From the IMG/VR virus record IMGVR_UViG_3300034064_001073, positions 15,874-79,873 of that record: 64,000 bases of DNA; one strand, written 5' to 3'. Positions 1 to 64,000 of the stretch are shown here, one piece after another. The notes under the pieces are model-generated. The model did not search any database. It was not told the DNA's origin and saw only the letters and a program-made list of their open reading frames with translations. The stretch comes from a virus. Both the position numbers and the translations under genes were made by a program. Positions within the stretch are counted from its first letter, which is position 1, and every line of letters starts with the position of its first letter.

Positions 1-217
1 TTTCTTCCTGCGAACTTATTCTTTCAGGTGGAACTTCAAAATACAGATCATTAATCCAAAAGGCATGATTGAACTTATCACCATACTCTTGGTATCCAGT
101 ATTTAGCAAAGCATCGCTAACTGTTTCTCCATCAACATTTTCATCTAAGTAATTCTTAGCAGCATAAGAGTCTATTCTAGCTCTTCCACCACCAGCGTTA
201 TATCTATTATCAGCCAT
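1..217 (-). CDS. Partial CDS running off the left edge; probable tail/baseplate protein
   Basis: Manual translation MADNRYNAGG...FWINDLYFEVPPERISSQEE is open to base 1. Its ATG overlaps the TAA of the upstream gene (TAATG coupling at 215-219). Confidence 0.7.
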   Translation of the reverse strand, partial: MADNRYNAGGGRARIDSYAAKNYLDENVDGETVSDALLNTGYQEYGDKFNHAFWINDLYFEVPPERISSQEE

Positions 218-3200
218 TATAGTTGCCTCTCCAAATCCGAAGGGATATTGTAATTGTGATTAATTTTTACGCCAACTTGTGCACCTGGAATTATTCCCTG
301 AATAGATCTTGCATATTCAACAGGATTAGTTTTATCAACAATCATTCCTCTGTTAGATATTCTTACAGCCGCGTTATTCAAATAAGATTTAGAAGCAATA
401 GAGTTAGGAGAACTCATAGCGCCAGACATCTCAGCAGAGCCGGCACTTCTTGCCATTTCTTCATCTTGGGTTTGATTATAATTCGAGTAGTTATCACTAA
501 GAAGATTTCCACTATTGATAAGTTTCATATCTGCATTAGTTGGGGTCATCATCATTCTACCAGGTGGCGGTGGTGGGACATCTACTAATGGTTCGTCGTC
601 GTATCCTGAGTTAAACAAAGCATAGGCTCCTGCTGTTACAGCTGCACCAACCATACCTGCTCTCGCAAATTTATTAGCAAAAAGAGACTTAGCAGATTCC
701 TTGTTTTCTTTAAGCTCTTTCTGGGCTAACTGTTTTGCTACTGAGTTTTTACCTCTGCCAGCTGCTTTTGCTTTTTCTGTTGCATTTAAACGTGCGAGAT
801 CTTCTGCTCCAAAGCTAGAAGCATTAGCGCCAGTTAATGCGTCTTTAAACTCAGTGACTTTTTTCTTAAACTCTTGACGCTTTGCTTCTGGTAATGCAGA
901 CATAGCAAAATCAATAAGCATATCGCTTCTGCCAGAGTCAAGTTGATGTAAAGCAAACTCAGAGTCTGCACTACCTGATAGGTAAGAATTCAATATATCT
1001 CCTGCTGTTGTCTTTTCTGATTTCTTACCACCGCCAGCTAGAATAGAAGCTCTTGCTAATGAGAACGAACCTAACGTGGCATCGCTGGTTTCATCAATCT
1101 TGTCTGCATCTCTAAATCCAAAATCTTTCAAAAGACTCTTATACTCAGCTAAACCTTTTGTTAAATCTTCATTTTCCAACGCAGAATGGAAACGACTGTA
1201 TAGAAGTTTTCTAGGTGACATAGCCATATGCTTGAAACCAACAGCTTTCTGCTCTAGAGCTTGCAAGAAGTTTGACATCTCTTCTGACGAGCCTCGATCA
1301 ATGCCACCTGTGCTTCTCATAACATAGTTTATTTTATGTAGTGCTCTAGCTGTATTTGAAATAATACCGACATCTTCTTGTCCAACTTGTCTCATGAAAG
1401 CGGTTTGTTTTCTAGTTAACTTGACGCTACCACCAGTAAGTAACTTCTGTAGACTTTCATCAATTGCTTTTTCGTTTGCCATACTTCTCATATCATAGTT
1501 CTTTTGTCTTTGATATTGAGTTGAAAGATTTGGCGCGCTAATTAAATCTGAGATTCCCTCCCAGTAATCTTTAATGTTCTTACCACTTCTATTTCTATTA
1601 CCTGCACCTACAGCCATAACAGCAGCTGTGTCTCCGTCAAAGTCAGATGAAGTTTTACCAGATATAAAAGCACCAATTCTTTTCCAGATTTCCTGACCAT
1701 CTATGTCGACTTTCTCACCTAGAATATTAGCTGTATATCCTCCAGTCTTGTCTCTTCGAGGATCGTAATACCCAGCCATCGTAGAAACTGACTCTACGCT
1801 AATCTGAGGATTTTGCCAACCCATAACAGCGTATTTCTTTCCTTCTTCTAAGACTCCTCGTTTCATTTTCTTTAAATAGTTTTTCTCACTAGCAGAAGCA
1901 CCTCTCATCATTTCGTCAAAGTGGCCTTCAATAACTCTTTTACTCATACCTATTCCATAGCCTTGAGTTTCCTTTGCTACTTTATCATCTAAGTTTGCAA
2001 TGACCATGCCATACTCAGCACCACGTAGTCTTCCTTCAAAGGGGGCGTTAAAGGCTTCCATGCCTTTTCTCGCCCCAACATCCATCAACTTTCTACGTAG
2101 GTCTAGAAAGGCCTTCTTATCCACGTCTGCAATGTTTGTTTCAACTGTATTTAATACTTCAGTTATCATTTCTTGCAAGTCTGTGTCTTCTACATTTCTA
2201 CCAGCTCTGCTATCTCTTAGAGATAACTTCTTAACATCATCAGCAGATGGTATGTAAATATGGCCGCCTTCATGCTTTAAGAATCCGCCTTTAGTTTTAA
2301 TCCTGTTAAAAGCTGTTCTTCGTGCAGGTTCAGCTTCTTGTTTTGTAAAATCCAAAACGCGGTCTTGTTTTACTATTTCTCTATTTGAGTTCTTTGCAAA
2401 GCTAGCTAACTGAGATACATAACTAGGATCAAAAGTTTGTATTCTTTGTTGTATTGTTTCCCATACTTTTTTCATATGTCCATGTCTTTCGTTTTGCGAA
2501 TCCATCAATTGATAAAAGATATGGTCAATAAAACGACGTTCCATTCTTGCATCATTACCAGGTGTTATTGATGAAGAATCTGCAACTCCATGCAAAGATA
2601 AATTGAATACCATTTTTGAGTTTTTAATCCCAGACTGAACAGAGGATACGAAATCTTTATCTATACCTAAGTCAACAAGAGCTTGAACTCCTTCATTCGA
2701 ATTTAACATTGTTTCAAATGTACTTCCCTGCTCAAAGCCAAATACATTACCAAGTAACTGTTCACGTTCAGCCATTAGACTTGGATCTTCTATGAAAGCA
2801 TCCTCTGCCCTTTTCAAGAAACCAATCAATGCGTTAGTATCTTCCATTGAGTAGCTTTCGCCCATTCCCTTTTTCATACCCGCATGAAATGCTTTATAGC
2901 CAGCTTCCATTGTAGCTGTATCCCCGCCTGCAACTGAGTACATAGCATCGCTAGTTATATCTCCTGCGTAATTTCTAATATCACGTAAACCTAGTAACGG
3001 ATTACCAGAAGCGTCAAACTTGTTAAGAAGAAATCCTATTGCGGATTCTTGCTGAGTTCTAACATTTCTAATGTTGTCTCCCTTTATAAAGTTACGTCCT
3101 TCTCCAATGAAGGTTGTATGAGGCAAAGTTCTTGCTTCTGCGGTAGAGCCAGCAAAACTAGGATCCACTGCCGCAAAAGCCCCAGCAATTGCAGATGCAT

Positions 3201-6200
3201 TTCTTGTTCCAAGTATTTCATTAGCTTTCCCTGTTCTAACAGAGTCTCGCATTGAGCTCCAGGCACTATGAGTTGCATCAGAATCATATCCAGGAAGTTG
3301 ATCTTTGAAATCTGCAAGCTCTTCTTTTATCTGCTTCAAAGCAGCTATATGTGCATCTCTCTGTGGCTTTAGATCTGTCTGAGCAGCAACTGTTCCAAAC
3401 TGTTTAACAGTCTCTTCTTCAGCTTTTTTGCCAGCAATTGCTTTATATGCAATTGTTTTTCCTTTTCCAATCATTCTATTTAATTGTCTAAGTCTATCTG
3501 CATTTGCAAGTTTCTCTTCTTCAAAAACTTCCCTCTCTTTTAGGCGCGGCATAAGAGATTTATTTCTCTCTATCCTAGGAATACCTGGTCCCCCTAAAGA
3601 CATTCCAAAAGGTGAAACTTTGGCATCATTCTCCATTGCCATAGTCCAGCCGCCTACGCCACCTTGCTCAAGCAAAGTAAAAGGATTCTTACCAGAGAAA
3701 AAAGATTGTAGTCCTTTTCTTTGAGAACCACTAATACCTAGTAATTCTTCCACCATAGCAGAACTACCACCAGACGCTCCTAAATATTTATTTATAGTTT
3801 TTTTAATAACTTGCTCTGAGAATGCTCCAGGCCCATTATATGATGACGTAAGACTTTTTTGTAAATTAGGTCTTTTACCTTGCATCCAACTAGGGGCGTT
3901 TGCTTGTTTACCCTTTGTCTTCATTAAGGCTGAGCGAAATGAACTTTCAGCATCACCTAGACTTCCTAGGCCTCTTCTCTCAAATTCCTCTTGAAGACCT
4001 TTAACTTTCTTTTGTTGTCTGCTAAGTCTACTTGAAATGCTATTTTTAAGCATTTCTTTGCCATCTGGAATGCCTCCAAAATAACGATACATATTAGTAA
4101 AAACATCTCTATCTTGCTCTGGTAAAGATTTTGTACCTGCCATATACTTAATAGTATCTTGATTTCTTTCCCAGAACTTTGCTTCTTCTTCTAAGTTGAA
4201 AAGAGCTTGGACTTCTCCAATTGCTCTTGCTTGGAAATCTTCATTCTTTACTCTTGGAGGTTTTTGTTTTCTACTTTTTAATAGCTGATCTCTTTCAGCC
4301 ATTAAATCAAATAATGAAACAGATCCAGTTTCTGTTCCTTTACCAAAGCTTGGTCTAGTTGGAAAAACAGCATCAAGCAATTCAGATTCTGGGACTGTAT
4401 ATCTTTCTCTCTGGGACCTTAAACCAGCCTCAAGATCTGCTGTGCTTTTTTTATTCTTATTGACTCTTTTTGTCATAGAAGGACCTTTAGGTCCAGTTGG
4501 GAAAATCTCAGGCAGTCCCTCTAACAATTCCCTTTCTTGATCAAGCGGAACTCTCTCACCTAGGGATGTTTTATAATTTTCATAAGCTTTCTCAAGAGCT
4601 CCACCCCTCAAGTTCCCCATAATTTTTCGCTCTTCGCCTCTAGTAAACTTTCTTCGTTCCCCTACTATTTTTTTCTGAGCAGCAGCCGCTTTCTTTTTGT
4701 CTGTTAACTGATCCAAAGCTTTCTTTAGCGCATCAACTTCTGGAGCACGTCTTTGCACTTCTTGATCATAAAGAGTATTTCTATTAGTTTTTGCTAATTG
4801 TTTTGCATTAGTAAAGAATTCATCTTTCTGTGCTTTTTCAAAATCTTTAACTGATTGATACTCGTCATTGGTTAATTGTTCATCAAATAAAGAACTTTCA
4901 GTGCTAGTCGTAGCACCAAAGGTCTTAGTACCTTCACCAAAGCCGCTTACTCTGCCAATGCTAAATGTATAGTCATCAGTTCCGGGAATGACATCTAAAA
5001 TAGCAAGTCTTCCTTGACCAGGAACATCTACAGTAACGTCTGTAAGGTTGTCTCCTTCGACACTCTTACCAAGCCAATCACCTTGATCTAAGAAGATTGG
5101 GTTATCTTGTAACTCTTGTCTTATAGCAGCTTGTCTGGCCGCTGCATCTCCTGTTCCTGCTTTCTCTGCAATGTCAATAATGCCTTTGAATTTCTCGTTA
5201 TACTGAAATGGTTGACGAGTTGCAGGTGCACCCTTGGTTGATTTATCAATTGTAAAATGTCTTCCAGGATGTACAACTTCTTCACCTTCACTCGCGCCAA
5301 CTCTAATTCTTGTACCTTCAGGAACTGCCTGTGGATTTTCTTTCATAGATCTTTTAGTAGTTAGCCAACTGCCATGTACAAAACCTATCATGCCAGATTT
5401 TTCCATATCAGCAAAAGCACCTGATCCTCTAAACGCATAGAGATCACCTAACGTAGCGCGCATGTGCTTGAGTGCTCTCTGTGAGCCTCTATTCTGTACG
5501 TTATATGCGCTAATAATATGTCTACCAGGTCGACGTCCTATATCATTTGTAGAATAAAATTGACCAGTATCAGGATTAACTTCTCCTAGAGCTGCTCTTA
5601 CATAGTCTGGTGTTTGGGTATTGATAACTTGCCCACTCGGACCTCTTTGCACTGTTCTATAGTTAAAGATATCTTTCTTAGTTTGGTTAGGACTAGTGAG
5701 TGGTTCAATTACGTAACCATGCCCCTCTGCTTGTCTTTGGAACTCATCAAACTCTCCAACTCTTGAAGAATCATCTGGGCTGAATTCATCACTCAACTGA
5801 AGATCCTCATCCATAGGGTTCATAGTTCGAACAACTTTCATCTGAGCCGCTTTAAGAGACAAGGCTCTAGACGGAGTTCTTACAGGATCTATGTACTGTA
5901 GGATTTTATATTGATCATCAGCGTCAACATCTTTGCCACCAAACAAAGACGAACTAAGACGCCTGCCACTTTGAAGACTCTTATCAATCATTCCCATGAT
6001 TGCGCCGCCTTCACGCCCATACTTACCGTTCTTGTAAACATCTCTGCCAAATAAATACTCAAGCCCAGTCATAACTTCACTGGTTTTGTCTTTATTGATT
6101 TGCATCACTCTGCCAGTTGGACTGTACATAACCGAACCAGCAGCATCTCTATGGTAAATCTCAGCGCCTGTTGAAGCATCTTTATAATGTGACAGTTCTT

Positions 6201-7209
6201 GGATTGGCATCATAATGCTCTCAGCGTTTTCTCCGCTACCAACTCTGTACTGAGCATATCTAAATTTTTTACTAGCACTGTCCCCAATCTTCTGATCAAT
6301 CTCTACAATGTTTGACCTATTGTAGGTCATATCAACGCCTCTTCTACCTACTCGCTTTTCAAAGTTTTTTATTCGTTGAGCTTCTTCTTCCGTTAGATCA
6401 GAATCTGAAAGAAATTTAACATTGGATAGAGTGTTGTTTCCTGTTCCAAAATTAAGTAAACCTCTTGTTCCAGTTGCAGTCATTGCTCTGTTACCATGTA
6501 ATCTTTTTGAGAAAACATCAGCCATACCATCTACTCCGCCATACAAACTACTGAATGTATTAAGAAGAGGATTTAAAGCACGTCTTGCACCCTTAACATC
6601 CATGGGACCAAAGCTAGACCCCTGCAATTTGGCAAGTAAACTTTGATAGGTTTTCTGTTTATGAGTTCCTTGAAACACTCCTGAGAATCTTTTATTTTGC
6701 ATAATGTCAAGAAGCGTAAGTCTTGTAGCCTCAGCTTGTTGTCCATAGAATGAATTAGGATCTGCCGCAAAATTAAAATTGTTTACATTAAGAGGCCCAT
6801 TAACAATGGGAATTCCTCCTGGAACTCCTTGGGCACCCATAGGAGTACTTGTTACCATCTGATTGGCTACAACAAGACCGCCACCCTTTAGTCTCTTTCC
6901 TTCAAACTTATTTTTTTGCTGACTCCATAAGTACTGAAGTTGCTGAGCATTCATTGCATTTTCAATTGCAAACTGAAGACTTTTATTACTATCAGGTCGC
7001 ATATTATTTGCTTTATACTGATTACTTAATGTCTCAAAGAAAGTTCCATTCTCATACTCGCCTAATGTATTTCCGATATATGAATCGGTAGTAGTGCCAG
7101 TTAGCATTTGCTTAACTGCACTAAGTGTTAAATCGCTGCCTTTTGCTTTTCCAAAAGCTAAAGCGCCTAACCCTATGCTTAGTAAGTTAAAAATCTTATC
7201 GCTAATCAT
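217..7209 (-). CDS. 2330-aa putative virion-associated two-barrel (DPBB) DNA-dependent RNA polymerase
   Basis: SSDFDGDTAAV (DFDGD at 1630-1644) is preceded about 58 aa earlier by VMGWQNPQIS, the spacing of the beta-prime R.P...DxDGD barrel. GEGTKTFG is a possible beta-like lysine motif. The gene lies in the tail module directly after the tape-measure-like gene. Confidence 0.7.
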   Translation of the reverse strand: MISDKIFNLLSIGLGALAFGKAKGSDLTLSAVKQMLTGTTTDSYIGNTLGEYENGTFFETLSNQYKANNMRPDSNKSLQFAIENAMNAQQLQYLWSQQKNKFEGKRLKGGGLVVANQMVTSTPMGAQGVPGGIPIVNGPLNVNNFNFAADPNSFYGQQAEATRLTLLDIMQNKRFSGVFQGTHKQKTYQSLLAKLQGSSFGPMDVKGARRALNPLLNTFSSLYGGVDGMADVFSKRLHGNRAMTATGTRGLLNFGTGNNTLSNVKFLSDSDLTEEEAQRIKNFEKRVGRRGVDMTYNRSNIVEIDQKIGDSASKKFRYAQYRVGSGENAESIMMPIQELSHYKDASTGAEIYHRDAAGSVMYSPTGRVMQINKDKTSEVMTGLEYLFGRDVYKNGKYGREGGAIMGMIDKSLQSGRRLSSSLFGGKDVDADDQYKILQYIDPVRTPSRALSLKAAQMKVVRTMNPMDEDLQLSDEFSPDDSSRVGEFDEFQRQAEGHGYVIEPLTSPNQTKKDIFNYRTVQRGPSGQVINTQTPDYVRAALGEVNPDTGQFYSTNDIGRRPGRHIISAYNVQNRGSQRALKHMRATLGDLYAFRGSGAFADMEKSGMIGFVHGSWLTTKRSMKENPQAVPEGTRIRVGASEGEEVVHPGRHFTIDKSTKGAPATRQPFQYNEKFKGIIDIAEKAGTGDAAARQAAIRQELQDNPIFLDQGDWLGKSVEGDNLTDVTVDVPGQGRLAILDVIPGTDDYTFSIGRVSGFGEGTKTFGATTSTESSLFDEQLTNDEYQSVKDFEKAQKDEFFTNAKQLAKTNRNTLYDQEVQRRAPEVDALKKALDQLTDKKKAAAAQKKIVGERRKFTRGEERKIMGNLRGGALEKAYENYKTSLGERVPLDQERELLEGLPEIFPTGPKGPSMTKRVNKNKKSTADLEAGLRSQRERYTVPESELLDAVFPTRPSFGKGTETGSVSLFDLMAERDQLLKSRKQKPPRVKNEDFQARAIGEVQALFNLEEEAKFWERNQDTIKYMAGTKSLPEQDRDVFTNMYRYFGGIPDGKEMLKNSISSRLSRQQKKVKGLQEEFERRGLGSLGDAESSFRSALMKTKGKQANAPSWMQGKRPNLQKSLTSSYNGPGAFSEQVIKKTINKYLGASGGSSAMVEELLGISGSQRKGLQSFFSGKNPFTLLEQGGVGGWTMAMENDAKVSPFGMSLGGPGIPRIERNKSLMPRLKEREVFEEEKLANADRLRQLNRMIGKGKTIAYKAIAGKKAEEETVKQFGTVAAQTDLKPQRDAHIAALKQIKEELADFKDQLPGYDSDATHSAWSSMRDSVRTGKANEILGTRNASAIAGAFAAVDPSFAGSTAEARTLPHTTFIGEGRNFIKGDNIRNVRTQQESAIGFLLNKFDASGNPLLGLRDIRNYAGDITSDAMYSVAGGDTATMEAGYKAFHAGMKKGMGESYSMEDTNALIGFLKRAEDAFIEDPSLMAEREQLLGNVFGFEQGSTFETMLNSNEGVQALVDLGIDKDFVSSVQSGIKNSKMVFNLSLHGVADSSSITPGNDARMERRFIDHIFYQLMDSQNERHGHMKKVWETIQQRIQTFDPSYVSQLASFAKNSNREIVKQDRVLDFTKQEAEPARRTAFNRIKTKGGFLKHEGGHIYIPSADDVKKLSLRDSRAGRNVEDTDLQEMITEVLNTVETNIADVDKKAFLDLRRKLMDVGARKGMEAFNAPFEGRLRGAEYGMVIANLDDKVAKETQGYGIGMSKRVIEGHFDEMMRGASASEKNYLKKMKRGVLEEGKKYAVMGWQNPQISVESVSTMAGYYDPRRDKTGGYTANILGEKVDIDGQEIWKRIGAFISGKTSSDFDGDTAAVMAVGAGNRNRSGKNIKDYWEGISDLISAPNLSTQYQRQKNYDMRSMANEKAIDESLQKLLTGGSVKLTRKQTAFMRQVGQEDVGIISNTARALHKINYVMRSTGGIDRGSSEEMSNFLQALEQKAVGFKHMAMSPRKLLYSRFHSALENEDLTKGLAEYKSLLKDFGFRDADKIDETSDATLGSFSLARASILAGGGKKSEKTTAGDILNSYLSGSADSEFALHQLDSGRSDMLIDFAMSALPEAKRQEFKKKVTEFKDALTGANASSFGAEDLARLNATEKAKAAGRGKNSVAKQLAQKELKENKESAKSLFANKFARAGMVGAAVTAGAYALFNSGYDDEPLVDVPPPPPGRMMMTPTNADMKLINSGNLLSDNYSNYNQTQDEEMARSAGSAEMSGAMSSPNSIASKSYLNNAAVRISNRGMIVDKTNPVEYARSIQGIIPGAQVGVKINHNYNIPSDLERQL

Positions 7210-7217
7210 AGTAAAAC

Positions 7218-10200
7218 TTACATAAACGGATTAAGAGTATTGTACTCATTAAATGTTAGGTCAACAAAATCTTGGTTCCTATTAGGCCCTTGAATATTAT
7301 AACTATTTACACCATACCCACTGTACATCTTAGCAGCATTAGCCATTCCATTCAGTCCATTTCTAAAACTTAAGTTATTCAGATCTTGCATAGCTTTTTC
7401 ATCTACATATGGTTTTCTAGGCATATACGAGGCCCGGCTTGGATATATTCCAAAGTCATGATAGTCCATACCTTCAGACTGAATATATTTAAGCTTAACA
7501 TCTTCTAGGTCTACTGCTGGATTAAATCCAATCCAGTCTACAGCTGGCATTGATCTATGATTAAAGAATTGAGATACTTCTTGTAACTTTGCGCTTTCTA
7601 CCATTTGAGGATCTGCTACATCAAATCCTTCTTTTTGTTTCTTTATAATAAGATCAGCTGCATAGTCCATACCATAAGTGGACATAGGCCCAGCCGTTGC
7701 TGCACGATTAATAGCCTCTAAGTCTTGGTTAAGATAAAAGCCTTCCATTAGTCTTGCCTTGTAATCTGGTAAAGCATCTATGATTTCGCCTTGGCGACCA
7801 GGATTCATCTCTCTCGCAAATCCTGCGGCAAACATAGATTCTCTTCCACCTAAAACATTTGCTAATCTATCTTCAGATACATAACCTGTTCCACCAACAT
7901 AAGTATCTTGTGCTATATTCTGATATTGATTTGCTAGTTGGCCATTACCTTCCATGCTTGCCGCTTGAGACAAAGATGAATATTTAACATATTTAAGCTT
8001 GTCAAAGTACTCTTCAGTCTGTCTTTTCTCTCTTAGTCCTGGGGACTCAAAATTAAAACCAAGCCAATTATGTAACGCTGACTTTACAGCAGGAGCTATC
8101 CAGTCTGCAACTGGACTATCCCATCCTTTCATTTCGGTACCGTAAAGTTCCCTTGATTCATACTCTTCTAGAGCATCTCGAAATGGCAATAGCTTATTTA
8201 CAGGAGACATACCAAACATTCCAATATGCTCTATTGGCTGTGCAACTCTATTTGCAATATGTGTTGTAGCTTCCCATGCTCTGCCAAACATTCTTCCAAT
8301 AGGATTAGTCATTGCATAGCTAGAGATTTGAGAATCATCTCTAGCGAAGTCACCTTCTTCTCTTATATCTTGGTTAACATTAAAACCATTATTACTTACA
8401 GCGCCCCTAATAATACCTGAAGAGTCAACTGCTTGACCAATACTAGCAGGAACATCTACTGATACTCCTTGTCCAACTTGAATCTTACTAGAGAACGCAG
8501 ATTCATTTTTGCCTTTTAATTTCGCAGCTTGTTTGATTGATAAGTTGTAATCGCTAATTAAAGCATCAACATCATTAGATATGCCAGCCACACCGAATCT
8601 ACCACCGTATCCTTCAAGAGTAAAGCTCATAGTCGAAGCATCAACTGATGAAACTCTTCCACTTATGTTGTCGTAAGTGCTTGGCTTGAATTGATACGTG
8701 TCGTATTCCATGTCATTCTTTTTGTTTTCTATCATTTGTTTATGGCGATAGAAGAATTTTCTTTCTTCCTGCGTCATATCTCCGCCAGCCTTCATTAGTT
8801 CGGCTTGCCTTAAGTATCCTTTGTACTGAGGAGATTGAGGAGCAACATCTCCAAGAATATTAAGTTTGTGAAGCAAAGGGTAATCTTCTGGATTGACACC
8901 TTTCAATTCTTTATGCAAAGCTACATATCCCTTGCCTGGCATTCTATACTCACCTTCGCCATATCTGGTGCTAGTATATTGGTTGCCAAACTTAAAACTA
9001 TCTGGCATCCAACTTGGCATAGCATTTTGAATAGGATTGTATTGCTTTAAATCATCTTTGTGGAGGAATCGTCTAATAGGCTCTGATACAAATGGAACAC
9101 CAAGGAATGAACCACCACCCTGAAGATCATGGAATCTACTTGCCATATCCATATTACGAGAGAAGGACTCTAGCTCTTGTCTTTGATCAGCAAATCCAGG
9201 AGTGCCAGTTAAGTAATTCTTAGCAGTCTTCGCATAGAAACCAACTAGTCCTCCAAGTGAAGTTGTTTGCTCCCAGAAGTCTCCAAGTACTCTTCCTGGA
9301 GAATACGGCGAATAGGGTGCAGGCAAACCAAGTCCACCAATCTGTAAGTCTGGAATCTCATCAAGTCCAGTAGATCTTTCTAGTAGCTTTACATTTCCTT
9401 CTTCATCACTTCGAGCCCACTCACCTACATGCATAAGTCTTGGCTTTTTGATAAGATCTGCAAAAGGTTGAATTAGCGGATATATAAATGGAACTTGATC
9501 AAACGCAGCACCTGTTATTGGCGCTGGCCTAGTCCAGTAGTTTTCTCTCTCAAGCTTGTATGTGAAATTCTTTAATACCATTTCCGTCAATTGACCGTGA
9601 CCGCCAGATGCCCCAGCCTGAGTTGCACCTGAACTTAAACGAGCTGTCAATGTAGGGCGGTAATAAAGAATATCAGTACCCTCATAACCTGTTTGACCCA
9701 TTTCCCATTTTTGACCACGCTTAACAGCTTCTAGTCTTTTGCCTTGATTAAGCTCTCTAAGCTCAGCTGGGCGCTCTAGGGTACCCATACTGCCAGTTGC
9801 TGTGTACCATGCTGCTGCTGCTACAGTAGAAGCATACAGGATACTTCTCATTCTAGGCGCTACTCTTATTGCTTCTCTTAATCTACCAAATGCACCTTTC
9901 TCACTTGCAAAAATTCTCTCTTTTGCTTCAGCGTAAGTATGCTCAGTAATGTGTTCTGCTATTTCATCAAAGTTTGATTCATCTGCAACTTTGCCAATTG
10001 GGTTATTAAGTAATCCATATTCATTTTTTCTTTCAAGAGAGGCAATATAAGAATTTACATTACGCTCTACAACATCAGCCTGCTTAGATGATAGACCTCC
10101 TGTGTCGCCTCTTGCTATTGTAATAGCAGTTTCAAGTCTAGATCTTGCTGCGACTTTTTCTCTATCTGAAAGACCAGAGTAAGCATCCGCATGTTGTTTA

Positions 10201-12095
10201 TTTAGAATTAGTACACGTGCAGATTGCTCTCTGACTTCTTGCGCCATTTCAGCAAGAGTAATATTATTTCTATCTTTAAACTTTGCTCTTAGGAATTTTG
10301 CCCGCTCATCTTGCTCAACTAAAACGTCACTCGATAGACCAGGAATCTTTAAAGTACTAGAAAGTCTTACTCCTCTGGTGGCTGTGACATACCCCGCACC
10401 AGCTAGGAAGCCAATACCCAAAGATGAAACTACACCAGTAGAGCCAGGCATCATTTCATTAACTGCACGTCTCCATGAGTTAACGCCAAGCGCTTCTCCT
10501 GTATAGCTTCTAATTTCATTTCCTCTTGCTGCAAGGTTTGCAAAGCCAGGTATTGGACCTGCTGCAAACGGACCAACTCCAGCCATACCAAGAACACCAA
10601 GAGCTGCTCCAATTCCCGCTCCAACAAGAGTACGTTTTTGAGAATTGCTTGTTATCTCCATGCCCATTTTTTTAAAGACATCAGAAAAGCCAAGATCATC
10701 TGATATCATTTCAGGTATTTTCTTTCCAAGGTAAGCACCTAGTACAGTTAATCCGACTGTCTGTAAACCTCCAGAAATGCCCCCTGTAATAGGGTCGGCA
10801 TTCATCATGTTCCATCCTAGCTGATTGACCGTAGCCATGGTTAATGCTACCTTTGCGGCCATGCCAGCATACCTCATAAGCATTGCAGCACCATGGCCAT
10901 GGTCCAATCTTGGAGCTAGATTGTTTCTAGCTAAGAAGTTATAAATTTTCTTTTTTGGAGATGGAGATATATACTCAAGAAAATCTCCAGCTTGTCCATA
11001 TAATTCAGAAAACAATCTTGAAGTTCTCTGCAAGGCCATAGAAGCATATGCCTCAGTTAATAACGCAGTTGTTGCATACTTCTTTAAGTTCATTCTTTTG
11101 CCAGGAGAAAGCATACCGAGACTTCCTGTAGCTATGCCCTTCCTTGTTAAAGTTTGCATTCTACCCATCATACGGGTTAACTCTGGATCCATATTCTTTT
11201 CTGCCAGTAATATAAATCCTTCTCTTCCTCCGATGCCTTCTGCAAAGGTTGCACCGGTCTTCCTATCTTTTAAACCTAGGCTAGGTTCTATAATTCCAAG
11301 CAAAGCTTCAGTGAACAAACCTTTATCAACTAGACGTGCTGTCTTCTTGTTAAGCTTCTTCTTAGGCCCAGCCATATTGGTGACTTCTCCGTACATGTTA
11401 AGTGTACCAGAGAAAACGTCTCCATTCTCAAAGATTAGGTAATCTAGAAGATTTAATTTTCTTCGACTAATACCTAATTGCTTTGAATATAAATCCAATG
11501 TTCTAGATCTATTAGTTGCTCCTAAGGAATTCATACTAATGTTTAAAACAGTTTTACCTTGTCTTTTTGTCGTATAAGACAAGACATCGCTCATGTAAGT
11601 AGCTCTAGCAAATAACTTAACAACATTATCAAATATTGGTAAATTCAATCCACTTTGTTCTACTTTCTTAATTCCGGCATACCAAAAACTTTGAGGATCA
11701 TCACTAGATCTAATGTTCATTAATTCTTGAGTTGCACGAAAAGTAACAGCCCTTAAAGTCTTCATTGCTTCTTTGCCAGTCTTTAAATTAAAGACATCGC
11801 TTACTTTATTAACATGGCTAAAACTTCCAGACAATTGCCACTTCTGGAACTTTGTACTCTTTGAGAGTTCACCTGCTCCTCGAATAGCACTTGGACCCAT
11901 ATAAAAAACAAGACCACCTGCAGCCGTTTTCATTGCAAGATTCAATGCTTGATCAGCTGCAGTAACTTCTTCTCCTGCTGCACCAGAACTCTCAGCCCAT
12001 GTTTGCTTATCCTCGGAATACTGAGATCTCTCAACCGACTGGGTAAGATCATGGTATTCTGCAAGTTGTTCTGCAATTGCATTAGGAAGTGGCAT
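7218..12095 (-). CDS. 1625-aa tape-measure-like / ejected tail protein
   Basis: Follows the tube and chaperone genes, is large, and has several Gly/Ala-rich hydrophobic helices. Confidence 0.55.
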   Translation of the reverse strand: MPLPNAIAEQLAEYHDLTQSVERSQYSEDKQTWAESSGAAGEEVTAADQALNLAMKTAAGGLVFYMGPSAIRGAGELSKSTKFQKWQLSGSFSHVNKVSDVFNLKTGKEAMKTLRAVTFRATQELMNIRSSDDPQSFWYAGIKKVEQSGLNLPIFDNVVKLFARATYMSDVLSYTTKRQGKTVLNISMNSLGATNRSRTLDLYSKQLGISRRKLNLLDYLIFENGDVFSGTLNMYGEVTNMAGPKKKLNKKTARLVDKGLFTEALLGIIEPSLGLKDRKTGATFAEGIGGREGFILLAEKNMDPELTRMMGRMQTLTRKGIATGSLGMLSPGKRMNLKKYATTALLTEAYASMALQRTSRLFSELYGQAGDFLEYISPSPKKKIYNFLARNNLAPRLDHGHGAAMLMRYAGMAAKVALTMATVNQLGWNMMNADPITGGISGGLQTVGLTVLGAYLGKKIPEMISDDLGFSDVFKKMGMEITSNSQKRTLVGAGIGAALGVLGMAGVGPFAAGPIPGFANLAARGNEIRSYTGEALGVNSWRRAVNEMMPGSTGVVSSLGIGFLAGAGYVTATRGVRLSSTLKIPGLSSDVLVEQDERAKFLRAKFKDRNNITLAEMAQEVREQSARVLILNKQHADAYSGLSDREKVAARSRLETAITIARGDTGGLSSKQADVVERNVNSYIASLERKNEYGLLNNPIGKVADESNFDEIAEHITEHTYAEAKERIFASEKGAFGRLREAIRVAPRMRSILYASTVAAAAWYTATGSMGTLERPAELRELNQGKRLEAVKRGQKWEMGQTGYEGTDILYYRPTLTARLSSGATQAGASGGHGQLTEMVLKNFTYKLERENYWTRPAPITGAAFDQVPFIYPLIQPFADLIKKPRLMHVGEWARSDEEGNVKLLERSTGLDEIPDLQIGGLGLPAPYSPYSPGRVLGDFWEQTTSLGGLVGFYAKTAKNYLTGTPGFADQRQELESFSRNMDMASRFHDLQGGGSFLGVPFVSEPIRRFLHKDDLKQYNPIQNAMPSWMPDSFKFGNQYTSTRYGEGEYRMPGKGYVALHKELKGVNPEDYPLLHKLNILGDVAPQSPQYKGYLRQAELMKAGGDMTQEERKFFYRHKQMIENKKNDMEYDTYQFKPSTYDNISGRVSSVDASTMSFTLEGYGGRFGVAGISNDVDALISDYNLSIKQAAKLKGKNESAFSSKIQVGQGVSVDVPASIGQAVDSSGIIRGAVSNNGFNVNQDIREEGDFARDDSQISSYAMTNPIGRMFGRAWEATTHIANRVAQPIEHIGMFGMSPVNKLLPFRDALEEYESRELYGTEMKGWDSPVADWIAPAVKSALHNWLGFNFESPGLREKRQTEEYFDKLKYVKYSSLSQAASMEGNGQLANQYQNIAQDTYVGGTGYVSEDRLANVLGGRESMFAAGFAREMNPGRQGEIIDALPDYKARLMEGFYLNQDLEAINRAATAGPMSTYGMDYAADLIIKKQKEGFDVADPQMVESAKLQEVSQFFNHRSMPAVDWIGFNPAVDLEDVKLKYIQSEGMDYHDFGIYPSRASYMPRKPYVDEKAMQDLNNLSFRNGLNGMANAAKMYSGYGVNSYNIQGPNRNQDFVDLTFNEYNTLNPFM

Positions 12096-12146
12096 AGTAA
12101 CTTACTATAAAAAGAGTATATTCTTATTTTCTCTTAAACACCTATC

Positions 12147-13208
12147 CTATGGTTTAGTTTTAAACCTCTTTTTGAAATTAGGCTTTTGTTTTTCTACTTT
12201 TGCCGCTTCTTCTCGCTCTTTTTCTTGTTTCTCAATTATAAGTTCATATCCAGCAGGCATAAGTCCCATCTCCATTTGCATTGCGAGAGCTTCTGCGTCT
12301 GTCATACCTGGACCATTAAAGTCTCCTGACTCAAATCCTCCAAGTTGATTCTGTCTATTAATTGTAATGCCAGGAACATTAACAGCAACTCCATTAGATA
12401 TAGCAACACTGTCCTTCGGAGGAATATAATCTGTCTTTGAAATCTTCTCTTTTACTTTATTCCTATTCTCGTCTTCCTTGCTTATTTTGTTTTGTTGCTC
12501 TCTGATAATATTCTCTTTTCTCCTTTTCTCAAGATCTTGCTTCTCTTGTTGTTCTCTTACTTTAAGCAATTCTTTCAAGAAGCTTCCTTCTTCAGAATCA
12601 GGAGGTACATTTGTTTTAACTGGTTCCTTAGCAGAAGCTACCTCTTTATTCATCTCTTCTTGGTCTTCTGGGTTATATATTTCGAGTGGCTGCTTAAGCA
12701 TTCCATTCTCAAGTAGGTAACGCTCAGCACTAGCAAAAAGACTAGAGATCTTATCAAATGGCAACTTATCTAGCATCTCAAATGTGTATGCTTTAAAGAC
12801 TAAACAAATAACAGTATACATCTGATACTCAACGTTAGTTCTTGCAATGCTTCTATACATATTTAATCTATATGTAAAAGAACCAATATCAATTCTTCCG
12901 TTCTTATCAGGAATAATGCCAGAATCGCTAACATACATAATCAAGTCAGAGATAGTATCAACTACGCCAGCAGGTAGAAGATCTATCTCCATGTCTGTCC
13001 AACTCGGATCTCTAAGTGTATAGTCTCTAAAGATTTTCATCTTCAAATCCCATGGAGGAATGCTTTGGACCCGTTCAGCAAAACGAATCCTCTTGTACTC
13101 TCCCCATGGGATACGAGTATAGAACACAGTCAACTTACTAGATAAGTTGTAAGGAATATCTATAACATATAAGGGGATATCTTTGTAGTTAAAGATATCT
13201 ATATCCAT
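12147..13208 (-). CDS. Putative tail assembly chaperone-like protein
   Basis: Lies between a chaperone gene and the tape-measure-like gene. Its LLPAGVVDTISDLIMYVS segment parallels DLPAGLPDLLVNMISRLS in the neighbour. Confidence 0.5.
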   Translation of the reverse strand: MDIDIFNYKDIPLYVIDIPYNLSSKLTVFYTRIPWGEYKRIRFAERVQSIPPWDLKMKIFRDYTLRDPSWTDMEIDLLPAGVVDTISDLIMYVSDSGIIPDKNGRIDIGSFTYRLNMYRSIARTNVEYQMYTVICLVFKAYTFEMLDKLPFDKISSLFASAERYLLENGMLKQPLEIYNPEDQEEMNKEVASAKEPVKTNVPPDSEEGSFLKELLKVREQQEKQDLEKRRKENIIREQQNKISKEDENRNKVKEKISKTDYIPPKDSVAISNGVAVNVPGITINRQNQLGGFESGDFNGPGMTDAEALAMQMEMGLMPAGYELIIEKQEKEREEAAKVEKQKPNFKKRFKTKP

Positions 13209-13225
13209 TTTTTATCTTATTATGT

Positions 13226-13741
13226 TTAGAGTTCTTTGCTCAGAGAGAAAGCTAGCTCAACAGGAATAAACGCGCTTAGACGGCTAATCATGTTAACAAG
13301 TAGGTCTGGAAGACCAGCTGGAAGATCTGAGATTGCTTCTTCTGAGAGAAGAGGAAACACGCAACCAGCCTCAAGGATTTCCTTGTTAAGCTTCTCTGCG
13401 TCTTGGCCAGCAATTTCTCTAATCATTTTCATCTCACGAACTCTGAGAGGGCGAACAACAAACCACTTGCCATCCTCATGAGGATAGACAATGACTGTGC
13501 CATGTCGCTCTTTCATCTTTGTAAGGTATGACTTTGAGCATCCAAGCTTTTCAAGCGAACTATAAAGAAGTTCCTTTTCGTCAGCTGGCTCAGAATCTGG
13601 AGAATTATCTGGAAGGTCTTCTTCAGTTATTGAAGCCGAAATTTCTGCTTCCTTCTTTTCTTTTTCCTTTCTTGCCTTGTCTAGCTTTGCTGCTAGTTTA
13701 AGATCACTGTCATCTTGTAAAGTATCATCTAGGTCGACCAT
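13226..13741 (-). CDS. Tail assembly chaperone
   Basis: 171 aa, downstream of the tube genes. FVVRPLRVREMK...CVFP...LPAGLPDLL...S pattern is typical of myophage chaperones. Confidence 0.6.
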   Translation of the reverse strand: MVDLDDTLQDDSDLKLAAKLDKARKEKEKKEAEISASITEEDLPDNSPDSEPADEKELLYSSLEKLGCSKSYLTKMKERHGTVIVYPHEDGKWFVVRPLRVREMKMIREIAGQDAEKLNKEILEAGCVFPLLSEEAISDLPAGLPDLLVNMISRLSAFIPVELAFSLSKEL

Positions 13742-13749
13742 AAAAACTC

Positions 13750-14631
13750 CTAAGGACTTGCTTCAGTTTCGGGTTTAATTAACGTAAATTTATCTCTGGC
13801 TATGAACTTATAAACCTCCATAACAGGTTGGTCATCCGCCATAACTTGGTGACTTTCACCAATAAAATGAACTCCTTTTAATATTGTTGAAAAGGAATTA
13901 CTATAATCTAAGATACCAGTTTGTTTTCCGTTTAATTTAGGATCACCATATGTAATAACAATATCTAGCCCAGGCCAAGTTGCTGCACTAGAATTATTAG
14001 AAAATTGGTCTGGTCTTTTATATATTGAATTCTTATCTTTTAGATCTATAGAAGTTTGTAGATTTCTAGGATCTACTTGGGTACTCGGACCATATTGAAA
14101 AGAGCCATTTGCTGTATCAATGCTTACTCCATTTAATTGACGTTCACTTGGAGAAAATGCTGATCTATAGTCTTTTAACGCACTAGGATTATTAAATAAA
14201 TCATTTAATAGCTGATCATAGTTATCTTCTTGTCTTGCCCCTGATCCATATGTTGCATTACTCATAATCGTGCGAATCGCCTCTGCCGCCGCCCCAGGTG
14301 CTTCTTCATCATTCTGAGTAAAAGCATTTCTGCCTATAGGTCTACTTATTACGTCTTTCTTGTATTCAGCTGATAAATTGCTTGGGTAGTTATGGTAGTC
14401 TCTAATTATCTTAGAAAGATAATTTGCATGTTGGTATGTCAAATATAATTGCCCAATAACAATAACTTGTCCTGTTGCAATTGCATCAAACACCATACTA
14501 TTGTATCCATATATAGGTCTTTTATTCTGTGACAGTTCATAGGAAATGCCAAATGCATTACCAATTAAACTTTCACCAATAGTAAGTGAAATATTAGATC
14601 CAGTATATATACTTGCAACTTGTCTTGACAT
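13750..14631 (-). CDS. Tail tube-like protein (paralog 3)
   Basis: YTGSNI...ISYELSQNKRPIYGY...G.L and terminal FIARD align by eye with the tube gene at 15628. Confidence 0.65.
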   Translation of the reverse strand: MSRQVASIYTGSNISLTIGESLIGNAFGISYELSQNKRPIYGYNSMVFDAIATGQVIVIGQLYLTYQHANYLSKIIRDYHNYPSNLSAEYKKDVISRPIGRNAFTQNDEEAPGAAAEAIRTIMSNATYGSGARQEDNYDQLLNDLFNNPSALKDYRSAFSPSERQLNGVSIDTANGSFQYGPSTQVDPRNLQTSIDLKDKNSIYKRPDQFSNNSSAATWPGLDIVITYGDPKLNGKQTGILDYSNSFSTILKGVHFIGESHQVMADDQPVMEVYKFIARDKFTLIKPETEASP

Positions 14632-14645
14632 TAAATCTCCAGAGT

Positions 14646-15422
14646 TTAGTTCATCGTAGTAGGAGCTTGACTACCAGCTGGAGCCTGAAGTGGTGGCGCT
14701 AACTGCTCATCTTCAGTCTCTGCCTCTTGTGGTCCATTGAACTGACTTCGCCATGCTTTTGTTTCGTCCATATTTACTGCATGGAAATACTCAATGTCTC
14801 TTGCGATGTACTGATATTGTACTTCAGTATATATATCTTCTACTGACATTGTTTGAGAATCATGCACAATATCAACACCATATAGAATAATTTTCCCGAC
14901 ATCATTGTCTTCATTCAAAAACAAAATAATAATGTCAAAAGGGGGTAAGTCTGATGGCTTAGTTATTTCTCCGAATAAACTAGTATCCCATGAGAAGTCC
15001 CATTGCTTTTTTAACTTTTCTTTATTTATCTCACTGGTTTTTTCTGGGATTACATACTCTACATCCCCAGAACTATAGGTAAGAAAGCCGCCTTTGTCAC
15101 TTACGCTAGTAATGCCAGTTGCAAACTTATTCTCATTCAAAACATGCAAATGCATTTGATTAAAGATTAAGGTTCCAGCAATAGTTCTTCCACCCCTTGC
15201 AATACCAATTGGGTTTTTAAACCCTAATGCCTTAACAGGAGTCTTTGAATTGTATGTTGAGATACTGATGGTCTGAAGAGTTCCAATCTTGAAAACCTTC
15301 TCTTCATTCAATTGCTCTGTACCTCTCATATACTGAGGTAGGCGTATTATTGCGTTTATATCGCAACCAGAGAAGCCCATTCTTCCGCCTCTGGAGTATC
15401 CTGCACTGAATGATCCCGACAT
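14646..15422 (-). CDS. Tail tube-like protein (paralog 2)
   Basis: FSGCDI...NPIGIARGGRTIAGTLIF...DLPPFDI...YIARD, clearly homologous to 15628-16266. Confidence 0.75.
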   Translation of the reverse strand: MSGSFSAGYSRGGRMGFSGCDINAIIRLPQYMRGTEQLNEEKVFKIGTLQTISISTYNSKTPVKALGFKNPIGIARGGRTIAGTLIFNQMHLHVLNENKFATGITSVSDKGGFLTYSSGDVEYVIPEKTSEINKEKLKKQWDFSWDTSLFGEITKPSDLPPFDIIILFLNEDNDVGKIILYGVDIVHDSQTMSVEDIYTEVQYQYIARDIEYFHAVNMDETKAWRSQFNGPQEAETEDEQLAPPLQAPAGSQAPTTMN

Positions 15423-15423
15423 G

Positions 15424-15552
15424 TTACCTTTTTAAGTGAGACTCAAATTTATTTAGTATGTCTGTAAAATAGACATAAGCAAGAAACGCCACAACAAGTA
15501 CGACTATTGCTGCAGATATTTTTATTCTATCAGTTAAAGATTGTTTGTCCAT
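15424..15552 (-). CDS. 42-aa single-pass membrane protein not in the ORF track
   Basis: MDKQSLTDRIKISAAIVVLVVAFLAYVYFTDILNKFESHLKR, with GGAGG 7 nt upstream of the ATG; fills the intergenic gap. Confidence 0.6.
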   Translation of the reverse strand: MDKQSLTDRIKISAAIVVLVVAFLAYVYFTDILNKFESHLKR

Positions 15553-15570
15553 AAGCAATCCTCCATAAAT

Positions 15571-15601
15571 AAAAAACCCACGTATATATTATATACGTGG
15601 G
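15571..15601 (-). terminator. Intrinsic terminator after the tail tube gene
   Basis: CCCACGTATAT/ATATACGTGGG inverted repeat followed by a T6 run on the minus strand. Confidence 0.8.
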
Positions 15602-15627
15602 CTTCTTAGGAGGTTTAACTAATACTC

Positions 15628-16266
15628 TTAGGCGATTGTAATGCTACCACCGTCGCGAGTAATAGTACCGATGTTGGAGATACCCGAACCTTCGTCTCTG
15701 CTAGCAGTCCAACGAGTAACCGCACGGGCGAGATACGTTGTCTGCATGTCAGCTTGACGATCTTCAATACCCATGCCCCAACCTTCGTTCATGAGCTCAC
15801 ACCCGTGAATGACGCAACGAGCTTGGATACCAAACTCATTACAGGCTGCAACAGTAATATCAAATGGAGGAATCTGGTCCGCATAGAAAGCTCTGCTGAC
15901 AGCACCAAGTGCCTCAGGGTTAACATCCGCAGTGATTGCTCCGATTGCCGCATCGTCCTGCTTAAGATCAGACGGAGAGATTTCATACTTCTTCTTTACG
16001 AAGTTACCAAGGTTGCCCGTTGAGAACTGCTCAAGAATAGCATGTGTATCAAACTGAATGAAGATAAGTGAACCAGCAATACCACGCTTGCCACGTGAGA
16101 AACCACGAGGGTTGGCCTCACCTAGCACGTAGATAGGAGCCTTTTCACGCTGAATAGCATAAGAGACTGCCATTAGGTTACCGACTTCCTTGGCGCCAAA
16201 GACAGCTTTGATGTCTGCGCCAGAGAAGCTATTAAATGATCTTGTTGTAAAATCTGCTGCGGCCAT
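15628..16266 (-). CDS. Major tail tube protein
   Basis: Directly after the sheath, with a strong AAGGAG SD and a downstream terminator. Motifs SFSGADI...RGFSRGKRGIAGSLIF...DQIPPFDI. Confidence 0.8.
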   Translation of the reverse strand: MAAADFTTRSFNSFSGADIKAVFGAKEVGNLMAVSYAIQREKAPIYVLGEANPRGFSRGKRGIAGSLIFIQFDTHAILEQFSTGNLGNFVKKKYEISPSDLKQDDAAIGAITADVNPEALGAVSRAFYADQIPPFDITVAACNEFGIQARCVIHGCELMNEGWGMGIEDRQADMQTTYLARAVTRWTASRDEGSGISNIGTITRDGGSITIA

Positions 16267-16284
16267 TTTTGTTCTCCTTTAGAA

Positions 16285-19200
16285 TTACTGTGCGCTTAAG
16301 TTGACTGAGAAGGTAATCTGACGAAGCTCAAACACCGGAGTGATTGTAAGCTTAACTTTCATCTTACCAAGAACACGGTCTGAAGCGCTTTGCTCAATCT
16401 TGAACGAAGCACTAGTAACCGTCTGGATCGGCTCACCAGAGATGTTATCCTTAAGGACTTCACCAATAGCGGATTCAAGAGCAGCTCTCATTGGAGCAGA
16501 AAGACCTTTACCAACGAATGGACGAGTTGCAGTTCTTAGCTGGTCAACTAGTCTTGAGATGATTCTGACTGTTGTAAGTCTGGTATAGTCAGAAGTTGGT
16601 GAAGCAAACGTCGGTGAATCTGCGATTGAGGCAGTTGTACCGTTTGGCTCGCTCTTAGCAAGGACAAGACCAAGACCACAGCCTGCGTCAACAACCTTTG
16701 TCTCCACTCTGTAGTCAATGGTAAGCTGAGGAAGCTTTTCATTGATTAGTGAGTTTGCAACTGAGATGTTAGGAAGAAGACCAGCAACCATTGTAGCTGC
16801 GTTTAAGATGTAGTTAGGACGGCGAGGATTTAGGTCATCGGTTGTTCTGCCAAAGAAGGCAACAACGCTAATGTACTTACCAAGATCAACCTTGCGGTTG
16901 TTCTCATCAAGAACAAGATTGACCTCAGCATAGTCAATTAGACCATCCTTCGTAAGGAAGAGTCCACCATGCTTTAAGCCGTTGTTGAAGTCGCTGCGAC
17001 CACCAACAAACTTATGACCAAGTAGGCCATTGCCATCTTCTGTAACATAGTAAGCATTCTCTTCGCCGTCAAAGACGTACGTAGGAGCTTTGCCATAATA
17101 AGCTCTGATTGCACGAGGATTGAGACCCTCTGGAATCGTAGTGCCAATTACACCATGAACAAACTTGTAATCGCTTGAGTTCTCATGGCAATACTTAGCA
17201 AGAAGATGAGCAAAGTTTACCTCAGAATAAAGAGCAGTAGCAGGCGCCTCACTCGCAAGACCAGCACTGGATATCTTTGCAGCAAGACCATCATCTGACC
17301 AGTAATAGGTATATGTATAGTCGCCGTTATTGACAACTGATAGATAACCCAAGACATCCTTTGCGGAGCCAGGAACAGGATATGTATCTGTTGTGAAAGT
17401 TGACTCTAGGCCATCAGCAATGTTAGCGCTATTCAAGTGGACCGAGAGAGGAACGATAAAGTCAAAAGCAGCAAGATCAAGATCTTCAAAAGCAGTATGA
17501 AGCTTTTCGTATCTCTTAAGAAGAGAAAGACTTTGTCCAGCATCACCAGCGTCAAATGTAACCTGAGAAGGTCCAAAGCCAGCGTGGGCAGCCATATAAG
17601 CCGCAGATCCTAGCTCACCAAACAAAGCTCCACGAAGACCATAAGAACTAACAACACCTCCACTTGCAACCTTTGAAAGAGGCATATAGACGCCACCTTG
17701 CACATTACCAAAGGCTCTATCAATGGAAATAGGATAGAGACCAAGGTTGCGGCTTCTACCATGAGCAGATGAATTAACAGTTATGCCAATACCTGCACCA
17801 TTCACAGACGCCGCAGAAGTCATAAACGGTCTAGCTGTATAACCAGCGTAAGGATGACCAACTGGGTAGACAAGAACGCCATTCGCATTCGTAACGCCAT
17901 TAGCGGTAATTGTTACCACATTGTCAGCACGAGTAATACTAAACGGAAGGTCTGTTGCAATAAGAGCTACTCTAATTTCCTCAGCAACATCGGCGGCGGT
18001 TATAGCTTGAATTCCAGCTGTGCCTGCCTTCGAAACCTGTGAAATTAGACCAAGAGAAGTAACCGCTGTAACAGTTAGTGTAAGGTCATCGGTGCCATCA
18101 CCACCAAGATCTTCACCTGCAATAACAAGTGTATCACCAGTGCTGAATGGCTTATGAATACGTCTTGTACCAGAAACACTAAAGCCTGTAACTGCATTAC
18201 CGCTACCAGCGCCAGAAACTTCTGTTACTGTAAGAATAAGATTATTCAAGCTAGTACCACCAAGGGACTCGCCATCGAAGTAGAAAACATCGCCTACCAT
18301 ATAGTCTTGGCCGCCTTCTACAAGCGTTATCATGCTAGTTGTGTATGCACCACTTGTTGCATAAGGCACTTCAACGTCTATTTCTAGACCTGTACCTTCA
18401 TCGCCGCCGTCACGGTCAACAAAGAAGTCATCTGTAATGTCAGTAGTTGTAAGACCGTATAACATTACTTGGGCGCTTGCTGCGCTACCACCGTCAACAA
18501 TTGAGACTACCGCAGCAGCAGCCGTATAGCTCACAGGAGTGCTTCCAGTCGGAAGAGTGACATTAAACTCAGGCATCGAACGGAAAGTCCAAGTCTCGCC
18601 GTCACCTGGCTGGTTCTGCACAGTGCCGCTCTCAGCTGTAAGACCAGTGTAGTCGTTTGAAGATAAGTCACCTTCAATGGCCTGACCTGAAACCGCAAGT
18701 GAATAAGTACCACCGGTGTATGATCCGCCAACTGAAGTTGTGATTCTAAGAGTCTCTACATTACCATCAGCAGTGCCAGGGTCAACGTCAGCGATATCAA
18801 AAGAAACATCAACTTCACCATTATCGGTTGTTGCGCCATCAAAAGCATTACCCATCCAGACAATTGAATCTGTTGCAAGATTAACAACAACAAGCTCAGC
18901 AACAATGCGGCTTTGATCTGCTGCGGCTCCGGGCACTTCTGAGTAGTTCTCAGCATGCTTATAAGCAACAGCATAGTTTGCAGCAGCTTCAGGCGACTGT
19001 TGAATTGGAGTTATCTTAAAGCCAGCAGGCGCGTCGTCATAGTCGGCACCAATGCCAGACACTGAAGGAGCAGTACCAGGAAGACGATAAAGATAAATGT
19101 TAGAACCGCCGCCCTTCTTAACTTCTGATGCACCACGAGTTAGCTCGGAGGTTGCACCAAATTCACGAACGACAGAAGCAATATCAGTCACTAGATAGGG

Positions 19201-19326
19201 CTCACTTGTTAGACCTTTACCAGCTGTGCCAATGACTAGAACAGACTGGCTAGTATTAGTCGTCATTTGGCCGAGGTTTCCGTCCTGAAGCTCTACATAA
19301 CTACCAGGTAAATTTACATATGGCAT
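16285..19326 (-). CDS. Contractile tail sheath protein with a large insertion
   Basis: N-terminal LPGSYVELQDG...VIGTAGKG...FG and C-terminal DYTRLTTVRI...PFVGK...ITPVFELRQITFSV are sheath signatures. Confidence 0.9.
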   Translation of the reverse strand: MPYVNLPGSYVELQDGNLGQMTTNTSQSVLVIGTAGKGLTSEPYLVTDIASVVREFGATSELTRGASEVKKGGGSNIYLYRLPGTAPSVSGIGADYDDAPAGFKITPIQQSPEAAANYAVAYKHAENYSEVPGAAADQSRIVAELVVVNLATDSIVWMGNAFDGATTDNGEVDVSFDIADVDPGTADGNVETLRITTSVGGSYTGGTYSLAVSGQAIEGDLSSNDYTGLTAESGTVQNQPGDGETWTFRSMPEFNVTLPTGSTPVSYTAAAAVVSIVDGGSAASAQVMLYGLTTTDITDDFFVDRDGGDEGTGLEIDVEVPYATSGAYTTSMITLVEGGQDYMVGDVFYFDGESLGGTSLNNLILTVTEVSGAGSGNAVTGFSVSGTRRIHKPFSTGDTLVIAGEDLGGDGTDDLTLTVTAVTSLGLISQVSKAGTAGIQAITAADVAEEIRVALIATDLPFSITRADNVVTITANGVTNANGVLVYPVGHPYAGYTARPFMTSAASVNGAGIGITVNSSAHGRSRNLGLYPISIDRAFGNVQGGVYMPLSKVASGGVVSSYGLRGALFGELGSAAYMAAHAGFGPSQVTFDAGDAGQSLSLLKRYEKLHTAFEDLDLAAFDFIVPLSVHLNSANIADGLESTFTTDTYPVPGSAKDVLGYLSVVNNGDYTYTYYWSDDGLAAKISSAGLASEAPATALYSEVNFAHLLAKYCHENSSDYKFVHGVIGTTIPEGLNPRAIRAYYGKAPTYVFDGEENAYYVTEDGNGLLGHKFVGGRSDFNNGLKHGGLFLTKDGLIDYAEVNLVLDENNRKVDLGKYISVVAFFGRTTDDLNPRRPNYILNAATMVAGLLPNISVANSLINEKLPQLTIDYRVETKVVDAGCGLGLVLAKSEPNGTTASIADSPTFASPTSDYTRLTTVRIISRLVDQLRTATRPFVGKGLSAPMRAALESAIGEVLKDNISGEPIQTVTSASFKIEQSASDRVLGKMKVKLTITPVFELRQITFSVNLSAQ

Positions 19327-19346
19327 ATTTTCTCCTTTGAATTAAA

Positions 19347-20105
19347 TTAACTTGAGGGTGTTATCTGTAGAATAATTTGTTTGAGGACAAGAATACTGGT
19401 CCAAGTAAGTTTTTCAATTGAAACAGCATATTTTAAAGTTCTTTTGTGCCTAAGTGCTTCCGTATCATCTCCTGTGTCCTCAACAAATGTGAAGTCTAGG
19501 ACCCCACTGTATTTAACATACCATAGATAAGTCTTTATAATATCTGCAATCCATTCCTTGATTTGGTCAGCTTCATGTGCAGTTTTTGCATAGACACTTA
19601 AGCCAATATTGTAGTCTAATCTCTGGCCATAAATATAAACCTCAGAACTGTCGTCTTGAGGGTCAATGTACTTCCCAAGAAGAATACTTGTAACCATTCT
19701 ACGAGAAGGCGAATTTACTGGGCCAGAGCCTGCAGCGCCTGGTTTCCCATCTGAAACTTTAAATATAATTGTTGGTGTCTCACTCTCAACGTTGATAATT
19801 GGACGCTGAATTATAAGACGATCGTTATTCAGCCAAGCAGGTTTCATTGTGGAAGTTGCCATATCTATAACTTGCTGGAGTATTTCCATTACTTCATAGA
19901 TTGTGTTAACTTTGAATTTCTCGTTCTGAAGTTTAACTATAGCACGCCCGCCAGGCTCAAGGATTATGTTATTAGGAATAGGCTGTAAGACTACATTACC
20001 TAAGTTCTCAGACTCCATAATATTTACAAGTGTTGTCTGTTGAGCTTCACTCAGATCTTTCAGTAGCTGTGGAGTTAATGGATTTAACATTAGTATTTCC
20101 TGCAA
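19347..20105 (-). CDS. Putative tail terminator / neck protein
   Basis: Position before the sheath; YNIGLSVYAKTAHEADQI fold pattern. Confidence 0.55.
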   Translation of the reverse strand: MQEILMLNPLTPQLLKDLSEAQQTTLVNIMESENLGNVVLQPIPNNIILEPGGRAIVKLQNEKFKVNTIYEVMEILQQVIDMATSTMKPAWLNNDRLIIQRPIINVESETPTIIFKVSDGKPGAAGSGPVNSPSRRMVTSILLGKYIDPQDDSSEVYIYGQRLDYNIGLSVYAKTAHEADQIKEWIADIIKTYLWYVKYSGVLDFTFVEDTGDDTEALRHKRTLKYAVSIEKLTWTSILVLKQIILQITPSS

Positions 20106-20638
20106 TATAAGATTATGTATTCTATCCGGCCAGTGTCTGAGCGTTTTTCATTCAAAGTATTAATTGTCCAAGTAATCCCTCTTCTTTCTGGCTTTAAAAG
20201 ATTCCCATCTACGTCCAAGGAAAGCTCTATTACTTTGTCTTCATAGTCTACTTTGATTGTGTTTTGAAAATAAAACTTACAGAATTGTTTTTTGCTTCTA
20301 CCAATCTCAGTAAGCAAAGAGGCGCCTGCCTTTTCCTGGTCACTACCAATCTCAACTTTGAAAGTGTCGACATAATGCTCATCCCATAGATAGCCTTCAC
20401 CCAGACAAATTGTACATCTTTGGTGGCCTTGTCCTTCTTTTGCCACATTGCAAGAACAAGGAATTCTGTACCTATTGTCATTGCGTCTAAATTTACGAAG
20501 CATTACTTTGAATGCTTTTGGGATTTCATAGACTGAACCTTCAAAAGTATCCTTGGTTTCTTTGCGCAAGTCTACTTCTTTTTGTGTAATCTTTGGACCT
20601 GAACTTGTGCGGTAAAAGCGACTTCTTCCTACTGACAT
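20090..20638 (-). CDS. Putative head closure (neck) protein
   Basis: CSC...CTICLGEGY Zn-ribbon pattern and terminal RSDTGRIEY; lies in the neck gene block. Confidence 0.6.
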   Translation of the reverse strand: MSVGRSRFYRTSSGPKITQKEVDLRKETKDTFEGSVYEIPKAFKVMLRKFRRNDNRYRIPCSCNVAKEGQGHQRCTICLGEGYLWDEHYVDTFKVEIGSDQEKAGASLLTEIGRSKKQFCKFYFQNTIKVDYEDKVIELSLDVDGNLLKPERRGITWTINTLNEKRSDTGRIEYIILYCRKY

Positions 20639-20647
20639 TAGTCCTCC

Positions 20648-21736
20648 TTAACTTCCAGTATCTGGCCAGTTCCCATTTATATTTCTATAGATGTACCGGT
20701 AACGATAACGATTTTGGTACGCATAGTCTGGGTAGTATCTGTAAGATCCAGGTAGCCTGGTCTTGACGTTAACACTAGGGGCGAATCTAGGCATGTTATC
20801 AATTGATCTACCAAAGGCAGGATAGTCTGCTCCCATATATCCTTTTATAGCCATACCAGCATTAAGGCTAGCACCATAAGAAAGGTTGCCATTGCTATGA
20901 AGAATTCTATGTAAGTCTTCATCACGCTTTCTCATCTGCTCAATCTTAACTTTTAATGCAGCAGCGTTGTCAGCCCATTCAACTTTAAGATCGCCAAGTT
21001 GCTTGGCACGAGGTGCTCCAAGCGCAAGTGAAATATTCTCTATAAGATCAATTGAGCTATTAATAATTACATATTCACTCTTAACATAGTTAAGCCATTT
21101 TTCTGTGCCATTCTGTCTTGGCATGTCAAAAATCATAGCGTCTACAACTTTTGAATATCTATAGATAAGATAGTTAACAGTGTCTGCGTCGACGTCGCCT
21201 ACGATACTACCAACGCTAGATAAGACTTGGTCATAGGTTGCATACATAGGAGTGTATCTACTAGTAAACCAAGACTCATCCTCTATGCCAATGGAACCAA
21301 CATCAGCCCCAACTTCTTTGATACCTCTGATCTCAATGACATATTGATTATTATTAAGTAAAGTATCAAACCCTTCATCTTGAGAATAGGAATTAGATAC
21401 GTCATCACTTGGAGTAATAGTAAACGGGATAAGACTTGTGAACATGATAGGAACAAGTGCTGTACCAACATTTATTTCAAAGTAAGCCCACCACTCACCA
21501 ACTTGCGCATCATCAGCAGTCAGGTAACTATAAGTATATTGACCATATTTACTTGGCGCGCCAGGATCGTCTTGGTAGACAATTGCATCATCTTCAAGGT
21601 TCACACCAGGAAGTCCTGGCTTTCTACCATAAGGATAGATAGACACAAGAGGATTAAGTCCATTAGCTAGATAGCCATTGCCATCTCTAACTTGGCAAAC
21701 AATATCAACTGTTTCTCCTTGTATTACGGTTAACAT
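20648..21736 (-). CDS. Putative head-tail adaptor protein
   Basis: WFTSRYTPMYAT...KQLGDLKVEW adaptor-like motifs; position downstream of the major capsid gene. Confidence 0.55.
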   Translation of the reverse strand: MLTVIQGETVDIVCQVRDGNGYLANGLNPLVSIYPYGRKPGLPGVNLEDDAIVYQDDPGAPSKYGQYTYSYLTADDAQVGEWWAYFEINVGTALVPIMFTSLIPFTITPSDDVSNSYSQDEGFDTLLNNNQYVIEIRGIKEVGADVGSIGIEDESWFTSRYTPMYATYDQVLSSVGSIVGDVDADTVNYLIYRYSKVVDAMIFDMPRQNGTEKWLNYVKSEYVIINSSIDLIENISLALGAPRAKQLGDLKVEWADNAAALKVKIEQMRKRDEDLHRILHSNGNLSYGASLNAGMAIKGYMGADYPAFGRSIDNMPRFAPSVNVKTRLPGSYRYYPDYAYQNRYRYRYIYRNINGNWPDTGS

Positions 21737-21737
21737 A

Positions 21738-22844
21738 TTATTCCCTTATTATGTTAATGATAATTTTTTTGCCATTAACAATCCAAGAGTAGCCAACGCC
21801 GACCGCATCTTGATTGCCATCCATAACATTTCTAAACAACTTAATTGTATCTGCCGTAACAGAACTTGGATCAATGTTCTTATTAAAAGTAAGAATAATT
21901 TGTTTAGTTTTCAAGGATATATTACTAGAGCCATATTCTGGTTCAATTTTTACCAATTGAAACTCAGTTGCTGCTTCATTAATCTCTGCTTGAGTAGGAG
22001 CATCAAGCCCAATAGGGCTTTGTGAAACCGTACTCGGCAACTCTTTGACTTGGTTAACAGCAGTAGAGAAGTCTATCTTATAAGTATCAGCCAAGTATTC
22101 AATTGGTCGTAAGTTTATAGTCCAAACATCACCAATCTTAAAGGAGTCGTTTGCGCCTCCTAGGAATTCAAGATAGATGTCTTTATCTTTTGATATTTTA
22201 TTTCTTCCAGTAAGAGGAAACAAATCAAAATATATATCTGGCTCGCTTTCAAAAGACCATCTTACTTTACAAGAAGAAGAGTTACCTGCTTTGATTACTT
22301 CGACAACAATAACATCATTAAGCTCACCTACATAGTAGCCAGACGCTTTTAATGTTCCGTCTCCTGTAGAAGTAATAAGGTCTTTCTCTGCATCAAACAC
22401 AGTTCGAGATCCAATATAACTCCACTCATTACCAGGAGTAGCGGAGCCACTAATCAGTAAACGATAATCTGTTTTTTCTTGTAAGAAAGACTTTGGTCTA
22501 ATAATAATTTTGCTTTTAACATCAACGTCATAGGCATAACTCATTTGCTCTTCAAGAGGTTCGCCCGAGGCGTCACATCTTATAACCTCTAGCTCAACTG
22601 GAACTTCACCTTTTAGATGCAAGCTCTCAAGGACTTTAGAGTAAGAAGTCTCATTGGAGAATCTGTAAAGCTTTTCTTCAAACTCAATACCCGTAACAAT
22701 ATGGTTATCTGGGCCAACTAAACTAATACTATTCTCAGCAAGAAACTCAGAGACTTCTTGATTAAAAAGAATTTCAATCTTTTCCCCTGTGGGAAAAACA
22801 TTAAAGCCATCATCTGGCCAGACTGAATGAATAGTAAAAGCCAT
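21738..22844 (-). CDS. Ig-like domain virion protein
   Basis: Two Ig-like starts (SVWPDDG...IEILFNQEV and KIEPEYG...IILTFNKNIDPSSV). Confidence 0.55.
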   Translation of the reverse strand: MAFTIHSVWPDDGFNVFPTGEKIEILFNQEVSEFLAENSISLVGPDNHIVTGIEFEEKLYRFSNETSYSKVLESLHLKGEVPVELEVIRCDASGEPLEEQMSYAYDVDVKSKIIIRPKSFLQEKTDYRLLISGSATPGNEWSYIGSRTVFDAEKDLITSTGDGTLKASGYYVGELNDVIVVEVIKAGNSSSCKVRWSFESEPDIYFDLFPLTGRNKISKDKDIYLEFLGGANDSFKIGDVWTINLRPIEYLADTYKIDFSTAVNQVKELPSTVSQSPIGLDAPTQAEINEAATEFQLVKIEPEYGSSNISLKTKQIILTFNKNIDPSSVTADTIKLFRNVMDGNQDAVGVGYSWIVNGKKIIINIIRE

Positions 22845-22846
22845 CT

Positions 22847-23071
22847 CTAGAACTCCTCAATGTAAGATTCAAGAGTGCACTCAACCTCGCAACCAGTAAC
22901 TAGTGTAATTTGCTGAGTTTCAAGACTCTCCGCCTCTATAGCACAATCCTCACTTTCCATAATAGCCTGATGCTCTTCAAAGGCTAGCCTTCTAAATAGG
23001 GCATCCATGTCTTTGCTGGATGTAACAGTTGCAAGCGCAAGGGCAATTTTATCTTCTAAACTCATATGCAC
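22847..23071 (-). CDS. Small acidic hypothetical protein
   Basis: 74-aa ORF with an AGGAG SD. Confidence 0.55.
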   Translation of the reverse strand: MHMSLEDKIALALATVTSSKDMDALFRRLAFEEHQAIMESEDCAIEAESLETQQITLVTGCEVECTLESYIEEF

Positions 23072-23098
23072 TCCTAGTAATAATATCTGGCTACGGAC

Positions 23099-23107
23099 AT
23101 TATAACA
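23099..23107 (-). promoter_or_regulatory. Possible host-type extended -10 promoter (TGTTATAAT)
   Basis: Exact TGnTATAAT right after the capsid terminator, about 30 nt upstream of the 74-aa ORF. Confidence 0.4.
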
Positions 23108-23146
23108 AAAGAAAGCCCCCAGGCCTTTCGACCCAGGGGCTTTTTA
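23107..23146. terminator. Intrinsic terminator after the major capsid gene, possibly bidirectional
   Basis: AGCCCC...GGGGCT stem flanked by A-rich and T-rich runs. Confidence 0.75.
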
Positions 23147-23172
23147 TCTATTAGCTATTAGCTAGTGGTTAA

Positions 23173-24459
23173 TTAGTAACCAACGACTGGCTTAGTACCT
23201 GGAACAACCGCAGCAAAGTTACCACCCACTGTAGGATCGTAGACAGGACGTGCAATCTCAGGAGAGTAGTAGTTCTGATCGCAGAAGACATTCTTAAGCG
23301 TGATTGAACCCTGACCTTCGTTGTACATGAAGATACCCCACTTCTCTGACCACTTCATCTTGAAGGTCTCAAAGTACTTGTCCTCCCACTCATCAGCAAC
23401 AATGCCTGAGCCAACAATTAGAGCACCAAGTGACTTGCTATCGCAAAGAACGATATCGGTAAGCTTAGTAGCAGGATCGTAAGGCATAAAGCGTGAAGTG
23501 ACAATGCGGAGACCAAACGGAAGACCAAGAGGAAGCTGAGGAGCAGCTGTAATGGCGTTAACGTTGAAGTCCTTAAGAGTAGCAGGATTGCCACCTGCAA
23601 CAGGTGAAGCACCAAGCTGGCCGCGTGAATAACCCTTTGAAAGAACACCCTTAACGGCGTCAGGAACACCACTAACGTTAGCAGCCGAACCCGAATAGTT
23701 ACCAAATAGATTGGAGCTACCGCTCTGCATGGCAAATGCACGAAGGACGGGGTCGCGGACAAACATAAGGTAAGTAAGAGGATGGCAGATTAGCGTATCA
23801 GGTGTAAAGCCTCTCTGAATGAGAAGGTGATATGCATTGAAAATATCATCCATGGTAAGGGTACCATTGGTCTTCATCGTGATGTCACGACCAGTCGTGA
23901 TACCAAGAGCTGACTGCTGAGGATTGACGTTATCAAATGCAGGAACGCTGATGTTCGTGATATGCTTGGCGATTTCGGTCTCCTTGCGGCGAGCGAAAGC
24001 ACGACCAGCCTCACGGGCAAGGTAACCAAGGAGATTCCAATTGGAAGCCTTGATAGCCTCTTGCGTAAGGGAGATCATAACACCCCACTTGTCAATGGCG
24101 GCCGTAGCCATACCACCGCCAGTTGTCACACGCTCTTCACGGTAACCTTCAAGCTCAGTGACCTTATGGACAGTGAAAGCTGAAAGGGCAGGAAGGCGGA
24201 ACTCAGTGATACCATCCGGTGCAGGAATGGTGTCAAGGAGTGGGGTAAGATTGAGCATAGGCTCCATCGGCTCCATCATAATCTCAACAATTGAGTGCTT
24301 GACCCAGGGCCCAAGCTCAGCTGATGTAATCGCGTCTTCGATTGAAAGACGTGAGTCGCTGCTATGGTCTGAGCCAGGAAGCCAACCGTTGTTCTTGATG
24401 AGCGCTGTAAGCTCACTCTGATCAGCAATTTCTAGGTTCTTATGCTTTAGTCTTGACAT
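23173..24459 (-). CDS. Major capsid protein (HK97 fold)
   Basis: 428 aa. KWGVMISLTQEAI...AGRAFARRKE and FTPDTLICHPLTY are HK97-fold hallmarks; strong SD and downstream terminator. Confidence 0.9.
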   Translation of the reverse strand: MSRLKHKNLEIADQSELTALIKNNGWLPGSDHSSDSRLSIEDAITSAELGPWVKHSIVEIMMEPMEPMLNLTPLLDTIPAPDGITEFRLPALSAFTVHKVTELEGYREERVTTGGGMATAAIDKWGVMISLTQEAIKASNWNLLGYLAREAGRAFARRKETEIAKHITNISVPAFDNVNPQQSALGITTGRDITMKTNGTLTMDDIFNAYHLLIQRGFTPDTLICHPLTYLMFVRDPVLRAFAMQSGSSNLFGNYSGSAANVSGVPDAVKGVLSKGYSRGQLGASPVAGGNPATLKDFNVNAITAAPQLPLGLPFGLRIVTSRFMPYDPATKLTDIVLCDSKSLGALIVGSGIVADEWEDKYFETFKMKWSEKWGIFMYNEGQGSITLKNVFCDQNYYSPEIARPVYDPTVGGNFAAVVPGTKPVVGY

Positions 24460-24493
24460 TTTTCGGTTCTCCTTATTGAGATTATGATTTTAA

Positions 24494-25984
24494 TTAGAGT
24501 AGGACGCGCACGATGGCAGCGAACTGACCACCGAATGACTGATGAATTTCTGCAGGATGACCATCGTTAGCCGAACCAGGAGTACGATCAGCAAGTGACA
24601 CGCCTTCGTAATCATGGAAAGTCTTAACAGCAGCAAGATCAGCCTTAGGTGAACGGTCAAGTGTATAGCACTTACCAACAATGTCCTCTGGACGATGGAA
24701 CGCAGTAGTAGCCATGTCTACTGAGCCAGTAGTGCCTTCGGTATCGGTCTCGTCAGGACGGGCAATGTAAGGAACAAAGTTAGAATACTTGTCATAAGCA
24801 AGATAATCGCCAGGCCTGACTGTACCAGTCACTGAGGCAAAAACCTTAGCAGGAGCTGCGGCTGTATCAACTGCAGGAGCAGGTGAGTACGAAAACTTAA
24901 CAAGATCTGTTGCAACTAGACCAGTAGGAATAGCGTCGCCGCCAGCCTCATAAAGGAAAAGAATGCCAAGGTCACGGTCAAGGAACCAATCACCAGCCGC
25001 TTTTAGCGCGTTGGGGCTATTCTTCTCTTTCTTAAGAAGACCAGTGGTCTTTATGGTAGTAGAAGTACTGTTAGTCACAACTAGCGGATTATAAACATTG
25101 CTTTCAACACCCTTTGTGCCAAGAGCAAGAGCAACCCAGTCTGTAGCAGTAAGATCTGCATAACGATCTGCAAGTAATGTTGTCTTTAGAACTGATTCAC
25201 TTCCAAGGAACCACTTAGCCGAACCACTTTCAAGGTGAGAAAGAGCGGAGACTTTATTCCCAGAAATAGCAGGAACAGCCTCTGAGCCATTTGTTGCAGG
25301 AGCAACAGGAAGACGAAGAGTATGATCCTGGCCAGTCCAGAAGGTTGACTTATTCTCACGACGATAGTTCATGAAACGAAGTTTATTAGGCTGAGTACCA
25401 TCGCCGCCAGCCCAAGCGTAAACCACGTTAGCAGCAATACCAATGGGACGAGAAACAAGAGCATCGCAAGTCTCAGCTCCACCAATAAGACCACGGCTAC
25501 GAAGTCGCTTGGTAAGATTAAGCTCGGGGAAGGCATCGCCCGCTCCGTCGCTGCTCTTTAAATATGTTTTGGCCGCAGTAACAGGAAGACCAGTACCAAG
25601 GTCTTCAATCTGCTCTTCCACGTCCTCTGCCGTATACTGAAGAATTGCGTCGCCATCTGCAGCCGCCTTCCAAGCAAGACGAATACCAGCAGGAACAAGA
25701 CGACCTACAGTGCCATGATTAATGGTTGAGGTGGCATTCTCTCCGTTAAGGGTCTCGCGGGTGAGGGCGACAAGCTTACCAGGCATAACAACAACCTTAT
25801 CGGTGAAGACGTGACGCTGATAGTCGTAAGTGAAATAGCCAGCGGCTGAGTTAGTCGCAGTAGCGCTGACAGGAAGCCAAGCCGCTGCGGCAAGGTCATT
25901 TTGAGGAGCAACCGTGTCGCCGTGCGTAGGGGCGATAATCGGCTTACCGTAATCGATATCTCTAAACTTTCTGTATGTTGCCAT
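24494..25984 (-). CDS. Head decoration / capsid-associated protein
   Basis: Directly upstream of the capsid gene. VVMPGKLVAL, RPIGIA and PGDYLAYD beta-rich motifs. Confidence 0.55.
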   Translation of the reverse strand: MATYRKFRDIDYGKPIIAPTHGDTVAPQNDLAAAAWLPVSATATNSAAGYFTYDYQRHVFTDKVVVMPGKLVALTRETLNGENATSTINHGTVGRLVPAGIRLAWKAAADGDAILQYTAEDVEEQIEDLGTGLPVTAAKTYLKSSDGAGDAFPELNLTKRLRSRGLIGGAETCDALVSRPIGIAANVVYAWAGGDGTQPNKLRFMNYRRENKSTFWTGQDHTLRLPVAPATNGSEAVPAISGNKVSALSHLESGSAKWFLGSESVLKTTLLADRYADLTATDWVALALGTKGVESNVYNPLVVTNSTSTTIKTTGLLKKEKNSPNALKAAGDWFLDRDLGILFLYEAGGDAIPTGLVATDLVKFSYSPAPAVDTAAAPAKVFASVTGTVRPGDYLAYDKYSNFVPYIARPDETDTEGTTGSVDMATTAFHRPEDIVGKCYTLDRSPKADLAAVKTFHDYEGVSLADRTPGSANDGHPAEIHQSFGGQFAAIVRVLL

Positions 25985-26006
25985 AATTTTCTCCTATAAT
26001 TTGGGG

Positions 26007-26822
26007 TTAGACTTTCACGTCTAGTGGGTTAAACTTTCCTGAAACAAAGCCAGAACGCACTTGTTGAACAAGATAGTTCTCAGCTTTATTTATATCATGA
26101 TTTCGTAATTCTTTGTATTTACTAGCCACTCTTCGCTCTACAGATGTCCAGTATTCTGGTGTAATATCCATTGCATCTTCAATGGTATTTACATCAAGCT
26201 TCTTACCAAGCTCTTTAGGCTCAGCAGAATCTTCAATGATAATCTCTTCTGACTCTGAACTATCGGCAACCTCAGTTGTCGCTTCTTCGGCCGAATCCAT
26301 TGGGCCACTCATTTCTTCTTCAATTTCCTCACCGGAAGATTCACTTGGAATTTCCATGCCAGCAGTCTGAAGAGAGGAACCAAGTTGCCACTGCCACTTC
26401 TGATGCATATCAATACGCTCAGCTACGAAGTTTGCAACACCTTGCTCATTGGCAGCATTAGCCATGTCAAAGACATCCTTAAGCATAGCAAGCATCACCA
26501 CATTCTTCTTGTACATATCAAGAGCAAGTTCACTTGCTTCAGTAGTCATAGAATCATCTTTGATTGATGCAGTCTCGACCATGTAAGTAAGAGAGTGAGG
26601 AAATGAACCAAGCTTGCGGATATTTTCAGCAAGTGGGTCTACTGAACTAGAGTAGATGTCATCATAGATATTTCCAAATAGCTCATGATACTGAGCAAAA
26701 TCAGGGCCAGCAACATTCCAATGTGCACGATGTGCAGTAGAGTACAGAGCAATTACATTGCTAAGCAGGCCTTTGAGGGCATCAGCCACTTGAGCTGTAC
26801 TAGTTGTCATTTCAGTTTCCAT
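26007..26822 (-). CDS. dps: Dps/ferritin-like domain with an acidic linker and a C-terminal helical (scaffold-like) tail
   Basis: HRAHWNVAGPDFAQYHELF...DPLAENIRKLG...HQKWQWQL is the Dps signature, followed by about 115 extra residues. Confidence 0.85.
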   Translation of the reverse strand: METEMTTSTAQVADALKGLLSNVIALYSTAHRAHWNVAGPDFAQYHELFGNIYDDIYSSSVDPLAENIRKLGSFPHSLTYMVETASIKDDSMTTEASELALDMYKKNVVMLAMLKDVFDMANAANEQGVANFVAERIDMHQKWQWQLGSSLQTAGMEIPSESSGEEIEEEMSGPMDSAEEATTEVADSSESEEIIIEDSAEPKELGKKLDVNTIEDAMDITPEYWTSVERRVASKYKELRNHDINKAENYLVQQVRSGFVSGKFNPLDVKV

Positions 26823-26889
26823 ATTATTCCTCCAAAAGGATTAAGTTAAATTAATAATTACATAGTGATTCTAGCATAATTTCTATACT

Positions 26890-29640
26890 TTAGCCACCTA
26901 TACCAGGAGCAGGATAAGCGCCGAGGGGAGGAGTCTCTTTCTTGCTCCACACAATAGGAGCCATAATCTTTTTTAGCTCAGACCTCTTCTTGACAGTTAC
27001 TTCTTCAGTCTTGTCATATAGGCCATCCTCACCCATTTTAGCAATAGTAAGAATAGTAGCAGGATCTTCCTCTGATGCATCTACACTTAAACCAAGACCA
27101 TGAGTAACAGTTCCTTTGCTATGCATAGCATCAATGACTCCATATCCTTCTTTCATTTCAGCTGCGTCGTCCTGCTCACCAAGTGAACCTGAACTAACAC
27201 CAACTTCATTACCTTTGCTATCAAGACGATAAGAAACAAAGTCACCTACAGCAAAAGTTGGCGTTGACGGAGTTGTATAAGTTTTCTCAGGAGTATAAGT
27301 ATCTTCGACTGAAGACTTAACACTTTCCTCAATGGCAGTTTCAACAACTGGCTCATTGTAAACAAAGTCACCCATCACCCAAGGACCCTTAACTGAATCT
27401 TCAGTTCTCATACGTTCAATTTGTGCAGCTTTGGCATTTGCCCAGCTCTTGCCGCCATCGCCACCCCAAAGATCCCAAGCAATACGACCAGGAGAGGGAA
27501 AGCCTTCTTCGCCTTGGTTGAAGCCAGAAGCTTTCTTGTCAACCTCATGACGTGCAAAGAAACTCTTCATACGCATAACGGTAGAAGGAGAAAGCTCTTT
27601 CTTGTTCATAATGTCTCTAGCGCGCGCTACTCCAACGCCGGTACCACCGCGCTTGAACTCTGCACGCCACTCAAGAGCACGTTTTGCAGCTGACGCCATA
27701 CCAGGTGTTGGAACAAATCCCTCAGCGGCATCATCAATTTCTGGAGCAAATAAGTCTTGAATTTCTTCACCAAACTCACTCTCGTCCATCTTGGACTTGC
27801 CGGCATCTTGCATACGTGCAAGCATCTTCTGGGCACGAGCCTGGATTGACTTAACCTTATCCTCAGCAAGACCCTTAACCTGACCAGCCCTAGCAATAGC
27901 ATTACGAAGATGAGGAAGGTCAACCTTGCCATCCTCTCCTTTGTACGGTAAATGGCGAAGTGAGCGAGGTTTAGTTTTGCCCTCTTCATCCTTCTCGCCA
28001 CCTGACTCAACATAAAAGAAAGAACTATCTGGAAGATTGTTAACGTAAGCAGTCGACCAAACAGCATCGTCAATGCTGATTGTTTTTACCATCTCAGAGA
28101 ACATCTCAGCCGACATATTATCGGCTAGCTCTACATTAAAGTTGTTAGCAAGGAACTCTTTAACAGAGTCTAGCAATGACTTACTATCAAGCTCAACTTT
28201 GGCAAGCTTCTCATCTGTGATAGCCTTATCAGAGCGTAGCTCTTTAAGTTCTGACATTACCTCTACAGAAGCAATAGATTTTGACTTAATGTATTCGTCA
28301 ACAATCGAAAGAATTTCCTTCTTATTGTCGTCTGATAGTACGCTTGGCATTTCTTGCTCCTCTTCATTGGTTGAGTTAGTTTGGTCTTCCATAGATTCTG
28401 TCTTGTTTGCTGAGACTAGTCCGTCTGGAATAACAGCAAATCTGCAGTAACCATTAGGCTCTATGGTTTGGGAAATAATTTTACAACGACTCTCACTGGC
28501 ATGAAGAGCGCAATTGCCGCACTTAACCCCAATGCTTAGATTTTCATTCTCTGGCCCACTTTCATAGCCAACCCAAATACCAGGAGCCTTATCAAGAGGT
28601 CCAACTTTACTAGCAAGAGTCATTAGTGAATCGGCTAGAGCCTTTTCCTCTTCTGAAAGTTGACTGTAAAGATCAATATAGTCATCTGCTATTTCAACTG
28701 GAACTGTAGCAACTGGACCGTTATCAAAGCTGGCCATAATCTCTGAGTCACTAATATCAGTAGCCGCATTTTTAAAGCAGTCGGTCACAACCATAGTAGT
28801 CTTGAAATTTTCTAGGTATTGCTGAAGGGCGTCGCCACCAACCTCTTTATAATTCATTACTCTAGCATGAACATCAGCAGGATGTGTAACATAAGCATAG
28901 CCACGATAGCGAAGACCGCTTGGGACGCCATACGCTTTGGTCCCATCAATATCGTCGCCAATGTCCCATTCCATCTCGTCAGTCTTGTAAGACTTACCGC
29001 TAATAGAATCGTAAAGATCATTAGGAGTCATCTCAACACTAACTGTAAGATAGCGCCCATCAAGGGTTTTCTCTACAGCCTCTGGATCTGTAACAAGTCC
29101 TTTGACAAGTACCCATCCAAGGCCCTCAAAATCCTCATCAGTCATCATTCCAGACTTGGCAAGCTTCTTCATATAGGGAGCCATAGCAACGTCAGGAGCC
29201 TTAAGTATAAGGCCATCCTTGATCATTGTAGAGCTAACATTATAGGCAGCCTTAGGGTTGTCTACCCAAGTTCCACCAATAGCACGACCAACAGCTCCAA
29301 CCTCTCTATTCTCAATTTTCTTACCATCAACAACAGCAACTTCCTTATGCATAGGCTTAATAGGGATGTTGTATGGATTAGTAAGTGTAGGAATTGCATC
29401 TTTCAAGTCAGATGGCATATAGATAAGGTTATTCTGAGTAGGTCTCATTCCATGAGTAACCTTTGTAAGAGTTACTAGACCAACCTTGTTTTCTGCCACA
29501 CCATCACTGATAAAGTATTTGAAGTCAAGAAAGTGTGGGCTCTTCTTGTCCCAAACTTCATGGGTGAAATCGCCCTTAACACTACTAACAAAATAGTCCT
29601 GAACAATACCTTCTTGTAATAGTCTCTTACTTATCTTCAT
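26890..29640 (-). CDS. Prohead protease/scaffold with several accessory domains
   Basis: Lies between portal and capsid genes. N-terminal VTHG...H...GRAIG...DPEAVEKTLDGRYLTVSV...VTHPAD fits a prohead serine protease. The C-terminal part carries HiPIP-like, WSTAYVNNLPD, WDLWGGD and Tudor-like domains. Confidence 0.8.
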   Translation of the reverse strand: MKISKRLLQEGIVQDYFVSSVKGDFTHEVWDKKSPHFLDFKYFISDGVAENKVGLVTLTKVTHGMRPTQNNLIYMPSDLKDAIPTLTNPYNIPIKPMHKEVAVVDGKKIENREVGAVGRAIGGTWVDNPKAAYNVSSTMIKDGLILKAPDVAMAPYMKKLAKSGMMTDEDFEGLGWVLVKGLVTDPEAVEKTLDGRYLTVSVEMTPNDLYDSISGKSYKTDEMEWDIGDDIDGTKAYGVPSGLRYRGYAYVTHPADVHARVMNYKEVGGDALQQYLENFKTTMVVTDCFKNAATDISDSEIMASFDNGPVATVPVEIADDYIDLYSQLSEEEKALADSLMTLASKVGPLDKAPGIWVGYESGPENENLSIGVKCGNCALHASESRCKIISQTIEPNGYCRFAVIPDGLVSANKTESMEDQTNSTNEEEQEMPSVLSDDNKKEILSIVDEYIKSKSIASVEVMSELKELRSDKAITDEKLAKVELDSKSLLDSVKEFLANNFNVELADNMSAEMFSEMVKTISIDDAVWSTAYVNNLPDSSFFYVESGGEKDEEGKTKPRSLRHLPYKGEDGKVDLPHLRNAIARAGQVKGLAEDKVKSIQARAQKMLARMQDAGKSKMDESEFGEEIQDLFAPEIDDAAEGFVPTPGMASAAKRALEWRAEFKRGGTGVGVARARDIMNKKELSPSTVMRMKSFFARHEVDKKASGFNQGEEGFPSPGRIAWDLWGGDGGKSWANAKAAQIERMRTEDSVKGPWVMGDFVYNEPVVETAIEESVKSSVEDTYTPEKTYTTPSTPTFAVGDFVSYRLDSKGNEVGVSSGSLGEQDDAAEMKEGYGVIDAMHSKGTVTHGLGLSVDASEEDPATILTIAKMGEDGLYDKTEEVTVKKRSELKKIMAPIVWSKKETPPLGAYPAPGIGG

Positions 29641-30269
29641 TAGCCTTCCTTATAATGACTTTGCTATTAGGATGATCAGGCGGTAAATCATAATATTTAC
29701 TATCTAGGATTTTCCTATTATCTATTATAGACTTACTACTTTGATTATATACCTGGTATGATTCTTCGCCATTATCCTTTAAAGCATTGAAAACACCCCA
29801 GTTATAACTTCTCATTCTTTCTGTCTCGTAGATAGTCATCATCCTATGACCAATCGTCTTAGCTGTATCTGTTATAGTGCTACCTTGTCGATTGCGCATC
29901 TCAATGTGTAGCTTGTCTATGAAAAACTTCTGGACCTTTAACTGAAACTCTATGTTTCCTGTATGAGTCTCAGAAGTTAAATTAGATGAATCAGCATATT
30001 CAGAGTAGCCTTTTATGTAGGCCTTTATGCTGTTGTCTTTAAGCATGATAGAGAAGCGCTCAAAAGCAGCGTCAACAGTAAACTCAGGATGAACTTCATA
30101 GTCAGCCTTTTCTCTTAGATGACTAACTAACCCATTTACATCTTCTCTGTACTCGTCAAAGTCCAGAATCTTATCTGTTACTAGACTACCTGGACCACTT
30201 TTAGTACCATACTGGTTTGATGGCCTAACAGCATTCGCATTAGCTTTGCCACTAGGCGGCGTTACTGAA
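29627..30269 (-). CDS. -1-frame extension of the portal (MuF/minor head-like C-terminus)
   Basis: The frame of ORF 29627-30046 stays open up to the A10 run at 30270-30279 (NSVTPPSG...RPSNQYGTK...). It ends with ETERMRSYNWG...LPPDHPNS, similar to the MuF PPxHPNC motif. Confidence 0.65.
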
Positions 30270-31806
30270 TTTTTTTTTTAATATCGCGTGAATCTTTCTC
30301 AGGTGCCACTGGCTTTTTTGCAATATTACCAGCTGCTAGATCTCTAGCCTTTTGTAAATCACCAGAAGACATAGGAGTTTTATCGCTCTTAGCAGAAGTC
30401 TCAGCCAACGGAGACATTGGATTTGCTCCAAGTCTAAGAAGCTCTTGAGCCTCAGTAATCATCTTGTAATATGAATGATCCCAATCGTTATCTGTAGAGC
30501 TTGACATACCAATGCGGTCTCTTAACTCATCATGGCTAATTGCGCTATTCAACCATAACTGGATAGCCGCATTCTCTTTCTTTATTTGATTTTCAACATC
30601 TATTTCCTTGAATCTAAGAACAACTTTATTCTCTGGTTCAAGCCAGTCAAAGCTATTGTCCTCTGAACTTTCTTGGAGCATAGGAACAATAAGATGAGCA
30701 TAAATTTGTTCTTCAAGAACAAGCTGATCACTTTTAACTGCATTAATAAGACTACTAGACATAGTAGCTGCAGTTGACCTATTAGCAGTATCACCTTCGC
30801 CAATGTCTACCGTTGATAGACCAAGCGCGGCAAGAACACGCTTCTTGAAATAATCAAGATAGCTTTCAGCTCTAAGTGAGCGTCCTTCCGCTCCAATCAT
30901 TTTAATCTCATGGCGCTCAGGAGTAACAAAGAAACCTTCTGGTGGTTGATTATTAATAATCTCAGTAACCATACTAATTTCATCTCTTCCGTCTGGAAGT
31001 ATAGTTGCAGGCATTGCTTCTGTTCCAATCTTATACTGGACAATAGGAAAGATTGTTTGATGTAGTAGAACTTCTACGTCAGTCTCAATTCGACGTAAAG
31101 CCTTGATATCTTCAATTGCTGCACTGCATCTTGGGGTACCAACAATAAAGCCTTCAAGCTTATTAACATGAAAATGAATAATTTCATTAGGCTCATATAT
31201 AGTAGTAGGACGAGTATTCTCGGTCCAGTCTTCTTCGCTGTATTGTCGATACTTTATGGGCTGTTTAAGGTCGTTGACCTTAACCTGGATCATACTGGTA
31301 GGAAGTATATGAAGTGAGCTAATTGGGGCTATTTTGCGCCCCTTAGAGTCAGTTCTAGTATAGCCTCCAGATGTCTTGTCATTGCGCTTAACAAGAACAA
31401 AACAATTGCTATATCTAATAATGTTCTTAGCTATATCAGTTATAAACTGGCGAGGTGTAGTGCGACTAACATAGCAAACTTCTTTAAAGCGCCGCTCTAT
31501 GTACTCTACAAGATCAGGGTCTTTTCCTATAACCTCATACCCCTCTTTCATAAACAAAGAAAGCTTCTTGTCAAAGCTAATCTGTAAGTAAGCCTCAATC
31601 GTAGCAACTTTATCTATTTCTTTGAAGTCATGCTCTAGCTTTTGCCAGTCATTCATAAAGTACGGACGAGTAGTCCTATAGTTAAATACTGGATCCTTAG
31701 TCTTTTCCAAGCTAGGTCCAGGCATCTTACTCTCAGCATCATCTATTACTTTAATCGATGAAGCAAGATTCTTAAGATTAATAACTTGTGCTTTTAATTT
31801 AAACAT
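30262..31806 (-). CDS. Portal protein
   Basis: 514 aa between TerL and the protease. SNCFVLVKRN...IIHFH...GTP...DIKALRRIE...LGLS...G...NRSTA portal pattern. Confidence 0.85.
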   Translation of the reverse strand: MFKLKAQVINLKNLASSIKVIDDAESKMPGPSLEKTKDPVFNYRTTRPYFMNDWQKLEHDFKEIDKVATIEAYLQISFDKKLSLFMKEGYEVIGKDPDLVEYIERRFKEVCYVSRTTPRQFITDIAKNIIRYSNCFVLVKRNDKTSGGYTRTDSKGRKIAPISSLHILPTSMIQVKVNDLKQPIKYRQYSEEDWTENTRPTTIYEPNEIIHFHVNKLEGFIVGTPRCSAAIEDIKALRRIETDVEVLLHQTIFPIVQYKIGTEAMPATILPDGRDEISMVTEIINNQPPEGFFVTPERHEIKMIGAEGRSLRAESYLDYFKKRVLAALGLSTVDIGEGDTANRSTAATMSSSLINAVKSDQLVLEEQIYAHLIVPMLQESSEDNSFDWLEPENKVVLRFKEIDVENQIKKENAAIQLWLNSAISHDELRDRIGMSSSTDNDWDHSYYKMITEAQELLRLGANPMSPLAETSAKSDKTPMSSGDLQKARDLAAGNIAKKPVAPEKDSRDIKKKIQ

Positions 31807-34081
31807 TGTCTACGTTTGCTCCTAATGCAACTCGACGCCAGAACTCTAGGCTTTCACCTTTGCTTATTATAGACGATTTTGCTCTGTCACAATTTATAAG
31901 ATTAAATCTACTGTCTGTGGCCGGATTTATTAGATATTTAATAGGAGTGGTTCTCTGAAAACCTTTATTTCTGTTCTGTCTTGCCTTTTCCTCGTAAACA
32001 GGTTGACTATTAAAGTATTCCTTCATTGGGAAATCACTATTAGGATCTGGATCCCAAGGATCCCAAGGACTCTCATTAGTTGAGTTGCCATTCTCATCTT
32101 TCATAGGTATACAAGGCTCAATGCCCTTAGAGGTAGCAGCCTTATAGAGGCCAAGAGCAAAAGATAGTAACTGAGAGACTGCCATAATTTTTGTGCAAAG
32201 AACAATATTAGAATCAGTCTTCTCACCAAATAAAGTCTTAATAACATCCGAACCATATTCTACAATTTTTGTTTGAGCCCCAACATATTCAATAAAGTCA
32301 TAGATTGCAGTTTTAATCATTTCAAGAGAGTCCAACGCATCCCCTCGGCCCATCAAAGGATTGGTAATCGTTGATAGAAATTTCATTCCATTAGAGTTCA
32401 ATGCTCCCTCCAAGGCTTTGCCAACCTCTTGTTGATCTATGCCTATTTCTCCATTGGCGTTATTAAAATATTTCTGACTCCATTTAGTCAGCGCACTTAT
32501 TTTGTTATCTTCTCCTGTTCCTGAGTTTACCCAGTTTGACAGTTCTTCTGTAGTAAATCCATACTGCTTCCCAGCCTTATCAATGTCCTGAATACTTACA
32601 AGACTATTAATTGTGCATAGTGCGTAGTTTGGAAGGGGAGAGATATTGGCACGAATACTCATTTGTAACAAGTTGAGTAGAGGCTCAATAATTCCTCTCA
32701 TAACTAAATCTCTTAGAAAGTTTAGACCAAAGTTTGCATTTGCCGAGAACACTTCCGCCCAAGTATAGACTAAAAGACCACCAAGCGTAGCAATAACAAA
32801 TAGTAGCTCTAACGGACACAGAGATCCAAGTCTTAGTAGGGAGCAGTAGTTAGCTTTTAGATGGAACTCAAGATCACTAGCAAATCTTATCTTGTCCCAT
32901 AGAGCTTTCGTAATACGTAATTGCTCTTTCATTTTCAATTCAAGATCTACACCAAAAACAAAATCGCTGCCTTTGAATAGATCACCTGGACCTTTCATAT
33001 TTCCAAGATCGTCTTTCAGCTTTTGCCATTCGCCGCCAAAGCACTCATAGCATCCGTCCCAACCACGAATTAAGTCACCAAGATCTTTAGCTGGTTCTCC
33101 AATTGCTCTTGCCTTGAGCTTAGAAGGCTCCTTGCCTCTAAATAGAACGTCTATGGCACTATTTTGCTTGTCTATTCCATTAAGAGTACTCTCTATGCTG
33201 TGGACCACTTCCCTGGTCTTCTCAGCCTCATTAAACAAAGGTATAAGGCCAACTTTCTGAGAGACATTATCTTCACTAAGTTTTATTTCGTTCTGAGCTA
33301 AGGAAGTTTCTAGTCCAAACATATCTCTGAAAATATCAAACTCTTCATAGACTTTCCATCTCTTATCTTCTCCTAGATTGTTCAACCAGTCAGAGGTCAT
33401 CTTGCCTAAAGTTTCTTTAGGCTTAGAGTCATAGTCTTTTTTAATTGTTTTTTGAGCTTGGTATGCAAAAGCAAGAGCAACAAGCGGGCCAAACTTAGTT
33501 GACATATCTTCGTCTTCTGTTATGCCAGACATTGCGTCTTTCTGTAACTCTTTAGTTGTAGAGTTTATTTGGTTTTTTGCTTTTAATTCTGTGTAAAGCT
33601 TTGTATGCTTTTTTAACTCTTGTATCTCTTGATAGGTTAACTTGCCTTTTTGATGATTAGGAAAAAGAAAATCTGCGACTAAGCATTCGTCATGATCCTC
33701 ACTAGTATAAGGAACACTATAGTTTATATCCTTTAACCTATCAGCAGTCTCTGCAAGAAACTTATCTAAAGTTGCTGCTTGTATAGCTGCTTCTTCTCTG
33801 TTTTCTTTTCTAAGGGCTTCAACTGCAAGAGAACTAATGTCTCTTGCTTTACCATTGTAAAGCTCAGAATCTAGTATCTGGTTGTATTCTTTGTTTGAGT
33901 TTAGATTAGATAGTAAGTCTTGTATCAGACTATTCAGCTCTGTTGCAGAGAGTTTATTTACGTCCCTGTTCTCTACTTTATTACCAGGCCCTTCATCTCT
34001 GCTTACTTCTTCTAGTTGAATACCTTGGTTCGTGCTATTACTTTGAATAAAGAACTTTTTGTTTAAAGGAAGCTTTTCCAT
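31799..34081 (-). CDS. 760-aa hypothetical protein with hydrophobic helices
   Basis: Long ORF overlapping the portal start; Cys pairs and a TM-like LLFVIATLGGLLVYTW segment. Confidence 0.7.
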   Translation of the reverse strand: MEKLPLNKKFFIQSNSTNQGIQLEEVSRDEGPGNKVENRDVNKLSATELNSLIQDLLSNLNSNKEYNQILDSELYNGKARDISSLAVEALRKENREEAAIQAATLDKFLAETADRLKDINYSVPYTSEDHDECLVADFLFPNHQKGKLTYQEIQELKKHTKLYTELKAKNQINSTTKELQKDAMSGITEDEDMSTKFGPLVALAFAYQAQKTIKKDYDSKPKETLGKMTSDWLNNLGEDKRWKVYEEFDIFRDMFGLETSLAQNEIKLSEDNVSQKVGLIPLFNEAEKTREVVHSIESTLNGIDKQNSAIDVLFRGKEPSKLKARAIGEPAKDLGDLIRGWDGCYECFGGEWQKLKDDLGNMKGPGDLFKGSDFVFGVDLELKMKEQLRITKALWDKIRFASDLEFHLKANYCSLLRLGSLCPLELLFVIATLGGLLVYTWAEVFSANANFGLNFLRDLVMRGIIEPLLNLLQMSIRANISPLPNYALCTINSLVSIQDIDKAGKQYGFTTEELSNWVNSGTGEDNKISALTKWSQKYFNNANGEIGIDQQEVGKALEGALNSNGMKFLSTITNPLMGRGDALDSLEMIKTAIYDFIEYVGAQTKIVEYGSDVIKTLFGEKTDSNIVLCTKIMAVSQLLSFALGLYKAATSKGIEPCIPMKDENGNSTNESPWDPWDPDPNSDFPMKEYFNSQPVYEEKARQNRNKGFQRTTPIKYLINPATDSRFNLINCDRAKSSIISKGESLEFWRRVALGANVDNV

Positions 34082-34092
34082 TTTTTATCTTA

Positions 34093-34542
34093 CTAAGCAG
34101 CTAAAGTTGTCTCTGTTGCATTAATTTTAATTGTTGCTTCACTAAAAAAATTAACGCCATTCCCTTTAGGAACGAATGTCTTTAGCATAAGATACCTACT
34201 TCTAATTGCTCCAGGCTCTATATTCGGAAGGATAACTGTGTTGTTGTATGGTAAATTCTCCCAGTTCTGAGCTCTTATATCTGCAGTAACAGACTCCATA
34301 GGCATTAACTGATAGATAATTCCATTGTTTGAAATAGGTCCATTAGTCACACCATTGATAGCAATAGAAACTGTAATGTTTGTATAGCCAAGATCTTCAT
34401 TGTCATTTTGCAATGTTAAAGTCTGATAGCGATATGAACCATCTGTAGTGTCATGGAAGGCTATTATTTTTGTATTTAAATTTTCTACTAGTTGGTCTGA
34501 AAGACCAGTCACTGGATCATTGATATAAAGTGCAAGTCCCAT
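34093..34542 (-). CDS. Hypothetical beta-rich (possibly virion) protein
   Basis: 149-aa ORF in the operon between TerL and portal. Confidence 0.65.
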   Translation of the reverse strand: MGLALYINDPVTGLSDQLVENLNTKIIAFHDTTDGSYRYQTLTLQNDNEDLGYTNITVSIAINGVTNGPISNNGIIYQLMPMESVTADIRAQNWENLPYNNTVILPNIEPGAIRSRYLMLKTFVPKGNGVNFFSEATIKINATETTLAA

Positions 34543-34551
34543 AGGATTTCC

Positions 34552-36690
34552 TTATTTAATAGTTCGACCACTTGGTCGTTGGTAGTTATGCCGTGAGTTA
34601 AACACTGGAGCTATTGCTTGTCCCATGTTTCCCTTGCCGTCTCTAGTAACAATCATATCTCTTTCCCAAGCTCTTCTATCTAAGTCACTGTAGTGTTCTG
34701 TTGTTTTCTGGTAAGGACCAGAACCATTTTTTCTACCTTCTATAGCAGAAGTCCTTTCATTTTGCAAGTGTTTAAGTAATTCTCCTCCTGTTAATTTCCT
34801 AGCATGAGGATCTTGTAGCTGCTCACCAAGCATTGAATGTCCAACAGTCTCTGTTATTCCAAAGCTAGAAATCATACCCTTAGACATAGCAAGAGGACCT
34901 TCCTCTATGGTAAAGGCTACTAAGCTTAGCATGAAGGCGTCTAAGGCGTGATCACCAATGCTTGTGTTGTCTTGTCCAAACACAGGAGTTCCATTTGGTT
35001 GACGAGATTTAATTATATAGTTTAGAAGTTGCTTTCTTAGCAAGTCATCCTCAAAGGAAAACTTAACAATTCTATCTTCAAATCTACGGACTGCATTTTC
35101 TACTAGAAAAGGTTTGGCTGGATGTTCAATAACTCTACCAGTTGAAGGCTCTCTGATTGAGACCTTACTTCCAAAGTCATAAGCTTTAATTCTTCTTTGA
35201 ACATTAAACTCATAAGTCCCTGGCTTCTGCTGAGAGGACCACATTTTTAGAGTCTCCCATTGAGTAGCACCGTGTCCTTTGTCAACATAGATATGTTGTG
35301 GTTGCCAAAAAGTAAGAAGTTCTGTTATCTTCTGAAGACCTTGTAGCTGTGTAAAGTTTTGCTTTGGAACATTTATAATTTCCATTACTTGTAACCCAAT
35401 CTGAGGATGAAATCCTGTAATACATATCCAAGTACCAAAGCTAGTATTCCAGTCAACTCCTAAACTATATCTAAAGCCAGGAAGTTGGCCGTCTATCTTC
35501 GCTTCGCGCATTTGCGCATAAGTATATCCATCCATAGCGCTAGTAACTAATGGAGCAGCAAACACGCCATCGGCATTGCTAATAAACATTGCCATAACTT
35601 CTTGTAGCCAACCGTCACTCGTATATTCTCTACGCATCTCATTGCGTAATGATTTCCAGTTAATCTTTGTCTGGGCAAACGGCGTTTCATCAATAACTGC
35701 TGTTGGAAAATAGAATTCTTTCCAGTCTGGAGCTTCTTGGCACCATTCATAAAACTTACTACGAAGACCACTTGGAGTAGATGCAACTCTTATTAGACAA
35801 TCACTGTGAGACTGCGCAATCGGTAAGATTGTTGTAAAGTCTTTTTCAGTCATATAGTCAACCTCATCTAGAACTATAACGTGCGCGTCCTGACCACGAA
35901 CAGCACTAGCACCATTACTACCAGTCGTGAAGCCAGAAATTATAGCTCCATTATCAAGTCTTAGTTGATGATAAGGAGATTGCTTATATCTAAATTCTTT
36001 TTTTAAACTAATATTGCTATTTAGCAATTCAAGAATTCTGTTAAATATAGCTGTAACTTGCGAGTCAAAAGGACAACAAATAAGAATTTTAATTCCATTC
36101 ACGTTCTCTTTTATCTCATCGTCAAAGTATTCTCTAATTCTAGTAAAGGCATGGAATAGTATCTCAATAGCAAGCGCGTCTGATTTACCTGAACGTCTTC
36201 CAAACCTAAAGACCTTTTTCTTACTCTGGCAACGAAGAGCAATCTCTTGATGTGCTCTAGGTTTCCATCCAAACATTTTATTAGCAAAGGTAACTGGATC
36301 TGTATTAATAATTAATGCGTCTTTCTCTTCAGGAGAAAGTTCATTAGCAAACTCCGAGTATTGCTCTAGATAGTCCTTTGGAATCAAAGGACAGCTAATT
36401 TGAAAGGCATGAGTTGGAAAAGCTTTTGGATCAGCTTTAACTTTCCTTTTACTTTCAATGGGATGAGTTGGGTAGTCTTTTTTATATTTTTCAATATGAG
36501 AAATCTGACAATTCTCGCAACCTGAAGAACACTTTGCACCAGTCTTTGTTTTTGTTTTCAGCCCATAATTATTAATATAATCTCGGACAATAGTAGAAGC
36601 AAAAGGAGTCCAGTAGTCTACATAAGACACGTCTGAACTTTCTGTTTCTACTTTTTTATATAGATTTTCTATTGCAAGTATTTCATTCAT
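34552..36690 (-). CDS. terL: Terminase large subunit
   Basis: Walker A GRRSGKS, Walker B IVLDE, coupling motif ASTP, RNase H-like LGVDW and DHALDA. Likely start is the ATG at 36690, next to the upstream stop. Confidence 0.93.
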   Translation of the reverse strand: MNEILAIENLYKKVETESSDVSYVDYWTPFASTIVRDYINNYGLKTKTKTGAKCSSGCENCQISHIEKYKKDYPTHPIESKRKVKADPKAFPTHAFQISCPLIPKDYLEQYSEFANELSPEEKDALIINTDPVTFANKMFGWKPRAHQEIALRCQSKKKVFRFGRRSGKSDALAIEILFHAFTRIREYFDDEIKENVNGIKILICCPFDSQVTAIFNRILELLNSNISLKKEFRYKQSPYHQLRLDNGAIISGFTTGSNGASAVRGQDAHVIVLDEVDYMTEKDFTTILPIAQSHSDCLIRVASTPSGLRSKFYEWCQEAPDWKEFYFPTAVIDETPFAQTKINWKSLRNEMRREYTSDGWLQEVMAMFISNADGVFAAPLVTSAMDGYTYAQMREAKIDGQLPGFRYSLGVDWNTSFGTWICITGFHPQIGLQVMEIINVPKQNFTQLQGLQKITELLTFWQPQHIYVDKGHGATQWETLKMWSSQQKPGTYEFNVQRRIKAYDFGSKVSIREPSTGRVIEHPAKPFLVENAVRRFEDRIVKFSFEDDLLRKQLLNYIIKSRQPNGTPVFGQDNTSIGDHALDAFMLSLVAFTIEEGPLAMSKGMISSFGITETVGHSMLGEQLQDPHARKLTGGELLKHLQNERTSAIEGRKNGSGPYQKTTEHYSDLDRRAWERDMIVTRDGKGNMGQAIAPVFNSRHNYQRPSGRTIK

Positions 36691-36691
36691 A

Positions 36692-39600
36692 TTAGTAAGA
36701 TAGCATTGAAGACGTCCCATATATAGCAGTTGAACCTGAGTATCTTGCTTTTGGAGCGCTCATCATATAACTCTCATTTCCTATAGCTTTCATTGCACTG
36801 AATCTAGAATTTTCCATTGCATTTATAGAACGTTGCCTAATGCTTGCGCCCATTGAGCTAGACATACCTGGAGTTGGACCTCTATTCCAAGAAATACCGC
36901 CCATTCTGCCAGACCTAATATACTGTGCACCTTGGTTTCTAACATCAAAAATCTTAAAAGCAGTATAGCCTGCAGCAGCAGCAACTGCGGCTCCAGTTAA
37001 TCCAACCATAGGATTAAGCAAGGCCCCAGCAATAACTTTGTTTTGAACAAGCCCAGTAGCAATGCCAAGAGCTGTATTGCCTACGCCTCCGACTATACCT
37101 GCTTGCCTATAGCCTGATTTAAAGTCGCCAATAGCACCGTGCGCCATAAGAGCAGGAGCAATAATCGTAGATAGACCTCCCATCTTGACTAACTGTTTGT
37201 TTAGCCAGCCATCTCCAACTTGATCAAGAAGTTTAAAGCCATGATATCGGGCACCATGAAAAAACTTTGAAATGCCACTCGAATTGCTATGTGCCGCAGA
37301 GATATAGTTTTTCCAACCTTGGTAAGCGTCATCTAAATTATTAGCCACTTGCCAAAAAGCTTCTTCAGCCCTATATACTGGATGTACATATCCAGTTGAG
37401 CCTAAGGCTCTGCCAAAGAAAGAGTCAATAAACCCTGATGCTTTACCACTTTGGTCAAAACCAGTAACTCTACGGTTTAAACCAAAGTCATTGATTACTG
37501 AACCTAAGCCTGCAAAAAAACCTCTAGTAGTTAAGTCTAGTTCGTTTTGAACAAAACCACTATTATAGATTCTTGAACCGTAGTTCCTATTTACAGACCC
37601 TGGTGGTGCCATTGGACTTCCTAAGACAGCTGGACTAGTACCTGTTTTTAATCCTTGAAGGGCTTTGTAAGTACCTACAGCAGCACCTGCTCCTCCTATT
37701 ATAGCAGCGCCTGTTATCAGTGCCCCTGAAAGACTTGACGGACCCGCTGGGGCTCCTGTCGCAGCAGATGCTATGCTTGGGAAAGCTGCTGCAGCCGCTC
37801 CTACGGCAATGCCTATTCCAAGGCCTTTTAATGATTTAAGTCTTCTTATTCTGTCAGGGGTAAGTTTAAATCTAGCTTTAATTTCTTTTTCTGCGGTTTG
37901 CAGTATTTTTCGAGACTTAGCGTTGTCAGATCTAGAATGAAAATTTAAAGTTCTAGGCCTATCTAAGTGTCCAAATGGAAGTCCAGTTTCTGGGTCATTT
38001 TTTTTAATACCTAGCATCTTCGTAAGATGCTCTCGGGCCTTGTGTGGCTGTGAAGCTTCTTGAGTTCCAAAAAATTGTCTAAAAGTTTCAAAGAATGAAG
38101 AAATTTCTCTAGTTCTTCCAAGTGGAGTAGCAGCGTCTCCGTTTGATGGAAATGCTTGTTGAATTTCTTTTACAAAAGGATGACTAGCATGAGTACTATT
38201 TAACTGTTTGTACCCCCAGTCAAAAAAGCCATTGCCTCTGCTTAAGGCAAAGCCTATATCCTCCGGAGTACCCTCTTCGCTTATAAGATAGCCAAATTCC
38301 GCTCCTACCTTCATCTCTCGTTGGTGAGCGCCATTTCCAACGCAAAAATTGCCACCATATTTAATATTTATTGCATTAGCTCCTATTTGGGCTTCTTCAG
38401 CCGTGGCTAATCTAAGCTTTAATTTTTTACCTAAAAATTCACCAGAAGTTTCAATCTCTCTAGGCATATTAGTAGAAACATCGGTAGGAAGACCCGCTCT
38501 TAACCCAATCCAAGAATCTACAACATCATTTATATTTTTAATTCCTCCTAAAATACTTTGTTCATTCTTGCCCTTATTTTCAAAATAATAACTTAAAAAT
38601 TGCCCATACCCACCAGCAAGAAAAGGTTTAATTGCAGCAGCTACCTCTCTGCCGGTTGAAGCATCTATTTTTGCCAGAATAGGATGTAATCCTTCTTCAA
38701 CTGCAGCCATTGCTGATGGAGATTTAAATAAGAAATCTTGTAGTCCTGGGCTTGCACTAGGAAGAAAATGTGCAGCAGCAAGATCTACGTCAGAAACACC
38801 TATAAAATCTCTACCAGTTGCGAGAGAAGTTCTATTTATCAAAGAATCCCCTGGAGATTTGCCAGCCCGTAAAGGCGCAGGCCTTCGACCTGCTACTGCT
38901 CCTATATCCCATTGGGAATCCGTAACTGAAGGTAGGACTTCTCGATCGCTAAAACCTTTCAAAACAAAAGGTAAATTTTTTCCCTTAACAAAAGGAAGTA
39001 TAGCCTTGATTTCTCCCGGTAAAGAATCAATATTTTGTCCAATTTTATTTGCTCTTCCAGCAAAGTCTGAGAATTCCATGAGAGAAAGATCTATTTGTCT
39101 ACTCTCAGGTACAATTCCGAAAGCTTTAGCTTTTTTTGTTCTTTCTGGAACAGCTGCTGCAGTTTGAGACCACTGAAGCAAGTCCTCATCTGTCACCGGA
39201 GTTTGCCAATATCTTTTTGCTGCTTTTAATTCTTCAGTATGATATGTTCTGCCTAAATGCTCAGCTTTTAGAGTCAATCCAACAGGTAACGCAGGAATTC
39301 TTTTTTCTGCAGTGCGAGGGTAGTCAAGTAACGCTTTTCCTGCATGATTTAGGCCAGCTCCACCTTCATCATATATCTGATCACTATTAGAAGGATCTAT
39401 ATATTCAAAAACTTTCATTACCGCTTCCATAGCGGGTCTATCATGGTAATCTAAAATAGCATCTGACATTCTCATGACTGGATTTGGGTCACCTAGTCCA
39501 GCAGATGAAATAGAAAACCTTGAAGTTTGCTTAAACGCGGTGTCATTAAAATGATACAAGGCACTAAAAACTCTATCCGCAGTTAAACCTTCTTCAGCCA

Positions 39601-39928
39601 TCATAGGCGCAAATCTACGCCAATTTATTTCAAAATTGTTTCGAACGGATTGTCCATCTATCTGACCTGTTCTAGAAACTAAATTTCTATTTTGGCTTGT
39701 TTGTATTTCTTTAAAATTACTATCTGTAATAGCACCTTGCTCAAGATCATAAATATCTTTAATGCTGCTTGCATTAAGTGTGTTAGAGGCGTTACTATAT
39801 CTAGGGGATTTTGTTGCATCAGTAACCGTTTCCGCTATATCTGGAAAAATATTTTGCAAACGACTAATGTCTGCATTGCCAAGATACATCTCATCTATAA
39901 CTTTTTTAAGATCTGGATTTTCAGCCAT
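36692..39928 (-). CDS. 1078-aa putative ejected/internal virion protein: unique N-terminus plus shared C-terminal module
   Basis: Last 300 aa are paralogous to those of 39942-42788; two Gly/Ala hydrophobic helices precede the module. Confidence 0.7.
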   Translation of the reverse strand: MAENPDLKKVIDEMYLGNADISRLQNIFPDIAETVTDATKSPRYSNASNTLNASSIKDIYDLEQGAITDSNFKEIQTSQNRNLVSRTGQIDGQSVRNNFEINWRRFAPMMAEEGLTADRVFSALYHFNDTAFKQTSRFSISSAGLGDPNPVMRMSDAILDYHDRPAMEAVMKVFEYIDPSNSDQIYDEGGAGLNHAGKALLDYPRTAEKRIPALPVGLTLKAEHLGRTYHTEELKAAKRYWQTPVTDEDLLQWSQTAAAVPERTKKAKAFGIVPESRQIDLSLMEFSDFAGRANKIGQNIDSLPGEIKAILPFVKGKNLPFVLKGFSDREVLPSVTDSQWDIGAVAGRRPAPLRAGKSPGDSLINRTSLATGRDFIGVSDVDLAAAHFLPSASPGLQDFLFKSPSAMAAVEEGLHPILAKIDASTGREVAAAIKPFLAGGYGQFLSYYFENKGKNEQSILGGIKNINDVVDSWIGLRAGLPTDVSTNMPREIETSGEFLGKKLKLRLATAEEAQIGANAINIKYGGNFCVGNGAHQREMKVGAEFGYLISEEGTPEDIGFALSRGNGFFDWGYKQLNSTHASHPFVKEIQQAFPSNGDAATPLGRTREISSFFETFRQFFGTQEASQPHKAREHLTKMLGIKKNDPETGLPFGHLDRPRTLNFHSRSDNAKSRKILQTAEKEIKARFKLTPDRIRRLKSLKGLGIGIAVGAAAAAFPSIASAATGAPAGPSSLSGALITGAAIIGGAGAAVGTYKALQGLKTGTSPAVLGSPMAPPGSVNRNYGSRIYNSGFVQNELDLTTRGFFAGLGSVINDFGLNRRVTGFDQSGKASGFIDSFFGRALGSTGYVHPVYRAEEAFWQVANNLDDAYQGWKNYISAAHSNSSGISKFFHGARYHGFKLLDQVGDGWLNKQLVKMGGLSTIIAPALMAHGAIGDFKSGYRQAGIVGGVGNTALGIATGLVQNKVIAGALLNPMVGLTGAAVAAAAGYTAFKIFDVRNQGAQYIRSGRMGGISWNRGPTPGMSSSMGASIRQRSINAMENSRFSAMKAIGNESYMMSAPKARYSGSTAIYGTSSMLSY

Positions 39929-40844
39929 GTTAGCCTCTTGTTTAATAGGATAGTACTGGAGTTATCCCATGGATTCCAGTTGAATTAGCATATCTGCTTT
40001 TTGGAACATTCATCATGTAGCTTTCATTGCCCATTGCTTTCATTGCATTAAATTTCGAGTTGTTCATAGAGTTAAGTGCCCGCTGTCTTGCCGTTGCTGC
40101 CATTGAGCCTGACATACCAGGTGTTGGGCCACGATTCCAAGACAAGCCACCCATTCTACCTGATCTTATATAGTTAGCACCTTCATTCCTGACATCAAAG
40201 ATTTTGAATGCAGCATAGCCAGCTGCAGCTGTAATACCTGCGCCTAATAGGCCAGTAAGTGGATTAAGCAAAATACCAGCAATAACTTTATTCTGAACAA
40301 GACCACTTATAAGACCAGTCACAGTCTTAAGAGCGCCACCAATCAGTCCACCTCTTCTGTAACCTTCTTTAAAGTCAGTTAAAGCTCCATGTGCCATTAA
40401 TGCGGGCGCTACTACAGTGCTAAATCCGCCTGCTTTAACTAGTTGTTTATTTAGCCATCCGTCTCCAACTGAATCTAAGGCTCTGAAGCCATGATATCTA
40501 ACTCCCTGAAAAAGCTTGCTAATTCCACTTGAGTTCTTATATGAAGTATTGATATAGTCTTTCCATCCCTGGTAAGCATCATCTATGTTATGTGCAACTT
40601 TCCAGAAGGCTTCTTCTTTCCTAAAAACAGGATGAACATATCCGTCTCCTTTTAATGACTTACCAAAAAGAGAATCAATAAAGCTATCAGGAGCGCCACT
40701 AGTATCAAAGCTACCTGTTCTTCTATTAAAACCAAAGTCGTTAATAACTGATCCAAGACCAGCAAAGAAACCTCTTGTAGTAAGATCAAGTTCGTTCTGA
40801 ACAAAACTGCTGTTATAGATACGAGATCCTCTGTTTCTATTTAC
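36692..40844 (-). repeat. Diverged 903-bp duplication (36692-37594 and 39942-40844)
   Basis: Same length, colinear and highly similar protein translation, with many synonymous changes. Confidence 0.9.
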
Positions 40845-42788
40845 CGCACCTGCTGCTCCAGCGGCACCAGCGGCTCCTGCGCCACCTCCTGCACCACCAC
40901 CAGCCGCACCTGCGGCCGCCGCCCCAGTCTTTCCTATCTTAGTGAATAAGTAAGCACCAACACCTGCTGCAGTAGCAACTCCAGCCCCAATAGCCAATGT
41001 ACTACCAAGTCCACCATCTGTAGGACTAGTCCCCGTTGAAGCTGATGCAGCAGCAGGAAGACCAATACCCAACGCCCCTATCAGGCCTATTATGCCAAAA
41101 GTTTTACCATGTTTGTTTATAGCCTTGACTGCCCTCTCAATGCCTGTTTCAACATTTTTAAGACTTTTACCTCCAGGAAGAAGTTCCGCAGGAACATCAG
41201 CATAGAATAGTTCTGCCTGCTTAGCTAATTGTTCGTGTATCTCTCTAGGACTAAATCCAAACATAAGGGCAGCATCTGGAGCCATTGCAGTCTTCCGAGT
41301 GGGACCCCTGCCAAAAAGAGGATAATCAAAACCCGCATCAAGAGCCTCTTCATAGTATTTTGACTTTACAAAATTATGTAAATCAATAGCCTCATCAGTA
41401 TACCCTAAAGCTTTACCAATTTCTTTGTGATATTCAATAGTGCCTTCTGTTCCAGCTTCAGCGTGTTTCTTTATAATCTCAATAGCCTTATCAACCGTTT
41501 CTCTGGGTCCATAAAGGTATTCTGATGCATTAGATGCATTTGGAACTAAAGAACCAATTTCAACTTCAATATTGGGTGGTGTGCCTCTAGGCTCCCACCC
41601 GGGAGCACCTGTATCTCTTTCAAAGTCATGTTTTATTCTTCCACGGAGATACACGTCTTTGGGATTTTGGTCTTCTAAATCATTAAGTAATCTTGTAGGG
41701 CTACTTCCCATGTAAAGAGGTTTTTTGCCTTTTGTTACTAGATCTATTTCACTAGCCTCATCGAGTACGCCCATGCCGTGAGGTGCAAGCTTTGTTTTTA
41801 TTTCTAGGGCCTCAGGTAACCCCTCATCAAACATAGCGTGGGTCGCTGCATAGTACCGGAGTGGCCCATTGTAACCATTGCCTCCATATGTGAAATGACT
41901 CATCTGCGTTGGAAGTCTAGAACCTGAATTCTGTATGCTCAAAAAAGGATAGTTCTTCTGGACTTGGGCAGGAGAACAACAATTAAGATACAAATCTTTA
42001 ATTTTACCTAATTCCTCAACGCTTTCATCACTCCACTGCCTCCACCCGCCGTCACCACCGCCTGGGGAGTTCCAGTGACTATGTAAAGTTCCATCTGTGC
42101 CTCCATGTATAGTTCCGAGGAATATTTGTTGTCCACTGGTTGTACCAGGCTTCAGCTTTCCAGACAACTGTACAGCATAAGAACCCGCCGAACCTTCTTG
42201 GTTAAACAACCTGGAGTGGTCTTGACTTACACTGAAAACATTATGTTGAGAAAGAAAATTCTGCGCACCTGCTCTTGTTTGCTTCTGATGAGGCTGCCCC
42301 TGCGACGTTGGATGGCTATGCGCATCTCTTACTTGTCTTACTAGGCCATAAAAATCATCGTCCTCAAGAGTTTTCTTACCCCAATCCGTTGCATCATATG
42401 CCTCAAATATAGCTCCATCTCTATGCCACTGCGCGTCATCATAATTTAAACCTTCTATTTTTTTCAAAAACTCAGGCGAGCGCACAGCAGCTCTACCTTC
42501 TGGGCTGTCTCTAAACTGCTCTTGGCTTAAGAATCTAGGGCCTCGGCCAGCTGCTTTATCTGCGTTCCACTGTCTTAATTCTTCCTGTTCTTTTTTCTCG
42601 TAAGCTCTGTTTCCTTCTACAACTCTATTACTCTCGTAACTAGCACGTCTTTTCTCGTTACTATCATTTTCTGCGCCAAACCAATGCTTATCAACTTTCA
42701 GAGGCGGCAATACTCCACCATGAGTGCCAAAGAAATCATGCAGCTTATCCGCTGCAGTATTAAGGAAATCGTAAATCTTCTCAGACAT
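39942..42788 (-). CDS. 948-aa putative ejected/internal virion protein, paralog of 36692-39928
   Basis: Shares the VNRN.GSRIYNS.FVQNELDLTTRGFFAGLGSVINDFG...LSY module. Confidence 0.7.
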   Translation of the reverse strand: MSEKIYDFLNTAADKLHDFFGTHGGVLPPLKVDKHWFGAENDSNEKRRASYESNRVVEGNRAYEKKEQEELRQWNADKAAGRGPRFLSQEQFRDSPEGRAAVRSPEFLKKIEGLNYDDAQWHRDGAIFEAYDATDWGKKTLEDDDFYGLVRQVRDAHSHPTSQGQPHQKQTRAGAQNFLSQHNVFSVSQDHSRLFNQEGSAGSYAVQLSGKLKPGTTSGQQIFLGTIHGGTDGTLHSHWNSPGGGDGGWRQWSDESVEELGKIKDLYLNCCSPAQVQKNYPFLSIQNSGSRLPTQMSHFTYGGNGYNGPLRYYAATHAMFDEGLPEALEIKTKLAPHGMGVLDEASEIDLVTKGKKPLYMGSSPTRLLNDLEDQNPKDVYLRGRIKHDFERDTGAPGWEPRGTPPNIEVEIGSLVPNASNASEYLYGPRETVDKAIEIIKKHAEAGTEGTIEYHKEIGKALGYTDEAIDLHNFVKSKYYEEALDAGFDYPLFGRGPTRKTAMAPDAALMFGFSPREIHEQLAKQAELFYADVPAELLPGGKSLKNVETGIERAVKAINKHGKTFGIIGLIGALGIGLPAAASASTGTSPTDGGLGSTLAIGAGVATAAGVGAYLFTKIGKTGAAAAGAAGGGAGGGAGAAGAAGAAGAVNRNRGSRIYNSSFVQNELDLTTRGFFAGLGSVINDFGFNRRTGSFDTSGAPDSFIDSLFGKSLKGDGYVHPVFRKEEAFWKVAHNIDDAYQGWKDYINTSYKNSSGISKLFQGVRYHGFRALDSVGDGWLNKQLVKAGGFSTVVAPALMAHGALTDFKEGYRRGGLIGGALKTVTGLISGLVQNKVIAGILLNPLTGLLGAGITAAAGYAAFKIFDVRNEGANYIRSGRMGGLSWNRGPTPGMSGSMAATARQRALNSMNNSKFNAMKAMGNESYMMNVPKSRYANSTGIHGITPVLSY

Positions 42789-42792
42789 AAGC

Positions 42793-45141
42793 TTATCCTC
42801 TTCTTAGCGCACTCAAGGCAAGTGTCAAATTACCATCATCATTGTACTGCCCCGGCCTAGATCTACTTCTAGTAGGCTTAAGACTTGGGTTTTGGAAGTA
42901 CAACTCATCTGCGTCATTTAATCCAACCATAGAAGGATTAGTCATTCTAACTCTATTAGATTGATCTGCCTGCATCTGTGCTTCTGCGCTGATGTTTTGT
43001 TTTGTTGCTCCAGCTAGTGCATTAATAGGGTGGTCAGCAGGTGCTCCATACGCAGAAGCTTTAGCTGCTGCCCCTACAAATCCAACTGCAGCACCTGCGC
43101 CACCTAATCCAAACATTAATGCATTATCAGACATAAAACCTGTATTCATTGCAGGTCGAATAGGCACGCCAGCAGGAGCTGCAGGAGCTGTTGCAGGTTG
43201 TCCAGGTTTCGCAGGCTTAGCAGCAGGAGTAACAGTGTGAATGCCAGGTTTTGCAGGATCAAATTCATATGATCTATTAATTCTATGTGCACCTCCAAAG
43301 AAATTGTCTTTCTTATACTGCTGAAGAACTTGCCGCTCATTCTGTTCAGCGGGCGTCATTCTTGCTGGTAAATTACCTTTCTGAGTTTTCTTTGGGGCTA
43401 ATTGCTCTAATCTTTCATTGACAGTTGGAGTAGCAACATCTTTTTCTCTGTAAGGAGTCAATACATCTTTCTCATATGAATTCGCTGCATATCTACCAAG
43501 ATAAACTGGAGCACCTGCCGCCATACCAGCTGCACCGGCACCAATTCTACCTATGTCTTGAAATAGAGAACCTGCCATATCTTTTTGGCCTGGCTCAATC
43601 ATTGCATCTTTTTCTGTCTGGCTAAAACGTCTTCTTAAGTCGCTAACTTGCTGATTCTCTGCAGTTGGTTTAAGTTTTGCTTCCTGTTTAAGTAACTCCT
43701 GCTTGTTTGATTGTAAAGCACCTATTTCATCTGTTGCTGCAGCTTCTGCTTTCTGAGCAACTGAATGCGCATTATAGTCTTCTACAAACTGATCAGCTCC
43801 TTTCCCAGTTGGAACGGGAGTAGGGGGAGTAGGAAGATTATACACACCAAAAGAGCCATGATTAGCAGGATAGACACCACGGGACTTAGCTTGCTGAGTT
43901 TGTTGACGAGTTGCAGGAGGCGCTGAGTATTTTATTCCAGCAGCCGCTTGTGCTTTCTCCTCAGGAGTTCCATTCAGTTGCGCATTCAGTCTGGCTCTTT
44001 CAGCTCTTGCTTGTGCTGGAGTCATGCTTGCAAAAGGATTAGTACTTGTTGCTCCTTTAAAATTCTCTGGATTCTTAGGGTCTAATCTTTTGTCTAAGTT
44101 TGCCATCTCTTCTAGTCTCTCATCATAAACGTCATCAGCAACAGGCTTTGCTCCTGCTTTCACACTGTCATCATAAGCCATTTTTTTTTCACCATTTTTC
44201 CATCTTTGATCTCTGAGACTTTGGAGTCTTTCATTCAAACTATGTCTATTGGTGCTTAATTCAGTATGAATAGCATCAAACTCAGTCTGCAAAGCGGGAT
44301 CAGTCAATGCAGCTTTTACATCTGCTTGCGGTGATCGCCCAGTCATTCCTACTGTTTTTGCAATTTCGCCTCTTCTAACTCTTAGTTGCCTAGCTCTTTC
44401 TCTCTCTGCAGCTTGTTGAGCTTTTGTTAGTTGTGGCATTCCCCCAAGAGTGGTCTCTAGTCCTGTAATTTCTGCCTCTAGCCTAGTATCCTCTGCAGCT
44501 AAACGAGGACCCTCCGATTGACGTACAATTTGAGGTCCAGTTGCTGGCTTTGCGGGAGTTCCTTGCCATTTTCCAACCAAAGCCTCTTGCTGTTCTCTTG
44601 CGGCAGTCTGTTTTTTTGCAGCCTCGTCTATTGCTGTGTCAATCCTAGTTACAGCTTCTTTATTTCCTTTTACTGCTGTTCTTGCTTGTCTTTGTCTTTG
44701 TACTGCCATAGTAGGAGTAGCAGTTACTGTGTCCATTACAGAATCTGTATAAGCTTCAAAGTCGTCAACATTTCCACCTGCAACTGTTTGAAATCCTTGT
44801 CTCAGCGCACCAAAAAGAGTCTTTGGTCTGTTTGGATTAACTGCGTCATAGGCTTTTAATCCGTCAGGGGTCATCATTGAGCGACCAATTGCTCTTAAAC
44901 CGTAGTCAGCACCCTGAGCTGCAATACCAACTGCTCCTCCTACCATAGCTCCAGTAGCCGCTGCTCCTACTCTGCCTGCAACAGGAGTTTCTCCTAGGTA
45001 TTCATCCTCTTCTGGATTATAACTATAGGCTCCCTTGATACCACCAGCAATAGCACCTACACCACCAATTCCTAAAGTCCCACCAACGTGGGAAGCAGCT
45101 CCACTCATTGACTTGAAAAAATTAACAATTGCGTTTGCCAT
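42793..45141 (-). CDS. 782-aa Ala/Gly-rich coiled-coil putative ejected virion protein
   Basis: Glycine-zipper helices near both ends and a coiled-coil middle; translationally coupled to the upstream gene. Confidence 0.65.
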   Translation of the reverse strand: MANAIVNFFKSMSGAASHVGGTLGIGGVGAIAGGIKGAYSYNPEEDEYLGETPVAGRVGAAATGAMVGGAVGIAAQGADYGLRAIGRSMMTPDGLKAYDAVNPNRPKTLFGALRQGFQTVAGGNVDDFEAYTDSVMDTVTATPTMAVQRQRQARTAVKGNKEAVTRIDTAIDEAAKKQTAAREQQEALVGKWQGTPAKPATGPQIVRQSEGPRLAAEDTRLEAEITGLETTLGGMPQLTKAQQAAERERARQLRVRRGEIAKTVGMTGRSPQADVKAALTDPALQTEFDAIHTELSTNRHSLNERLQSLRDQRWKNGEKKMAYDDSVKAGAKPVADDVYDERLEEMANLDKRLDPKNPENFKGATSTNPFASMTPAQARAERARLNAQLNGTPEEKAQAAAGIKYSAPPATRQQTQQAKSRGVYPANHGSFGVYNLPTPPTPVPTGKGADQFVEDYNAHSVAQKAEAAATDEIGALQSNKQELLKQEAKLKPTAENQQVSDLRRRFSQTEKDAMIEPGQKDMAGSLFQDIGRIGAGAAGMAAGAPVYLGRYAANSYEKDVLTPYREKDVATPTVNERLEQLAPKKTQKGNLPARMTPAEQNERQVLQQYKKDNFFGGAHRINRSYEFDPAKPGIHTVTPAAKPAKPGQPATAPAAPAGVPIRPAMNTGFMSDNALMFGLGGAGAAVGFVGAAAKASAYGAPADHPINALAGATKQNISAEAQMQADQSNRVRMTNPSMVGLNDADELYFQNPSLKPTRSRSRPGQYNDDGNLTLALSALRRG

Positions 45142-48100
45142 TATCTGCGCTCCTTGCGTCTGCCTCTGTTGCGTTCTAAGCCACCAGCCATTGCCATAAT
45201 TTGCATATCAGCCATACCGTTTTTCCTGCCTCTAGAAGCTGCGTTCACAGACTGAAAAATTTCATTATAGTCATTATAAGACATATCCATAGCATAGGTC
45301 ATTTCTTCGTTTCTGGCTTGTGAGGCGTCTACAGCCTGCTGCTTAGAGGTGCCAGGACTTCTATCAAAGTGGAACTTAAAAGCACTTGCAGGACTTAAAA
45401 CGTTATAGCCTTTTCTTTCTTTGCCAGGAATACCAGTATGTACACCTGCATAAAATGGATCCGAAAACATCCCCTTATCCGATGCTCTGGCTATTCTTTC
45501 TGCTGCGTTAAATTGCTTCTGGTTTACAAGATCTTCTTGGGCAGTATTTCTATATAGTACAGTTGCTAAGCCTTGATTGACCATTTCATATGAATAGTTG
45601 ATTCCAGAGTCGTCAGTTACAATACCAACTGAACGACCAAATGTACTACCCTGGCCAGTTACAACTTGGGCTCCAGTTCTAGCCGAAAGTACGTTCGTTA
45701 AGTATTGCTTGCCTCTTTGAGCAAATGGCATTTCGCCAGGACCACCAAAGCCTTCGTGAGCAGTTTCAGGAGCATCCATACCAGAAAGACGAACGCTACC
45801 AAGATTACGCCTACCTAAACCCATAAATCCTTTACTGATAATTTCTACTGTATCCGCGTCGCCAACTGCGTAATCAACTTTACTAGAATCAATGGCAGAC
45901 ACAGCAAAACCTGCAGGATTCATCTTATCAATACCAGTATTAGTGGGAGTCATGACATTTCGCATTGCCCCTCTTCCGCCTCTCTCCCTGACATCCTCAG
46001 GGTTAAGTATTTCTCTTTCATCGCCAGACATTTTCAGTATATCTTTTGTTGTAGGCTTGTAGCTTGGCATATCTACCATATAATTAGCAGAAGCTCCAGT
46101 GACAAATGCGCCAGCTGCGCCAGCCATACCAAGTCCTCTTCTTGCATTCTTCATAATGTACTCAGAAATCTCTGGGCTTGCTCCAGATATCCTGCTCATT
46201 AATCCACTGTCTAGTCCTCTTGGGCTAAAGAGAACAGAGCCAACTGTATCTACTCCTAATTTTAACTTATCTTTTGCAGAAACTGCAAAATTATAAGCAG
46301 ATCCGATTGTTTCATAATTAGGAGTAACAACCTTAGGAGTACTGTAATCGCCTGTCGCGACTAACTCTTTTTTTCTTTCAGATATAGCTTCATATATAAA
46401 ATCTGCAGAAGAAGCAAGTCTTTCAGCTCCTGAGCCCCTATTAAGTCTTGATCTAATCCCTTGGATTGTTGGAGCCAAAGAAGTATCTAGAGCGCTTCTA
46501 AAGCCGTCACCGCCTGACATTCTTAAAGCTAAAGAAGCACGAGACACTTCATCTTCTGTCATAGATGGAGTAACAGCTATTCCTTGTTCTGAAAGCCTAT
46601 CAACTTCATCTTGACTAAAAAGTCTTCCTGCCTGGTTTTCCTGATGAAGATGAGACTTAAGATCTAGAAGTCTACTGCCCAAATCTCTTGCTTTGATTCC
46701 TCTTGCTGTAAAGTTATCACCTTCAGCATACCTTCTAATGACAGTGCTCTTCACCCTATTTCTAGCAACGGTCTTCAACTCATCTACGCTGACAGGTAAA
46801 TCCGTACCCATTTGATGTCCTAGCTGACTCTTGATTATATCTTCAATTGGCATATTGCCTGCTTTCAACGCAGCAAAAGACCCACTACCATAACGCTTAT
46901 CAACGTGCATTCTTGTCGCTTCATCTAACTCTTTAGTGTATTCATCTTTGATGAAGTCTTGAATATTCCAGTCAGACTGACTCTTTAATACACTTACTTC
47001 CGCACCAGTCGCAGTTACCATTGTATGCTTTATTCTGCCAACAGCCATTGGCATAGAAAATGCTTCATGCATTGCTGGGTTTACATTTATTGTCTGCAAT
47101 TTTCCAGCTTCATCGGTGTAACTGTGAGTAATCATATTTGCAGGATTTGGAGCGTATAGCCCCTCTGCGACACCTGTGTAGCTGTCAACCGTTTCATTAA
47201 TTCTTAATAACTCTTTGTCTAGGTTATAAGCTCTTGTTATGTCAGAGTGCGTTCCTTTTATAGTGCCTTTAGTGGCATCTCTACTTAGTTGGCCTTGCTT
47301 AATTCCAATAGGTGTATCTCCAAACCATTTTTCATCAAGTTCCAATTCCGTATCTTTAATTTTTGCTAACTCAAGCCATCCCAGCTTTTTCTCGTCTCCT
47401 AAAATTGACAAGGATGAGAACAAGGAGCGCACTTGGTCTAGTGCAGACGCAGATTCCTTAGCACGGTAAATATTTGCAACATCATTTAGTACTTCAGGTA
47501 ACTTACCTTCTTGCAGTAGTCTACCCTGAACCATAACGTCAGATAAGGCTTGGTGAGCCTCATCAAAGCCAAGAATAACCTGTGAAGCTAAGTTAATATT
47601 CGTTCCAGATGTTAAGTCTCCACTAGTCTCTATCAGACCAGTCTGCATTAGCCCTGAGAATAACATCTTTGTAAGATCAAGCTGATCTCGGGTATTTAAC
47701 CCAGCTGATACATTCTTAACATAAGCAGGCAATAAAGAAATAACGTCTTCATTCTTACCTTGTTGTCTTAGTATTCTTGCTTGTTCCGTGAAGAAGAAGT
47801 TATTAGCATCAAGAATATTTCTTTTTCTTTCGCTTTTCCAAGTAGCAGAAAGCATGCTACGCATGTCTCTCAAACTTGTAATTGTTCCACCAAAAGCTCT
47901 AGACATGTCCCTGTCAGAGTTTAAGTAGTTACCGTGGTCTTCGAGTGAAGGCTCAAAAGCATCCGCAACGCCACTGCGTTTCTGCGTTAAGAAATGTTCC
48001 CAAAGTTTACCTACACGAAAAGACTCATATGGTAAATTTGCAGCCATAAGTGTTCTTCCTTCTTTGCTTGCCTGTTTGGCAAAAAGCATAGAATGTTTAG

Positions 48101-49100
48101 CTCCTTCTTTCTGGCTGTATACTCTTTGCCCAGACTTTAACTCTAGGTAACCTTCCTTTTTTAATTGATTCTGAAGCTCTTGTATTCTAGCTTCAGTTAT
48201 AATTTTACTTCCACTTGGACCTTCTCCGTATTCCTCATAGAATTCGCTAAGCCAAGGAAACTTCCCACTTGCCCAAGTACCAAATCTTTGCTTGAACTCT
48301 GCTTCGCTTCTAGGGATATAGCTAAAAGTTCTGAAAGTAGCCTCTCTGCTTCCGTCTGGGGCATCTTCCACATCTCTTATAATTGCCTCTGGCATAAGAT
48401 TCAACGAGAGGAATCCCTCTGCCATTTGTTCTTTAGGTGACATGCGCCCTATCGCAGCAGCAGCACTCAGGGCTGCGCTGTCGTTACTCGCTCCAACTGT
48501 CTTCTTTAGTTCCTCTATCTTTGCCATATCGCCCATAGCAATCTGCAAGATAGGAGCGTCTTTAAAGAGACCACCAGTTTCAATGTCTATAATTAGTGCG
48601 TTCTTAACAATGTCATCAAGCTTGAAATTAAAACCTGACATTGCCATAGCATCAAGCTTCAATTGTTTGATAGCAGTACTTGTTAGACCGCCAATAATCT
48701 CAGATGGCCTTGCCTTATCTTTGCCTGTCGCAAAGTTAGCCATTTGCTTGCCAACTTCCCTATACATCATTACTGCATCTTTTTTTACTTCATCTGTGTA
48801 AGAGAAAAAATTATCAGTATTCTCTGTTCCAATTAAAGTATCCATCATAGTGACAATCTTTTTATTGGCACCAGTTATATCATTTAAAAACTTAGTAGCA
48901 CCTAAGGTTGCGCGATAGGTACCTTTAAGGATTGATGTAGAAAGAGTAAAAGTTCCACGAACCGCAGCATCAATACCAGAGATAAAGTTAGTATGGTCGT
49001 ATTTACCTTTAAGCGCAGTAATAGCTTTAATGGGATCGGCATCAGGATTAACAAAGTAATCCTTTAAGGTATAGACCTTATCTCCTTTGCCATCCGCCAT
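45141..49100 (-). CDS. 1319-aa protein with an N-terminal DEDDh exonuclease-like domain and a C-terminal SNase (thermonuclease) domain
   Basis: IIDIETGGL...ILQIA, AANLPYE and HQALSDV match DEDDh motifs. GDADTV...VRLSGMDAPE...FGRSVG...VNQGLA...AERIARASDKGMF match SNase. Confidence 0.8.
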   Translation of the reverse strand: MADGKGDKVYTLKDYFVNPDADPIKAITALKGKYDHTNFISGIDAAVRGTFTLSTSILKGTYRATLGATKFLNDITGANKKIVTMMDTLIGTENTDNFFSYTDEVKKDAVMMYREVGKQMANFATGKDKARPSEIIGGLTSTAIKQLKLDAMAMSGFNFKLDDIVKNALIIDIETGGLFKDAPILQIAMGDMAKIEELKKTVGASNDSAALSAAAAIGRMSPKEQMAEGFLSLNLMPEAIIRDVEDAPDGSREATFRTFSYIPRSEAEFKQRFGTWASGKFPWLSEFYEEYGEGPSGSKIITEARIQELQNQLKKEGYLELKSGQRVYSQKEGAKHSMLFAKQASKEGRTLMAANLPYESFRVGKLWEHFLTQKRSGVADAFEPSLEDHGNYLNSDRDMSRAFGGTITSLRDMRSMLSATWKSERKRNILDANNFFFTEQARILRQQGKNEDVISLLPAYVKNVSAGLNTRDQLDLTKMLFSGLMQTGLIETSGDLTSGTNINLASQVILGFDEAHQALSDVMVQGRLLQEGKLPEVLNDVANIYRAKESASALDQVRSLFSSLSILGDEKKLGWLELAKIKDTELELDEKWFGDTPIGIKQGQLSRDATKGTIKGTHSDITRAYNLDKELLRINETVDSYTGVAEGLYAPNPANMITHSYTDEAGKLQTINVNPAMHEAFSMPMAVGRIKHTMVTATGAEVSVLKSQSDWNIQDFIKDEYTKELDEATRMHVDKRYGSGSFAALKAGNMPIEDIIKSQLGHQMGTDLPVSVDELKTVARNRVKSTVIRRYAEGDNFTARGIKARDLGSRLLDLKSHLHQENQAGRLFSQDEVDRLSEQGIAVTPSMTEDEVSRASLALRMSGGDGFRSALDTSLAPTIQGIRSRLNRGSGAERLASSADFIYEAISERKKELVATGDYSTPKVVTPNYETIGSAYNFAVSAKDKLKLGVDTVGSVLFSPRGLDSGLMSRISGASPEISEYIMKNARRGLGMAGAAGAFVTGASANYMVDMPSYKPTTKDILKMSGDEREILNPEDVRERGGRGAMRNVMTPTNTGIDKMNPAGFAVSAIDSSKVDYAVGDADTVEIISKGFMGLGRRNLGSVRLSGMDAPETAHEGFGGPGEMPFAQRGKQYLTNVLSARTGAQVVTGQGSTFGRSVGIVTDDSGINYSYEMVNQGLATVLYRNTAQEDLVNQKQFNAAERIARASDKGMFSDPFYAGVHTGIPGKERKGYNVLSPASAFKFHFDRSPGTSKQQAVDASQARNEEMTYAMDMSYNDYNEIFQSVNAASRGRKNGMADMQIMAMAGGLERNRGRRKERR

Positions 49101-49109
49101 AATCTAGCC

Positions 49110-50417
49110 TTAGTCATCATCAAAGTCTACTCCATCTGCGTCTACAGTATTATCTCTTATTAAACTATTAATCTTGTTTAATGCAGAAGACATTTTTGTC
49201 ATAGTTGAACTAACACTCTCAGACTTAGTAGCTTCAATCTTAGCTCTCGCATTAATCTTAGCTTCTGGACTGCTTAGAAGTTCTTTCATTAATTGACTAC
49301 GCATCTTTTGAAAGCGTTCTTTTAATGCGAAAGCAGGGTGCTCCTTCATCGCAGTCTTAACGGGATTACCATGTAAGTCACTACTTAACACAGCCTCCTG
49401 CATTAAATCCCTACCTTCACCAAAGCTATCCCCTTGACTTAATAGCATATTAACACGTATCTCATAGATATCCAACTCAGCAAGTTTAGTTGCTAGGCTA
49501 ATTATAGTAGGAGTAATGTGATTTAAGTTATGAAAATTCTCACTACAGTATTGCTTAACCTTAACCTGAAGAATGCTTGCTTCTACAGGGCAAGGTTGTA
49601 ACAAGGGAAATTTACTAGCAAGAAGATCAGCTGTGCCGTTGTCCCTTTTAACAACAAACCAACATGAACTACGGATAGGGCAACTCTCATATCCTTTACA
49701 AATAAGCGGCACACTAGCATAAGTACCATGTTTAATTGCAGCTAGATGAGACCTCATTCTTGCGGCACTCTGTGGAGTTATATGTAGATCCTTATATAAG
49801 TCAGGATCACTGCCAAGAAAAGCACCTAAGCTACTATTAGAAAAAAAGCTATTTACATCTACGTTGCTATTATCACTAGTATTTAATGCAGACTGGAAAG
49901 CGTCACGTAAGCTGATACTAGTAGAAGAAGTATTATCAAGGGGAGCAGCTCTTTCCAGTAATGTTTCATCGTTATCTAAAAGCTCACCTACTCTGTCAAG
50001 TAGAACTTGGGTATTAGCCTCCACGCCGCCGAGACCATTAGCGTTCCTGTTGCCTGAAATCATACTAGAATCTTTTAATAGACTATTAGTCTTATCGAAG
50101 GACTTGTCTTCCTTTATCTCTAAGTCCTTGGTTGGTAGTCCTTTTGCTGTAGCTGCGAGAGAGACACTATCATCCTCTAATGCTTGAAGATCAAAGGGCA
50201 TCTCCTCATCTCTACTAGAAAACTCCAATCTATTAGAAAGCTTATCAGAGAGAAGATAAGGATCTATAACTTGTCCTGTTACAGTACCAGTATAAGTAGG
50301 CTGAGAAAGCCGCGCCGCATTCTTATAAGGATTATCGGCTCCACGCCCTGCACTGTTATCGTGCGAGGATCTAGGTTTATTCCTATTAGCCTTGTTAATA
50401 TCATTATAGTGTGCCAA
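49110..50417 (-). CDS. Putative terminase small subunit (TTG start)
   Basis: First gene of the operon. Cys cluster CKGYESCPIRSSC...CPVE is followed by a helical HPAFALKERF...LMKELLSSPEAK segment resembling the P27-type TerS C-terminus. Confidence 0.5.
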   Translation of the reverse strand: MAHYNDINKANRNKPRSSHDNSAGRGADNPYKNAARLSQPTYTGTVTGQVIDPYLLSDKLSNRLEFSSRDEEMPFDLQALEDDSVSLAATAKGLPTKDLEIKEDKSFDKTNSLLKDSSMISGNRNANGLGGVEANTQVLLDRVGELLDNDETLLERAAPLDNTSSTSISLRDAFQSALNTSDNSNVDVNSFFSNSSLGAFLGSDPDLYKDLHITPQSAARMRSHLAAIKHGTYASVPLICKGYESCPIRSSCWFVVKRDNGTADLLASKFPLLQPCPVEASILQVKVKQYCSENFHNLNHITPTIISLATKLAELDIYEIRVNMLLSQGDSFGEGRDLMQEAVLSSDLHGNPVKTAMKEHPAFALKERFQKMRSQLMKELLSSPEAKINARAKIEATKSESVSSTMTKMSSALNKINSLIRDNTVDADGVDFDDD

Positions 50418-50950
50418 GAATTCCTCTTCGTTACTATTTATCTCTAGTAATTAAACTTTCCTATAAGAGCTGATACCATAAATTTTGCTGTATAGGGACA
50501 AAAGAAAAGCCTTATATATTATTTAAGGAAAGCTCTATATATATTTTAGGAAAAAAGTCTAAAGAAAAGCTAGGGGAAAAGGGGGTATAGGTCTAGGATA
50601 AAAGTCCTTTATCTCTGTAACTTATATTTATTTTTATATTTTTATGGAAAAGAGTGGGTACTTATACTCGTGGGCCCCTATACTTACCCTACCCCTATCC
50701 CGTTTTAGCCCACCCCCTTTAAAGACTATGTACCAGGGGATGAGGGTCTTTCCAACTCTCACCAATTGCTAGCATCCCGCTAGCTTTGGACATTACCCCA
50801 CAAGGGTAGTAAGGAACGCCATGTGCACGCTCGCACAAGCCCCCACCCCCACCACACACACCTCCATCACACACACTACCATGAATAACATTCATAACAA
50901 CAATAACAACACCATCACGAATAACGATAACGTCAACATCAACGAAGAGA
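50418..50950. other. Divergent strand-switch region with a composition boundary
   Basis: Gene orientation flips here. An AT-rich tract is followed by C-runs and a G-free C/A tract (50840-50882), and GC and codon usage change abruptly. Confidence 0.7.
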
Positions 50951-50955
50951 AGAAA

Positions 50956-51762
50956 ATGAAGATCGACCGCGAAGATAAGTTCATGTTCTCTATCATTATG
51001 GTACTTGTTACGTTCATTACGACACTGTTCATCTATTCGGTGAGTATCACTCGTGAACATGCGGCGGCTATGTATGAGAAAGAAGTCCGTCAGGCTGTCT
51101 GGGTAGCCGATAGCGACTATGCAGAGGTTGTGATGCAGTTGGAAGAGTACCTTGACGAAAAGTTTCATGCAGAAAACAATATCCACCATGGTATTGGCCC
51201 TGTTGCAACCAAAGGCGATAAGGGCCCTCTTGAGGACACTTGGGACTGTACCGCTTGGAAGTGGAAGGGTAAAGTCTATACGGCAGAACACTGTGTACGT
51301 GAAAACTACGAGGAAACTATGGGTGACGTAGTTGTATCGGCTGATAAGTACCCCCATGCCATCAAAGAGGATCTATATGACATCGGTATTGAATGTAGCA
51401 CGGATCTGCGCTGGTGGGGTGCGAATACGGACATGTGGGGCTACATTCCTTTTGAGCAGGCATTTAATCACTATAAGCAAGTAGTGAATGGTGCAACTGT
51501 TACTAATCAGCGCTTCATCTGTGCTGCTAGCATCAGCCTTGAGATTGCTCCTGTGGTTGGCGACTCTGGTGGCCCGCTTATGGCTGGTGATGAAGTCATT
51601 GGCTTCGTCAGCTATGGTGAGAGCCCGAAGTGGGCTGACAGTGATATGCTTGAGAACTTTGACATCAAATATAAGGACGCCCTATATGGTGACCTTACAT
51701 ATTGCTGGGGTGTACTGGATAGAAGCCAGGATACGATCAGCAAGTCGGAACAGTCCAACTAA
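50956..51762 (+). CDS. Membrane-anchored trypsin-like serine protease
   Basis: YTAEHCV (His), YDIGI (Asp) and GDSGGPL (Ser) triad motifs, plus an N-terminal TM helix. Start is uncertain (ORF is open from 50821). Confidence 0.85.
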   Translation: MKIDREDKFMFSIIMVLVTFITTLFIYSVSITREHAAAMYEKEVRQAVWVADSDYAEVVMQLEEYLDEKFHAENNIHHGIGPVATKGDKGPLEDTWDCTAWKWKGKVYTAEHCVRENYEETMGDVVVSADKYPHAIKEDLYDIGIECSTDLRWWGANTDMWGYIPFEQAFNHYKQVVNGATVTNQRFICAASISLEIAPVVGDSGGPLMAGDEVIGFVSYGESPKWADSDMLENFDIKYKDALYGDLTYCWGVLDRSQDTISKSEQSN

Positions 51763-54700
51763 TGCTTAATAACATGAAAAATAACATCAACATTAATAAG
51801 GTGAATCTCATGTACAAGTTTCTTGCTCTTGCTTTTGCCATCTTCTTCGCAGTGGAGTTTGCTATGTTTGATATTGTGGAAGTCATGAAGAATGTTCTCA
51901 TTGCCGTTGCCCTTGTTGCCACTGGTGCATTTGCTGCAATGCTAAAAAACAACATCGCCCTTACGGGCAAGGAGAATCCCGCCATGGGAATTGAGCGTTT
52001 GGCCTGTACGGCTCGCATCTTCGTTGCAAGCGTTATTGCAGCGATCTTCCCTGTCGTGACCGCTCAGCATGCGGTCGAAATCCACTTCATCTTCGGCTTT
52101 ATCAGGTCGATTGTGGAGAGTGTTGCTCTGCAGTCTAAGTCGTTCCGCGTTAAGATGGCAAAAGTCATCAAGGCTCGCGGTCGTCGTATGGCCAAGGCGA
52201 AAAACTGGACGGTCATCCGCTACCAGCGTTGGTTGGTAAAGTGGGGCATGGCCAATAAGGCAAAGAAGGCAAAGATGAAGAAGAGCAACAACAGCTTTGT
52301 TGTTAAGGTAAGCAAGATGTCACGTGAACAGCGCCGTCGCCTTGCTCACCAGTGGCGCAAGAAGGCAGGAATTAAGCACGTGAACAAGGTTGTCTTGCCA
52401 TCTGACAAGAAGGAGCCGATGTTCATCTACAGCGAGGGATCCAAGATTCCTGGTGGCCGTAAGAGCTCGCCGCCTGCCTTTATCCATGTGGCAACAACCA
52501 TTGCCGCACGCAAGCGCAACAACAACGGTGGAAAGAACGTGAAGACTGGTCCTGCGTTCAACACTCGTGCCAGGATTCTTGCACAGCTTGACCGCAAGAA
52601 GAACGAAAAGACTCGTCCTCAGAACGAGATCAAGGCGCGAATCGCTGCACGCAAAGCAGCTCGCCGCCACGTCAGGGCAAACAGCCCTATCTTGGCAATG
52701 ATTGCCGCAATCGCCATCACTGGCCGTGACTTGGCTGATTCCCTTATGGGGCAGTCGCTGACGGAACTTCTGCAGGGTGGGCCTGCATTTGTGATCTTCG
52801 GCATCATTGCCGTCATCTGTGGCCTTGCTCTTCTCAACTGGGCAAATCAGGAAGAGAAGAAGGGCGATAATGGCGACGAGACGGGCAAATTCCGCCTGTA
52901 CAGCGGTCCCTTTGTGGGCCAGGGAGAGAATATGGAAGACGACAATACCCAGACCGCCAAGGAGGTCAAGATGGGAATGATTGAGAACAGCAATAACGTG
53001 CTTCGGGCTATCCTCGAAAAGCTCACGGGGGTTGGCAATGAAATGACGTCTCCGATGGCTAAGAGCGACAGGGAGGTTAAGACTTATGGTCGTACCCTTG
53101 ATGCCCTTGGCTACGAGGAGACGGCTCTCACCATCCTCCATAAGGGTTTCCGTAAAATGGTCATTCGTGACCTGACGGACGACGATGTTCGTGCCCTGGA
53201 AGGTAAGTTCATCTGGAAGACCGAGAACTGCATGGTTATCGTCCGTGACAGCCAGCAATACGAGATGCCCAATGAGTGCTTTACTGCACTGATGAAGGCG
53301 GTCGTGGTTGCTGGTCAGGTCCCTGACAGCAAGAAGGTTGTAACCCTGCAAGAGGTCAACAAGTACATGGGCTCGCTCCTGTGGGCTCGTGCCTCGGTGG
53401 TCTCCATCAAGCTCAGCGAGATCCTTGTCATGAGCAAGGCAGTATCGGATCTCTACGACGGCACCGTCTACGTTTCGGCCACGTTTGCGGCTCAGGCTGG
53501 CTGGCAGGGTTACGCGATTCGTCGTATCCTCACGGCCAAGGGCTTGGTCAAGGGCATGGTTATCGTGCTCCCTGACACGTACTTCCCGGCCGGTATCAGC
53601 ATCATTGCGAGTGAGATCAAGCAGCACTTGTCTCTTCGCAACGATAACGGTAAGGCCATTGTCATGCAGCCTCAGGGCGATGGTCACAGTGGTTCGGCCC
53701 GTACACTCTCCATGCAGCTCTGGGCAATGATCATGGGTGTCTTTGTTGGCAGCAAGCGCTTCGATGCGTTCGCTAGCGACAGCTACAAGGATGCCATGAA
53801 CGGCTTGGACAAGGCCACGGAGAAGATGCTTGATCCTGCTGAAGAAGGCGAGGATGGCCGTGACAAGCTGCTGGCAGAGGCGGCACGTCAGCACGGGTTC
53901 AATCCCGTCGCGGCATTCCGCAGCTACGGCATGGCCCTTGCGCAGGGTCTCACCAAGGCCTTCAACCCGAAGAAGGTCAACCTTGCACCTAAGAGTGCTA
54001 ATGGCAAGGTCCTCGCTCCTGAAGGGTATCCCATGATGATCCCCTGGATGGCGCTTGCCGATGCATTCACTAATGCCAAGCAGGATGTACCCGCCTGGAT
54101 GGCAGAGAAGCTTGAGGTCGCTATCGTTATCGAGAAGGCCTTGATGAAGCGTGCGAATGGCGCTATTCCTGTACTTGTGAGCAATCTCAAGATGCTGGAT
54201 GCTGCCAAGGTCAACGGCATCCGTCAGTATGTCATTGCTGCGATTGCTACTCGTATCCCGACGGGTAAGACCTCGGGTATCGAAGTTCTCCTGTTCGACG
54301 CTGACGAGTTCGGCACCCGTCCTGTGGACATCGGACCTGGCCTTGTCGGTCGCAAGAGCAAGGATGTAGAGTTCTGGTTGTTCCCCAACCAGGAGACTCT
54401 TGCATTCAAAATGGCTTCGGAAGGCGGCGACGATGATGACCTTTACAAGTTTCTAACTGGCAAGCTCCTTGAGATTGCTCGTGACGGTCTTGTGTGGCGC
54501 GACAGCATCCTCGAAGAGACCTCTGAGTCAAAGGACAAGGAGACGAAGCTGCGTAATTTCCTCAAGAAGTTCGCAGCAGAGATGCGCATCGACAAGGGCA
54601 AGCTTACCGCCATGATGGACATGCCCTTCGCCAAGAAGTTCGCAGCTGGTAAAGTTATGGTCGGCTGGCCGTCGCTCCTCGGCGTCAAGAAGGTATCCGA

Positions 54701-57700
54701 TGGGTACCGCATTGAGATCGAGGAAGTCAACGAGGACGCTATCTTTATGACGGTCAACAGCCGTCAGGACATCGAAGCGCAGATGGACTTGTTTGCGAAG
54801 ACCATGGTGGCAAACAATGATAGCCCGTTCAGCGCGGCCATCGGTACGGTCGCGCAGTCTCACAAGTTCGCCTTGGGCATCTTGGCGGGTCACGTTGTGC
54901 TTCCTGAGCACATCCGTCACATTGCCAAGGACTGGGCGCTGTTCGTGGTCCGCACCATCCTGCTTTCTGACATGGTCGATGCCTGTAACAAGGGCAAAGG
55001 CTACAAGAAGGCTGCAGAGGCACTCCAGGAGCTCAATTGGGCCTGGGGCTGGCTCTGTTACCAGATTGCCAAGGTCGAGGACGCTAAGGTCGTATGCCCC
55101 AGCCAGTACCTGGTAAGCGTGCCTCCCATGGCTCGTGACCTGTTCAAGGCCCGTCATGCAGAGACCTATGAGCTGGATGGCAAGACCCGCAAGCCTGGTT
55201 CAATGCTTGCTAACTTGTTCAGCTACCATGAAAAGCTGGGCAATGCGGTAGAAGCTCTTGCTACCAGTCAGCATGACCGCATGGAGTTCGCAGCTACCGT
55301 GAGCGTAATGGCTGACGCAGTTTCGATCCCGATGGGTGGTGCTCCCTCTGCCCAGGCGTTCGTTGCTCCTATCTGGAAGAAGGTCTGGTCGGAGAGCGGT
55401 CGTCTCAAGACCTACCTTGATGGCCTTCAGTGGCTGTCTGAGCGGAAAGAAGAGGGCAATGATGACGTCAAGGCTAATCAGCGCTATATGGCTGAGCTCA
55501 ACGACATCACGGTGTGGGCGGCTCACGCGGAATTCGACATGACTGTCCTTGCTGCTCTTGTGGACGCCAATCCCAAGGCAAGCAAGGCTGAGATCGAGGC
55601 TATGTTCAAGATCGCCAAGCTTGCCATGATTTACGTCAATGGCTTCAAGGCGCTGCACGTACCAGACAACAGCATCAAGATCATCATGGACAAGGACGGC
55701 AAGTTCGTGGCCTCGGGTGGTGTTGCTGGCTACCTTCTTCCGACCTGTGGCTCAAGCAGCTGTGTCGGCAAGGATGGAGAGGCGGAGTTTGTGGGTGGCA
55801 GTGAGATCCTCATCGAGTGGATGATGGATCCTGCGGTCATTGCTGCAGTCGCCGCACGCAAGGCTGTTGATGGCGACTTCAAGTTCGTGACCTTTGTCAT
55901 GAAGACGGATGCCTTCGGTGATGTAGTCAACGGTAAGCGTCCTCTCCTTTACACGGAAGACGACTTCACTGGTAAGACCGTCATGGAGATTCTCGGGATG
56001 CCTGGTGTCTACTTGGCTGGCAATACCGATGATGAGGCTCACGAGATGCAGAGCACGTTCCTTGCTGGCATCGCAGACGATGTCAAGAAGAAGCGCAAGG
56101 ACACGCTTGTTGCAATGAAGCGCGCGATTGCCGACGCCAAGGCCCGTGCTGCAGAGGCTAAGACGCAGAACAAGCATAAGCTTTATGCTCAGCTTATGCA
56201 GCAGGCCGCAGAGGCTCAGGACAAGCTGACCGCCTTTGCCGCGAGCTCGTTCGCAGAGCTTCTTGGCGCATTCAAGATCCGCAGCGTCGAGGAGAATGTC
56301 AAGGGCACTGCAGTTGTCGAGACCATCGACACCTTCCTCTGGCAGGACGCTAAGAAGCAGGCGTATGCTCAGTACCACAACACCTTTGTTATCGTCAAGT
56401 TCGAGTCTGACTCGGATCCTGAGGGTGACAAGGTTGAGGTTGTTGCTCCTGTTGAGGTTGTCGCAGCTCCTGTGGTGCCTGCTGTTGTGGCTCCTATTGT
56501 GGCTCCTGTTCAGAAAGATAAGGGTGATCTTCTTGGTCGGCTTAACCGCATTCATAATGTCAAGGAGCCTGCTGTTGTGGCAACTCCTGCCGTGACTCCC
56601 GTTTACCGGATCGCTTTCACGGGTCACCGCCCTGAGAAGATTGGTGGCTACGATGAGAGCAGCCCGATGCGCGTCGCTGTGAAGAACGCCATTGCAGATG
56701 CATTGAAGCGTGCAATTGCTAAGCATGGCGAATCCAAGGAGATCATCGTCGTTACGGGCGGTGCCCTCGGTGTAGATACTGATGCAGCCCGTGAAGCGTA
56801 CAAGCTTGGTCTTAAGTTCATCGTGGCGCGTCCTTGCAGTGACCACGGTGAAAACTTCAAGGCTGACGCTAAGGTTGCCTATCAAAAGATGCTCAAGATT
56901 GCTCATAAGGTTGTTCTCGTCAATGAGCAGCCGTACGACTTGGCAGGCAAAGCAGACTGTCTCCATGCCCGCAACCGCTGGATGGTCGACAACTGTGACG
57001 CTGTCGTTGCTATCTGGGACGGCTCTCCTAGCGGCACTTCGAACTGCGTTGCCTATGCAAAGAAGGCCAATCGTCCAATGATCATCATCAACCCGAATGA
57101 TCTAATGGGCAACGAACCTACTCCTCCTAGTGATCCTAAGCCTGCTCCTGAGACTGCTCCTAGTGTGAGATCAACAACGCTTGGTCTTCCTAATCGTCTT
57201 GCAGATCAGGTTGAAGTTGAAGCCAAACTCGGACTTCCTGAGGATGGTCGTAGCTTTACTGGAGAAATCCAGACACCAAACGGAAATACGATTGCAAGCA
57301 AATATACCCGCATTGTGTACGGCGACCATGGTCCCTACATCGAGCTCGATGCTGCTAGTGTTGACCTTAGCAAATGGCAGATCCGTCAGAAAGGTTCTCA
57401 GGCTTGGTATGACGAAGCCCGGCTTGATGGAGTAATGCTGTACATTCAAAATCGGGATGTCAGCACCCTCCCGAATCCTCCTGCGGGCGCAAAGTCTACG
57501 CGCAACAACCGCCCCGAAGGGTATGCAGACTATCAGCCAGGAATGCTGTACGTTGATCCCTTTAAGGTCAAGATTGTTCCTGCTGCTACTGTATCAGAGG
57601 TTCCTGCTGTGAAGAATGAACGCAAGGACTATCCCATCAGCGGTCATACCTACCGTGAGATCTTCCAGGAAAATGGCAAATATAGTGCTGAACTTGCAGA

Positions 57701-58292
57701 GAAGTTCTTCGACCTTGATTACGTCCTCGATCTGCGGCGCGAACCTCAGAACCAGCATGACAACAATGCGATTGCCCTGTATGCTCAAAGGGACAAAGTC
57801 GGATACGTGCCTAAGGATCTTGCAAAAATGCTTGCCCCCATGATAGATGCTAATCCTAGACAGAAGTACAACTTCCAAGCAGTAGTCACTGGTTGGGATT
57901 CTGGCTATCCTCGTTTTGCCTTGGAATTTGTAACCGTTCATCAGGGTCGTAAAGGAAAAGAAGATGGCCGCCAGTACCAGTACTGGGCAGTTGACAAGAA
58001 TGAAGCAAAAGACTACGGCTCCTTTGTTGACACAGCAATCGTCTCCCTCTCGACTATGATCTCCACCAAGGAAAATCCTGCGCGTTGGGACGAAATGAAG
58101 ACTCAGTACTCTAAGGTATCTGGCTACTGGTTTGACCTCTGCGATGGAGATACGGAAAGCCACAATAAGTTCTTTGCTTGGTTGGAAAACCAGGGACTCA
58201 CTGGTATCAACTTCCTTGGCGGCGAAGATAACAAGTATGTCGTCACCTTTGGAACTAAGGTGATTATGTCGCGCAAGAGCAATGTAGGCTAA
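51762..58292 (+). CDS. 2176-aa YonO/cellular-RdRP-like single-subunit RNA polymerase fused to SLOG (YspA/DUF1273-like), an unknown domain and HIRAN
   Basis: YDGTVYVS...R...KGLVKGMV...SEIK fits barrel 1 and ATRIP...LFP...ASEGGDDDDLY fits barrel 2. IAFTGHRP...TGGALGVD...RNRWMVD...WDGSPSGT is SLOG. LRREPQNQHDNNAIAL...VGYVP is HIRAN. There is a strong internal GGAGG-ATG at 52961-52973. Confidence 0.75.
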   Translation: MLNNMKNNININKVNLMYKFLALAFAIFFAVEFAMFDIVEVMKNVLIAVALVATGAFAAMLKNNIALTGKENPAMGIERLACTARIFVASVIAAIFPVVTAQHAVEIHFIFGFIRSIVESVALQSKSFRVKMAKVIKARGRRMAKAKNWTVIRYQRWLVKWGMANKAKKAKMKKSNNSFVVKVSKMSREQRRRLAHQWRKKAGIKHVNKVVLPSDKKEPMFIYSEGSKIPGGRKSSPPAFIHVATTIAARKRNNNGGKNVKTGPAFNTRARILAQLDRKKNEKTRPQNEIKARIAARKAARRHVRANSPILAMIAAIAITGRDLADSLMGQSLTELLQGGPAFVIFGIIAVICGLALLNWANQEEKKGDNGDETGKFRLYSGPFVGQGENMEDDNTQTAKEVKMGMIENSNNVLRAILEKLTGVGNEMTSPMAKSDREVKTYGRTLDALGYEETALTILHKGFRKMVIRDLTDDDVRALEGKFIWKTENCMVIVRDSQQYEMPNECFTALMKAVVVAGQVPDSKKVVTLQEVNKYMGSLLWARASVVSIKLSEILVMSKAVSDLYDGTVYVSATFAAQAGWQGYAIRRILTAKGLVKGMVIVLPDTYFPAGISIIASEIKQHLSLRNDNGKAIVMQPQGDGHSGSARTLSMQLWAMIMGVFVGSKRFDAFASDSYKDAMNGLDKATEKMLDPAEEGEDGRDKLLAEAARQHGFNPVAAFRSYGMALAQGLTKAFNPKKVNLAPKSANGKVLAPEGYPMMIPWMALADAFTNAKQDVPAWMAEKLEVAIVIEKALMKRANGAIPVLVSNLKMLDAAKVNGIRQYVIAAIATRIPTGKTSGIEVLLFDADEFGTRPVDIGPGLVGRKSKDVEFWLFPNQETLAFKMASEGGDDDDLYKFLTGKLLEIARDGLVWRDSILEETSESKDKETKLRNFLKKFAAEMRIDKGKLTAMMDMPFAKKFAAGKVMVGWPSLLGVKKVSDGYRIEIEEVNEDAIFMTVNSRQDIEAQMDLFAKTMVANNDSPFSAAIGTVAQSHKFALGILAGHVVLPEHIRHIAKDWALFVVRTILLSDMVDACNKGKGYKKAAEALQELNWAWGWLCYQIAKVEDAKVVCPSQYLVSVPPMARDLFKARHAETYELDGKTRKPGSMLANLFSYHEKLGNAVEALATSQHDRMEFAATVSVMADAVSIPMGGAPSAQAFVAPIWKKVWSESGRLKTYLDGLQWLSERKEEGNDDVKANQRYMAELNDITVWAAHAEFDMTVLAALVDANPKASKAEIEAMFKIAKLAMIYVNGFKALHVPDNSIKIIMDKDGKFVASGGVAGYLLPTCGSSSCVGKDGEAEFVGGSEILIEWMMDPAVIAAVAARKAVDGDFKFVTFVMKTDAFGDVVNGKRPLLYTEDDFTGKTVMEILGMPGVYLAGNTDDEAHEMQSTFLAGIADDVKKKRKDTLVAMKRAIADAKARAAEAKTQNKHKLYAQLMQQAAEAQDKLTAFAASSFAELLGAFKIRSVEENVKGTAVVETIDTFLWQDAKKQAYAQYHNTFVIVKFESDSDPEGDKVEVVAPVEVVAAPVVPAVVAPIVAPVQKDKGDLLGRLNRIHNVKEPAVVATPAVTPVYRIAFTGHRPEKIGGYDESSPMRVAVKNAIADALKRAIAKHGESKEIIVVTGGALGVDTDAAREAYKLGLKFIVARPCSDHGENFKADAKVAYQKMLKIAHKVVLVNEQPYDLAGKADCLHARNRWMVDNCDAVVAIWDGSPSGTSNCVAYAKKANRPMIIINPNDLMGNEPTPPSDPKPAPETAPSVRSTTLGLPNRLADQVEVEAKLGLPEDGRSFTGEIQTPNGNTIASKYTRIVYGDHGPYIELDAASVDLSKWQIRQKGSQAWYDEARLDGVMLYIQNRDVSTLPNPPAGAKSTRNNRPEGYADYQPGMLYVDPFKVKIVPAATVSEVPAVKNERKDYPISGHTYREIFQENGKYSAELAEKFFDLDYVLDLRREPQNQHDNNAIALYAQRDKVGYVPKDLAKMLAPMIDANPRQKYNFQAVVTGWDSGYPRFALEFVTVHQGRKGKEDGRQYQYWAVDKNEAKDYGSFVDTAIVSLSTMISTKENPARWDEMKTQYSKVSGYWFDLCDGDTESHNKFFAWLENQGLTGINFLGGEDNKYVVTFGTKVIMSRKSNVG

Positions 58293-58490
58293 TCTCTTTG
58301 CGACTAGAATGGTAAGCAACAAGCAGGCCATTTTTTTCTTCTTTCCTAAAATAGTCCAGATACTCCGCTGCCTTTGTTCGTTCCTCCGCGAAGGCCTATA
58401 TGTACCTTGTAATGCCTGCACCCGCCTGCATAGCCTCCTTCGTCGTCCAGATCTAGTGAGCACTTTTGCTCCTCTTGTACGGTGTCCCCC

Positions 58491-58673
58491 ATGGTCAATC
58501 CCGTTTTTGATGTCCTTACGAAGCCCCAACTCCTTGCGCTGCGGGCGATGCTCGTACACCAGGCCAGCCTCGACGAACTTGAGACCGCGGCCTACATCGA
58601 GACCTGCAAGACCCTCGTCGCAGAGATCGATGAGATGATGGAGCATGCCGAGATGTACTGCTCTGAAGTCTAA
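58491..58673 (+). CDS. Small early hypothetical protein
   Basis: Between promoter copy 1 and a terminator; codon usage like its neighbours. Start is 58482 or 58491. Confidence 0.6.
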   Translation: MVNPVFDVLTKPQLLALRAMLVHQASLDELETAAYIETCKTLVAEIDEMMEHAEMYCSEV

Positions 58674-58685
58674 CGCATCCTCTCA

Positions 58686-58717
58686 ACCCTCGGCTTCGGC
58701 TGGGGGTTTCGCTTTCT
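58686..58717 (+). terminator. Intrinsic terminator
   Basis: ACCCTCGGC-TTCG-GCTGGGGGT followed by a T-rich tail. Confidence 0.8.
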
Positions 58718-58915
58718 CACTCCGCTCCCCGGCCACAAGGCTCCAGCTGCAGCAGCCCTTCGGGAACCAGGCTCCGCTTCACAGTGGGGTAACTCCAGCA
58801 ACCAGGCCCTTCGGCCGCGACAAGGACCGTCAGCAGAGGGAAAAGAGGCCGGACTCCGCTGAATAACCAGATGGCTTGTGGCAACTAGGGGTCTTACGAG
58901 GCTCCTTCGTCGCCC

Positions 58916-59157
58916 AAAGCAGCGGATGGTGGCTGCCGCTACCCGTATCAGAGAAGGCCTGTCGGTCTCTGGTATGTATCAGACAGGGGCGGTTCCCAGT
59001 CCGCTTAACACAAAAACTGGCTGTCATCCCTTTAGGATGGCATGTTAATAAACGTCCCCTCTTGGACGTGTTCCTGGTAGTGGTAGTCCTACCTACTGCG
59101 TACCAGGATAGAGAGGTAAAGCCCCAGCACGGTAGGACGTGTTGGGGTTTTATTTTT
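58916..59157 (+). ncRNA. Structured multi-pseudoknot ncRNA, copy A
   Basis: Promoter-to-terminator unit with no credible ORF. Hairpin-loop CCTGTC pairs with GACAGG, CCAGT with ACTGG, and GTCCTAC with the terminator loop GTAGGAC. Homologous to copies B and C. Confidence 0.7.
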
Positions 59158-59221
59158 CTCACTCCGCTCAATAACCAGATGGCTCATACAACCAGGGGTC
59201 TAACGAGCTCCTTCGTCGCTT

Positions 59222-59555
59222 AAGTACGTGAGGTAGTTGCGCACCTCTTAGACATGCTCACAACCCTGGGTGAGCGTGAGGAGCCTAGCGAGGCAGGCAC
59301 AGAGGGAGAGTAGACTGGGCTCAATCCACCAGTAGATGCCACACCAATAGTTGTCGGGCATCAAAGCACTAGAAAGGGCCTGTCGGGTTCTAGTGTACAG
59401 TAGACAGGTGCGGTTGCCAATTCCGCATTACGATTTGGATAAGCCTCCTCTTAGGCTGATAGACTCGTAACTAGTAGTGACCCTGCTAGTGTCCTAATAC
59501 GAGATAGAGAAGTAGAGCCCCTGACACAGTAGGACGTGTTGGGGGTTTTATTTTT
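59222..59555 (+). ncRNA. Structured multi-pseudoknot ncRNA, copy B
   Basis: Same core as A with different stem sequences, an extra 5' domain of about 140 nt, and a near-identical terminator. Confidence 0.7.
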
Positions 59556-59623
59556 GTTACTCCGCTATATAACTAGATTACTAGTAAGTGTATAGTGGTT
59601 TGTTAGGGGCTCCTTCGTCGCCC

Positions 59624-59773
59624 AAAGCACTGGGCGTTGACGCTCTGCCATCTCCGTTGGTAGAGACTAGTTCTAATAGACGGGGAGTCCCAAGTCGTCC
59701 TTACGGGCTTGGATAAGACTATCAACAGAAGGACAGATTCCCACTACTAGGCCGGTAGTGGGTTTCTTTTTTT
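59624..59773 (+). ncRNA. Short pseudoknot ncRNA, copy C
   Basis: CTCTGCCA/TGGTAGAG stem whose loop TCTCCGT pairs with ACGGGGA; CCAAGT pairs with GCTTGG. Shares TTACG...TTGGATAAG with B and ends in the terminator CCCACTAC/GTAGTGGG plus a T-run. Confidence 0.6.
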
Positions 59774-59835
59774 GGCCTCCTTCGTCGGCCAGAGAACATG
59801 AGGCACTTTCGCCTCTTGGTCCATTGGAGGACAGC

Positions 59836-60048
59836 ATGAAAGCAGGCAAGTATCACTCCTACGACTGGCGCACAGAGCGGGATGCGGATGCTAATAGGAG
59901 CGTCTTCAGGGCCGCATGGAAGGCAAAGTTCCCTGGGGTCGTGCCGCAGTTCGCCATCATCTTGGATGACGGCAGTTGCCACTGGTGGAACGAGTGGCCG
60001 GATGGGCGGACTCGCCGCCTCCCGCCCGGCACATTCAACATCGAGTAA
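59836..60048 (+). CDS. Small early hypothetical protein
   Basis: GGAGG SD and ATG at 59836; lies between promoter copy 5 and the terminator at 60055-60087. Confidence 0.7.
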   Translation: MKAGKYHSYDWRTERDADANRSVFRAAWKAKFPGVVPQFAIILDDGSCHWWNEWPDGRTRRLPPGTFNIE

Positions 60049-60283
60049 AGATAGACCCCCTGACTTCGGTTGGGGGTTTTTCTTTTCTCACTCCGCTATA
60101 GACCTACAAGGCTCCAGCTCTCAGGCTCTTCGACGGTCGGCAGGTAGGAACCCAACAGCAAAAAGAGGCGAAAATATAGACTCCGCTATGGACCGGAAAG
60201 ACTTTCATCAACTAGTAGTGTAACGGCCTCCTTCGTCGGTTAGGTATGATGAGGTAATGTTGCCTCTGCATTGGAGAATGAAC

Positions 60284-60466
60284 ATGGATAGCGTTTTCTT
60301 TCTTGACAGCCTGAACAACGTATGGCAGACCTGTGGCGCTGACGATAACGATGCTGTGGCATTCGGGCCGAGGGGTTGCGCACGCCGCGTGCCTGCCGCC
60401 TGCTACAACGTTTACCAGAACGACGAGATCGAGGCTGGATGGCAGCTCATCGAGATCACTGGCTAA
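60284..60466 (+). CDS. Small early hypothetical protein
   Basis: GGAG SD; lies between promoter copy 6 and the terminator at 60473-60506. Confidence 0.65.
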   Translation: MDSVFFLDSLNNVWQTCGADDNDAVAFGPRGCARRVPAACYNVYQNDEIEAGWQLIEITG

Positions 60467-60613
60467 TGTGTGACCCTCTGGCTTCGGTCGGAGGGTTTCG
60501 CTTTTCTCGGCTCCGATGACCGGACGGATGGTTCCAGCTCCCAGTAGTCTTACGAGCCTCCTTCGTCGGCCAGAGCATCGGGCAATTGCGCCCCTATTTG
60601 ACTGGAGAATGTC

Positions 60614-61036
60614 ATGAACAGTGTGAACATGGTTGGCCTCCTTACGGCCAGTTCGAAGGTTGAGGGTGACTTTCTCTTCATCGTCCTGGACAACCAGGGC
60701 GAGATGCCGACTCTCGGTTTCAAGGGTAAGCAGAGAGAGGCGGTCGAGAAGTGGGGTGAGCCCAAGCGCATGGTGTCGGTGTCGGGCGCATTGCGTACCG
60801 TCATCAACGGCAACCAGAAGATGACCTTCGTGGATGTCGCCTATAGTCGCTTCCTTGACAGCCAGAAGAAGGTTGTTGAGGAAACGAAGGTTGCGGCCCC
60901 AGCAAAGGTTGCGGCCCCTGCGAAGGTTGCTGCTCCTGCGAAGGCTCCTGCAAAGGCTCCTCCGAAGGTCTCTGCAAAGGCTCCTGCCAAGGCTCCTGCG
61001 ACGGCTGCTCCAGTCGACAACGACGTGCCCTGGTAG
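60614..61036 (+). CDS. ssb: Single-stranded DNA-binding protein with an APAK-repeat linker
   Basis: MNSVNMVGLLT...VSVSGALRT...RFLDS fits the SSB OB fold; acidic-aromatic tail DNDVPW (compare DDIPF). Has its own promoter copy and terminator (61044-61078). Confidence 0.8.
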   Translation: MNSVNMVGLLTASSKVEGDFLFIVLDNQGEMPTLGFKGKQREAVEKWGEPKRMVSVSGALRTVINGNQKMTFVDVAYSRFLDSQKKVVEETKVAAPAKVAAPAKVAAPAKAPAKAPPKVSAKAPAKAPATAAPVDNDVPW

Positions 61037-61279
61037 ACTCGTGACCCTCTGGCTTCGGTCGGAGGGTCTTGCTTTTTGGGCTCCGCTCCCCGGCCACAAG
61101 GCTAGACCTACAACAGCCCTTCAGGAACAAGGCTCCGCTATAGACCTACAAAGTTCCAGCTCCCGTGGCTCTTCGGTCTGCGGAGGACCCGTCAGCAGAG
61201 AAAAAAGTGGCGAAAAATATAGGACCTCCTTCGTCGGTTAGGTTTTGTGAGGAATAGTCCTCGGAGTTTGGAGTATGTC

Positions 61280-61441
61280 ATGAAGTACGAGAAGGTTTCC
61301 CTTGAAGACTGCTATGGCGTTTCGACTGGCGGAGAAGATGACATGATCGAGAAGATCGATAACAAGAGCGAAGGAATGTGGGATCACCGCCCAGACCGTG
61401 TCGACTCGGAGTACATGGACTTCGAAGAGTACGAAGAGTAA
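61280..61441 (+). CDS. Small, very acidic early protein
   Basis: GGAG SD; 53 aa rich in D/E; terminator at 61448-61469. Confidence 0.65.
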   Translation: MKYEKVSLEDCYGVSTGGEDDMIEKIDNKSEGMWDHRPDRVDSEYMDFEEYEE

Positions 61442-61529
61442 AGAAATGGCCCGAAAGGGTTTTTTCTTTCCCCAGACTCCGCTCAATGTCTCGGATACTC
61501 GAACGATAAAGGGGCCTCCTTCGTCGGCC

Positions 61530-61959
61530 ACATTTATTGGGTTTTGACACTGGTCAGGCCAAAGATTTAAGGCGTCGAGTAGGTTACATTGCGAACTCTA
61601 GGGGATGTAAACCCTATTGCTCGTACTGCAAGACGTCACCTTCTAATCCTCTAGAAAAATCATAAGCGCGCCTACCGCTTATGGGAACCTAGAGGTGTCA
61701 GGGTTGCAAACCTGGCTATAAAGATAGGCTGGCTGCTAGTGGATCCCTGCCACTAGTGGACAAGATGAACATGGGGCTTTGTCTACTAGGTAGGACCCCT
61801 GCCGCTAGTAGCAAGATAGACATGGGGTGGTTACTAGTTCGCTAGTAACGACTGGGAAGGGGTTCGCACGCTAGCAAATAAGACGACCCGTACCCTTTTG
61901 ATTAGTCTGGTGACGCAACGGACCACACGCGGCTATGGGTTCGATTCCCATATGATTGA
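61530..61959 (+). ncRNA. About 430-nt structured RNA with a tandem pseudoknot repeat and a 3' tRNA-like element
   Basis: No ORF; dense inverted repeats; duplicated unit at 61733-61776 and 61783-61827; T-arm TATGGG-TTCGATT-CCCATA at 61934-61952. Confidence 0.6.
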
Positions 61960-61988
61960 ATTACTTTACCCGTCCTAAGGAGGACACA

Positions 61989-62447
61989 ATGAACATGAAT
62001 GAGCGTCTTGAAGATTTCGTAGAGAAGATGGGAATGCGATTGGGGTTCTTGTGGGATACTACTGCCAGCTTGACCTGGAGTGGTAACTTTGGGCCGACTG
62101 TCGAGAGGGTAGAGAAGGAAGGTGAGACGATGATGGGCGATTTCTACCTGACCAATGGATTGCTGCACAGCGATCACTGCGGACACAAGGCGACGTTCAC
62201 CATCAGTGTCCCCGGCCAGCACCCAGATGGGTTCATCATGAACTGGCTGAAGATCGAGATCACGAACCTTGACTGGAATGGCGACGGCATCACGCACGAT
62301 GATCCGACTTACTCCCTGCCTGAGTTGAGTTCCAAGTACAACAAGATGGAGTTCAGGGAGGGCTTGAAGTTGGCGGAAACGTCTGCTCAGATTATCGTGG
62401 ACTTTGAAATGGTCTTGGAGGATGTCAAGGCCTCCTTCGTCGGTTAG
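61989..62447 (+). CDS. Early hypothetical protein
   Basis: AAGGAGG SD and ATG at 61989. Promoter copy 10 overlaps its last codons. Confidence 0.75.
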   Translation: MNMNERLEDFVEKMGMRLGFLWDTTASLTWSGNFGPTVERVEKEGETMMGDFYLTNGLLHSDHCGHKATFTISVPGQHPDGFIMNWLKIEITNLDWNGDGITHDDPTYSLPELSSKYNKMEFREGLKLAETSAQIIVDFEMVLEDVKASFVG

Positions 62448-62580
62448 GTATCGTGACTAGTAGGTCAACAGTCTGCAACCTGCCTGTCGGTAGGATAACC
62501 TATCAGATGTCATGTCTGGTAGCCACAAAGGCTGAATCACTTCCTTATGGTACAAAACTGGTTCGAATCCAGTTAGGAAG
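62446..62580 (+). ncRNA. Structured leader ending in a minimal tRNA-like element
   Basis: Several hairpins, then CTTCCT...AACTGG-TTCGAAT-CCAGTT-AGGAAG at 62540-62580. Confidence 0.5.
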
Positions 62581-62607
62581 ACTTTACCCCCTTATATAGG
62601 TGACAAG

Positions 62608-62811
62608 ATGAAACATGTGCCCGGACATAGTTCGATGGATGAGCAGGCTATGGAGACTGTAATCTCTCATGGGAAGTTTCTTCTTGAGAGAGCAAATGCA
62701 GTACTACATTTATATCCCCAGCTCCAAGAGTATAGGGATGCACTGGTAGAGATGCAGAAGTATGCCGAGAAGGCAATGGATAATGGACACTTCCCCGATT
62801 CCGACCTCTAA
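62608..62811 (+). CDS. Small hypothetical protein
   Basis: AGGTGA SD; 67 aa. Confidence 0.65.
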   Translation: MKHVPGHSSMDEQAMETVISHGKFLLERANAVLHLYPQLQEYRDALVEMQKYAEKAMDNGHFPDSDL

Positions 62812-62829
62812 CGTCCTTAGGAGGACAAC

Positions 62830-63024
62830 ATGTACAATGCGACAATTTCGAAGAATCAAGAGACTGGTAGCGCGTTTCTCTCGGTCTACAACGAAGAGGG
62901 AAACCTTGTCATAGGTATCGACGTCCGTGCTGATGGTAGCATGGAGGTCCACAATCACGATGGTGTTGCTGGTTTCGACCACATCGCCTGCATCCATGAC
63001 GTTCTTTCACAGATCGCCAAGTAG
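62830..63024 (+). CDS. Small hypothetical protein
   Basis: AGGAGG SD; 64 aa. Confidence 0.7.
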   Translation: MYNATISKNQETGSAFLSVYNEEGNLVIGIDVRADGSMEVHNHDGVAGFDHIACIHDVLSQIAK

Positions 63025-63032
63025 GTTACAAG

Positions 63033-63491
63033 ATGAATATGAATACCGTTAAGGATATGGACAAGATCTTGGGAATCCTGGATGCCGAAGTGGCAAAGAG
63101 GAAGATTCCTTTTGATGCGATTCCAGAGAGAACAGGGGCGGAGTATCGTGCCCTAGCCGAAGACCATGAAGAGTATGTTGCTCTTCTTGCAAGAGAGAGG
63201 AAGGTAATCAATGCCTACTTCAATGCCGTTCAGATGCAGGAGTGGGCACAGAACCACAAGCGCTGGATACAGACGGGATTGAACGGTTATACTACCCATG
63301 AGTTGAGCCCTGTTGGCAAAGAGACCCTGAAGAAGTTCATCAGCAAAATAGTTGAGGAAACCTGGTGGGATGCCAATGAGGACCGCCTTATGGCAGAATT
63401 CGAAAGTTCCCGCCAGTACCTCGGTGACGACGACCGCAACTTTGAGTGGTACATTGAGAGAGAATATGAGACTTACCTTCGCAACCTTTAA
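63033..63491 (+). CDS. Hypothetical protein
   Basis: 152-aa ORF in a tightly packed operon. Confidence 0.7.
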   Translation: MNMNTVKDMDKILGILDAEVAKRKIPFDAIPERTGAEYRALAEDHEEYVALLARERKVINAYFNAVQMQEWAQNHKRWIQTGLNGYTTHELSPVGKETLKKFISKIVEETWWDANEDRLMAEFESSRQYLGDDDRNFEWYIEREYETYLRNL

Positions 63492-63502
63492 CGAGAAAGA
63501 CA

Positions 63503-63649
63503 ATGAAGCATATCAATCTTAGAGTGTTTGTCGTAAACAAGGGTATCATTATTAGTGAGAGACACAATGATGTCCAGACTGCGATGAATCGGGGCGAGAG
63601 TCTTGCTTCCAGCTTGGGTGGTCGATGGACTATCACAATTAACAAGTAA
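63503..63649 (+). CDS. 48-aa hypothetical protein not in the ORF track
   Basis: MKHINLRVFVVNKGIIISERHNDVQTAMNRGESLASSLGGRWTITINK, starting 11 nt after the previous stop. Confidence 0.55.
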   Translation: MKHINLRVFVVNKGIIISERHNDVQTAMNRGESLASSLGGRWTITINK

Positions 63650-64000
63650 ACAGAGATTGGGGAAAACGCGTTATCCCCCCAATAGGTAACACTGGTTGAT
63701 CCTTTAAAAAGGCCAGAGGTTTGGTAACCCAGAAAATCCTGCCAAGATCTAGTCCGCTAGATTGGGAGCACAAACAACTGTCCTAGTTCAGAAAATAACT
63801 AGGTGGTACGTCTGGTAATCCAGAACGCAAGGGCCTCTTCTTCTAGCAATAAAAGGAGGGGCCCTTTAACTTTCCCTCAACCCCGGAGACGATGTGTTTG
63901 ACAAGACGGCATTTGTTGTTTTCGTAATCTTGCTATATGGGACTAGACTACTAGTCGTAGATTTCCCAGTGATACTATCAACGCTGGATCTACTACTATG

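Follow-up and report, generated by a model that had tools for sequence, protein, structure and literature searches.

What reads a short motif that recurs ten times, always on the same strand, behind the gene of a 2176-aa protein? The locus lies in a 64,000-nucleotide stretch of viral DNA (IMG/VR record IMGVR_UViG_3300034064_001073, positions 15,874 to 79,873; here called the window), probably from a lake myovirus of roughly 170 kb. An earlier note on this DNA had proposed that the motif forms a hairpin on the template strand and acts as a promoter read by its structure. We consider it on balance probable that the copies are a phage-specific promoter class, that their signal is a template-strand mini-hairpin, and that a two-barrel RNA polymerase encoded by the phage is the reader, all three jointly. 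To our knowledge, phage N4 is so far the one case in which the template-strand hairpin has been described as a promoter design; if our explanation is true, an N4-like hairpin promoter design stands here beside a quite different, cell-like RNA polymerase.

A motif scan identified ten exact + strand matches to the 11-base core CTCCTTCGTCG, which cluster at positions 58435-62442 of the window (Table 1); a search of both strands of the full 79,873-bp contig found no further exact copy. The ten-copy claim was therefore borne out, with the core identical in 10 of 10 window copies. With up to one mismatch allowed, the window held 11 matches, compared to 0.46 expected from shuffles.

Table 1. Coordinates of the motif copies, terminators and genes discussed in the text (window positions)
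Feature	Coordinates	Strand	Remarks
2330-aa ORF, tail module	217..7209	-	S-S-D-F-D-G-D at aa 1854-1860
AT-rich divergent intergenic region	50418..50820		without hairpin motif
313-aa ORF	50821..51762	+	trypsin-like segment; first gene of + strand arm
2176-aa protein gene	51762..58292	+	directly upstream of motif array
Second motif (A/G)CTCCGCT (ACTCCGCT)	58362..61484	+	11 copies; CTCCGCT starts 58363, 58720, 58772, 58854, 59162, 59560, 60091, 60181, 61081, 61133, 61477
Copy 1	58433..58451	+	core 58435-58445, flank pairs, Y-A-R-R box; leads 60-aa ORF 58491-58673 (+)
Copy 2	58900..58918	+	core 58902-58912, flank G-C; leads structured ORF-less unit ending at terminator ~59122-59158
Copy 3	59206..59224	+	core 59208-59218, flanks G-C and A-T; leads ORF-less unit ending at terminator ~59518-59556
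Copy 4	59608..59626	+	core 59610-59620; leads ORF-less unit ending at terminator 59740-59762
Copy 5	59775..59793	+	core 59777-59787, flanks GGC/GCC; adjoins preceding terminator T-run, no motif in between; leads 70-aa ORF 59836-60048
Copy 6	60226..60244	+	core 60228-60238; leads small ORF 60278-60466
Copy 7	60556..60574	+	core 60558-60568; leads 140-aa ORF, possibly SSB-like
Copy 8	61224..61242	+	core 61226-61236, flanks C-G and A-T; leads 53-aa ORF 61280-61441
Copy 9	61514..61532	+	core 61516-61526; leads ~430-nt structured ORF-less stretch, then ORF 61989-62447
Copy 10	62430..62448	+	core 62432-62442; overlaps last codons of ORF 61989-62447; leads tRNA-like ORF-less stretch, then ORFs from 62608
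Intrinsic terminator ending unit 4	59740..59775	+	stem-loop and T-run
Similar intrinsic terminators	60057-60086, 60472-60507, 61043-61078, 61448-61471	+	
Three further terminators	~58687-58719, ~59122-59158, ~59518-59556	+	read by eye
140-aa ORF behind copy 7	60614..61036	+	OB-like N-terminal domain

All window copies were co-oriented with the genes. Most lay directly after a terminator or after a short post-terminator spacer, copy 10 lying inside the end of an ORF, and 3′ of each copy came either a leader hairpin with a ribosome-binding site and ATG behind it or a structured unit without an ORF. In the five ORF-led units that begin directly behind a copy, the motif start was always 54-59 nt from the ATG. 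Sigma-70-like sites numbered 4, with 4.5 expected from shuffles. The second motif, ACTCCGCT, followed a terminator T-run by 3-8 nt in 6 of its 11 copies, was found 39-50 nt upstream of five or six main-motif copies, and was conserved more widely across the polymerase family than the main motif. In G001, a complete relative of 174 kb whose polymerase is 48% identical, CTCCTNCGTCG occurred 15 times, always forward, never reverse, and always between genes, and its core varied only at the loop center (template G-N-A). Ten of these 15 made up the same kind of array downstream of the polymerase gene and the remaining copies lay 31-84 nt before long + strand operons; the content of the cassettes behind the copies differed between the two phages. 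We read the motif as a promoter because of this anatomy, with a terminator before and a start codon or ORF-less unit after, and because of the comparison with relatives; as a promoter array, the layout is well supported. The ten copies would thus be one promoter class on the high-GC + strand arm, heading short, terminator-bounded early units with small ORFs and structured RNAs.

The proposed signal would be a mini-hairpin on the template strand, built of two covarying flank pairs, a C-G pair, tandem sheared G.A and A.G pairs, a second C-G pair and a G-N-A triloop. RNA synthesis would start in the single-stranded Y-A-R-R box behind it, under N4 geometry at position 17, two bases past the invariant A. 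The inner pairing given in the earlier note (C-G, G.A, A.G and C-G around a GAA loop) reads the reverse complement correctly; because it is invariant in the window, it alone says nothing for or against a hairpin. The flank pairs reported there were confirmed: -1:+12 is Watson-Crick in 9 of 10 copies (G-C in copies 2-4, C-G in copies 5-10, C.T in copy 1) and -2:+13 in 8 of 10 (G-C in six, A-T in copies 3 and 8, G.T in copies 6 and 10). So were the Y-Y-A at positions 13-15 of all ten copies and the coordinates of its A, at motif start + 14. On the template strand, however, these G.T cells turn into C.A, so the -2:+13 pair of copies 6 and 10 is weaker there than had been implied.

In the set of 26 copies, the +12:-1 pair was C-G in 14, G-C in 9 and other in 3, and the +13:-2 pair was G-C in 21, A-T in 2, G.T in 1 and other in 2, with the independent flips fewer than these counts suggest, as many copies are orthologous between the window phage and G001. 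The flank covariation score was reached by 0 of 500 shuffles, and slid registers scored far lower; the C.T at the covarying pair was found in copy 1, one G001 copy and the L006 copy. Core position 6, the loop center, was the sole variable core position (T 15, G 9, A 2). The A at +15 was present in 26/26 copies, a purine at +16 in 24/26 and at +17 in 25/26. A third flank pair, -3:+14, was unsupported, pairing in 16 of 26 cells across all copies.

Nearest-neighbor DNA folding gave 0 to -4 kcal/mol for both strands alike, most copies folding no better than shuffles, and standard DNA folding energies thus lend the hairpin no support. GCGNAGC mini-hairpins are stable far beyond the predictions of the standard model (PMC13037366), the extra stability being taken here from literature on related, non-identical sequences. 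With only 4-5 Watson-Crick pairs, broken by a 2x2 G.A block, the stem should be harder to extrude from GC-rich duplex than the perfect 5-7 bp stems of N4. Covariation is blind to strand: the G.T cells of copies 6 and 10 favor the + strand, and A.C cells elsewhere favor the template. Our choice of the template strand would follow from chemistry (G.A as opposed to pyrimidine-pyrimidine mismatches) and from the mini-hairpin literature. A structure-read promoter with a template hairpin, as first proposed, therefore stands as a promoter by anatomy and comparison and draws support for its hairpin from covariation and relatives, but not from folding energies, which are equal for both strands.

The hairpin was also sought in other lineages. 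In a distant relative (L255, a 146-kb contig whose polymerase core is 27% identical) the units carry GCTGCGC in the corresponding position, ahead of a fixed box, a leader hairpin, a ribosome-binding site and the ATG; the template strand there, GCGCAGC, is the canonical mini-hairpin. Judged by sequence comparison, the hairpin reading is thus supported by flank covariation, by variation at the loop center only, and by this differently spelled GNA mini-hairpin. The unrelated 92-kb phage G005 carries three core copies with GCC/GGC flanks, two of the three ~60-75 nt before ribosome-binding sites, and its polymerase segment contains R-S-P-H and F-D-V-D-G-D (DxDGD), with a Pfam RdRP match (E 5.8e-6) below the curated cut-off. 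Microviruses, although they have no polymerase of their own, contain the core too, as does a 43-kb phage, an observation that counts against the joint explanation. In the microviruses L051 and L127 (capsid protein 57% identical) a tandem core pair lies between genes in a region with 93% identity between the two, the G-N-A form being on the gene-sense, packaged strand. As in the window, GCC-AGA comes next, and a GC hairpin with a T-run lies beyond it. Two more distant microviruses, L080 and L196, have one core copy each in the same orientation; since we estimate that about one to two single microvirus matches to the two 14-base patterns are expected by chance, only the L051/L127 lineage is firm. 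In the 43-kb phage the core points against the ORFs, and a search for a polymerase there found none. Where other lineages keep the core, flanks of different sequence pair again (CCC/GGG, GCC/GGC, AGC/GCT and 6-7 bp stems). The core with paired flanks before genes of G005 and the core on the packaged strand of microviruses are new, and we found no published description of the motif element in the literature.

The gene directly upstream of the array offers a candidate reader. Residues ~500-1120 of its 2176-aa product are predicted with high confidence (pLDDT 86.5) to adopt the single-chain two-barrel RNA polymerase fold of the QDE-1/RDR/YonO/P74-gp62 type, with an invariant G-G-D-x-D-D at aa 888-893; toward the C-terminus of the protein lie a SLOG domain at aa 1617-1781 and a HIRAN domain at aa 1989-2031. 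Foldseek matches to this fold were QDE-1 (E 1.6e-6), RDR2, phage P74 gp62 (3.4e-5), P32 gp64 (5.8e-5) and P23-45 gp96 (0.011). In G001 the polymerase is fused to the counterpart of the 313-aa ORF in a single 3763-aa ORF. We infer that this enzyme is the most likely reader of the hairpin promoters. The reader may alternatively be the 2330-aa protein of the tail module, a candidate virion two-barrel polymerase by its sequence, whose G001 homologue has D-F-D-H-D in place of the D-F-D-G-D. The logic would resemble that of the N4 virion RNA polymerase, with an unrelated enzyme family.

In coliphage N4 (Schitoviridae), the promoter hairpin forms on the template strand and combines a GCGGAGC heptamer and a sheared G:A pair with a triloop that is GGA or GAA (PMC4496689, PMC13037366). 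The early promoters P1-P3, which the virion RNA polymerase gp50 reads, would share with the elements described here the template-strand hairpin, the 3-nt G-N-A loop with its sheared G:A pair closed by C-G, uncontacted stem positions kept by compensating changes (PMC4496689, PMC13037366), a short single-stranded spacer between hairpin and purine start, and a place at the head of early genes. They differ in that N4 has perfect 5-7 bp stems, whereas here 4-5 Watson-Crick pairs are interrupted by the tandem G.A block, and in that N4 needs a purine at the loop center, contacted by W129 and R119, whereas this position is free here (template A, C or T in this phage family, G in other lineages). N4 also has three promoters, compared to 10 to 15 here, and a T7-like enzyme instead of a two-barrel, cell-like one. 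P23-45 keeps its pre-early genes in a terminator-promoter array that a two-barrel polymerase transcribes (PMC10770324). P23-45 and the window phage would have in common two two-barrel polymerases, one in the tail module (here a candidate only), an array of short units in which each terminator is followed at once by a phage-specific promoter, and tandem promoters of two classes before some genes; homologues of gp64 (P74 gp62, P32 gp64) were among the structural matches to the 2176-aa protein. In contrast, P23-45 uses linear motifs (TTATTCCTTTA adjoining the start, and TCTAGGGGC) with no hairpin reported, and its catalytic loop is D-x-D-G-D rather than D-x-D-D; the SLOG and HIRAN domains are appended here, and hhalign found no sequence similarity. 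YonO of the Bacillus prophage SPbeta is likewise a phage enzyme of the single-chain two-barrel kind with a gene set of its own to transcribe; its promoter is undefined (PMC5467207). The d(GCGNAGC) mini-hairpins and the complementary-strand origins of G4 and similar ssDNA phages (PMC13037366) share with the element described here the C-G-N-A-G core with its sheared G.A pair and a location on a strand that templates RNA synthesis, but the canonical second G-C pair is replaced here by the tandem G.A block and an outer C-G. The occurrence of the motif core in microvirus intergenic regions is a further point in common. The AR9 non-virion RNAP is reportedly a phage two-barrel enzyme able to read the template strand, although it is said to be multisubunit and to recognize a linear uracil-containing motif. 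In G4 the hairpin region itself reportedly serves as template for the primer, a geometry different from that proposed here.

The same array might instead be read as ordinary duplex, without any hairpin, by the polymerase or by a phage factor on host RNA polymerase, the complementary flanks reflecting something else such as a G/C clamp preference on both sides. The invariant core resembles T7-type or T4-late single-element promoters, CGTC with a purine 6-7 nt on recalls the -10 elements of ECF sigma factors, and a stem with few Watson-Crick pairs and little or no stability from standard folding fits as well. We regard this as unlikely, because a clamp leaves unexplained the -1:+12 complementarity (23/26, both orientations, 0/500 shuffles) and the coincidence of the free core position with the exact triloop center, and because a GNA mini-hairpin in another spelling occupies the same place in L255 and the core recurs in other lineages with different yet pairing flanks. 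We give a lower probability still to a signal read by the host, in which its RNA polymerase or primase would begin RNA chains next to the hairpin, on early genes in large phages and for complementary-strand priming in microviruses, while the neighboring phage polymerase reads something else, e.g., ACTCCGCT. The tandem pair on the packaged strand of the polymerase-free L051 and L127, the similarly oriented copies in L080 and L196, and the wider conservation of ACTCCGCT in the polymerase family all point this way, as do the mini-hairpins reported at complementary-strand origins of G4-type phages (PMC13037366). Primase products, however, are far too short for 200-900 nt units with ribosome-binding sites and terminators, and both of the unrelated motif-bearing large phages encode two-barrel polymerases. 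The split in orientation, three lineages against one, is non-significant, and chance expectation leaves one microvirus lineage firm. We also know of no bacterial polymerase that reads so small a hairpin in duplex DNA.

It is very unlikely that the motif acts in RNA, as a leader hairpin or processing site in transcripts started upstream, for example at ACTCCGCT, whose position ahead of five or six copies would suit such starts. The loop CUCCUNCGUCG of such a hairpin would resemble the anti-Shine-Dalgarno sequence, the core together with the C before it gives CCUCCUU, which is similar to the 16S rRNA 3′ end, and the flank pairs would form in RNA too, a setting that suits copies 6 and 10 with their G.U cells. 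Yet copy 5 and three G001 copies directly follow a terminator T-run without an upstream motif, the motif also heads ORF-less units that lack a ribosome-binding site, the + strand RNA would have U.C and C.U mismatches in a stem of only 3-4 bp, and the invariant CGTCG and A15 go unexplained. Least probable of all, and by our estimate extremely so, is a non-transcriptional role as attC-like recombination or cassette-junction sites, or as replication priming sites between gene cassettes. Copies do bound small, variable gene and RNA cassettes whose content differs between the window and G001, and integron and IS200/IS605-type recombinases use strand-specific DNA hairpins as substrates. The fixed 54-59 nt to start codons, the strict co-orientation and the post-terminator position nevertheless fit a promoter, the motif in G001 also heads long conserved operons, and a scan of the ORFs near the array showed no integrase or Y1 transposase.

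Two further features accompany the hairpin promoters proposed here. The AT-rich region 50418..50820 contains long stretches identical to the matching G001 region and repeated CT(C/T)TATATA words, and is a candidate site for a different promoter class driving the polymerase operon. Behind copy 7, the product of the 140-aa ORF has an Ala/Pro/Lys repeat linker after its OB-like domain and an acidic tip, D-N-D-V-P-W, which we take only as a lead toward an SSB-like protein.

We scanned the window for the 11-base word CTCCTTCGTCG, which the earlier note had described as a ten-copy motif forming a DNA hairpin on the template strand. Ten exact copies were found, all on the + strand between 58435 and 62442, and when up to one mismatch was allowed there were 11 matches compared to 0.46 expected from shuffled sequence. 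When the scan was extended to the single 79,873-bp virus contig, of which the window covers bases 15874-79873, no further exact copy was detected on either strand outside the window. The first flank pair (-1:+12) was as claimed, with G-C in copies 2-4, C-G in copies 5-10 and a C.T opposition in copy 1, and the Y-Y-A at positions 13-15 was indeed present in all ten copies. The second flank pair (-2:+13), said to be Watson-Crick in eight copies, was likewise as claimed: G-C was found in six copies, A-T in copies 3 and 8 and G.T in copies 6 and 10, and the G.T becomes C.A on the template strand.

Homologues of the 2176-aa protein encoded directly upstream of the array were found in metagenomes with 37-67% identity, and within these, G001 and L006 were compared at the DNA level. 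G001, a complete genome of 174,107 bp with terminal repeats whose polymerase is 48% identical to that of the window, contains 15 copies of CTCCTNCGTCG, all forward and none reverse (reversed-pattern control, 0). Ten of these form the same array right behind the polymerase gene and five are located farther down the + strand arm, where three precede the first ORFs of long + strand operons at a distance of 31-84 nt. In L006, a 4.7-kb fragment with a 55% identical polymerase, one copy follows the polymerase gene. A 153-kb contig was also seen to carry the window's own polymerase. Searches for related loci with the homologues P0013 and P0017 found nothing, and a scan of genome contigs with the polymerase alignment gave no match. 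Near-identical contigs from four lake-water DNA runs showed no variant in any motif copy, and a blastn search of window positions 57000-64000 against deposited phages gave no match.

To quantify pairing, the template strands of the 26 copies from the window, G001 and L006 were aligned, pairs were counted and the columns were shuffled 500 times. Pair +12:-1 was C-G in 14 copies, G-C in 9 and other in 3, and pair +13:-2 was G-C in 21, A-T in 2, G.T in 1 and other in 2; independent flips are fewer than these cell counts because many copies are orthologous between the window phage and G001. The observed covariation score and share of paired cells were reached by none of the 500 shuffles, and 88.5% of cells were paired in the true register compared to 25-64% in slid registers. 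Both the G-C and the C-G orientation were present inside each genome, also in otherwise similar upstream contexts; in copies 2 and 7, which share the upstream sequence ...TCTTACGAG, positions -1 and +12 change together. A third flank pair (+14:-3) was unsupported in this alignment, as it was paired in only 16 of the 26 copies. Taken together, the covariation shows that the flanks pair, and it reads alike for the two strands. Within the core, variation was limited to position 6 (T 15, G 9, A 2), which is the centre of the proposed triloop, so that the template strand reads G-A-A, G-C-A or G-T-A. Downstream of the core, +15 was A in every copy, +16 was a purine in 24/26, and +18 was T or G throughout.

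On the template strand, the reverse complement CGACGNAGGAG reads C-G-N-A-G in 26/26 copies, with N alone variable. In the putative hairpin the inner oppositions are G.A and A.G, in a 5'-GA/3'-AG arrangement below a C-G-closed G-N-A loop, and on the + strand they are T.C and C.T. With DNA parameters, ViennaRNA took the core as a 9-nt loop and returned 0 to -4 kcal/mol for both strands, and most copies folded no better than shuffles by nearest-neighbour DNA folding of either strand. Since these energies do not separate the strands, the choice of the template strand comes from the literature. Mini-hairpins of the type d(GCGNAGC), including the N4 promoter heptamer GCGGAGC, have a Tm of about 76 C, beyond standard models (PMC13037366), and in the N4 complex, which contains a sheared pair -10G/-12A, the hairpin is recognized on the template strand (PMC4496689). 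The main motif differs from the canonical heptamer, which has two G-C pairs and a sheared G.A round a single loop base, in that the second pair of its template A-C-G-N-A-G-G is A.G rather than G-C. With tandem sheared G.A pairs under a GNA triloop, the sequence may form a new DNA mini-hairpin of very high stability, which makes it a candidate for testing. Two other readings of the motif were set aside, a UNCG tetraloop on the + strand, whose closing pair would be C.U, and a Rho-independent terminator, as a T-run is absent after the motif.

The source is a fragment of a large lake-water myovirus, 46% complete by CheckV, and the stretch is present in lake-water metagenomes from several studies. 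PHROG matches to tail sheath, portal, large terminase and major head protein mark a structural minus-strand arm with 39% GC overall and 38-44% within window 1-50000, and the GC content steps sharply to 52-55% in the + strand early arm (50800-62000), which from 50.8 kb holds, in order, a 313-aa ORF, the 2176-aa ORF (51762-58292) and the motif array. G001 keeps the high-GC island at 115.7-131 kb.

Within the array, + strand intrinsic terminators start at 59740, 60057, 60472, 61043 and 61448, with three more seen by eye, and sigma-70-like sites were no more frequent than in shuffles (4 found compared to 4.5 expected). Copy 5 lies directly 3' of a terminator T-run, which leaves no other start signal for its unit. 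Five copies precede small ORFs at an almost constant spacing, the ATG standing 56, 59, 50-56, 56 and 54 nt from the start of the motif, and each ORF-led unit has a GC-rich leader hairpin from about motif position 24 followed by a GGAG ribosome-binding site. Copies 2, 3, 4, 9 and 10 head ORF-less, densely structured units, in which ARAGORN identified no tRNA and Rfam at E<=1 returned one sub-threshold NsiR1 match only. Judged from its sequence, the layout is that of a promoter array, with a close likeness to the pre-early region of the Thermus phage P23-45, where a phage promoter stands right after each terminator (PMC10770324). We regard promoter function of the motif copies as highly probable, and the full statement, that a template-strand hairpin is read by the phage two-barrel polymerase, as slightly better than an even bet. 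Coordinates of the associated features are listed below.

Features associated with the hairpin motif in the window and in other contigs
Feature	Record	Position	Strand	Sequence or remark
Purine-rich strand hairpin oligonucleotide				d(GGCCGACGAAGGAGGCC)
Second motif class, sequence form				ACTCCGCT
CTCCGCT starts	window	58363, 58720, 58772, 58854, 59162, 59560, 60091, 60181, 61081, 61133, 61477	+	
Leader hairpin examples	window	59800-59815, 60251-60266, 61249-61262		
ORF-less units	window	58916-59773, 61530-61960, 62446-62600		
Core copies, G005	L154 (= L182)	10207, 10410, 12885	reverse	coordinates in that orientation
YonO/RdRP-like segment, G005	L256	5184-5840		F-D-V-D-G-D
Tandem pair, microvirus	L051	1330-1390 and 6005-6065 (-)		
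Tandem pair, microvirus	L127	745-815		

The stems of the leader hairpins (motif positions about 24-42) were seen to covary as GAGGC/GCCTC, GGGC/GCCC and GAGGA/TCCTC. The hairpin lies ~8-10 nt past the presumed start, has counterparts in the microvirus and L088 copies described below, and could aid in peeling the RNA off the template. T-arm-like words were noted in the ORF-less units (GGTTCGATTCC near 61940 and GGTTCGAATCC near 62560). The small ORFs of the units had no Pfam match, among them the 140-aa ORF behind copy 7 (60614-61036); in this ORF an N-terminus that looks like an OB domain is joined by an Ala/Pro/Lys repeat linker to an acidic tip, D-N-D-V-P-W, like an SSB tail, and an Atlas structure search matched the ORF to an SSB cluster with a TM of 0.59. 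If the protein is an SSB, this would parallel the SSB dependence of N4.

An exhaustive profile-free search recovered 20 family members of the 2176-aa protein. In a 27-sequence alignment, R831, P833, G888, D890, D892 and D893 (full-length numbering) were invariant; the metal loop D-x-D-G-D is not matched, and all 27 members carry the one residue shorter G-G-D-x-D-D instead. Pfam assigned a polymerase family to 0/11 family members, its RdRP family misses the 2176-aa protein, phmmer and profile searches against PDB sequences detected only SLOG and HIRAN domains, which form the C-terminus, and hhalign against P23-45 gp64 and gp96 found no similarity. An initial model built for 1200 aa from 11 sequences had a low pLDDT, 56.5, and yielded only noise and helical-hairpin matches with Foldseek/VIA. 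The core model of aa 500-1120 (621 aa) reached a pLDDT of 86.5 and a pTM of 0.83 and has the double-psi beta-barrel polymerase fold. With this model, Foldseek retrieved QDE-1 (2j7n_A, E 1.6e-6, prob 1.00, TM 0.44), plant RDR2, P74 gp62 (3.4e-5), P32 gp64 (5.8e-5) and P23-45 gp96 (0.011), with the large subunits of vaccinia and Pol II ranking next. Based on the structural matches to QDE-1, RDR2 and P74 gp62, the 2176-aa protein is, as modelled, a single-chain two-barrel RNA polymerase of the QDE-1/RDR/YonO/P74 gp62 type with a shortened metal loop.

A second protein, the 2330-aa tail-module protein (L131; window 217-7209, - strand), contains S-S-D-F-D-G-D at aa 1854-1860, and its G001 homologue (29-49% identical) has D-F-D-H-D, so that the three aspartates are kept. 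An Atlas lead to an RdRP cluster, at 0.79, was at chance level. From its sequence motif, the 2330-aa protein is a candidate for a two-barrel polymerase carried in the virion, like that of P23-45. Analogy with that phage suggests a cascade of two polymerases, in which another enzyme would transcribe the polymerase gene and the 2176-aa polymerase would then read the hairpin promoters; the two enzymes may also be assigned in reverse. No copy of the hairpin motif lies ahead of the polymerase operon (50418-50820), and this AT-rich divergent intergenic region may hold promoters of another, pre-early class. The region was seen to contain repeated CT(C/T)TATATA words and long stretches identical to G001, compared to ~48% identity of the proteins.

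A second motif, (A/G)CTCCGCT, occurs in 11 copies on the + strand of the array (58362-61484) and in 7 copies in G001. Six of the 11 are within 3-8 nt after a terminator T-run, and five precede a copy of the main motif by 39-50 nt. The reverse complement of this second motif holds C-G-G-A-G, a form of C-G-N-A-G, as the N4 heptamer GCGGAGC in 3 copies and as GCGGAGT in 8, and with A or G at the first position a pair (T.G or C-G) is preserved on the template strand only. The second polymerase may use this motif as its promoter, which would give tandem promoters like those before ORF63 of P23-45.

A scan with a wider alignment identified L255, a 146-kb contig whose polymerase core is 27% identical. 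The units that follow its polymerase gene contain no copy of CTCCTNCGTCG and carry GCTGCGC, on the template strand the canonical mini-hairpin GCGCAGC; next comes the fixed box TCGCCTTTCATG, then a leader hairpin and a ribosome-binding site ahead of the ATG. Here the second motif overlaps the mini-hairpin as ACTCCGCTGCGCT. A C-G-N-A-G element in the same place, spelled differently, is what a structure-read signal would predict.

To our knowledge, template-strand DNA-shape promoters have been documented for one enzyme only, the T7-like N4 virion polymerase, and little has been reported on how the single-chain two-barrel polymerases recently discovered in phages recognize their promoters. The element described here would work most like the N4 early promoters, with which it shares the predicted template-strand G-N-A triloop closed by C-G and, at pair +12:-1, the compensating changes at non-conserved stem positions. 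N4 transcription starts 11 nt downstream of the loop centre, and the equivalent position 17 is a purine in 25/26 copies. N4 promoters also depend on SSB and on negative supercoiling. The differences are in the stem, the loop centre and probably the polymerase family. N4 has 5-7 uninterrupted Watson-Crick pairs, whereas the stem here consists of two flank pairs, C1-G11 and C4-G8, split by two G.A oppositions; N4 needs a purine at the loop centre (-11), whereas the template base here is A in 10/10 window copies and C (9) or T (2) in G001; and the adjacent polymerase, the candidate reader, is of the two-barrel type. Pfam PF00940 had 0 matches in G000 and G001, and likewise 0 in every control genome.

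Our literature search turned up no account of a two-barrel phage polymerase that uses hairpin promoters; no promoter is defined for YonO (PMC5467207), and the P23-45 promoter motifs are linear only (PMC10770324). If the array is hairpin-read by a two-barrel enzyme, the design would have arisen twice, in unrelated polymerase families, and it would offer a short, defined template with which to study, by biochemistry and structural work, how a minimal relative of the cellular enzymes recognizes its promoters. The present analysis adds the cross-genome result at the loop centre, a second two-barrel lineage with the signal, and its occurrence in microviruses.

The latter two came from a scan of IMG/VR in which the core had to be flanked by GC..GC or CC..GG. 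Hits were mostly single, as expected by chance, and extra paired flanks showed a heavy tail, with 7 results of >=5 pairs compared to about 1.8 expected from a geometric estimate. In G005, an unrelated 92-kb contig, three core copies have GCC/GGC flanks and a conserved downstream box GGCGCCAGCAAATGAAATAAA, and two of the three are about 60-75 nt before ribosome-binding sites. G005 also encodes a segment R-S-P-H...F-D-V-D-G-D...D-A-A-K-T-G that matched Pfam RdRP with E 5.8e-6, below the curated cut-off, which associates a second, canonical two-barrel lineage with the same signal. The G005 polymerase gene seems split across frames (ORFs 3828-4169, 4203-4670, 4731-5132 and 5184-5840), and a protein search for the polymerase core in the motif-bearing contigs G002-G008 gave no match. 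In the 8.4-kb fragment L088, the loop centre is C in all four copies, and two or three of these precede + strand ORFs. The 43-kb contig G002 (L025) does not fit the promoter reading. Its three copies, at 43, 1199 and 2402 (-), are intergenic, within longer palindromes with outer 9-bp stems, and oriented against the predicted ORFs; no polymerase was found in this 97%-complete contig.

L051 and L127 are microviruses, with PHROG matches to the major head protein (E 3.5e-84) and replication initiator (E 5.5e-50) and capsid proteins 57% identical to each other. In both, two cores stand in tandem in an intergenic region, as CCC-core-GGG and GGC-core-GCC-AGA-TTTTT, and a GC hairpin with a T-run comes after them. 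The region is 93% identical between the two, the sole core difference being T or G at the loop centre, and a blastn search of it against deposited phages gave no match. As the CTCCTNCGTCG form runs opposite to the genes, the packaged, gene-sense strand bears the G-N-A form, and RNA synthesis on that strand would begin immediately after the hairpin, in the way suggested for the myovirus. This placement independently supports RNA synthesis starting beside a template-strand hairpin. By its sequence, the tandem pair fits a candidate complementary-strand origin, and the motif on the packaged strand gives a lead to that origin in these phages.

Microviruses encode no polymerase, so the reader here might be a host enzyme or a polymerase borrowed from another phage. 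We think it unlikely that the 11-base hairpin is a portable start signal across unrelated freshwater phage lineages, ready-folded on the packaged strand of microviruses. If it is, a host enzyme could start RNA at the mini-hairpin and large phages would hijack this priming signal for early transcription, or microviruses could depend for the priming of their complementary strand on a two-barrel polymerase supplied by a large phage in the same cell or by a prophage. Single hits, which are within chance expectation, were found in L031, a small contig with only a weak replication-initiator match, in the opposite orientation, and in the microviruses L080 and L196, in the same orientation as in L051 and L127.

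Follow-up and report, generated by a model that had tools for sequence, protein, structure and literature searches.

Strings of directly abutting H-type pseudoknots are found in tmRNA and in the upstream pseudoknot domain of the tobamovirus 3' UTR. DsrA and RprA act on rpoS as anti-antisense activating sRNAs, and CsrB and RsmZ are protein-titrating RNAs. In ToxI-type RNAs, near-identical units of approximately 36 nt are directly repeated in tandem and cut by their own toxin, and phage phiTE encodes a pseudo-ToxI mimic of them (PMC3475682). The crAss-like phage phi14:2 has a pair of intergenic early non-coding RNAs that are abundant, persistent and present from the earliest time point; its early genes are transcribed by its own giant polymerase, and the function of the RNAs is unknown (bioRxiv 10.1101/2020.03.07.982082). 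In addition, 10,006 candidate viral structured RNAs have been catalogued (PMC10690425). By analogy, the phi14:2 RNAs are the closest biological precedent for the three RNA units described here (A, B and C). Like them, A, B and C are intergenic and lie in an early region; the likeness is one of position, the 2176-aa protein encoded here being a putative polymerase. The units have a strong common start motif, in contrast to the phi14:2 early transcripts, which lack a common upstream motif.

The window, the whole 64,000-nt stretch that was analysed, comprises bases 15874–79873 of a 79.9-kb IMG/VR record estimated to be 46% complete. The source is an uncultured lake phage of approximately 174 kb, whose nearest cultured relatives are jumbo myoviruses with a portal identity of just 29–32%. 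The structural genes, including those for the portal and major head protein (PHROGs), were located on the minus strand. The plus strand carried, from about 50.8 kb, a trypsin-like gene and the gene of the 2176-aa protein. The C-terminal part of this protein matched SLOG and HIRAN and nothing else in Pfam, its first 1600 aa had no sequence match in PDB, and tblastn with the protein gave zero matches. Units A, B and C are placed directly 3' of this giant putative polymerase gene in the variable early region, and blastn of 58650–60300 against cultured phage records returned zero matches.

From 58.3 kb onward, short units followed each other in a row on the plus strand. Each opened with a phage-specific stem-loop with TCCTTCGTC as the loop, and the 3–4 bp flanking this loop covaried among the copies. 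The sequence CTCCTTCGTCG occurred 10 times between 58435 and 62432, always on the plus strand (0.46 expected), and a ACTCCGCT box was often present approximately 47 nt 5' of the start stem-loop (8 copies, 1.2 expected). Most short units were closed by a hairpin and a T-run. Small ORFs, equipped with a leader hairpin and with GGAG as the ribosome-binding site (RBS), were present in some neighbouring units and lacking in A, B and C. Based on the start stem-loop before and the terminator behind each of them, A, B and C would be separate transcription units (Table 1). A GC-rich stem with a U-tract (UUUUAUUUUU) was present in both A (59122–47) and B (59518–45), and the terminator of C was listed by a terminator scan.

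Table 1. Features of RNA units A, B and C and of the two RBS hairpins, in window positions. z, fold stability relative to dinucleotide shuffles of single strands.
Feature	Position	Strand	Elements
A start-signal stem-loop	58900–58914	+	GGC-TCCTTCGTC-GCC; repeated motif, flanks covary
RNA A, whole unit to U-tract	58915–59157	+	fold z = −7.1; no conserved ORF
A P0 hairpin	58928–58943	+	GGUGGC-UGCC-GCUACC; compensatory changes in L008
A pseudoknot 1	58946–58987	+	P1 58946–54/58966–74; loop CCUGUC 58958–63 : GACAGG 58982–87
A pseudoknot 2	58989–59020	+	GCGG 58989–92/CCGC 59001–04; loop CCAGU 58996–59000 : ACUGG 59016–20; A-rich linker
A hairpins P3a and P3b	59023–59069	+	P3a 59023–29/59035–41; P3b 59052–57/59064–69 (DNA letters ACGTCC/GGACGT), loop CCUCUU 59058–63
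A P4 hairpin	59073–59107	+	loop UCCUAC 59087–92; closing pair G59086:C59093, A:U in G001
A 3' end	59108–59157	+	conserved AUAGAGAGGUAAAG linker; terminator stem 59122–30/59139–47, loop GGUAGGAC 59131–38; GTAGGAC 59132–38 complementary to GTCCTAC 59086–92; U-tract
B start-signal stem-loop	59206–59220	+	AGC-TCCTTCGTC-GCT; repeated motif
RNA B, whole unit	59221–59555	+	fold z = −3.9
B 5' extension	59221–59362	+	leader hairpin; hairpin 59253–59278; GAGCCUAG motif; hairpin GAUGCC/GGCAUC
B core, pseudoknot 1	59366–59438	+	P1 59366–74/59388–96 (GCACTAGAA/TTCTAGTGT); CCUGUC 59379–84 : GACAGG 59403–08
B core, pseudoknot 2	59366–59438	+	GCGG 59410–13/CCGC 59423–26; CCAA 59417–20 : UUGG 59435–38
B 3' domain, P3 and P4	59442–59555	+	P3 59442–46/59453–57, loop CCUCUU (AGCCT-CCTCTT-AGGCT); P4 59464–77/59483–90/59498–503 with GUCCUA 59491–96 (GTCCTA:TAGGAC)
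B 3' domain, end	59442–59555	+	linker; terminator 59518–27/59536–45, loop AGUAGGAC
C start-signal stem-loop	59607–59623	+	GGGC-TCCTTCGTC-GCCC; repeated motif
RNA C, stems	59624–59772	+	fold z = −2.5; nested stem 59651–58/59679–86; hairpin 59690–96/59706–12; terminator 59740–62
RNA C, candidate pseudoknot	59697–702 : 59729–34	+	loop GUCCUU pairs with AAGGAC 27 nt downstream
RBS hairpin, W = A	61972–61985	+	GUCCU-AAGG-AGGAC; before gene 61989–62447; candidate target of A/B loop UAGGAC
RBS hairpin, W = U	62813–62826	+	GUCCU-UAGG-AGGAC; before next gene, about 62829; candidate target of C AAGGAC

Sequence comparison gave good support for the view that A and B are paralogues and belong to a single new family of phage RNAs that are non-coding and stand alone. 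Their homology was detected with nhmmer (E about 1e-14) and with covariance-model matches of 100 and 83 bits, and the identity between them was 76% over a shared 49-nt core and 87% over a 30-nt terminator. All pairings that the original prediction had listed for A and for B were found at their positions by direct reading. There is good support for a 5' half in which both RNAs form one hairpin and, after it, a rod of two abutting H-type pseudoknots (three in some relatives), and equally for a 3' half with the invariant loop CCUCUU on a hairpin and with a GUCCUA element that is complementary to the loop of the terminator. A G:C pair of pseudoknot 2 in A was A:U in B. The complementarity UCCUAC:GUAGGA was kept in A and B despite a different setting of the element (apical loop in A, internal loop in B), which supports a loop-to-loop contact, short of proof. 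In the homologue of A (94%-like) in the complete genome G001, C59138 was changed to U alongside G59086 to A, and the seventh loop-to-loop pair was kept. The modules of the B 5' extension also headed a different RNA in G001 (the 8892 unit of L010) and in G002; the stem CUCAC/GUGAG was UUCC/GGAG in these counterparts.

Relatives were gathered by pattern scans and with a first covariance model (R1). Chance matches were discarded: 4 of 8 viral and 4 of 4 prokaryote motif matches, all in coding DNA, 6 of 11 metagenome matches and the sole addition from a scan for the terminator motif. The A/B core was present in three of the five large related genomes (G000, G001 and G002) and on three metagenome fragments (L030, L032 and L033). 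The 174,107-bp G001 (loci L010, L003, L027 and L034) contained one copy of A and one of C, and in G002 (145.9 kb; L004 and L008) the 5' half of A was fused to a copy of B. Among the close relatives searched, with a major head protein 87–95% identical, the carriers of the core were G000, G001, G002 and a G001-like fragment; two complete genomes (G003 and G007) and eight partial records lacked it. Modules of a hairpin and a downstream partner related to pseudoknot 1 (PK1) were also located in a large non-coding stretch (61530–61960) and in L025; longer versions of the 61530–61960 RNA occurred in G002 and G003, with CCCC:GGGG or GCCC:GGGC as the pairing. Both L030 and G002 had a pseudoknot string without the 3' domain. 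The L030 string comprised three pseudoknots without a U-tract terminator and was followed by a second start hairpin and a gene with weak homology to 60614–61033 of the window (E 3e-4). Given this pattern of presence, absence and modularity among relatives, the A/B core is an accessory, shuffled element of the variable early region. A leader pseudoknot of the T4 gene 32 type, on one transcript with the SSB gene, was not found in the window, where the A and B terminators lie 1.1–1.5 kb 5' of the SSB-like gene at 60614; only L030 places a pseudoknot string beside the homologue of this gene, with the start hairpin between them.

A covariance model, as proposed with the original prediction, corroborated the fold. 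The model (R2) was built from six A-type cores, after which B was aligned correctly (B core scores of 83 bits with R1 and 49 bits with R2). Pairs were counted in the 9 distinct rows of the R2 alignment, after the two pseudoknot helices, which lay outside the model, had been placed manually. Standard pairs accounted for 95.7% of the cells, compared with 34–44% when the partners were slid by 1–3 columns, in a sample that is small and closely related and with the P1 and P2 columns fitted to the model. Seven pairs were changed on both sides: in P1 this applied to six pairs out of nine and in pseudoknot 2 (PK2) to a single pair. The CCUGUC:GACAGG helix was invariant in all 9 rows. L032 and L033 contained an extra upstream module of the same design (PK0), with the stem ACUAGG/CCUAGU and the loop CCCAUC pairing with a downstream GAUGGG; relative to CCUGUC:GACAGG, this helix has two compensatory pairs. 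PK2 was extended by one more pair, formed by the third base of the loop and the base that follows ACUGG; L008 and L033 had it as C:G, L010 and L030 as G:C. In L008, P0 was AGUAGC/GCUACU, with G:C changed to A:U and G:U changed to A:U. Across related phage contigs, compensatory changes were found in P0, P1, PK2 and P4, and the G:U pairs present in several stems fit a plus-strand RNA. With seven pairs changed on both sides and no conserved ORFs, the claim of non-coding, pseudoknotted and covarying RNAs held, and we consider it highly probable that the A/B family of pseudoknotted phage RNAs and its fold exist.

A non-pseudoknotted minimum-energy fold of A, with 58921–38 paired to the P2 region, was rejected because a G-to-A change in L008 breaks this pairing, because B is without the 5' segment yet keeps P2 and PK2, and because PK0 is inserted between both strands in L032 and L033. 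Dimerisation via a palindromic 10-mer in P0 was also considered and dropped, since the observations are explained just as well by a plain hairpin in which a compensatory change occurred.

Three tandem RNAs of one family had been predicted. This was true of A and B, and C was linked to them neither by nhmmer nor by either covariance model; since C was not detectably homologous to A/B, we distinguish two families, not one. C had been expected to keep the first two pairings, which was not the case. Its first element, a nested stem, had a small hairpin inside it; a second hairpin followed, and there was one candidate pseudoknot only. The counterparts of its GUCCUU:AAGGAC pairing were GCUUUC:GAAAGU in L011 (in a shifted register) and UUUCU:AGAGG in L025, partner pairs that are suggestive only of the candidate pseudoknot. 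In the stem of the second hairpin, an A:U pair was changed to G:C in L011. A homologue of C in G001 was 94% identical, and in both L011 and L025 C recurred as a module with a tRNA-like element directly 3' of it. Judged from its sequence, C is a separate family built on similar principles, structured and conserved.

A family new to Rfam had been expected, and Rfam 15 gave zero matches at gathering thresholds in the whole window. At E up to 10, only noise was obtained, the best being NsiR1 on a terminator (27.6 bits, threshold 39). A/B and C are two families uncatalogued in Rfam. GOLLD, ROOL and the candidates of PMC10690425 are likewise structured phage or metagenome RNAs of unassigned function, some with terminators. 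Unlike GOLLD and ROOL, A, B and C had no Rfam match, their novelty being relative to Rfam. As in tmRNA and the tobamovirus domain, the A/B pseudoknots abut, and related modules of the clade stand 5' of tRNA-like elements; ARAGORN found 0 tmRNA genes in the window, and A, B and C had no T-arm, acceptor stem or tag ORF. Like ToxI and pseudo-ToxI, to which they had been compared in the original prediction, A and B are modular, phage-encoded pseudoknot RNAs whose module number varies between relatives, and their H-type pseudoknots are backed by covariation. In contrast to ToxI, the A/B modules differ in sequence. TRF found no array of tandem, near-identical direct repeats of approximately 34–36 nt, the hallmark of ToxI, in 58900–59800; the sole direct repeats in the A–C region were the A/B paralogy and the start and terminator motifs. 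Since the defining repeats were absent, the pseudo-ToxI analogy fails, and no Rfam model supported it.

The sole evidence found that points to a function of A, B and C was their possible link to hairpins at ribosome-binding sites. In the palindromic GUCCU-WAGG-AGGAC, half of the Shine-Dalgarno sequence is locked in a 5-bp stem. The 14-mer GTCCTWAGGAGGAC was present twice in G000, three times in G001 and once in G002, and each copy lay 3–5 nt 5' of an ATG on the sense strand of the early region. Of the 7 related records that lack the A/B core, 0 contained it (2 complete genomes; 4 covering the homologous early region). Co-occurrence with the core was 3 of 3 versus 0 of 7 records, in a set of 10 related mosaic records that are phylogenetically non-independent. 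The A/B loop UAGGAC is complementary to GUCCUA (W = A) and AAGGAC of C to GUCCUU (W = U). In G002, with B present and C absent, the W = A hairpin occurred alone, and in G000 and G001, with C present, the W = U hairpin was also present. A gene homologous between G001 and L011 had the hairpin RBS in G001 alone. The internal partners in the RNAs (GUCCUA in A/B, GUCCUU in C) copy the corresponding RBS arms exactly. This identity and the co-occurrence fit a model in which the RNAs open the hairpins or titrate a hairpin-binding factor.

We tentatively propose that A, B and C may tune the translation of the genes with a hairpin RBS. The hairpin would sequester the Shine-Dalgarno sequence of one to three genes a few kb downstream of the RNAs, and UAGGAC or AAGGAC would pair with its 5' arm and set the Shine-Dalgarno sequence free. 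Alternatively, the RNAs would titrate a factor that recognises the helix of the RBS hairpin. Compact knotting at both ends would make the RNAs long-lived. The first route would resemble DsrA and RprA and the second CsrB and RsmZ, with a single motif pair in each of A, B and C versus the many GGA loops of CsrB. The complementarity between RNA and RBS arm is 6–7 nt only, and the seed loops are predicted to be paired inside the molecule. In G001 and G002, the match between RNA and RBS arm includes G:U and the internal partner stays Watson-Crick, which argues for selection on the internal pairing. The proposal is further weakened by the conserved double-pseudoknot 5' half and the CCUCUU loop, which have no role in it beyond stability, and by the pseudoknot strings of L030 and G002, which lack a 3' domain. 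A wider version, in which the early region would be a toolkit of interchangeable pseudoknot, kissing-loop and tRNA-like modules put together into several abundant RNAs of the first wave, seems improbable; A, B and C would then be specificity-coded riboregulators (UAGGAC for GUCCUA, AAGGAC for GUCCUU) that switch on hairpin-locked genes after building up in the cell, as an RNA-only early-to-middle timer, with the 5' rods occupying a host nuclease or defence protein.

More doubtful than translational tuning is a decoy or sponge role, in which the pseudoknot modules would neutralise a host RNA-binding protein during takeover and be shuffled by an arms race. Candidate partners would be a defence endoribonuclease (e.g., a type III toxin), RNase E or a global regulator. 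The location in the early region and the accessory nature of the core agree with this role, as do the duplication (PK0), fusion (half of A to B) and transfer of modules between RNAs (61530–61960, L025). The loops and linkers were invariant while the stems varied, and pseudo-ToxI of phiTE is a precedent (PMC3475682). However, the lack of tandem identical repeats and of similarity to ToxI or any Rfam family speaks against a decoy, which would also leave the co-occurrence with the RBS hairpins unexplained.

That the pseudoknot strings and knotted 3' ends act in cis, and stabilise, process or insulate early transcripts, is unlikely. The arrangement in L030 is consistent with such a role, as are the C-like modules that, in L011 and L025, lie within a long leader ahead of both a tRNA-like element and an mRNA. 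The terminator of C adjoins the next start motif, where the ACTCCGCT box is missing. A and B, however, end in strong terminators (stems of 9–10 bp and U-tracts), with no ORF following within the unit.

A base-pairing regulator in which the CCUCUU loop, resembling the anti-Shine-Dalgarno end of 16S rRNA, blocks RBSs of the AAGAGG or GGAGG type in host or phage is quite unlikely. The loop was unchanged across A, B and all full-length homologues, with a stem that differs between A and B, but the conserved AGAGAGG linker of the same RNA can pair with it as well, over 6 bp in A and just 4 bp in B. A specific target was not found, and RBSs of the AAGAGG type were also present in relatives without A/B. 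Self-assembly or catalysis is very unlikely. GUCCUAC and GUAGGAC, conserved in both paralogues as the same pair, could act in trans and join molecules into multimers, as in the RNA-only assemblies reported for GOLLD, ROOL and OLE (bioRxiv 10.1101/2024.12.08.627333); A, B and C are, however, far smaller than known cage-forming RNAs. Against a ribozyme or ligand sensor, no ribozyme or riboswitch model matched even at E up to 10, and a downstream gene was absent within the unit. Short protein-coding genes or DNA-level signals are extremely unlikely, since the 40-codon ATG ORF across the 5' half of A was rejected as a gene (36, 24 and 0 codons in homologues; ATG lost in L008), no frame had a Shine-Dalgarno sequence, the stem substitutions were compensatory and the G:U pairs tie the stems to one strand.

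The early region of a phage is generally seen as a collection of small protein genes. In this phage, a sizeable share of the DNA expressed first seems to code for elaborate modular RNAs, which are subject to gain, loss, fusion and duplication among related phages. Should these RNAs be expressed and functional, the known RNA families would grow by an uncatalogued one in which several pseudoknots are stacked. The matched RBS hairpins make the idea of RNA control concrete and testable; if it is true, a phage with its own transcription machinery would use RNA to control its own translation or a host factor.

The candidate start-signal stem-loop differed phage by phage when related phages were compared by sequence, each relative carrying its own version. 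The window and G001, a complete 174,107-bp related genome, shared GGCC-TCCT(T/G)CGTC-GGCC. The 145.9-kb relative G002 had AGGC-TCGCTGCGCTC-GCCT; G003, a complete related genome without the A/B core, and G004 had GGGGC-TATC-GCCCC followed by T-runs, and the metagenome fragment L030 had GACCGCC-TTCG-GCGGTC. Since three of the window's copies had GGCC/GGTT as outer stem, which reads as G:T pairs on the plus strand and as A:C mismatches on the template, the sequences favour a hairpin of the plus strand or of RNA rather than one of the template strand. The stem-loops were preceded by arrays of ACTCCGCT and related GCTCCAGC/GCTCCGCT boxes (window 58362-61483), in which ACTCCGCT occurred eight times versus 1.2 expected. 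ACTCCGCT was kept in G001, G002 and G003 despite the different stem-loops, at a variable distance from them (11 to ~47 nt). Box and stem-loop are both candidate promoter elements.

Early mRNA leaders had a common layout of start stem-loop, GAGG...CCUC-type hairpin with a covarying stem, UGGAG and ATG. The same leader hairpin opened RNA B (59229-59247), there without an ORF. The 2176-aa protein encoded at window 51762-58292 contained SLOG (YpsA-like) and HIRAN domains close to its C-terminus (Pfam); its residues 1-1600 matched nothing among PDB sequences or cultured phages. The L030 string of three pseudoknots lay directly 5' of a gene with weak similarity (E 3e-4) to the OB-fold/SSB-like gene at window 60614-61033.

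Locations of the putative RNA features in the window and in related loci (L008, in G002; L010, in G001; L011 and L025, relatives' loci with C-like modules; L030)
Feature	Window	Related loci	Remark
Candidate start-signal stem-loops	58435-62442	L008 2155-2175 and 2621-2641; L025 ~6965, 7045, 7650; L030	10 copies in window; L030 minus strand
Early mRNA leaders	59790-59835, 60245-60283, 60570-60613, 61240-61279		
Large putative non-coding RNA	61530-61960	L008 2900-3425; L025 7890-8780	
tRNA-like elements	~61898-61960 and ~62520-62590	L011 7968-8030	
Further conserved putative non-coding unit	62450-62590	L011 8800-8940; L010 11340-11470	
CAUGUGC hairpin module		L010 8892-9170; L025 7940-8060	
Three-pseudoknot string without 3' domain		L030 3677-4102	minus strand

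A large putative non-coding RNA (~430 nt in the window, ~900 nt in G003) was composed of repeated modules, each a hairpin plus CAUGGGG/CAUGGGC, that covaried as CCCC:GGGG or GCCC:GGGC. R1, the first covariance model of the A/B double-pseudoknot core, gave a weak match within it (window 61782-61858). The 3' end of the large RNA was a tRNA-like element, and a further conserved unit carrying CCTGCCTGTYGGTAGG ended in a second one. These elements, positioned at RNA/mRNA junctions, combined an acceptor stem with a D-like arm and a T-arm of canonical form and lacked an anticodon arm; ARAGORN made no call on the window and L011 copies. The acceptor stem was a perfect 7 bp in L011, and that of the first window copy would include a G3:U70-type wobble. 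Another conserved module formed a CAUGUGC...GCACAUG hairpin with CCUAAGGAGG in the loop. Because the short ORF 3' of this hairpin varied in length among phages, the module is probably structural, not coding.

Follow-up and report, generated by a model that had tools for sequence, protein, structure and literature searches.

A modular structured RNA ending in a tRNA mimic in the early region of an uncultured lake phage

Large, intricately folded RNAs without an assigned function are rare, and the discovery of each has tended to bring new biology to light. Among the RNAs built from repeated small folds are the type III antitoxin arrays (ToxI, CptI, TenpI and AntiQ), which consist of tandem pseudoknot units of ~36–50 nt; their near-identical repeats lie beside a toxin RNase or target one, and are processed into single units. 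Phage phiTE reportedly carries a pseudo-ToxI. Eukaryotic nuclear RNAs and organelles offer examples of an anticodon-less tRNA mimic placed where a non-coding RNA meets an mRNA, an arrangement that is not established for phage operons. Processing handles of this tRNA-like kind end the stable RNAs MALAT1 (mascRNA) and NEAT1 (menRNA; PMC8457004, PMC9777231) and are represented by the GUT15 tRNA-like molecule (PMC6152437), while the 3′ UTRs of TMV, BMV and TYMV join an upstream pseudoknot domain to a tRNA-like structure (reviewed in PMC5723415 and PMC8127992). Bacterial Y RNAs (YrlA), some of them phage-encoded, also contain a tRNA-like domain (PMC4201824), and abundant early long non-coding RNAs have been described for the crAss-like phage phi14:2 (bioRxiv 10.1101/2020.03.07.982082).

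Here, we describe a non-coding RNA of ~370 bases from an uncultured lake-water phage, encoded on the + strand at positions 61530-61959 of the window, by which we mean the whole 64,000-nt stretch of DNA that was analysed. This interval holds no credible ORF (none on the + strand exceeds 42 aa), and the fold of the 438-nt stretch, at −152.9 kcal/mol compared with −132.5 ± 5.8 in 100 dinucleotide shuffles (z −3.53), was equalled by none of them, as would be expected of the large structured RNA that the original prediction had proposed. It had also remarked that the RNA recalls tmRNA or GOLLD with the hallmarks missing, and this is borne out: Rfam returned no family match to the RNA over the whole window at gathering scores, including its models for tmRNA, GOLLD (RF01998), ROOL (RF03087) and tRNA, and over 60500-64000 at E<=10 gave two chance snoRNA matches and nothing else, while ARAGORN called 0 genes in the window. 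A blastn search of 50,697 phage records yielded 0 matches. The RNA family is absent from Rfam and is a phage non-coding RNA on the + strand; the IMG/VR catalogue of ~8,500 short candidate structured RNAs (PMC10690425) may hold pieces of it.

A search for homologs with a check for covariation, as the original prediction had advised, identified five distinct related phage contigs that carry the RNA (L002, L003, L004, L009 and L137), with compensatory changes in modules A, B and C and in the acceptor of the terminal tRNA mimic, TLS1. The distribution is narrow, comprising one lineage of uncultured ~175-kb lake phages and six sequences, so that the covariation rests on few independent events, and module copies within one RNA enter the counts as paralogues. 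The related phages have seven intact tRNA genes, and the phage's capsid protein bears a distant likeness to those of large myophages. Neither the T-arm pattern nor module C occurs in L006-L008, which carry more distant relatives of a 2176-aa protein of this phage, and pattern scans of viral contigs for modules C and A gave, beyond the known relatives, chance matches in coding or AT-rich DNA (L135, L136, L143, L146 and others).

Overall, the architecture is a string of exchangeable, independently folding modules followed by a self-contained tRNA mimic, and not one closed fold: pseudoknot A, nested-hairpin module B, two hairpin-pseudoknots C, hairpins D and E, and TLS1 (Table 1). Every complementarity listed in the original prediction is present at its place. 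The nested helices of module A with their loop-to-tail pairing covary, as do the nested pairs of module B and the two copies of the duplicated pseudoknot unit of ~50 nt, whose loops face a downstream CATGGGG; the predicted TTCG hairpin is present as hairpin D, and the T-arm predicted downstream of the pseudoknots proves to be part of a covarying acceptor/T minihelix. Compensatory substitutions keep the tested helices paired in the relatives, save the long-range pairing TGACAC 61545-50/GTGTCA 61695-700. This helix was rejected as a conserved feature, the leader being different in L003, L009 and L137 and without TGACAC (L003 and L009 have the hairpin AGACCT-GAGT-AGGTCT), and in the window the local leader hairpin is at least as likely as the long-range pairing with which it competes.

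Table 1. Features of the RNA and its sister unit, in window coordinates.
Feature	Position	Strand	Description
Early-region motif copy CCTCCTTCGTCGG	61515..61527	+	just upstream of the RNA
5′ leader hairpin TGAC-ACTG-GTCA	61545..61556	+	read from sequence
Module A, H-type pseudoknot	61571..61637	+	closing helix GGCGTC 61571-76/GACGTC 61632-37
Module B	61648..61729	+	outer helix CCTCTAG 61648-54/CTAGAGG 61689-95
Module C, copy 1	61733..61776	+	10-bp hairpin, 7-nt loop ATCCCTG, pseudoknot
Module C, copy 2	61784..61827	+	loop ACCCCTG; CCCC 61796-99 x GGGG 61824-27
Hairpin D, GTTACTAG-TTCG-CTAGTAAC	61830..61849	+	read from sequence
Module E, G/C-clamped hairpin and U tract	61850..61898	+	minimum-free-energy fold
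TLS1, 61-nt tRNA mimic without anticodon arm	61899..61959	+	covarying acceptor, shared tRNA strings
Sister unit RNA2	62453..62581	+	~90-nt structured body, then TLS2

Whether the locus is transcribed at all, a doubt raised with the original prediction, is addressed by RNA libraries, in which the RNA body occurs. Metatranscriptome contigs of 350, 327 and 233 nt, from four freshwater studies, map to 61566-61875; they come from relatives 90-95% alike, and their ends carry loose letters. The two longest, from two studies, end 12-20 nt past 61875, just 5′ of TLS1 (61899), and the X20 contig starts at most 13 nt downstream of the early-region motif as placed on L137. These ends are a weak hint of termini, since de Bruijn contigs also break at strain divergence. 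One X23 contig extends 167 nt beyond a C unit, and the first part of this extension resembles L003 and reaches the start of the TLS1 acceptor, which suggests that uncut RNA may exist too. The rest of the 6-kb early region has no RNA-contig cover, although lack of cover over the flanking ORFs, TLS1 and RNA2 is not taken as evidence of absence, and 42-nt contigs on 60932-61006 were disregarded as a low-complexity coding repeat. RNA libraries can contain DNA. Expression is strong enough for the RNA to be assembled from lake metatranscriptomes, and we are highly confident that it is a real, expressed structured RNA ending in a tRNA mimic.

In module A, the hairpin TTACAT 61584-89/ATGTAA 61605-10 lies within the closing helix, and its loop makes two pairings with the 3′ tail, TAGGG 61599-603 with CCCTA 61612-16 and TGCGA with TCGTA. 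The alignment (A6) has 98.9% of cells paired and 6 double changes, including both pseudoknot helices, which none of 500 shuffles matched; L004 has TAGTTCTA/TAGAACTA in place of TGCGA/TCGTA. Module B encloses the inner hairpin CATAAGCG 61661-68/CGCTTATG 61676-83 in its outer helix, and the nested pair is followed by a further hairpin, CAGG...CCTG, at 61699-714; in L004, the tip of the third hairpin bears a ~110-nt insertion. Here, 97% of cells are paired (alignment A7), with 5 double changes and again 0/500 shuffles matching, and a loop-to-tail helix between GCCTA 61670-74 and TAGGC 61725-29, where changes are one-sided only, is possible.

Module C is the repeated element of the RNA. In the first copy, the loop nucleotides TCCC 61744-47 pair across an A-rich linker with GGGG 61773-76, and the second copy, which differs from it in both stem and loop, scores 59 bits with model R1. 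An alignment of 13 copies from 4 phages has 90.7% of its cells paired (0/500 shuffles match); at the pseudoknot pair 13:47, 5 copies have C-G, 5 have G-C and 1 has U-G. About 20 of the 182 cells are G-U pairs, which supports the + strand, as the other strand would have A-C mismatches in their place. It is conceivable that the array is a mimic of a type III antitoxin, on the pattern of the pseudo-ToxI that phiTE is said to carry, silencing a host abortive-infection RNase of the ToxN, CptN or AbiQ type. This idea is a specific version of the decoy model discussed below, and it agrees with the tandem ~48-nt pseudoknot units and their A-rich linkers, with a unit number that ranges from 1 to 4 among close phages, and with a location in the phage early region. 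However, the C units are not near-identical, having a mean column identity of ~73% with compensatory drift; none of the antitoxin families in Rfam matches, even with the threshold relaxed to E<=10; the remaining modules (A, B, D and E) fold in unrelated ways; and the long RNA contigs indicate that the array is not present solely as single units. Nor does any toxin-like or defence-like protein adjoin the RNA, the ten flanking ORFs having no Pfam or PADLOC toxin match, and overall an antitoxin mimic appears improbable.

Hairpin D has a C-type stem with a tetraloop cap and no pseudoknot; it is identical in L009 and occurs as a longer-loop variant in another RNA contig (X22). In the stem of module E, GGGAAGGGG 61854-62 pairs with CCCGTACCC 61887-95, and the modelled hairpin would form the 3′ end of a released RNA. 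It is kept in L009 and replaced by other modules in L002, L003, L004 and L137, and neither D nor E has covariation support. The RNA has no conserved single-stranded motif that would clearly indicate a protein site. Comparison of the relatives makes evolution visible module by module, through duplication, loss, swapping and insertion: the C units number 1 to 4 and the B units 1 or 2, insertions lie at hairpin tips and at the anticodon position of TLS1, and L002 has a wholly different body ahead of the common TLS1. Against this variation in module number and content among close relatives, TLS1 and its position do not change.

TLS1 itself consists of an acceptor formed by TGATTAG (61899-905) and ATGATTG (61952-58), the 5′ strand lying 46 nt before the 3′ strand and an extra pair 61898:61959 being possible, a mini D hairpin (GTC-TGGT-GAC), and a T-arm with a canonical T-loop (ATGGG-TTCGATT-CCCAT, 61935-51). 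The T-arm and TGGT, with the GG of the D region, are invariant in five sequences, and the stack amounts to 6 bp plus a constant G.A at the seventh acceptor position, followed by the 5-bp T stem (~12 bp). The acceptor has 90% of cells paired compared with 25-50% when slid, and it has undergone 3 double changes, L002 having TAGTTGG/ACAACTA. A D-stem TGGT/ACCA was considered as a family feature and rejected, being present only in the short form of TLS1; L003, L009 and L137 leave the D region unpaired and carry a long helix or a 150-nt insertion at the anticodon position, and the relatives' hairpin there lacks a 7-nt loop. Neither ARAGORN nor Rfam calls TLS1 a tRNA, whereas true tRNAs in related loci score 53-75 bits.

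The ancestry of this element is suggested by strings in its D region and T-arm: it has TAGTCTGGTGACGC and TGGGTTCGATTCCCAT in common with true tRNA-Sec genes, and TGGTGACGCA(A/G)CGGAC and the T-arm in common with tRNA-Cys genes, so that TLS1 has the appearance of the top half of a Cys/Sec-type tRNA gene, left over and co-opted. The single metagenome scan used too loose a TLS1 pattern, and what it recovered were ordinary genes for tRNA-Cys and tRNA-Sec, 0 of them with the RNA body. The same likeness, with the anticodon arm lost, and the intact tRNA genes of the related phages would also fit a decaying tRNA gene beside a fortuitously folding spacer, or a tRNA-fragment attachment site, having no function at the RNA level. 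We consider this very improbable, because compensatory changes affect both acceptor strands and every tested module, because the RNA is found in RNA libraries, and because the exact 3′ half of TLS1 occurs in 0/185,579 species genomes, a result by which TLS1 was also rejected as an attP or host-tRNA fragment.

It could also be envisioned that the RNA is tmRNA-like, or an aminoacylatable tRNA mimic that, once charged, would act on ribosomes or translation factors. Pseudoknots do adjoin a tRNA-like domain here, the topology of L003, L009 and L137, with its unpaired D region and its long helix or insertion, is that of the tRNA-like domain of tmRNA, and both the strings matching tRNA-Sec and a possible 8/5 acceptor/T arrangement would fit this idea. 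Yet the pseudoknots lie outside the tRNA-like domain, neither ARAGORN nor the Rfam tmRNA models match (ARAGORN finds no tmRNA in L137 or L138 either), no CCA is encoded and no tag reading frame is seen. Position 3:70 (alignment pair 20:92) is A-U in four sequences and G-C in L002, never G-U. L002 departs from the window at the first pair, 2:71, 3:70 and the discriminator, and since the first pair and discriminator vary among relatives there is no constant synthetase identity set. We therefore give this explanation hardly any credence.

The surroundings of the RNA bear on how its ends may arise. The early-region motif occurs in 10 copies, all on the + strand and within 58.4-62.4 kb, compared with 0.67 expected, and L137 has the variant CCTCCTGCGTCGG at the corresponding place upstream of the RNA; the motif is presumed to be a phage promoter or 5′ boundary signal. 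L004-type relatives are without it, and in L003-, L004- and L009-type relatives the RNA directly follows the stop codon of the upstream ORF with no separate motif, so that in them processing may generate its 5′ end, or the RNA may be cis-acting. A 2176-aa protein encoded by the phage is not relied on as an RNA polymerase, since it has no sequence match to solved RNA polymerases or to any phage record. Downstream lies RNA2, with a copy of the motif in front and an ORF behind. Its tRNA mimic, TLS2, has a 6-7-bp acceptor (CTTCCTT 62540-46/TAGGAAG 62574-80) and a 5-bp T stem (T-arm ACTGG-TTCGAAT-CCAGT), and in the RNA2 alignment (A4) 96.8% of cells are paired, with 7 double changes and 0/500 shuffles matching. 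The two successive units have a common order of structured RNA, TLS, and then RBS and ORF, which favours a punctuating role for the mimics.

An alternative is a cis-acting intercistronic or leader element, which would stay on its mRNAs and control their stability or translation, for example by blocking 5′-end-dependent RNases, with the TLS as a structural cap. No terminator separates TLS1 from the ORF at 61989 or that ORF from RNA2, and both the position immediately after the upstream stop codon in L003, L004 and L009 and the contig that runs from a C unit to the TLS1 acceptor start are what such an element would predict. Against it, the downstream gene is not constant, being different in the window and L137, in L003, in L009, and in L002 and L004; the body of L002 has been swapped wholesale with TLS1 retained; and, as a weak point, the RNA contigs fall on the body and not on the flanking ORFs. 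A cis-acting role seems to us fairly unlikely.

The reading that we prefer, to which we assign a probability of roughly 55% as a whole, is that of a stable phage RNA freed by host tRNA-processing enzymes at TLS1, its pseudoknots forming a platform or decoy. The RNA would be transcribed within the early-region transcript, jointly with the downstream ORF. Host tRNA-maturation enzymes would then recognise the 12-13-bp acceptor/T stack of TLS1 and its GG/T-loop elbow, RNase P cutting on the 5′ side at ~61898/61899 and an RNase Z-type or similar activity on the 3′ side; taken by itself, processing at the mimic has in our estimate about an even chance of being correct. These cuts would free from the mRNA a compact, nuclease-resistant RNA of ~350-370 nt with its 3′ end tucked into hairpin E, and if so, phages would punctuate their early transcripts and make stable RNAs by means of host tRNA enzymes. 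The beads might finally bind, as a multivalent platform or decoy, an RNA-binding protein or a nuclease of host or phage origin, a tentative proposal that would explain the fast duplication, loss and swapping of units and would, if true, represent an RNA-only counter-measure with adjustable valency. More speculatively, and in our view rather improbably, an expandable string of triple-helix-type pseudoknot beads, made early and cut free at the top half of a tRNA-Cys/Sec, could soak up a host defence nuclease or global RNA-binding protein while an arms race swaps and multiplies the beads, which would make it a new class of phage RNA weapon.

How, then, does this RNA compare with the known systems? 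With the phi14:2 RNAs it has in common long early-region intergenic stretches that give rise to abundant RNAs, in phi14:2 unusually persistent and with function not known; the likeness is one of description, and the present phage is not shown to be crAss-like. The type III antitoxin arrays are similar in their tandem pseudoknot units and in a copy number that expands in phages, whereas here the units are diverged and accompanied by other modules, there is no toxin in the vicinity, and the Rfam models do not match. YrlA is likewise a modular non-coding RNA in which an anticodon-less mimic of T-arm, D-arm and acceptor is fused to another functional module, but its termini form a Ro-binding helix and it accompanies an rsr (TROVE) gene. 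A Ro/Y-RNA link was rejected for the present RNA: PF05731 (TROVE) is absent from four records of the phage group, two of them complete, while control genomes respond, and the terminal helix is not conserved.

Closer in form are tmRNA (RF00023 and permuted forms) and the plant RNA virus TLSs. The former also combines several H-type pseudoknots with a canonical T-arm and a D region that is unpaired and contains GG, a long helix or insertion replacing the anticodon arm as in some of the relatives. The phage RNA differs in having its pseudoknots upstream of the tRNA-like domain and in not forming the acceptor stem from its own termini, and it shows no G3:U70, tag frame, or ARAGORN or Rfam match. 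The plant viruses likewise have several pseudoknots in a row directly upstream of their tRNA mimic, but at the genomic 3′ terminus of RNA viruses, with an aminoacylated acceptor arm made via a pseudoknot, whereas the present element is transcript-internal in a DNA phage, has a plain acceptor helix and does not conserve identity positions; judged by its sequence, TLS1 appears to lack the constant synthetase identity set and 3′ CCA of an aminoacylatable viral TLS. The mascRNA-type handles belong to eukaryotic nuclear RNAs in which RNase P cleavage is demonstrated, while here the element lies in a phage operon, also precedes an mRNA, has no sequence relation to them, and its cleavage is only predicted. 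In both settings, however, an anticodon-poor acceptor/T mimic stands directly downstream of a long structured non-coding RNA that closes with a protective structure, and the ~12-bp acceptor and T stack with a T-loop/D-loop elbow that distinguishes mascRNA and t-elements is present in TLS1 and TLS2, both of which covary.

The RNA on the plus strand at 61530-61959 is real, expressed, uncatalogued and modular, it carries what looks like a co-opted tRNA top half, and its fold is secure. The original prediction described a large structured RNA with a duplicated pseudoknot unit, and every complementarity that it listed was recovered in place; the folding energy of the 438-nt stretch is -152.9 kcal/mol, whereas shuffled sequences give -132.5 +/- 5.8 (z -3.53, with 0 of 100 shuffles as good). 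Because the leaders of the relatives differ, conservation does not extend to the long-range TGACAC/GTGTCA helix. No plus-strand open reading frame longer than 42 aa runs across the RNA, and Rfam gave no match at gathering scores in the whole window and no meaningful match at E<=10 in 60500-64000.

Viral contigs were searched for relatives, the queries being DNA patterns from the RNA and the C-terminal portion of a 2176-aa protein of this phage. Five distinct relatives carry the RNA (L002, L003, L004, L009 and L137); L005 and L012 equal L003 and L009 in sequence over the RNA and L138 equals L137 in BLAST pattern. Two complete genomes, of 174-176 kb, are among the relatives. In all five the RNA lies at the equivalent position and has the common tRNA-like end (TLS1). 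In the window as in the relatives a second, smaller RNA (RNA2), which has its own tRNA-like end (TLS2), follows about 0.5-1 kb downstream; in the relatives, a true tRNA-Arg comes about 2-3 kb after it. RNA2 is 84-93% identical among relatives, and a polymerase-like protein fragment is 80-83% identical among these phages. Beyond this lineage, the patterns hit ordinary tRNAs or gave chance matches.

Structured elements of the two RNAs in window coordinates
Element	Position	Strand	Description
Module A	61571-61637	+	hairpin inside closing helix; loop pairs twice with 3' tail (pseudoknot)
Module B	61648-61729	+	outer helix around inner hairpin, third hairpin, possible loop/tail pairing
Module C	61733-776 and 61784-827	+	two copies; 10-bp hairpin, 7-nt loop
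Hairpins D and E	61830-61898	+	common to window and L009 only; without covariation support
TLS1	61899-61959	+	acceptor, TC-TGGT-GACG, short connector, T-arm, discriminator
RNA2	62453-62581	+	second structured RNA, ends in TLS2 (covarying minimal tRNA mimic)
TLS2	62540-62581	+	same minimal design as TLS1; covaries

The body modules were compared among these phages. In module A, pairing holds in 98.9% of the alignment cells, with changes on both sides at six pairs, and in L004 one entire pseudoknot helix is replaced. Module B has 97% of cells paired and five double changes; its loop/tail pairing shows one-sided changes only, and in L004 about 110 nt are inserted at the tip of the third hairpin. 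Module C was analyzed from 13 copies belonging to four phages. Its pseudoknot joins four bases of the loop to a GGGN about 25 nt 3' of that loop, on the far side of an A-rich linker. At the outermost pair of the pseudoknot, five copies have C-G, five have G-C and one has U-G, and the remaining two cells, scored as 'other', come from misaligned rows that read by eye as G-U and C-G. Overall, 90.7% of module C cells pair, as against 30-63% for slid partners, and none of 500 shuffles reaches the observed score; G-U pairs make up about 20 of the 182 cells, and this settles the strand as plus.

Body architecture and TLS1 size in the window and its relatives
Phage	Body	TLS1
Window	A-B-C-C-D-E	short
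L009	A-B-C-C-C-C-D-E	long
L003	A-B-C-B-C-C-C and a hairpin	long
L004	extra 5' part, A, B with insertion, C, B, C, C, other modules	short
L137	A-B-C and a hairpin	very long
L002	without A, B, C; other modules	short

Module turnover is thus fast among these close phages. An array of type III antitoxins would also be built of repeated pseudoknots, but this reading fails on repeat identity, on the Rfam models and on the missing toxin, a toxin in the host being still conceivable. A leader dedicated to one gene is likewise disfavoured, because the gene 3' of TLS1 varies among relatives.

The seven positions of the TLS1 acceptor stem are six pairs and a constant G.A; the T-arm has a 5-bp stem and the loop TTCGATT, and a discriminator is present at the 3' end, where CCA is not encoded. 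The acceptor TGATTAG/ATGATTG becomes TAGTTGG/ACAACTA in L002, with three double changes, and U-G becomes C-G in L003 and L004, so it is a real helix. The base preceding the stem covaries with the 'discriminator' (U-A in four, C-G in one), which makes an 8/5 arrangement possible. The constant core is the acceptor/T minihelix and a GG-containing D region, while the centre varies: L003, L009 and L137 have a covarying long helix inserted between D region and T-arm, and TLS2 of L009 has a hairpin at the equivalent site. In L137 (3214-3402) the insertion measures about 150 nt, sits at the anticodon position and forms a long covarying helix with three hairpins at its tip, of which one is the T-arm-like AAGGG-TTCAATC-CCCTT; ARAGORN made no tmRNA call on this contig. 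In RNA2, the hexamer GGTAGG can pair with CCTGCC upstream or CCTA downstream, which suggests alternative folds.

The exact 3' half of TLS1 had no match in 185,579 species genomes. A looser pattern matched 43 genomes, with a tRNA-Sec gene at the match in six of the seven loci checked, and the metagenome matches that were checked were mostly tRNA-Cys and tRNA-Sec genes. TLS1 has 14 consecutive bases in common with the D-arm of tRNA-Sec and 16 with its T-arm; it is like tRNA-Cys in 15 of 16 bases at the D-arm/anticodon-stem junction and in the T-arm. We read TLS1, from these likenesses, as a Cys/Sec-type tRNA that would have lost its anticodon arm and retained its top half for use. The tmRNA hallmarks are missing, as originally noted: neither ARAGORN nor the Rfam tmRNA models made a call, and ARAGORN found no tRNA or tmRNA in the window. 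For each of the classes tmRNA, Y RNA, aminoacylatable tRNA-like structure, GOLLD/ROOL and tRNA, the RNA failed a defining test.

The complete 176-kb relative G002 has seven intact tRNAs (Met, Lys, Pro, Thr, Tyr, Asn and Arg), all on the strand of the two mimics. Just upstream of its true tRNA-Tyr, at L139:2990-3103 (G002:38789-38902), lies a T-arm-like site, GGGTTCAAGTCCCG, called by neither ARAGORN nor Rfam and possibly a further degenerate tRNA or mimic.

Transcription was assessed with Logan contigs from four freshwater metatranscriptome runs (four studies), compared with 58000-64000. Contigs of 350, 327 and 233 nt cover the RNA over 61566-61875, several further variants have other C-unit arrangements, and one contig extends beyond a C unit, through sequence resembling L003, as far as the TLS1 acceptor start. 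RNA libraries therefore contain enough of the RNA body for it to assemble, which fits a stable, abundant RNA. In the longest contig, the 16 letters 5' of 61566 equal the L137 leader except for one base, so its start lies within 13 nt of the repeated motif upstream of the RNA. The two longest end 12-20 nt beyond 61875, a few bases 5' of the TLS1 acceptor, which is a weak hint only. The remaining cover consists of 42-nt pieces in a low-complexity coding repeat, and uncovered parts are not evidence of absence. A 140-aa open reading frame (60614-61036) contains 12- and 18-nt tandem repeats at 60867-61016; the 42-nt contigs of three runs match these, probably as low-complexity cross-matches.

The source IMG/VR record is 79.9 kb, an estimated ~46% of the genome, and the window is its last 64 kb. 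Structural genes, with a G+C content of about 39%, occupy the minus strand. A block on the plus strand, with about 53%, starts at about 50.7 kb with the gene for the 2176-aa protein; the step from ~39% to ~53%, at ~50400-51000, falls exactly where the coding strand switches, and ~53% holds from 51 kb to the window end. The capsid protein shows a distant likeness to its counterparts in large myophages, a DNA-level search found no cultured relative, and the DNA runs containing the RNA stretch are lake-water metagenomes. The 5.7-kb region after the 2176-aa gene contains small open reading frames, repeated motifs, terminators and stretches free of open reading frames. Ten copies of the motif CCTCCTTCGTCGG lie in 58434-62443, always on the plus strand (0.67 expected), and several of them overlap the final codons of an open reading frame; L137 has the variant CCTCCTGCGTCGG, and L004-type relatives lack it. 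Near-identical intrinsic-terminator-like hairpins (e.g. GACCCTCTGGCTTCGGTCGGAGGGTC and a T run) and seven copies of a second motif, ACTCCGCTATAGACCTACAAGGCT, punctuate 58687-61076. Within a few bases 3' of each tRNA mimic stands A(C/T)TTTACCC (61960-61975 and 62582-62592), downstream of which the next ribosome-binding site lies inside a small hairpin, GTCCT-AAGG-AGGAC, that recurs at 59818 and 62812.

These comparisons establish that the modular fold is conserved, as is the mimic of a tRNA top half that stands at two RNA/mRNA junctions. Processing at the mimic is plausible: RNase P of the host, together with an activity that matures tRNA 3' ends, would cut there, freeing a compact RNA with its 3' end within hairpin E. 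The pseudoknot beads of this RNA might act as a multivalent platform for binding or as a decoy. Full-text literature searches returned no description of the RNA; an IMG/VR-derived catalogue of short candidate structured RNAs (PMC10690425) may overlap with parts of it. A crAss-like phage is reported to make two early long non-coding RNAs that are abundant and persistent and have no known function (bioRxiv 10.1101/2020.03.07.982082); their likeness to the RNA studied here is one of analogy only.
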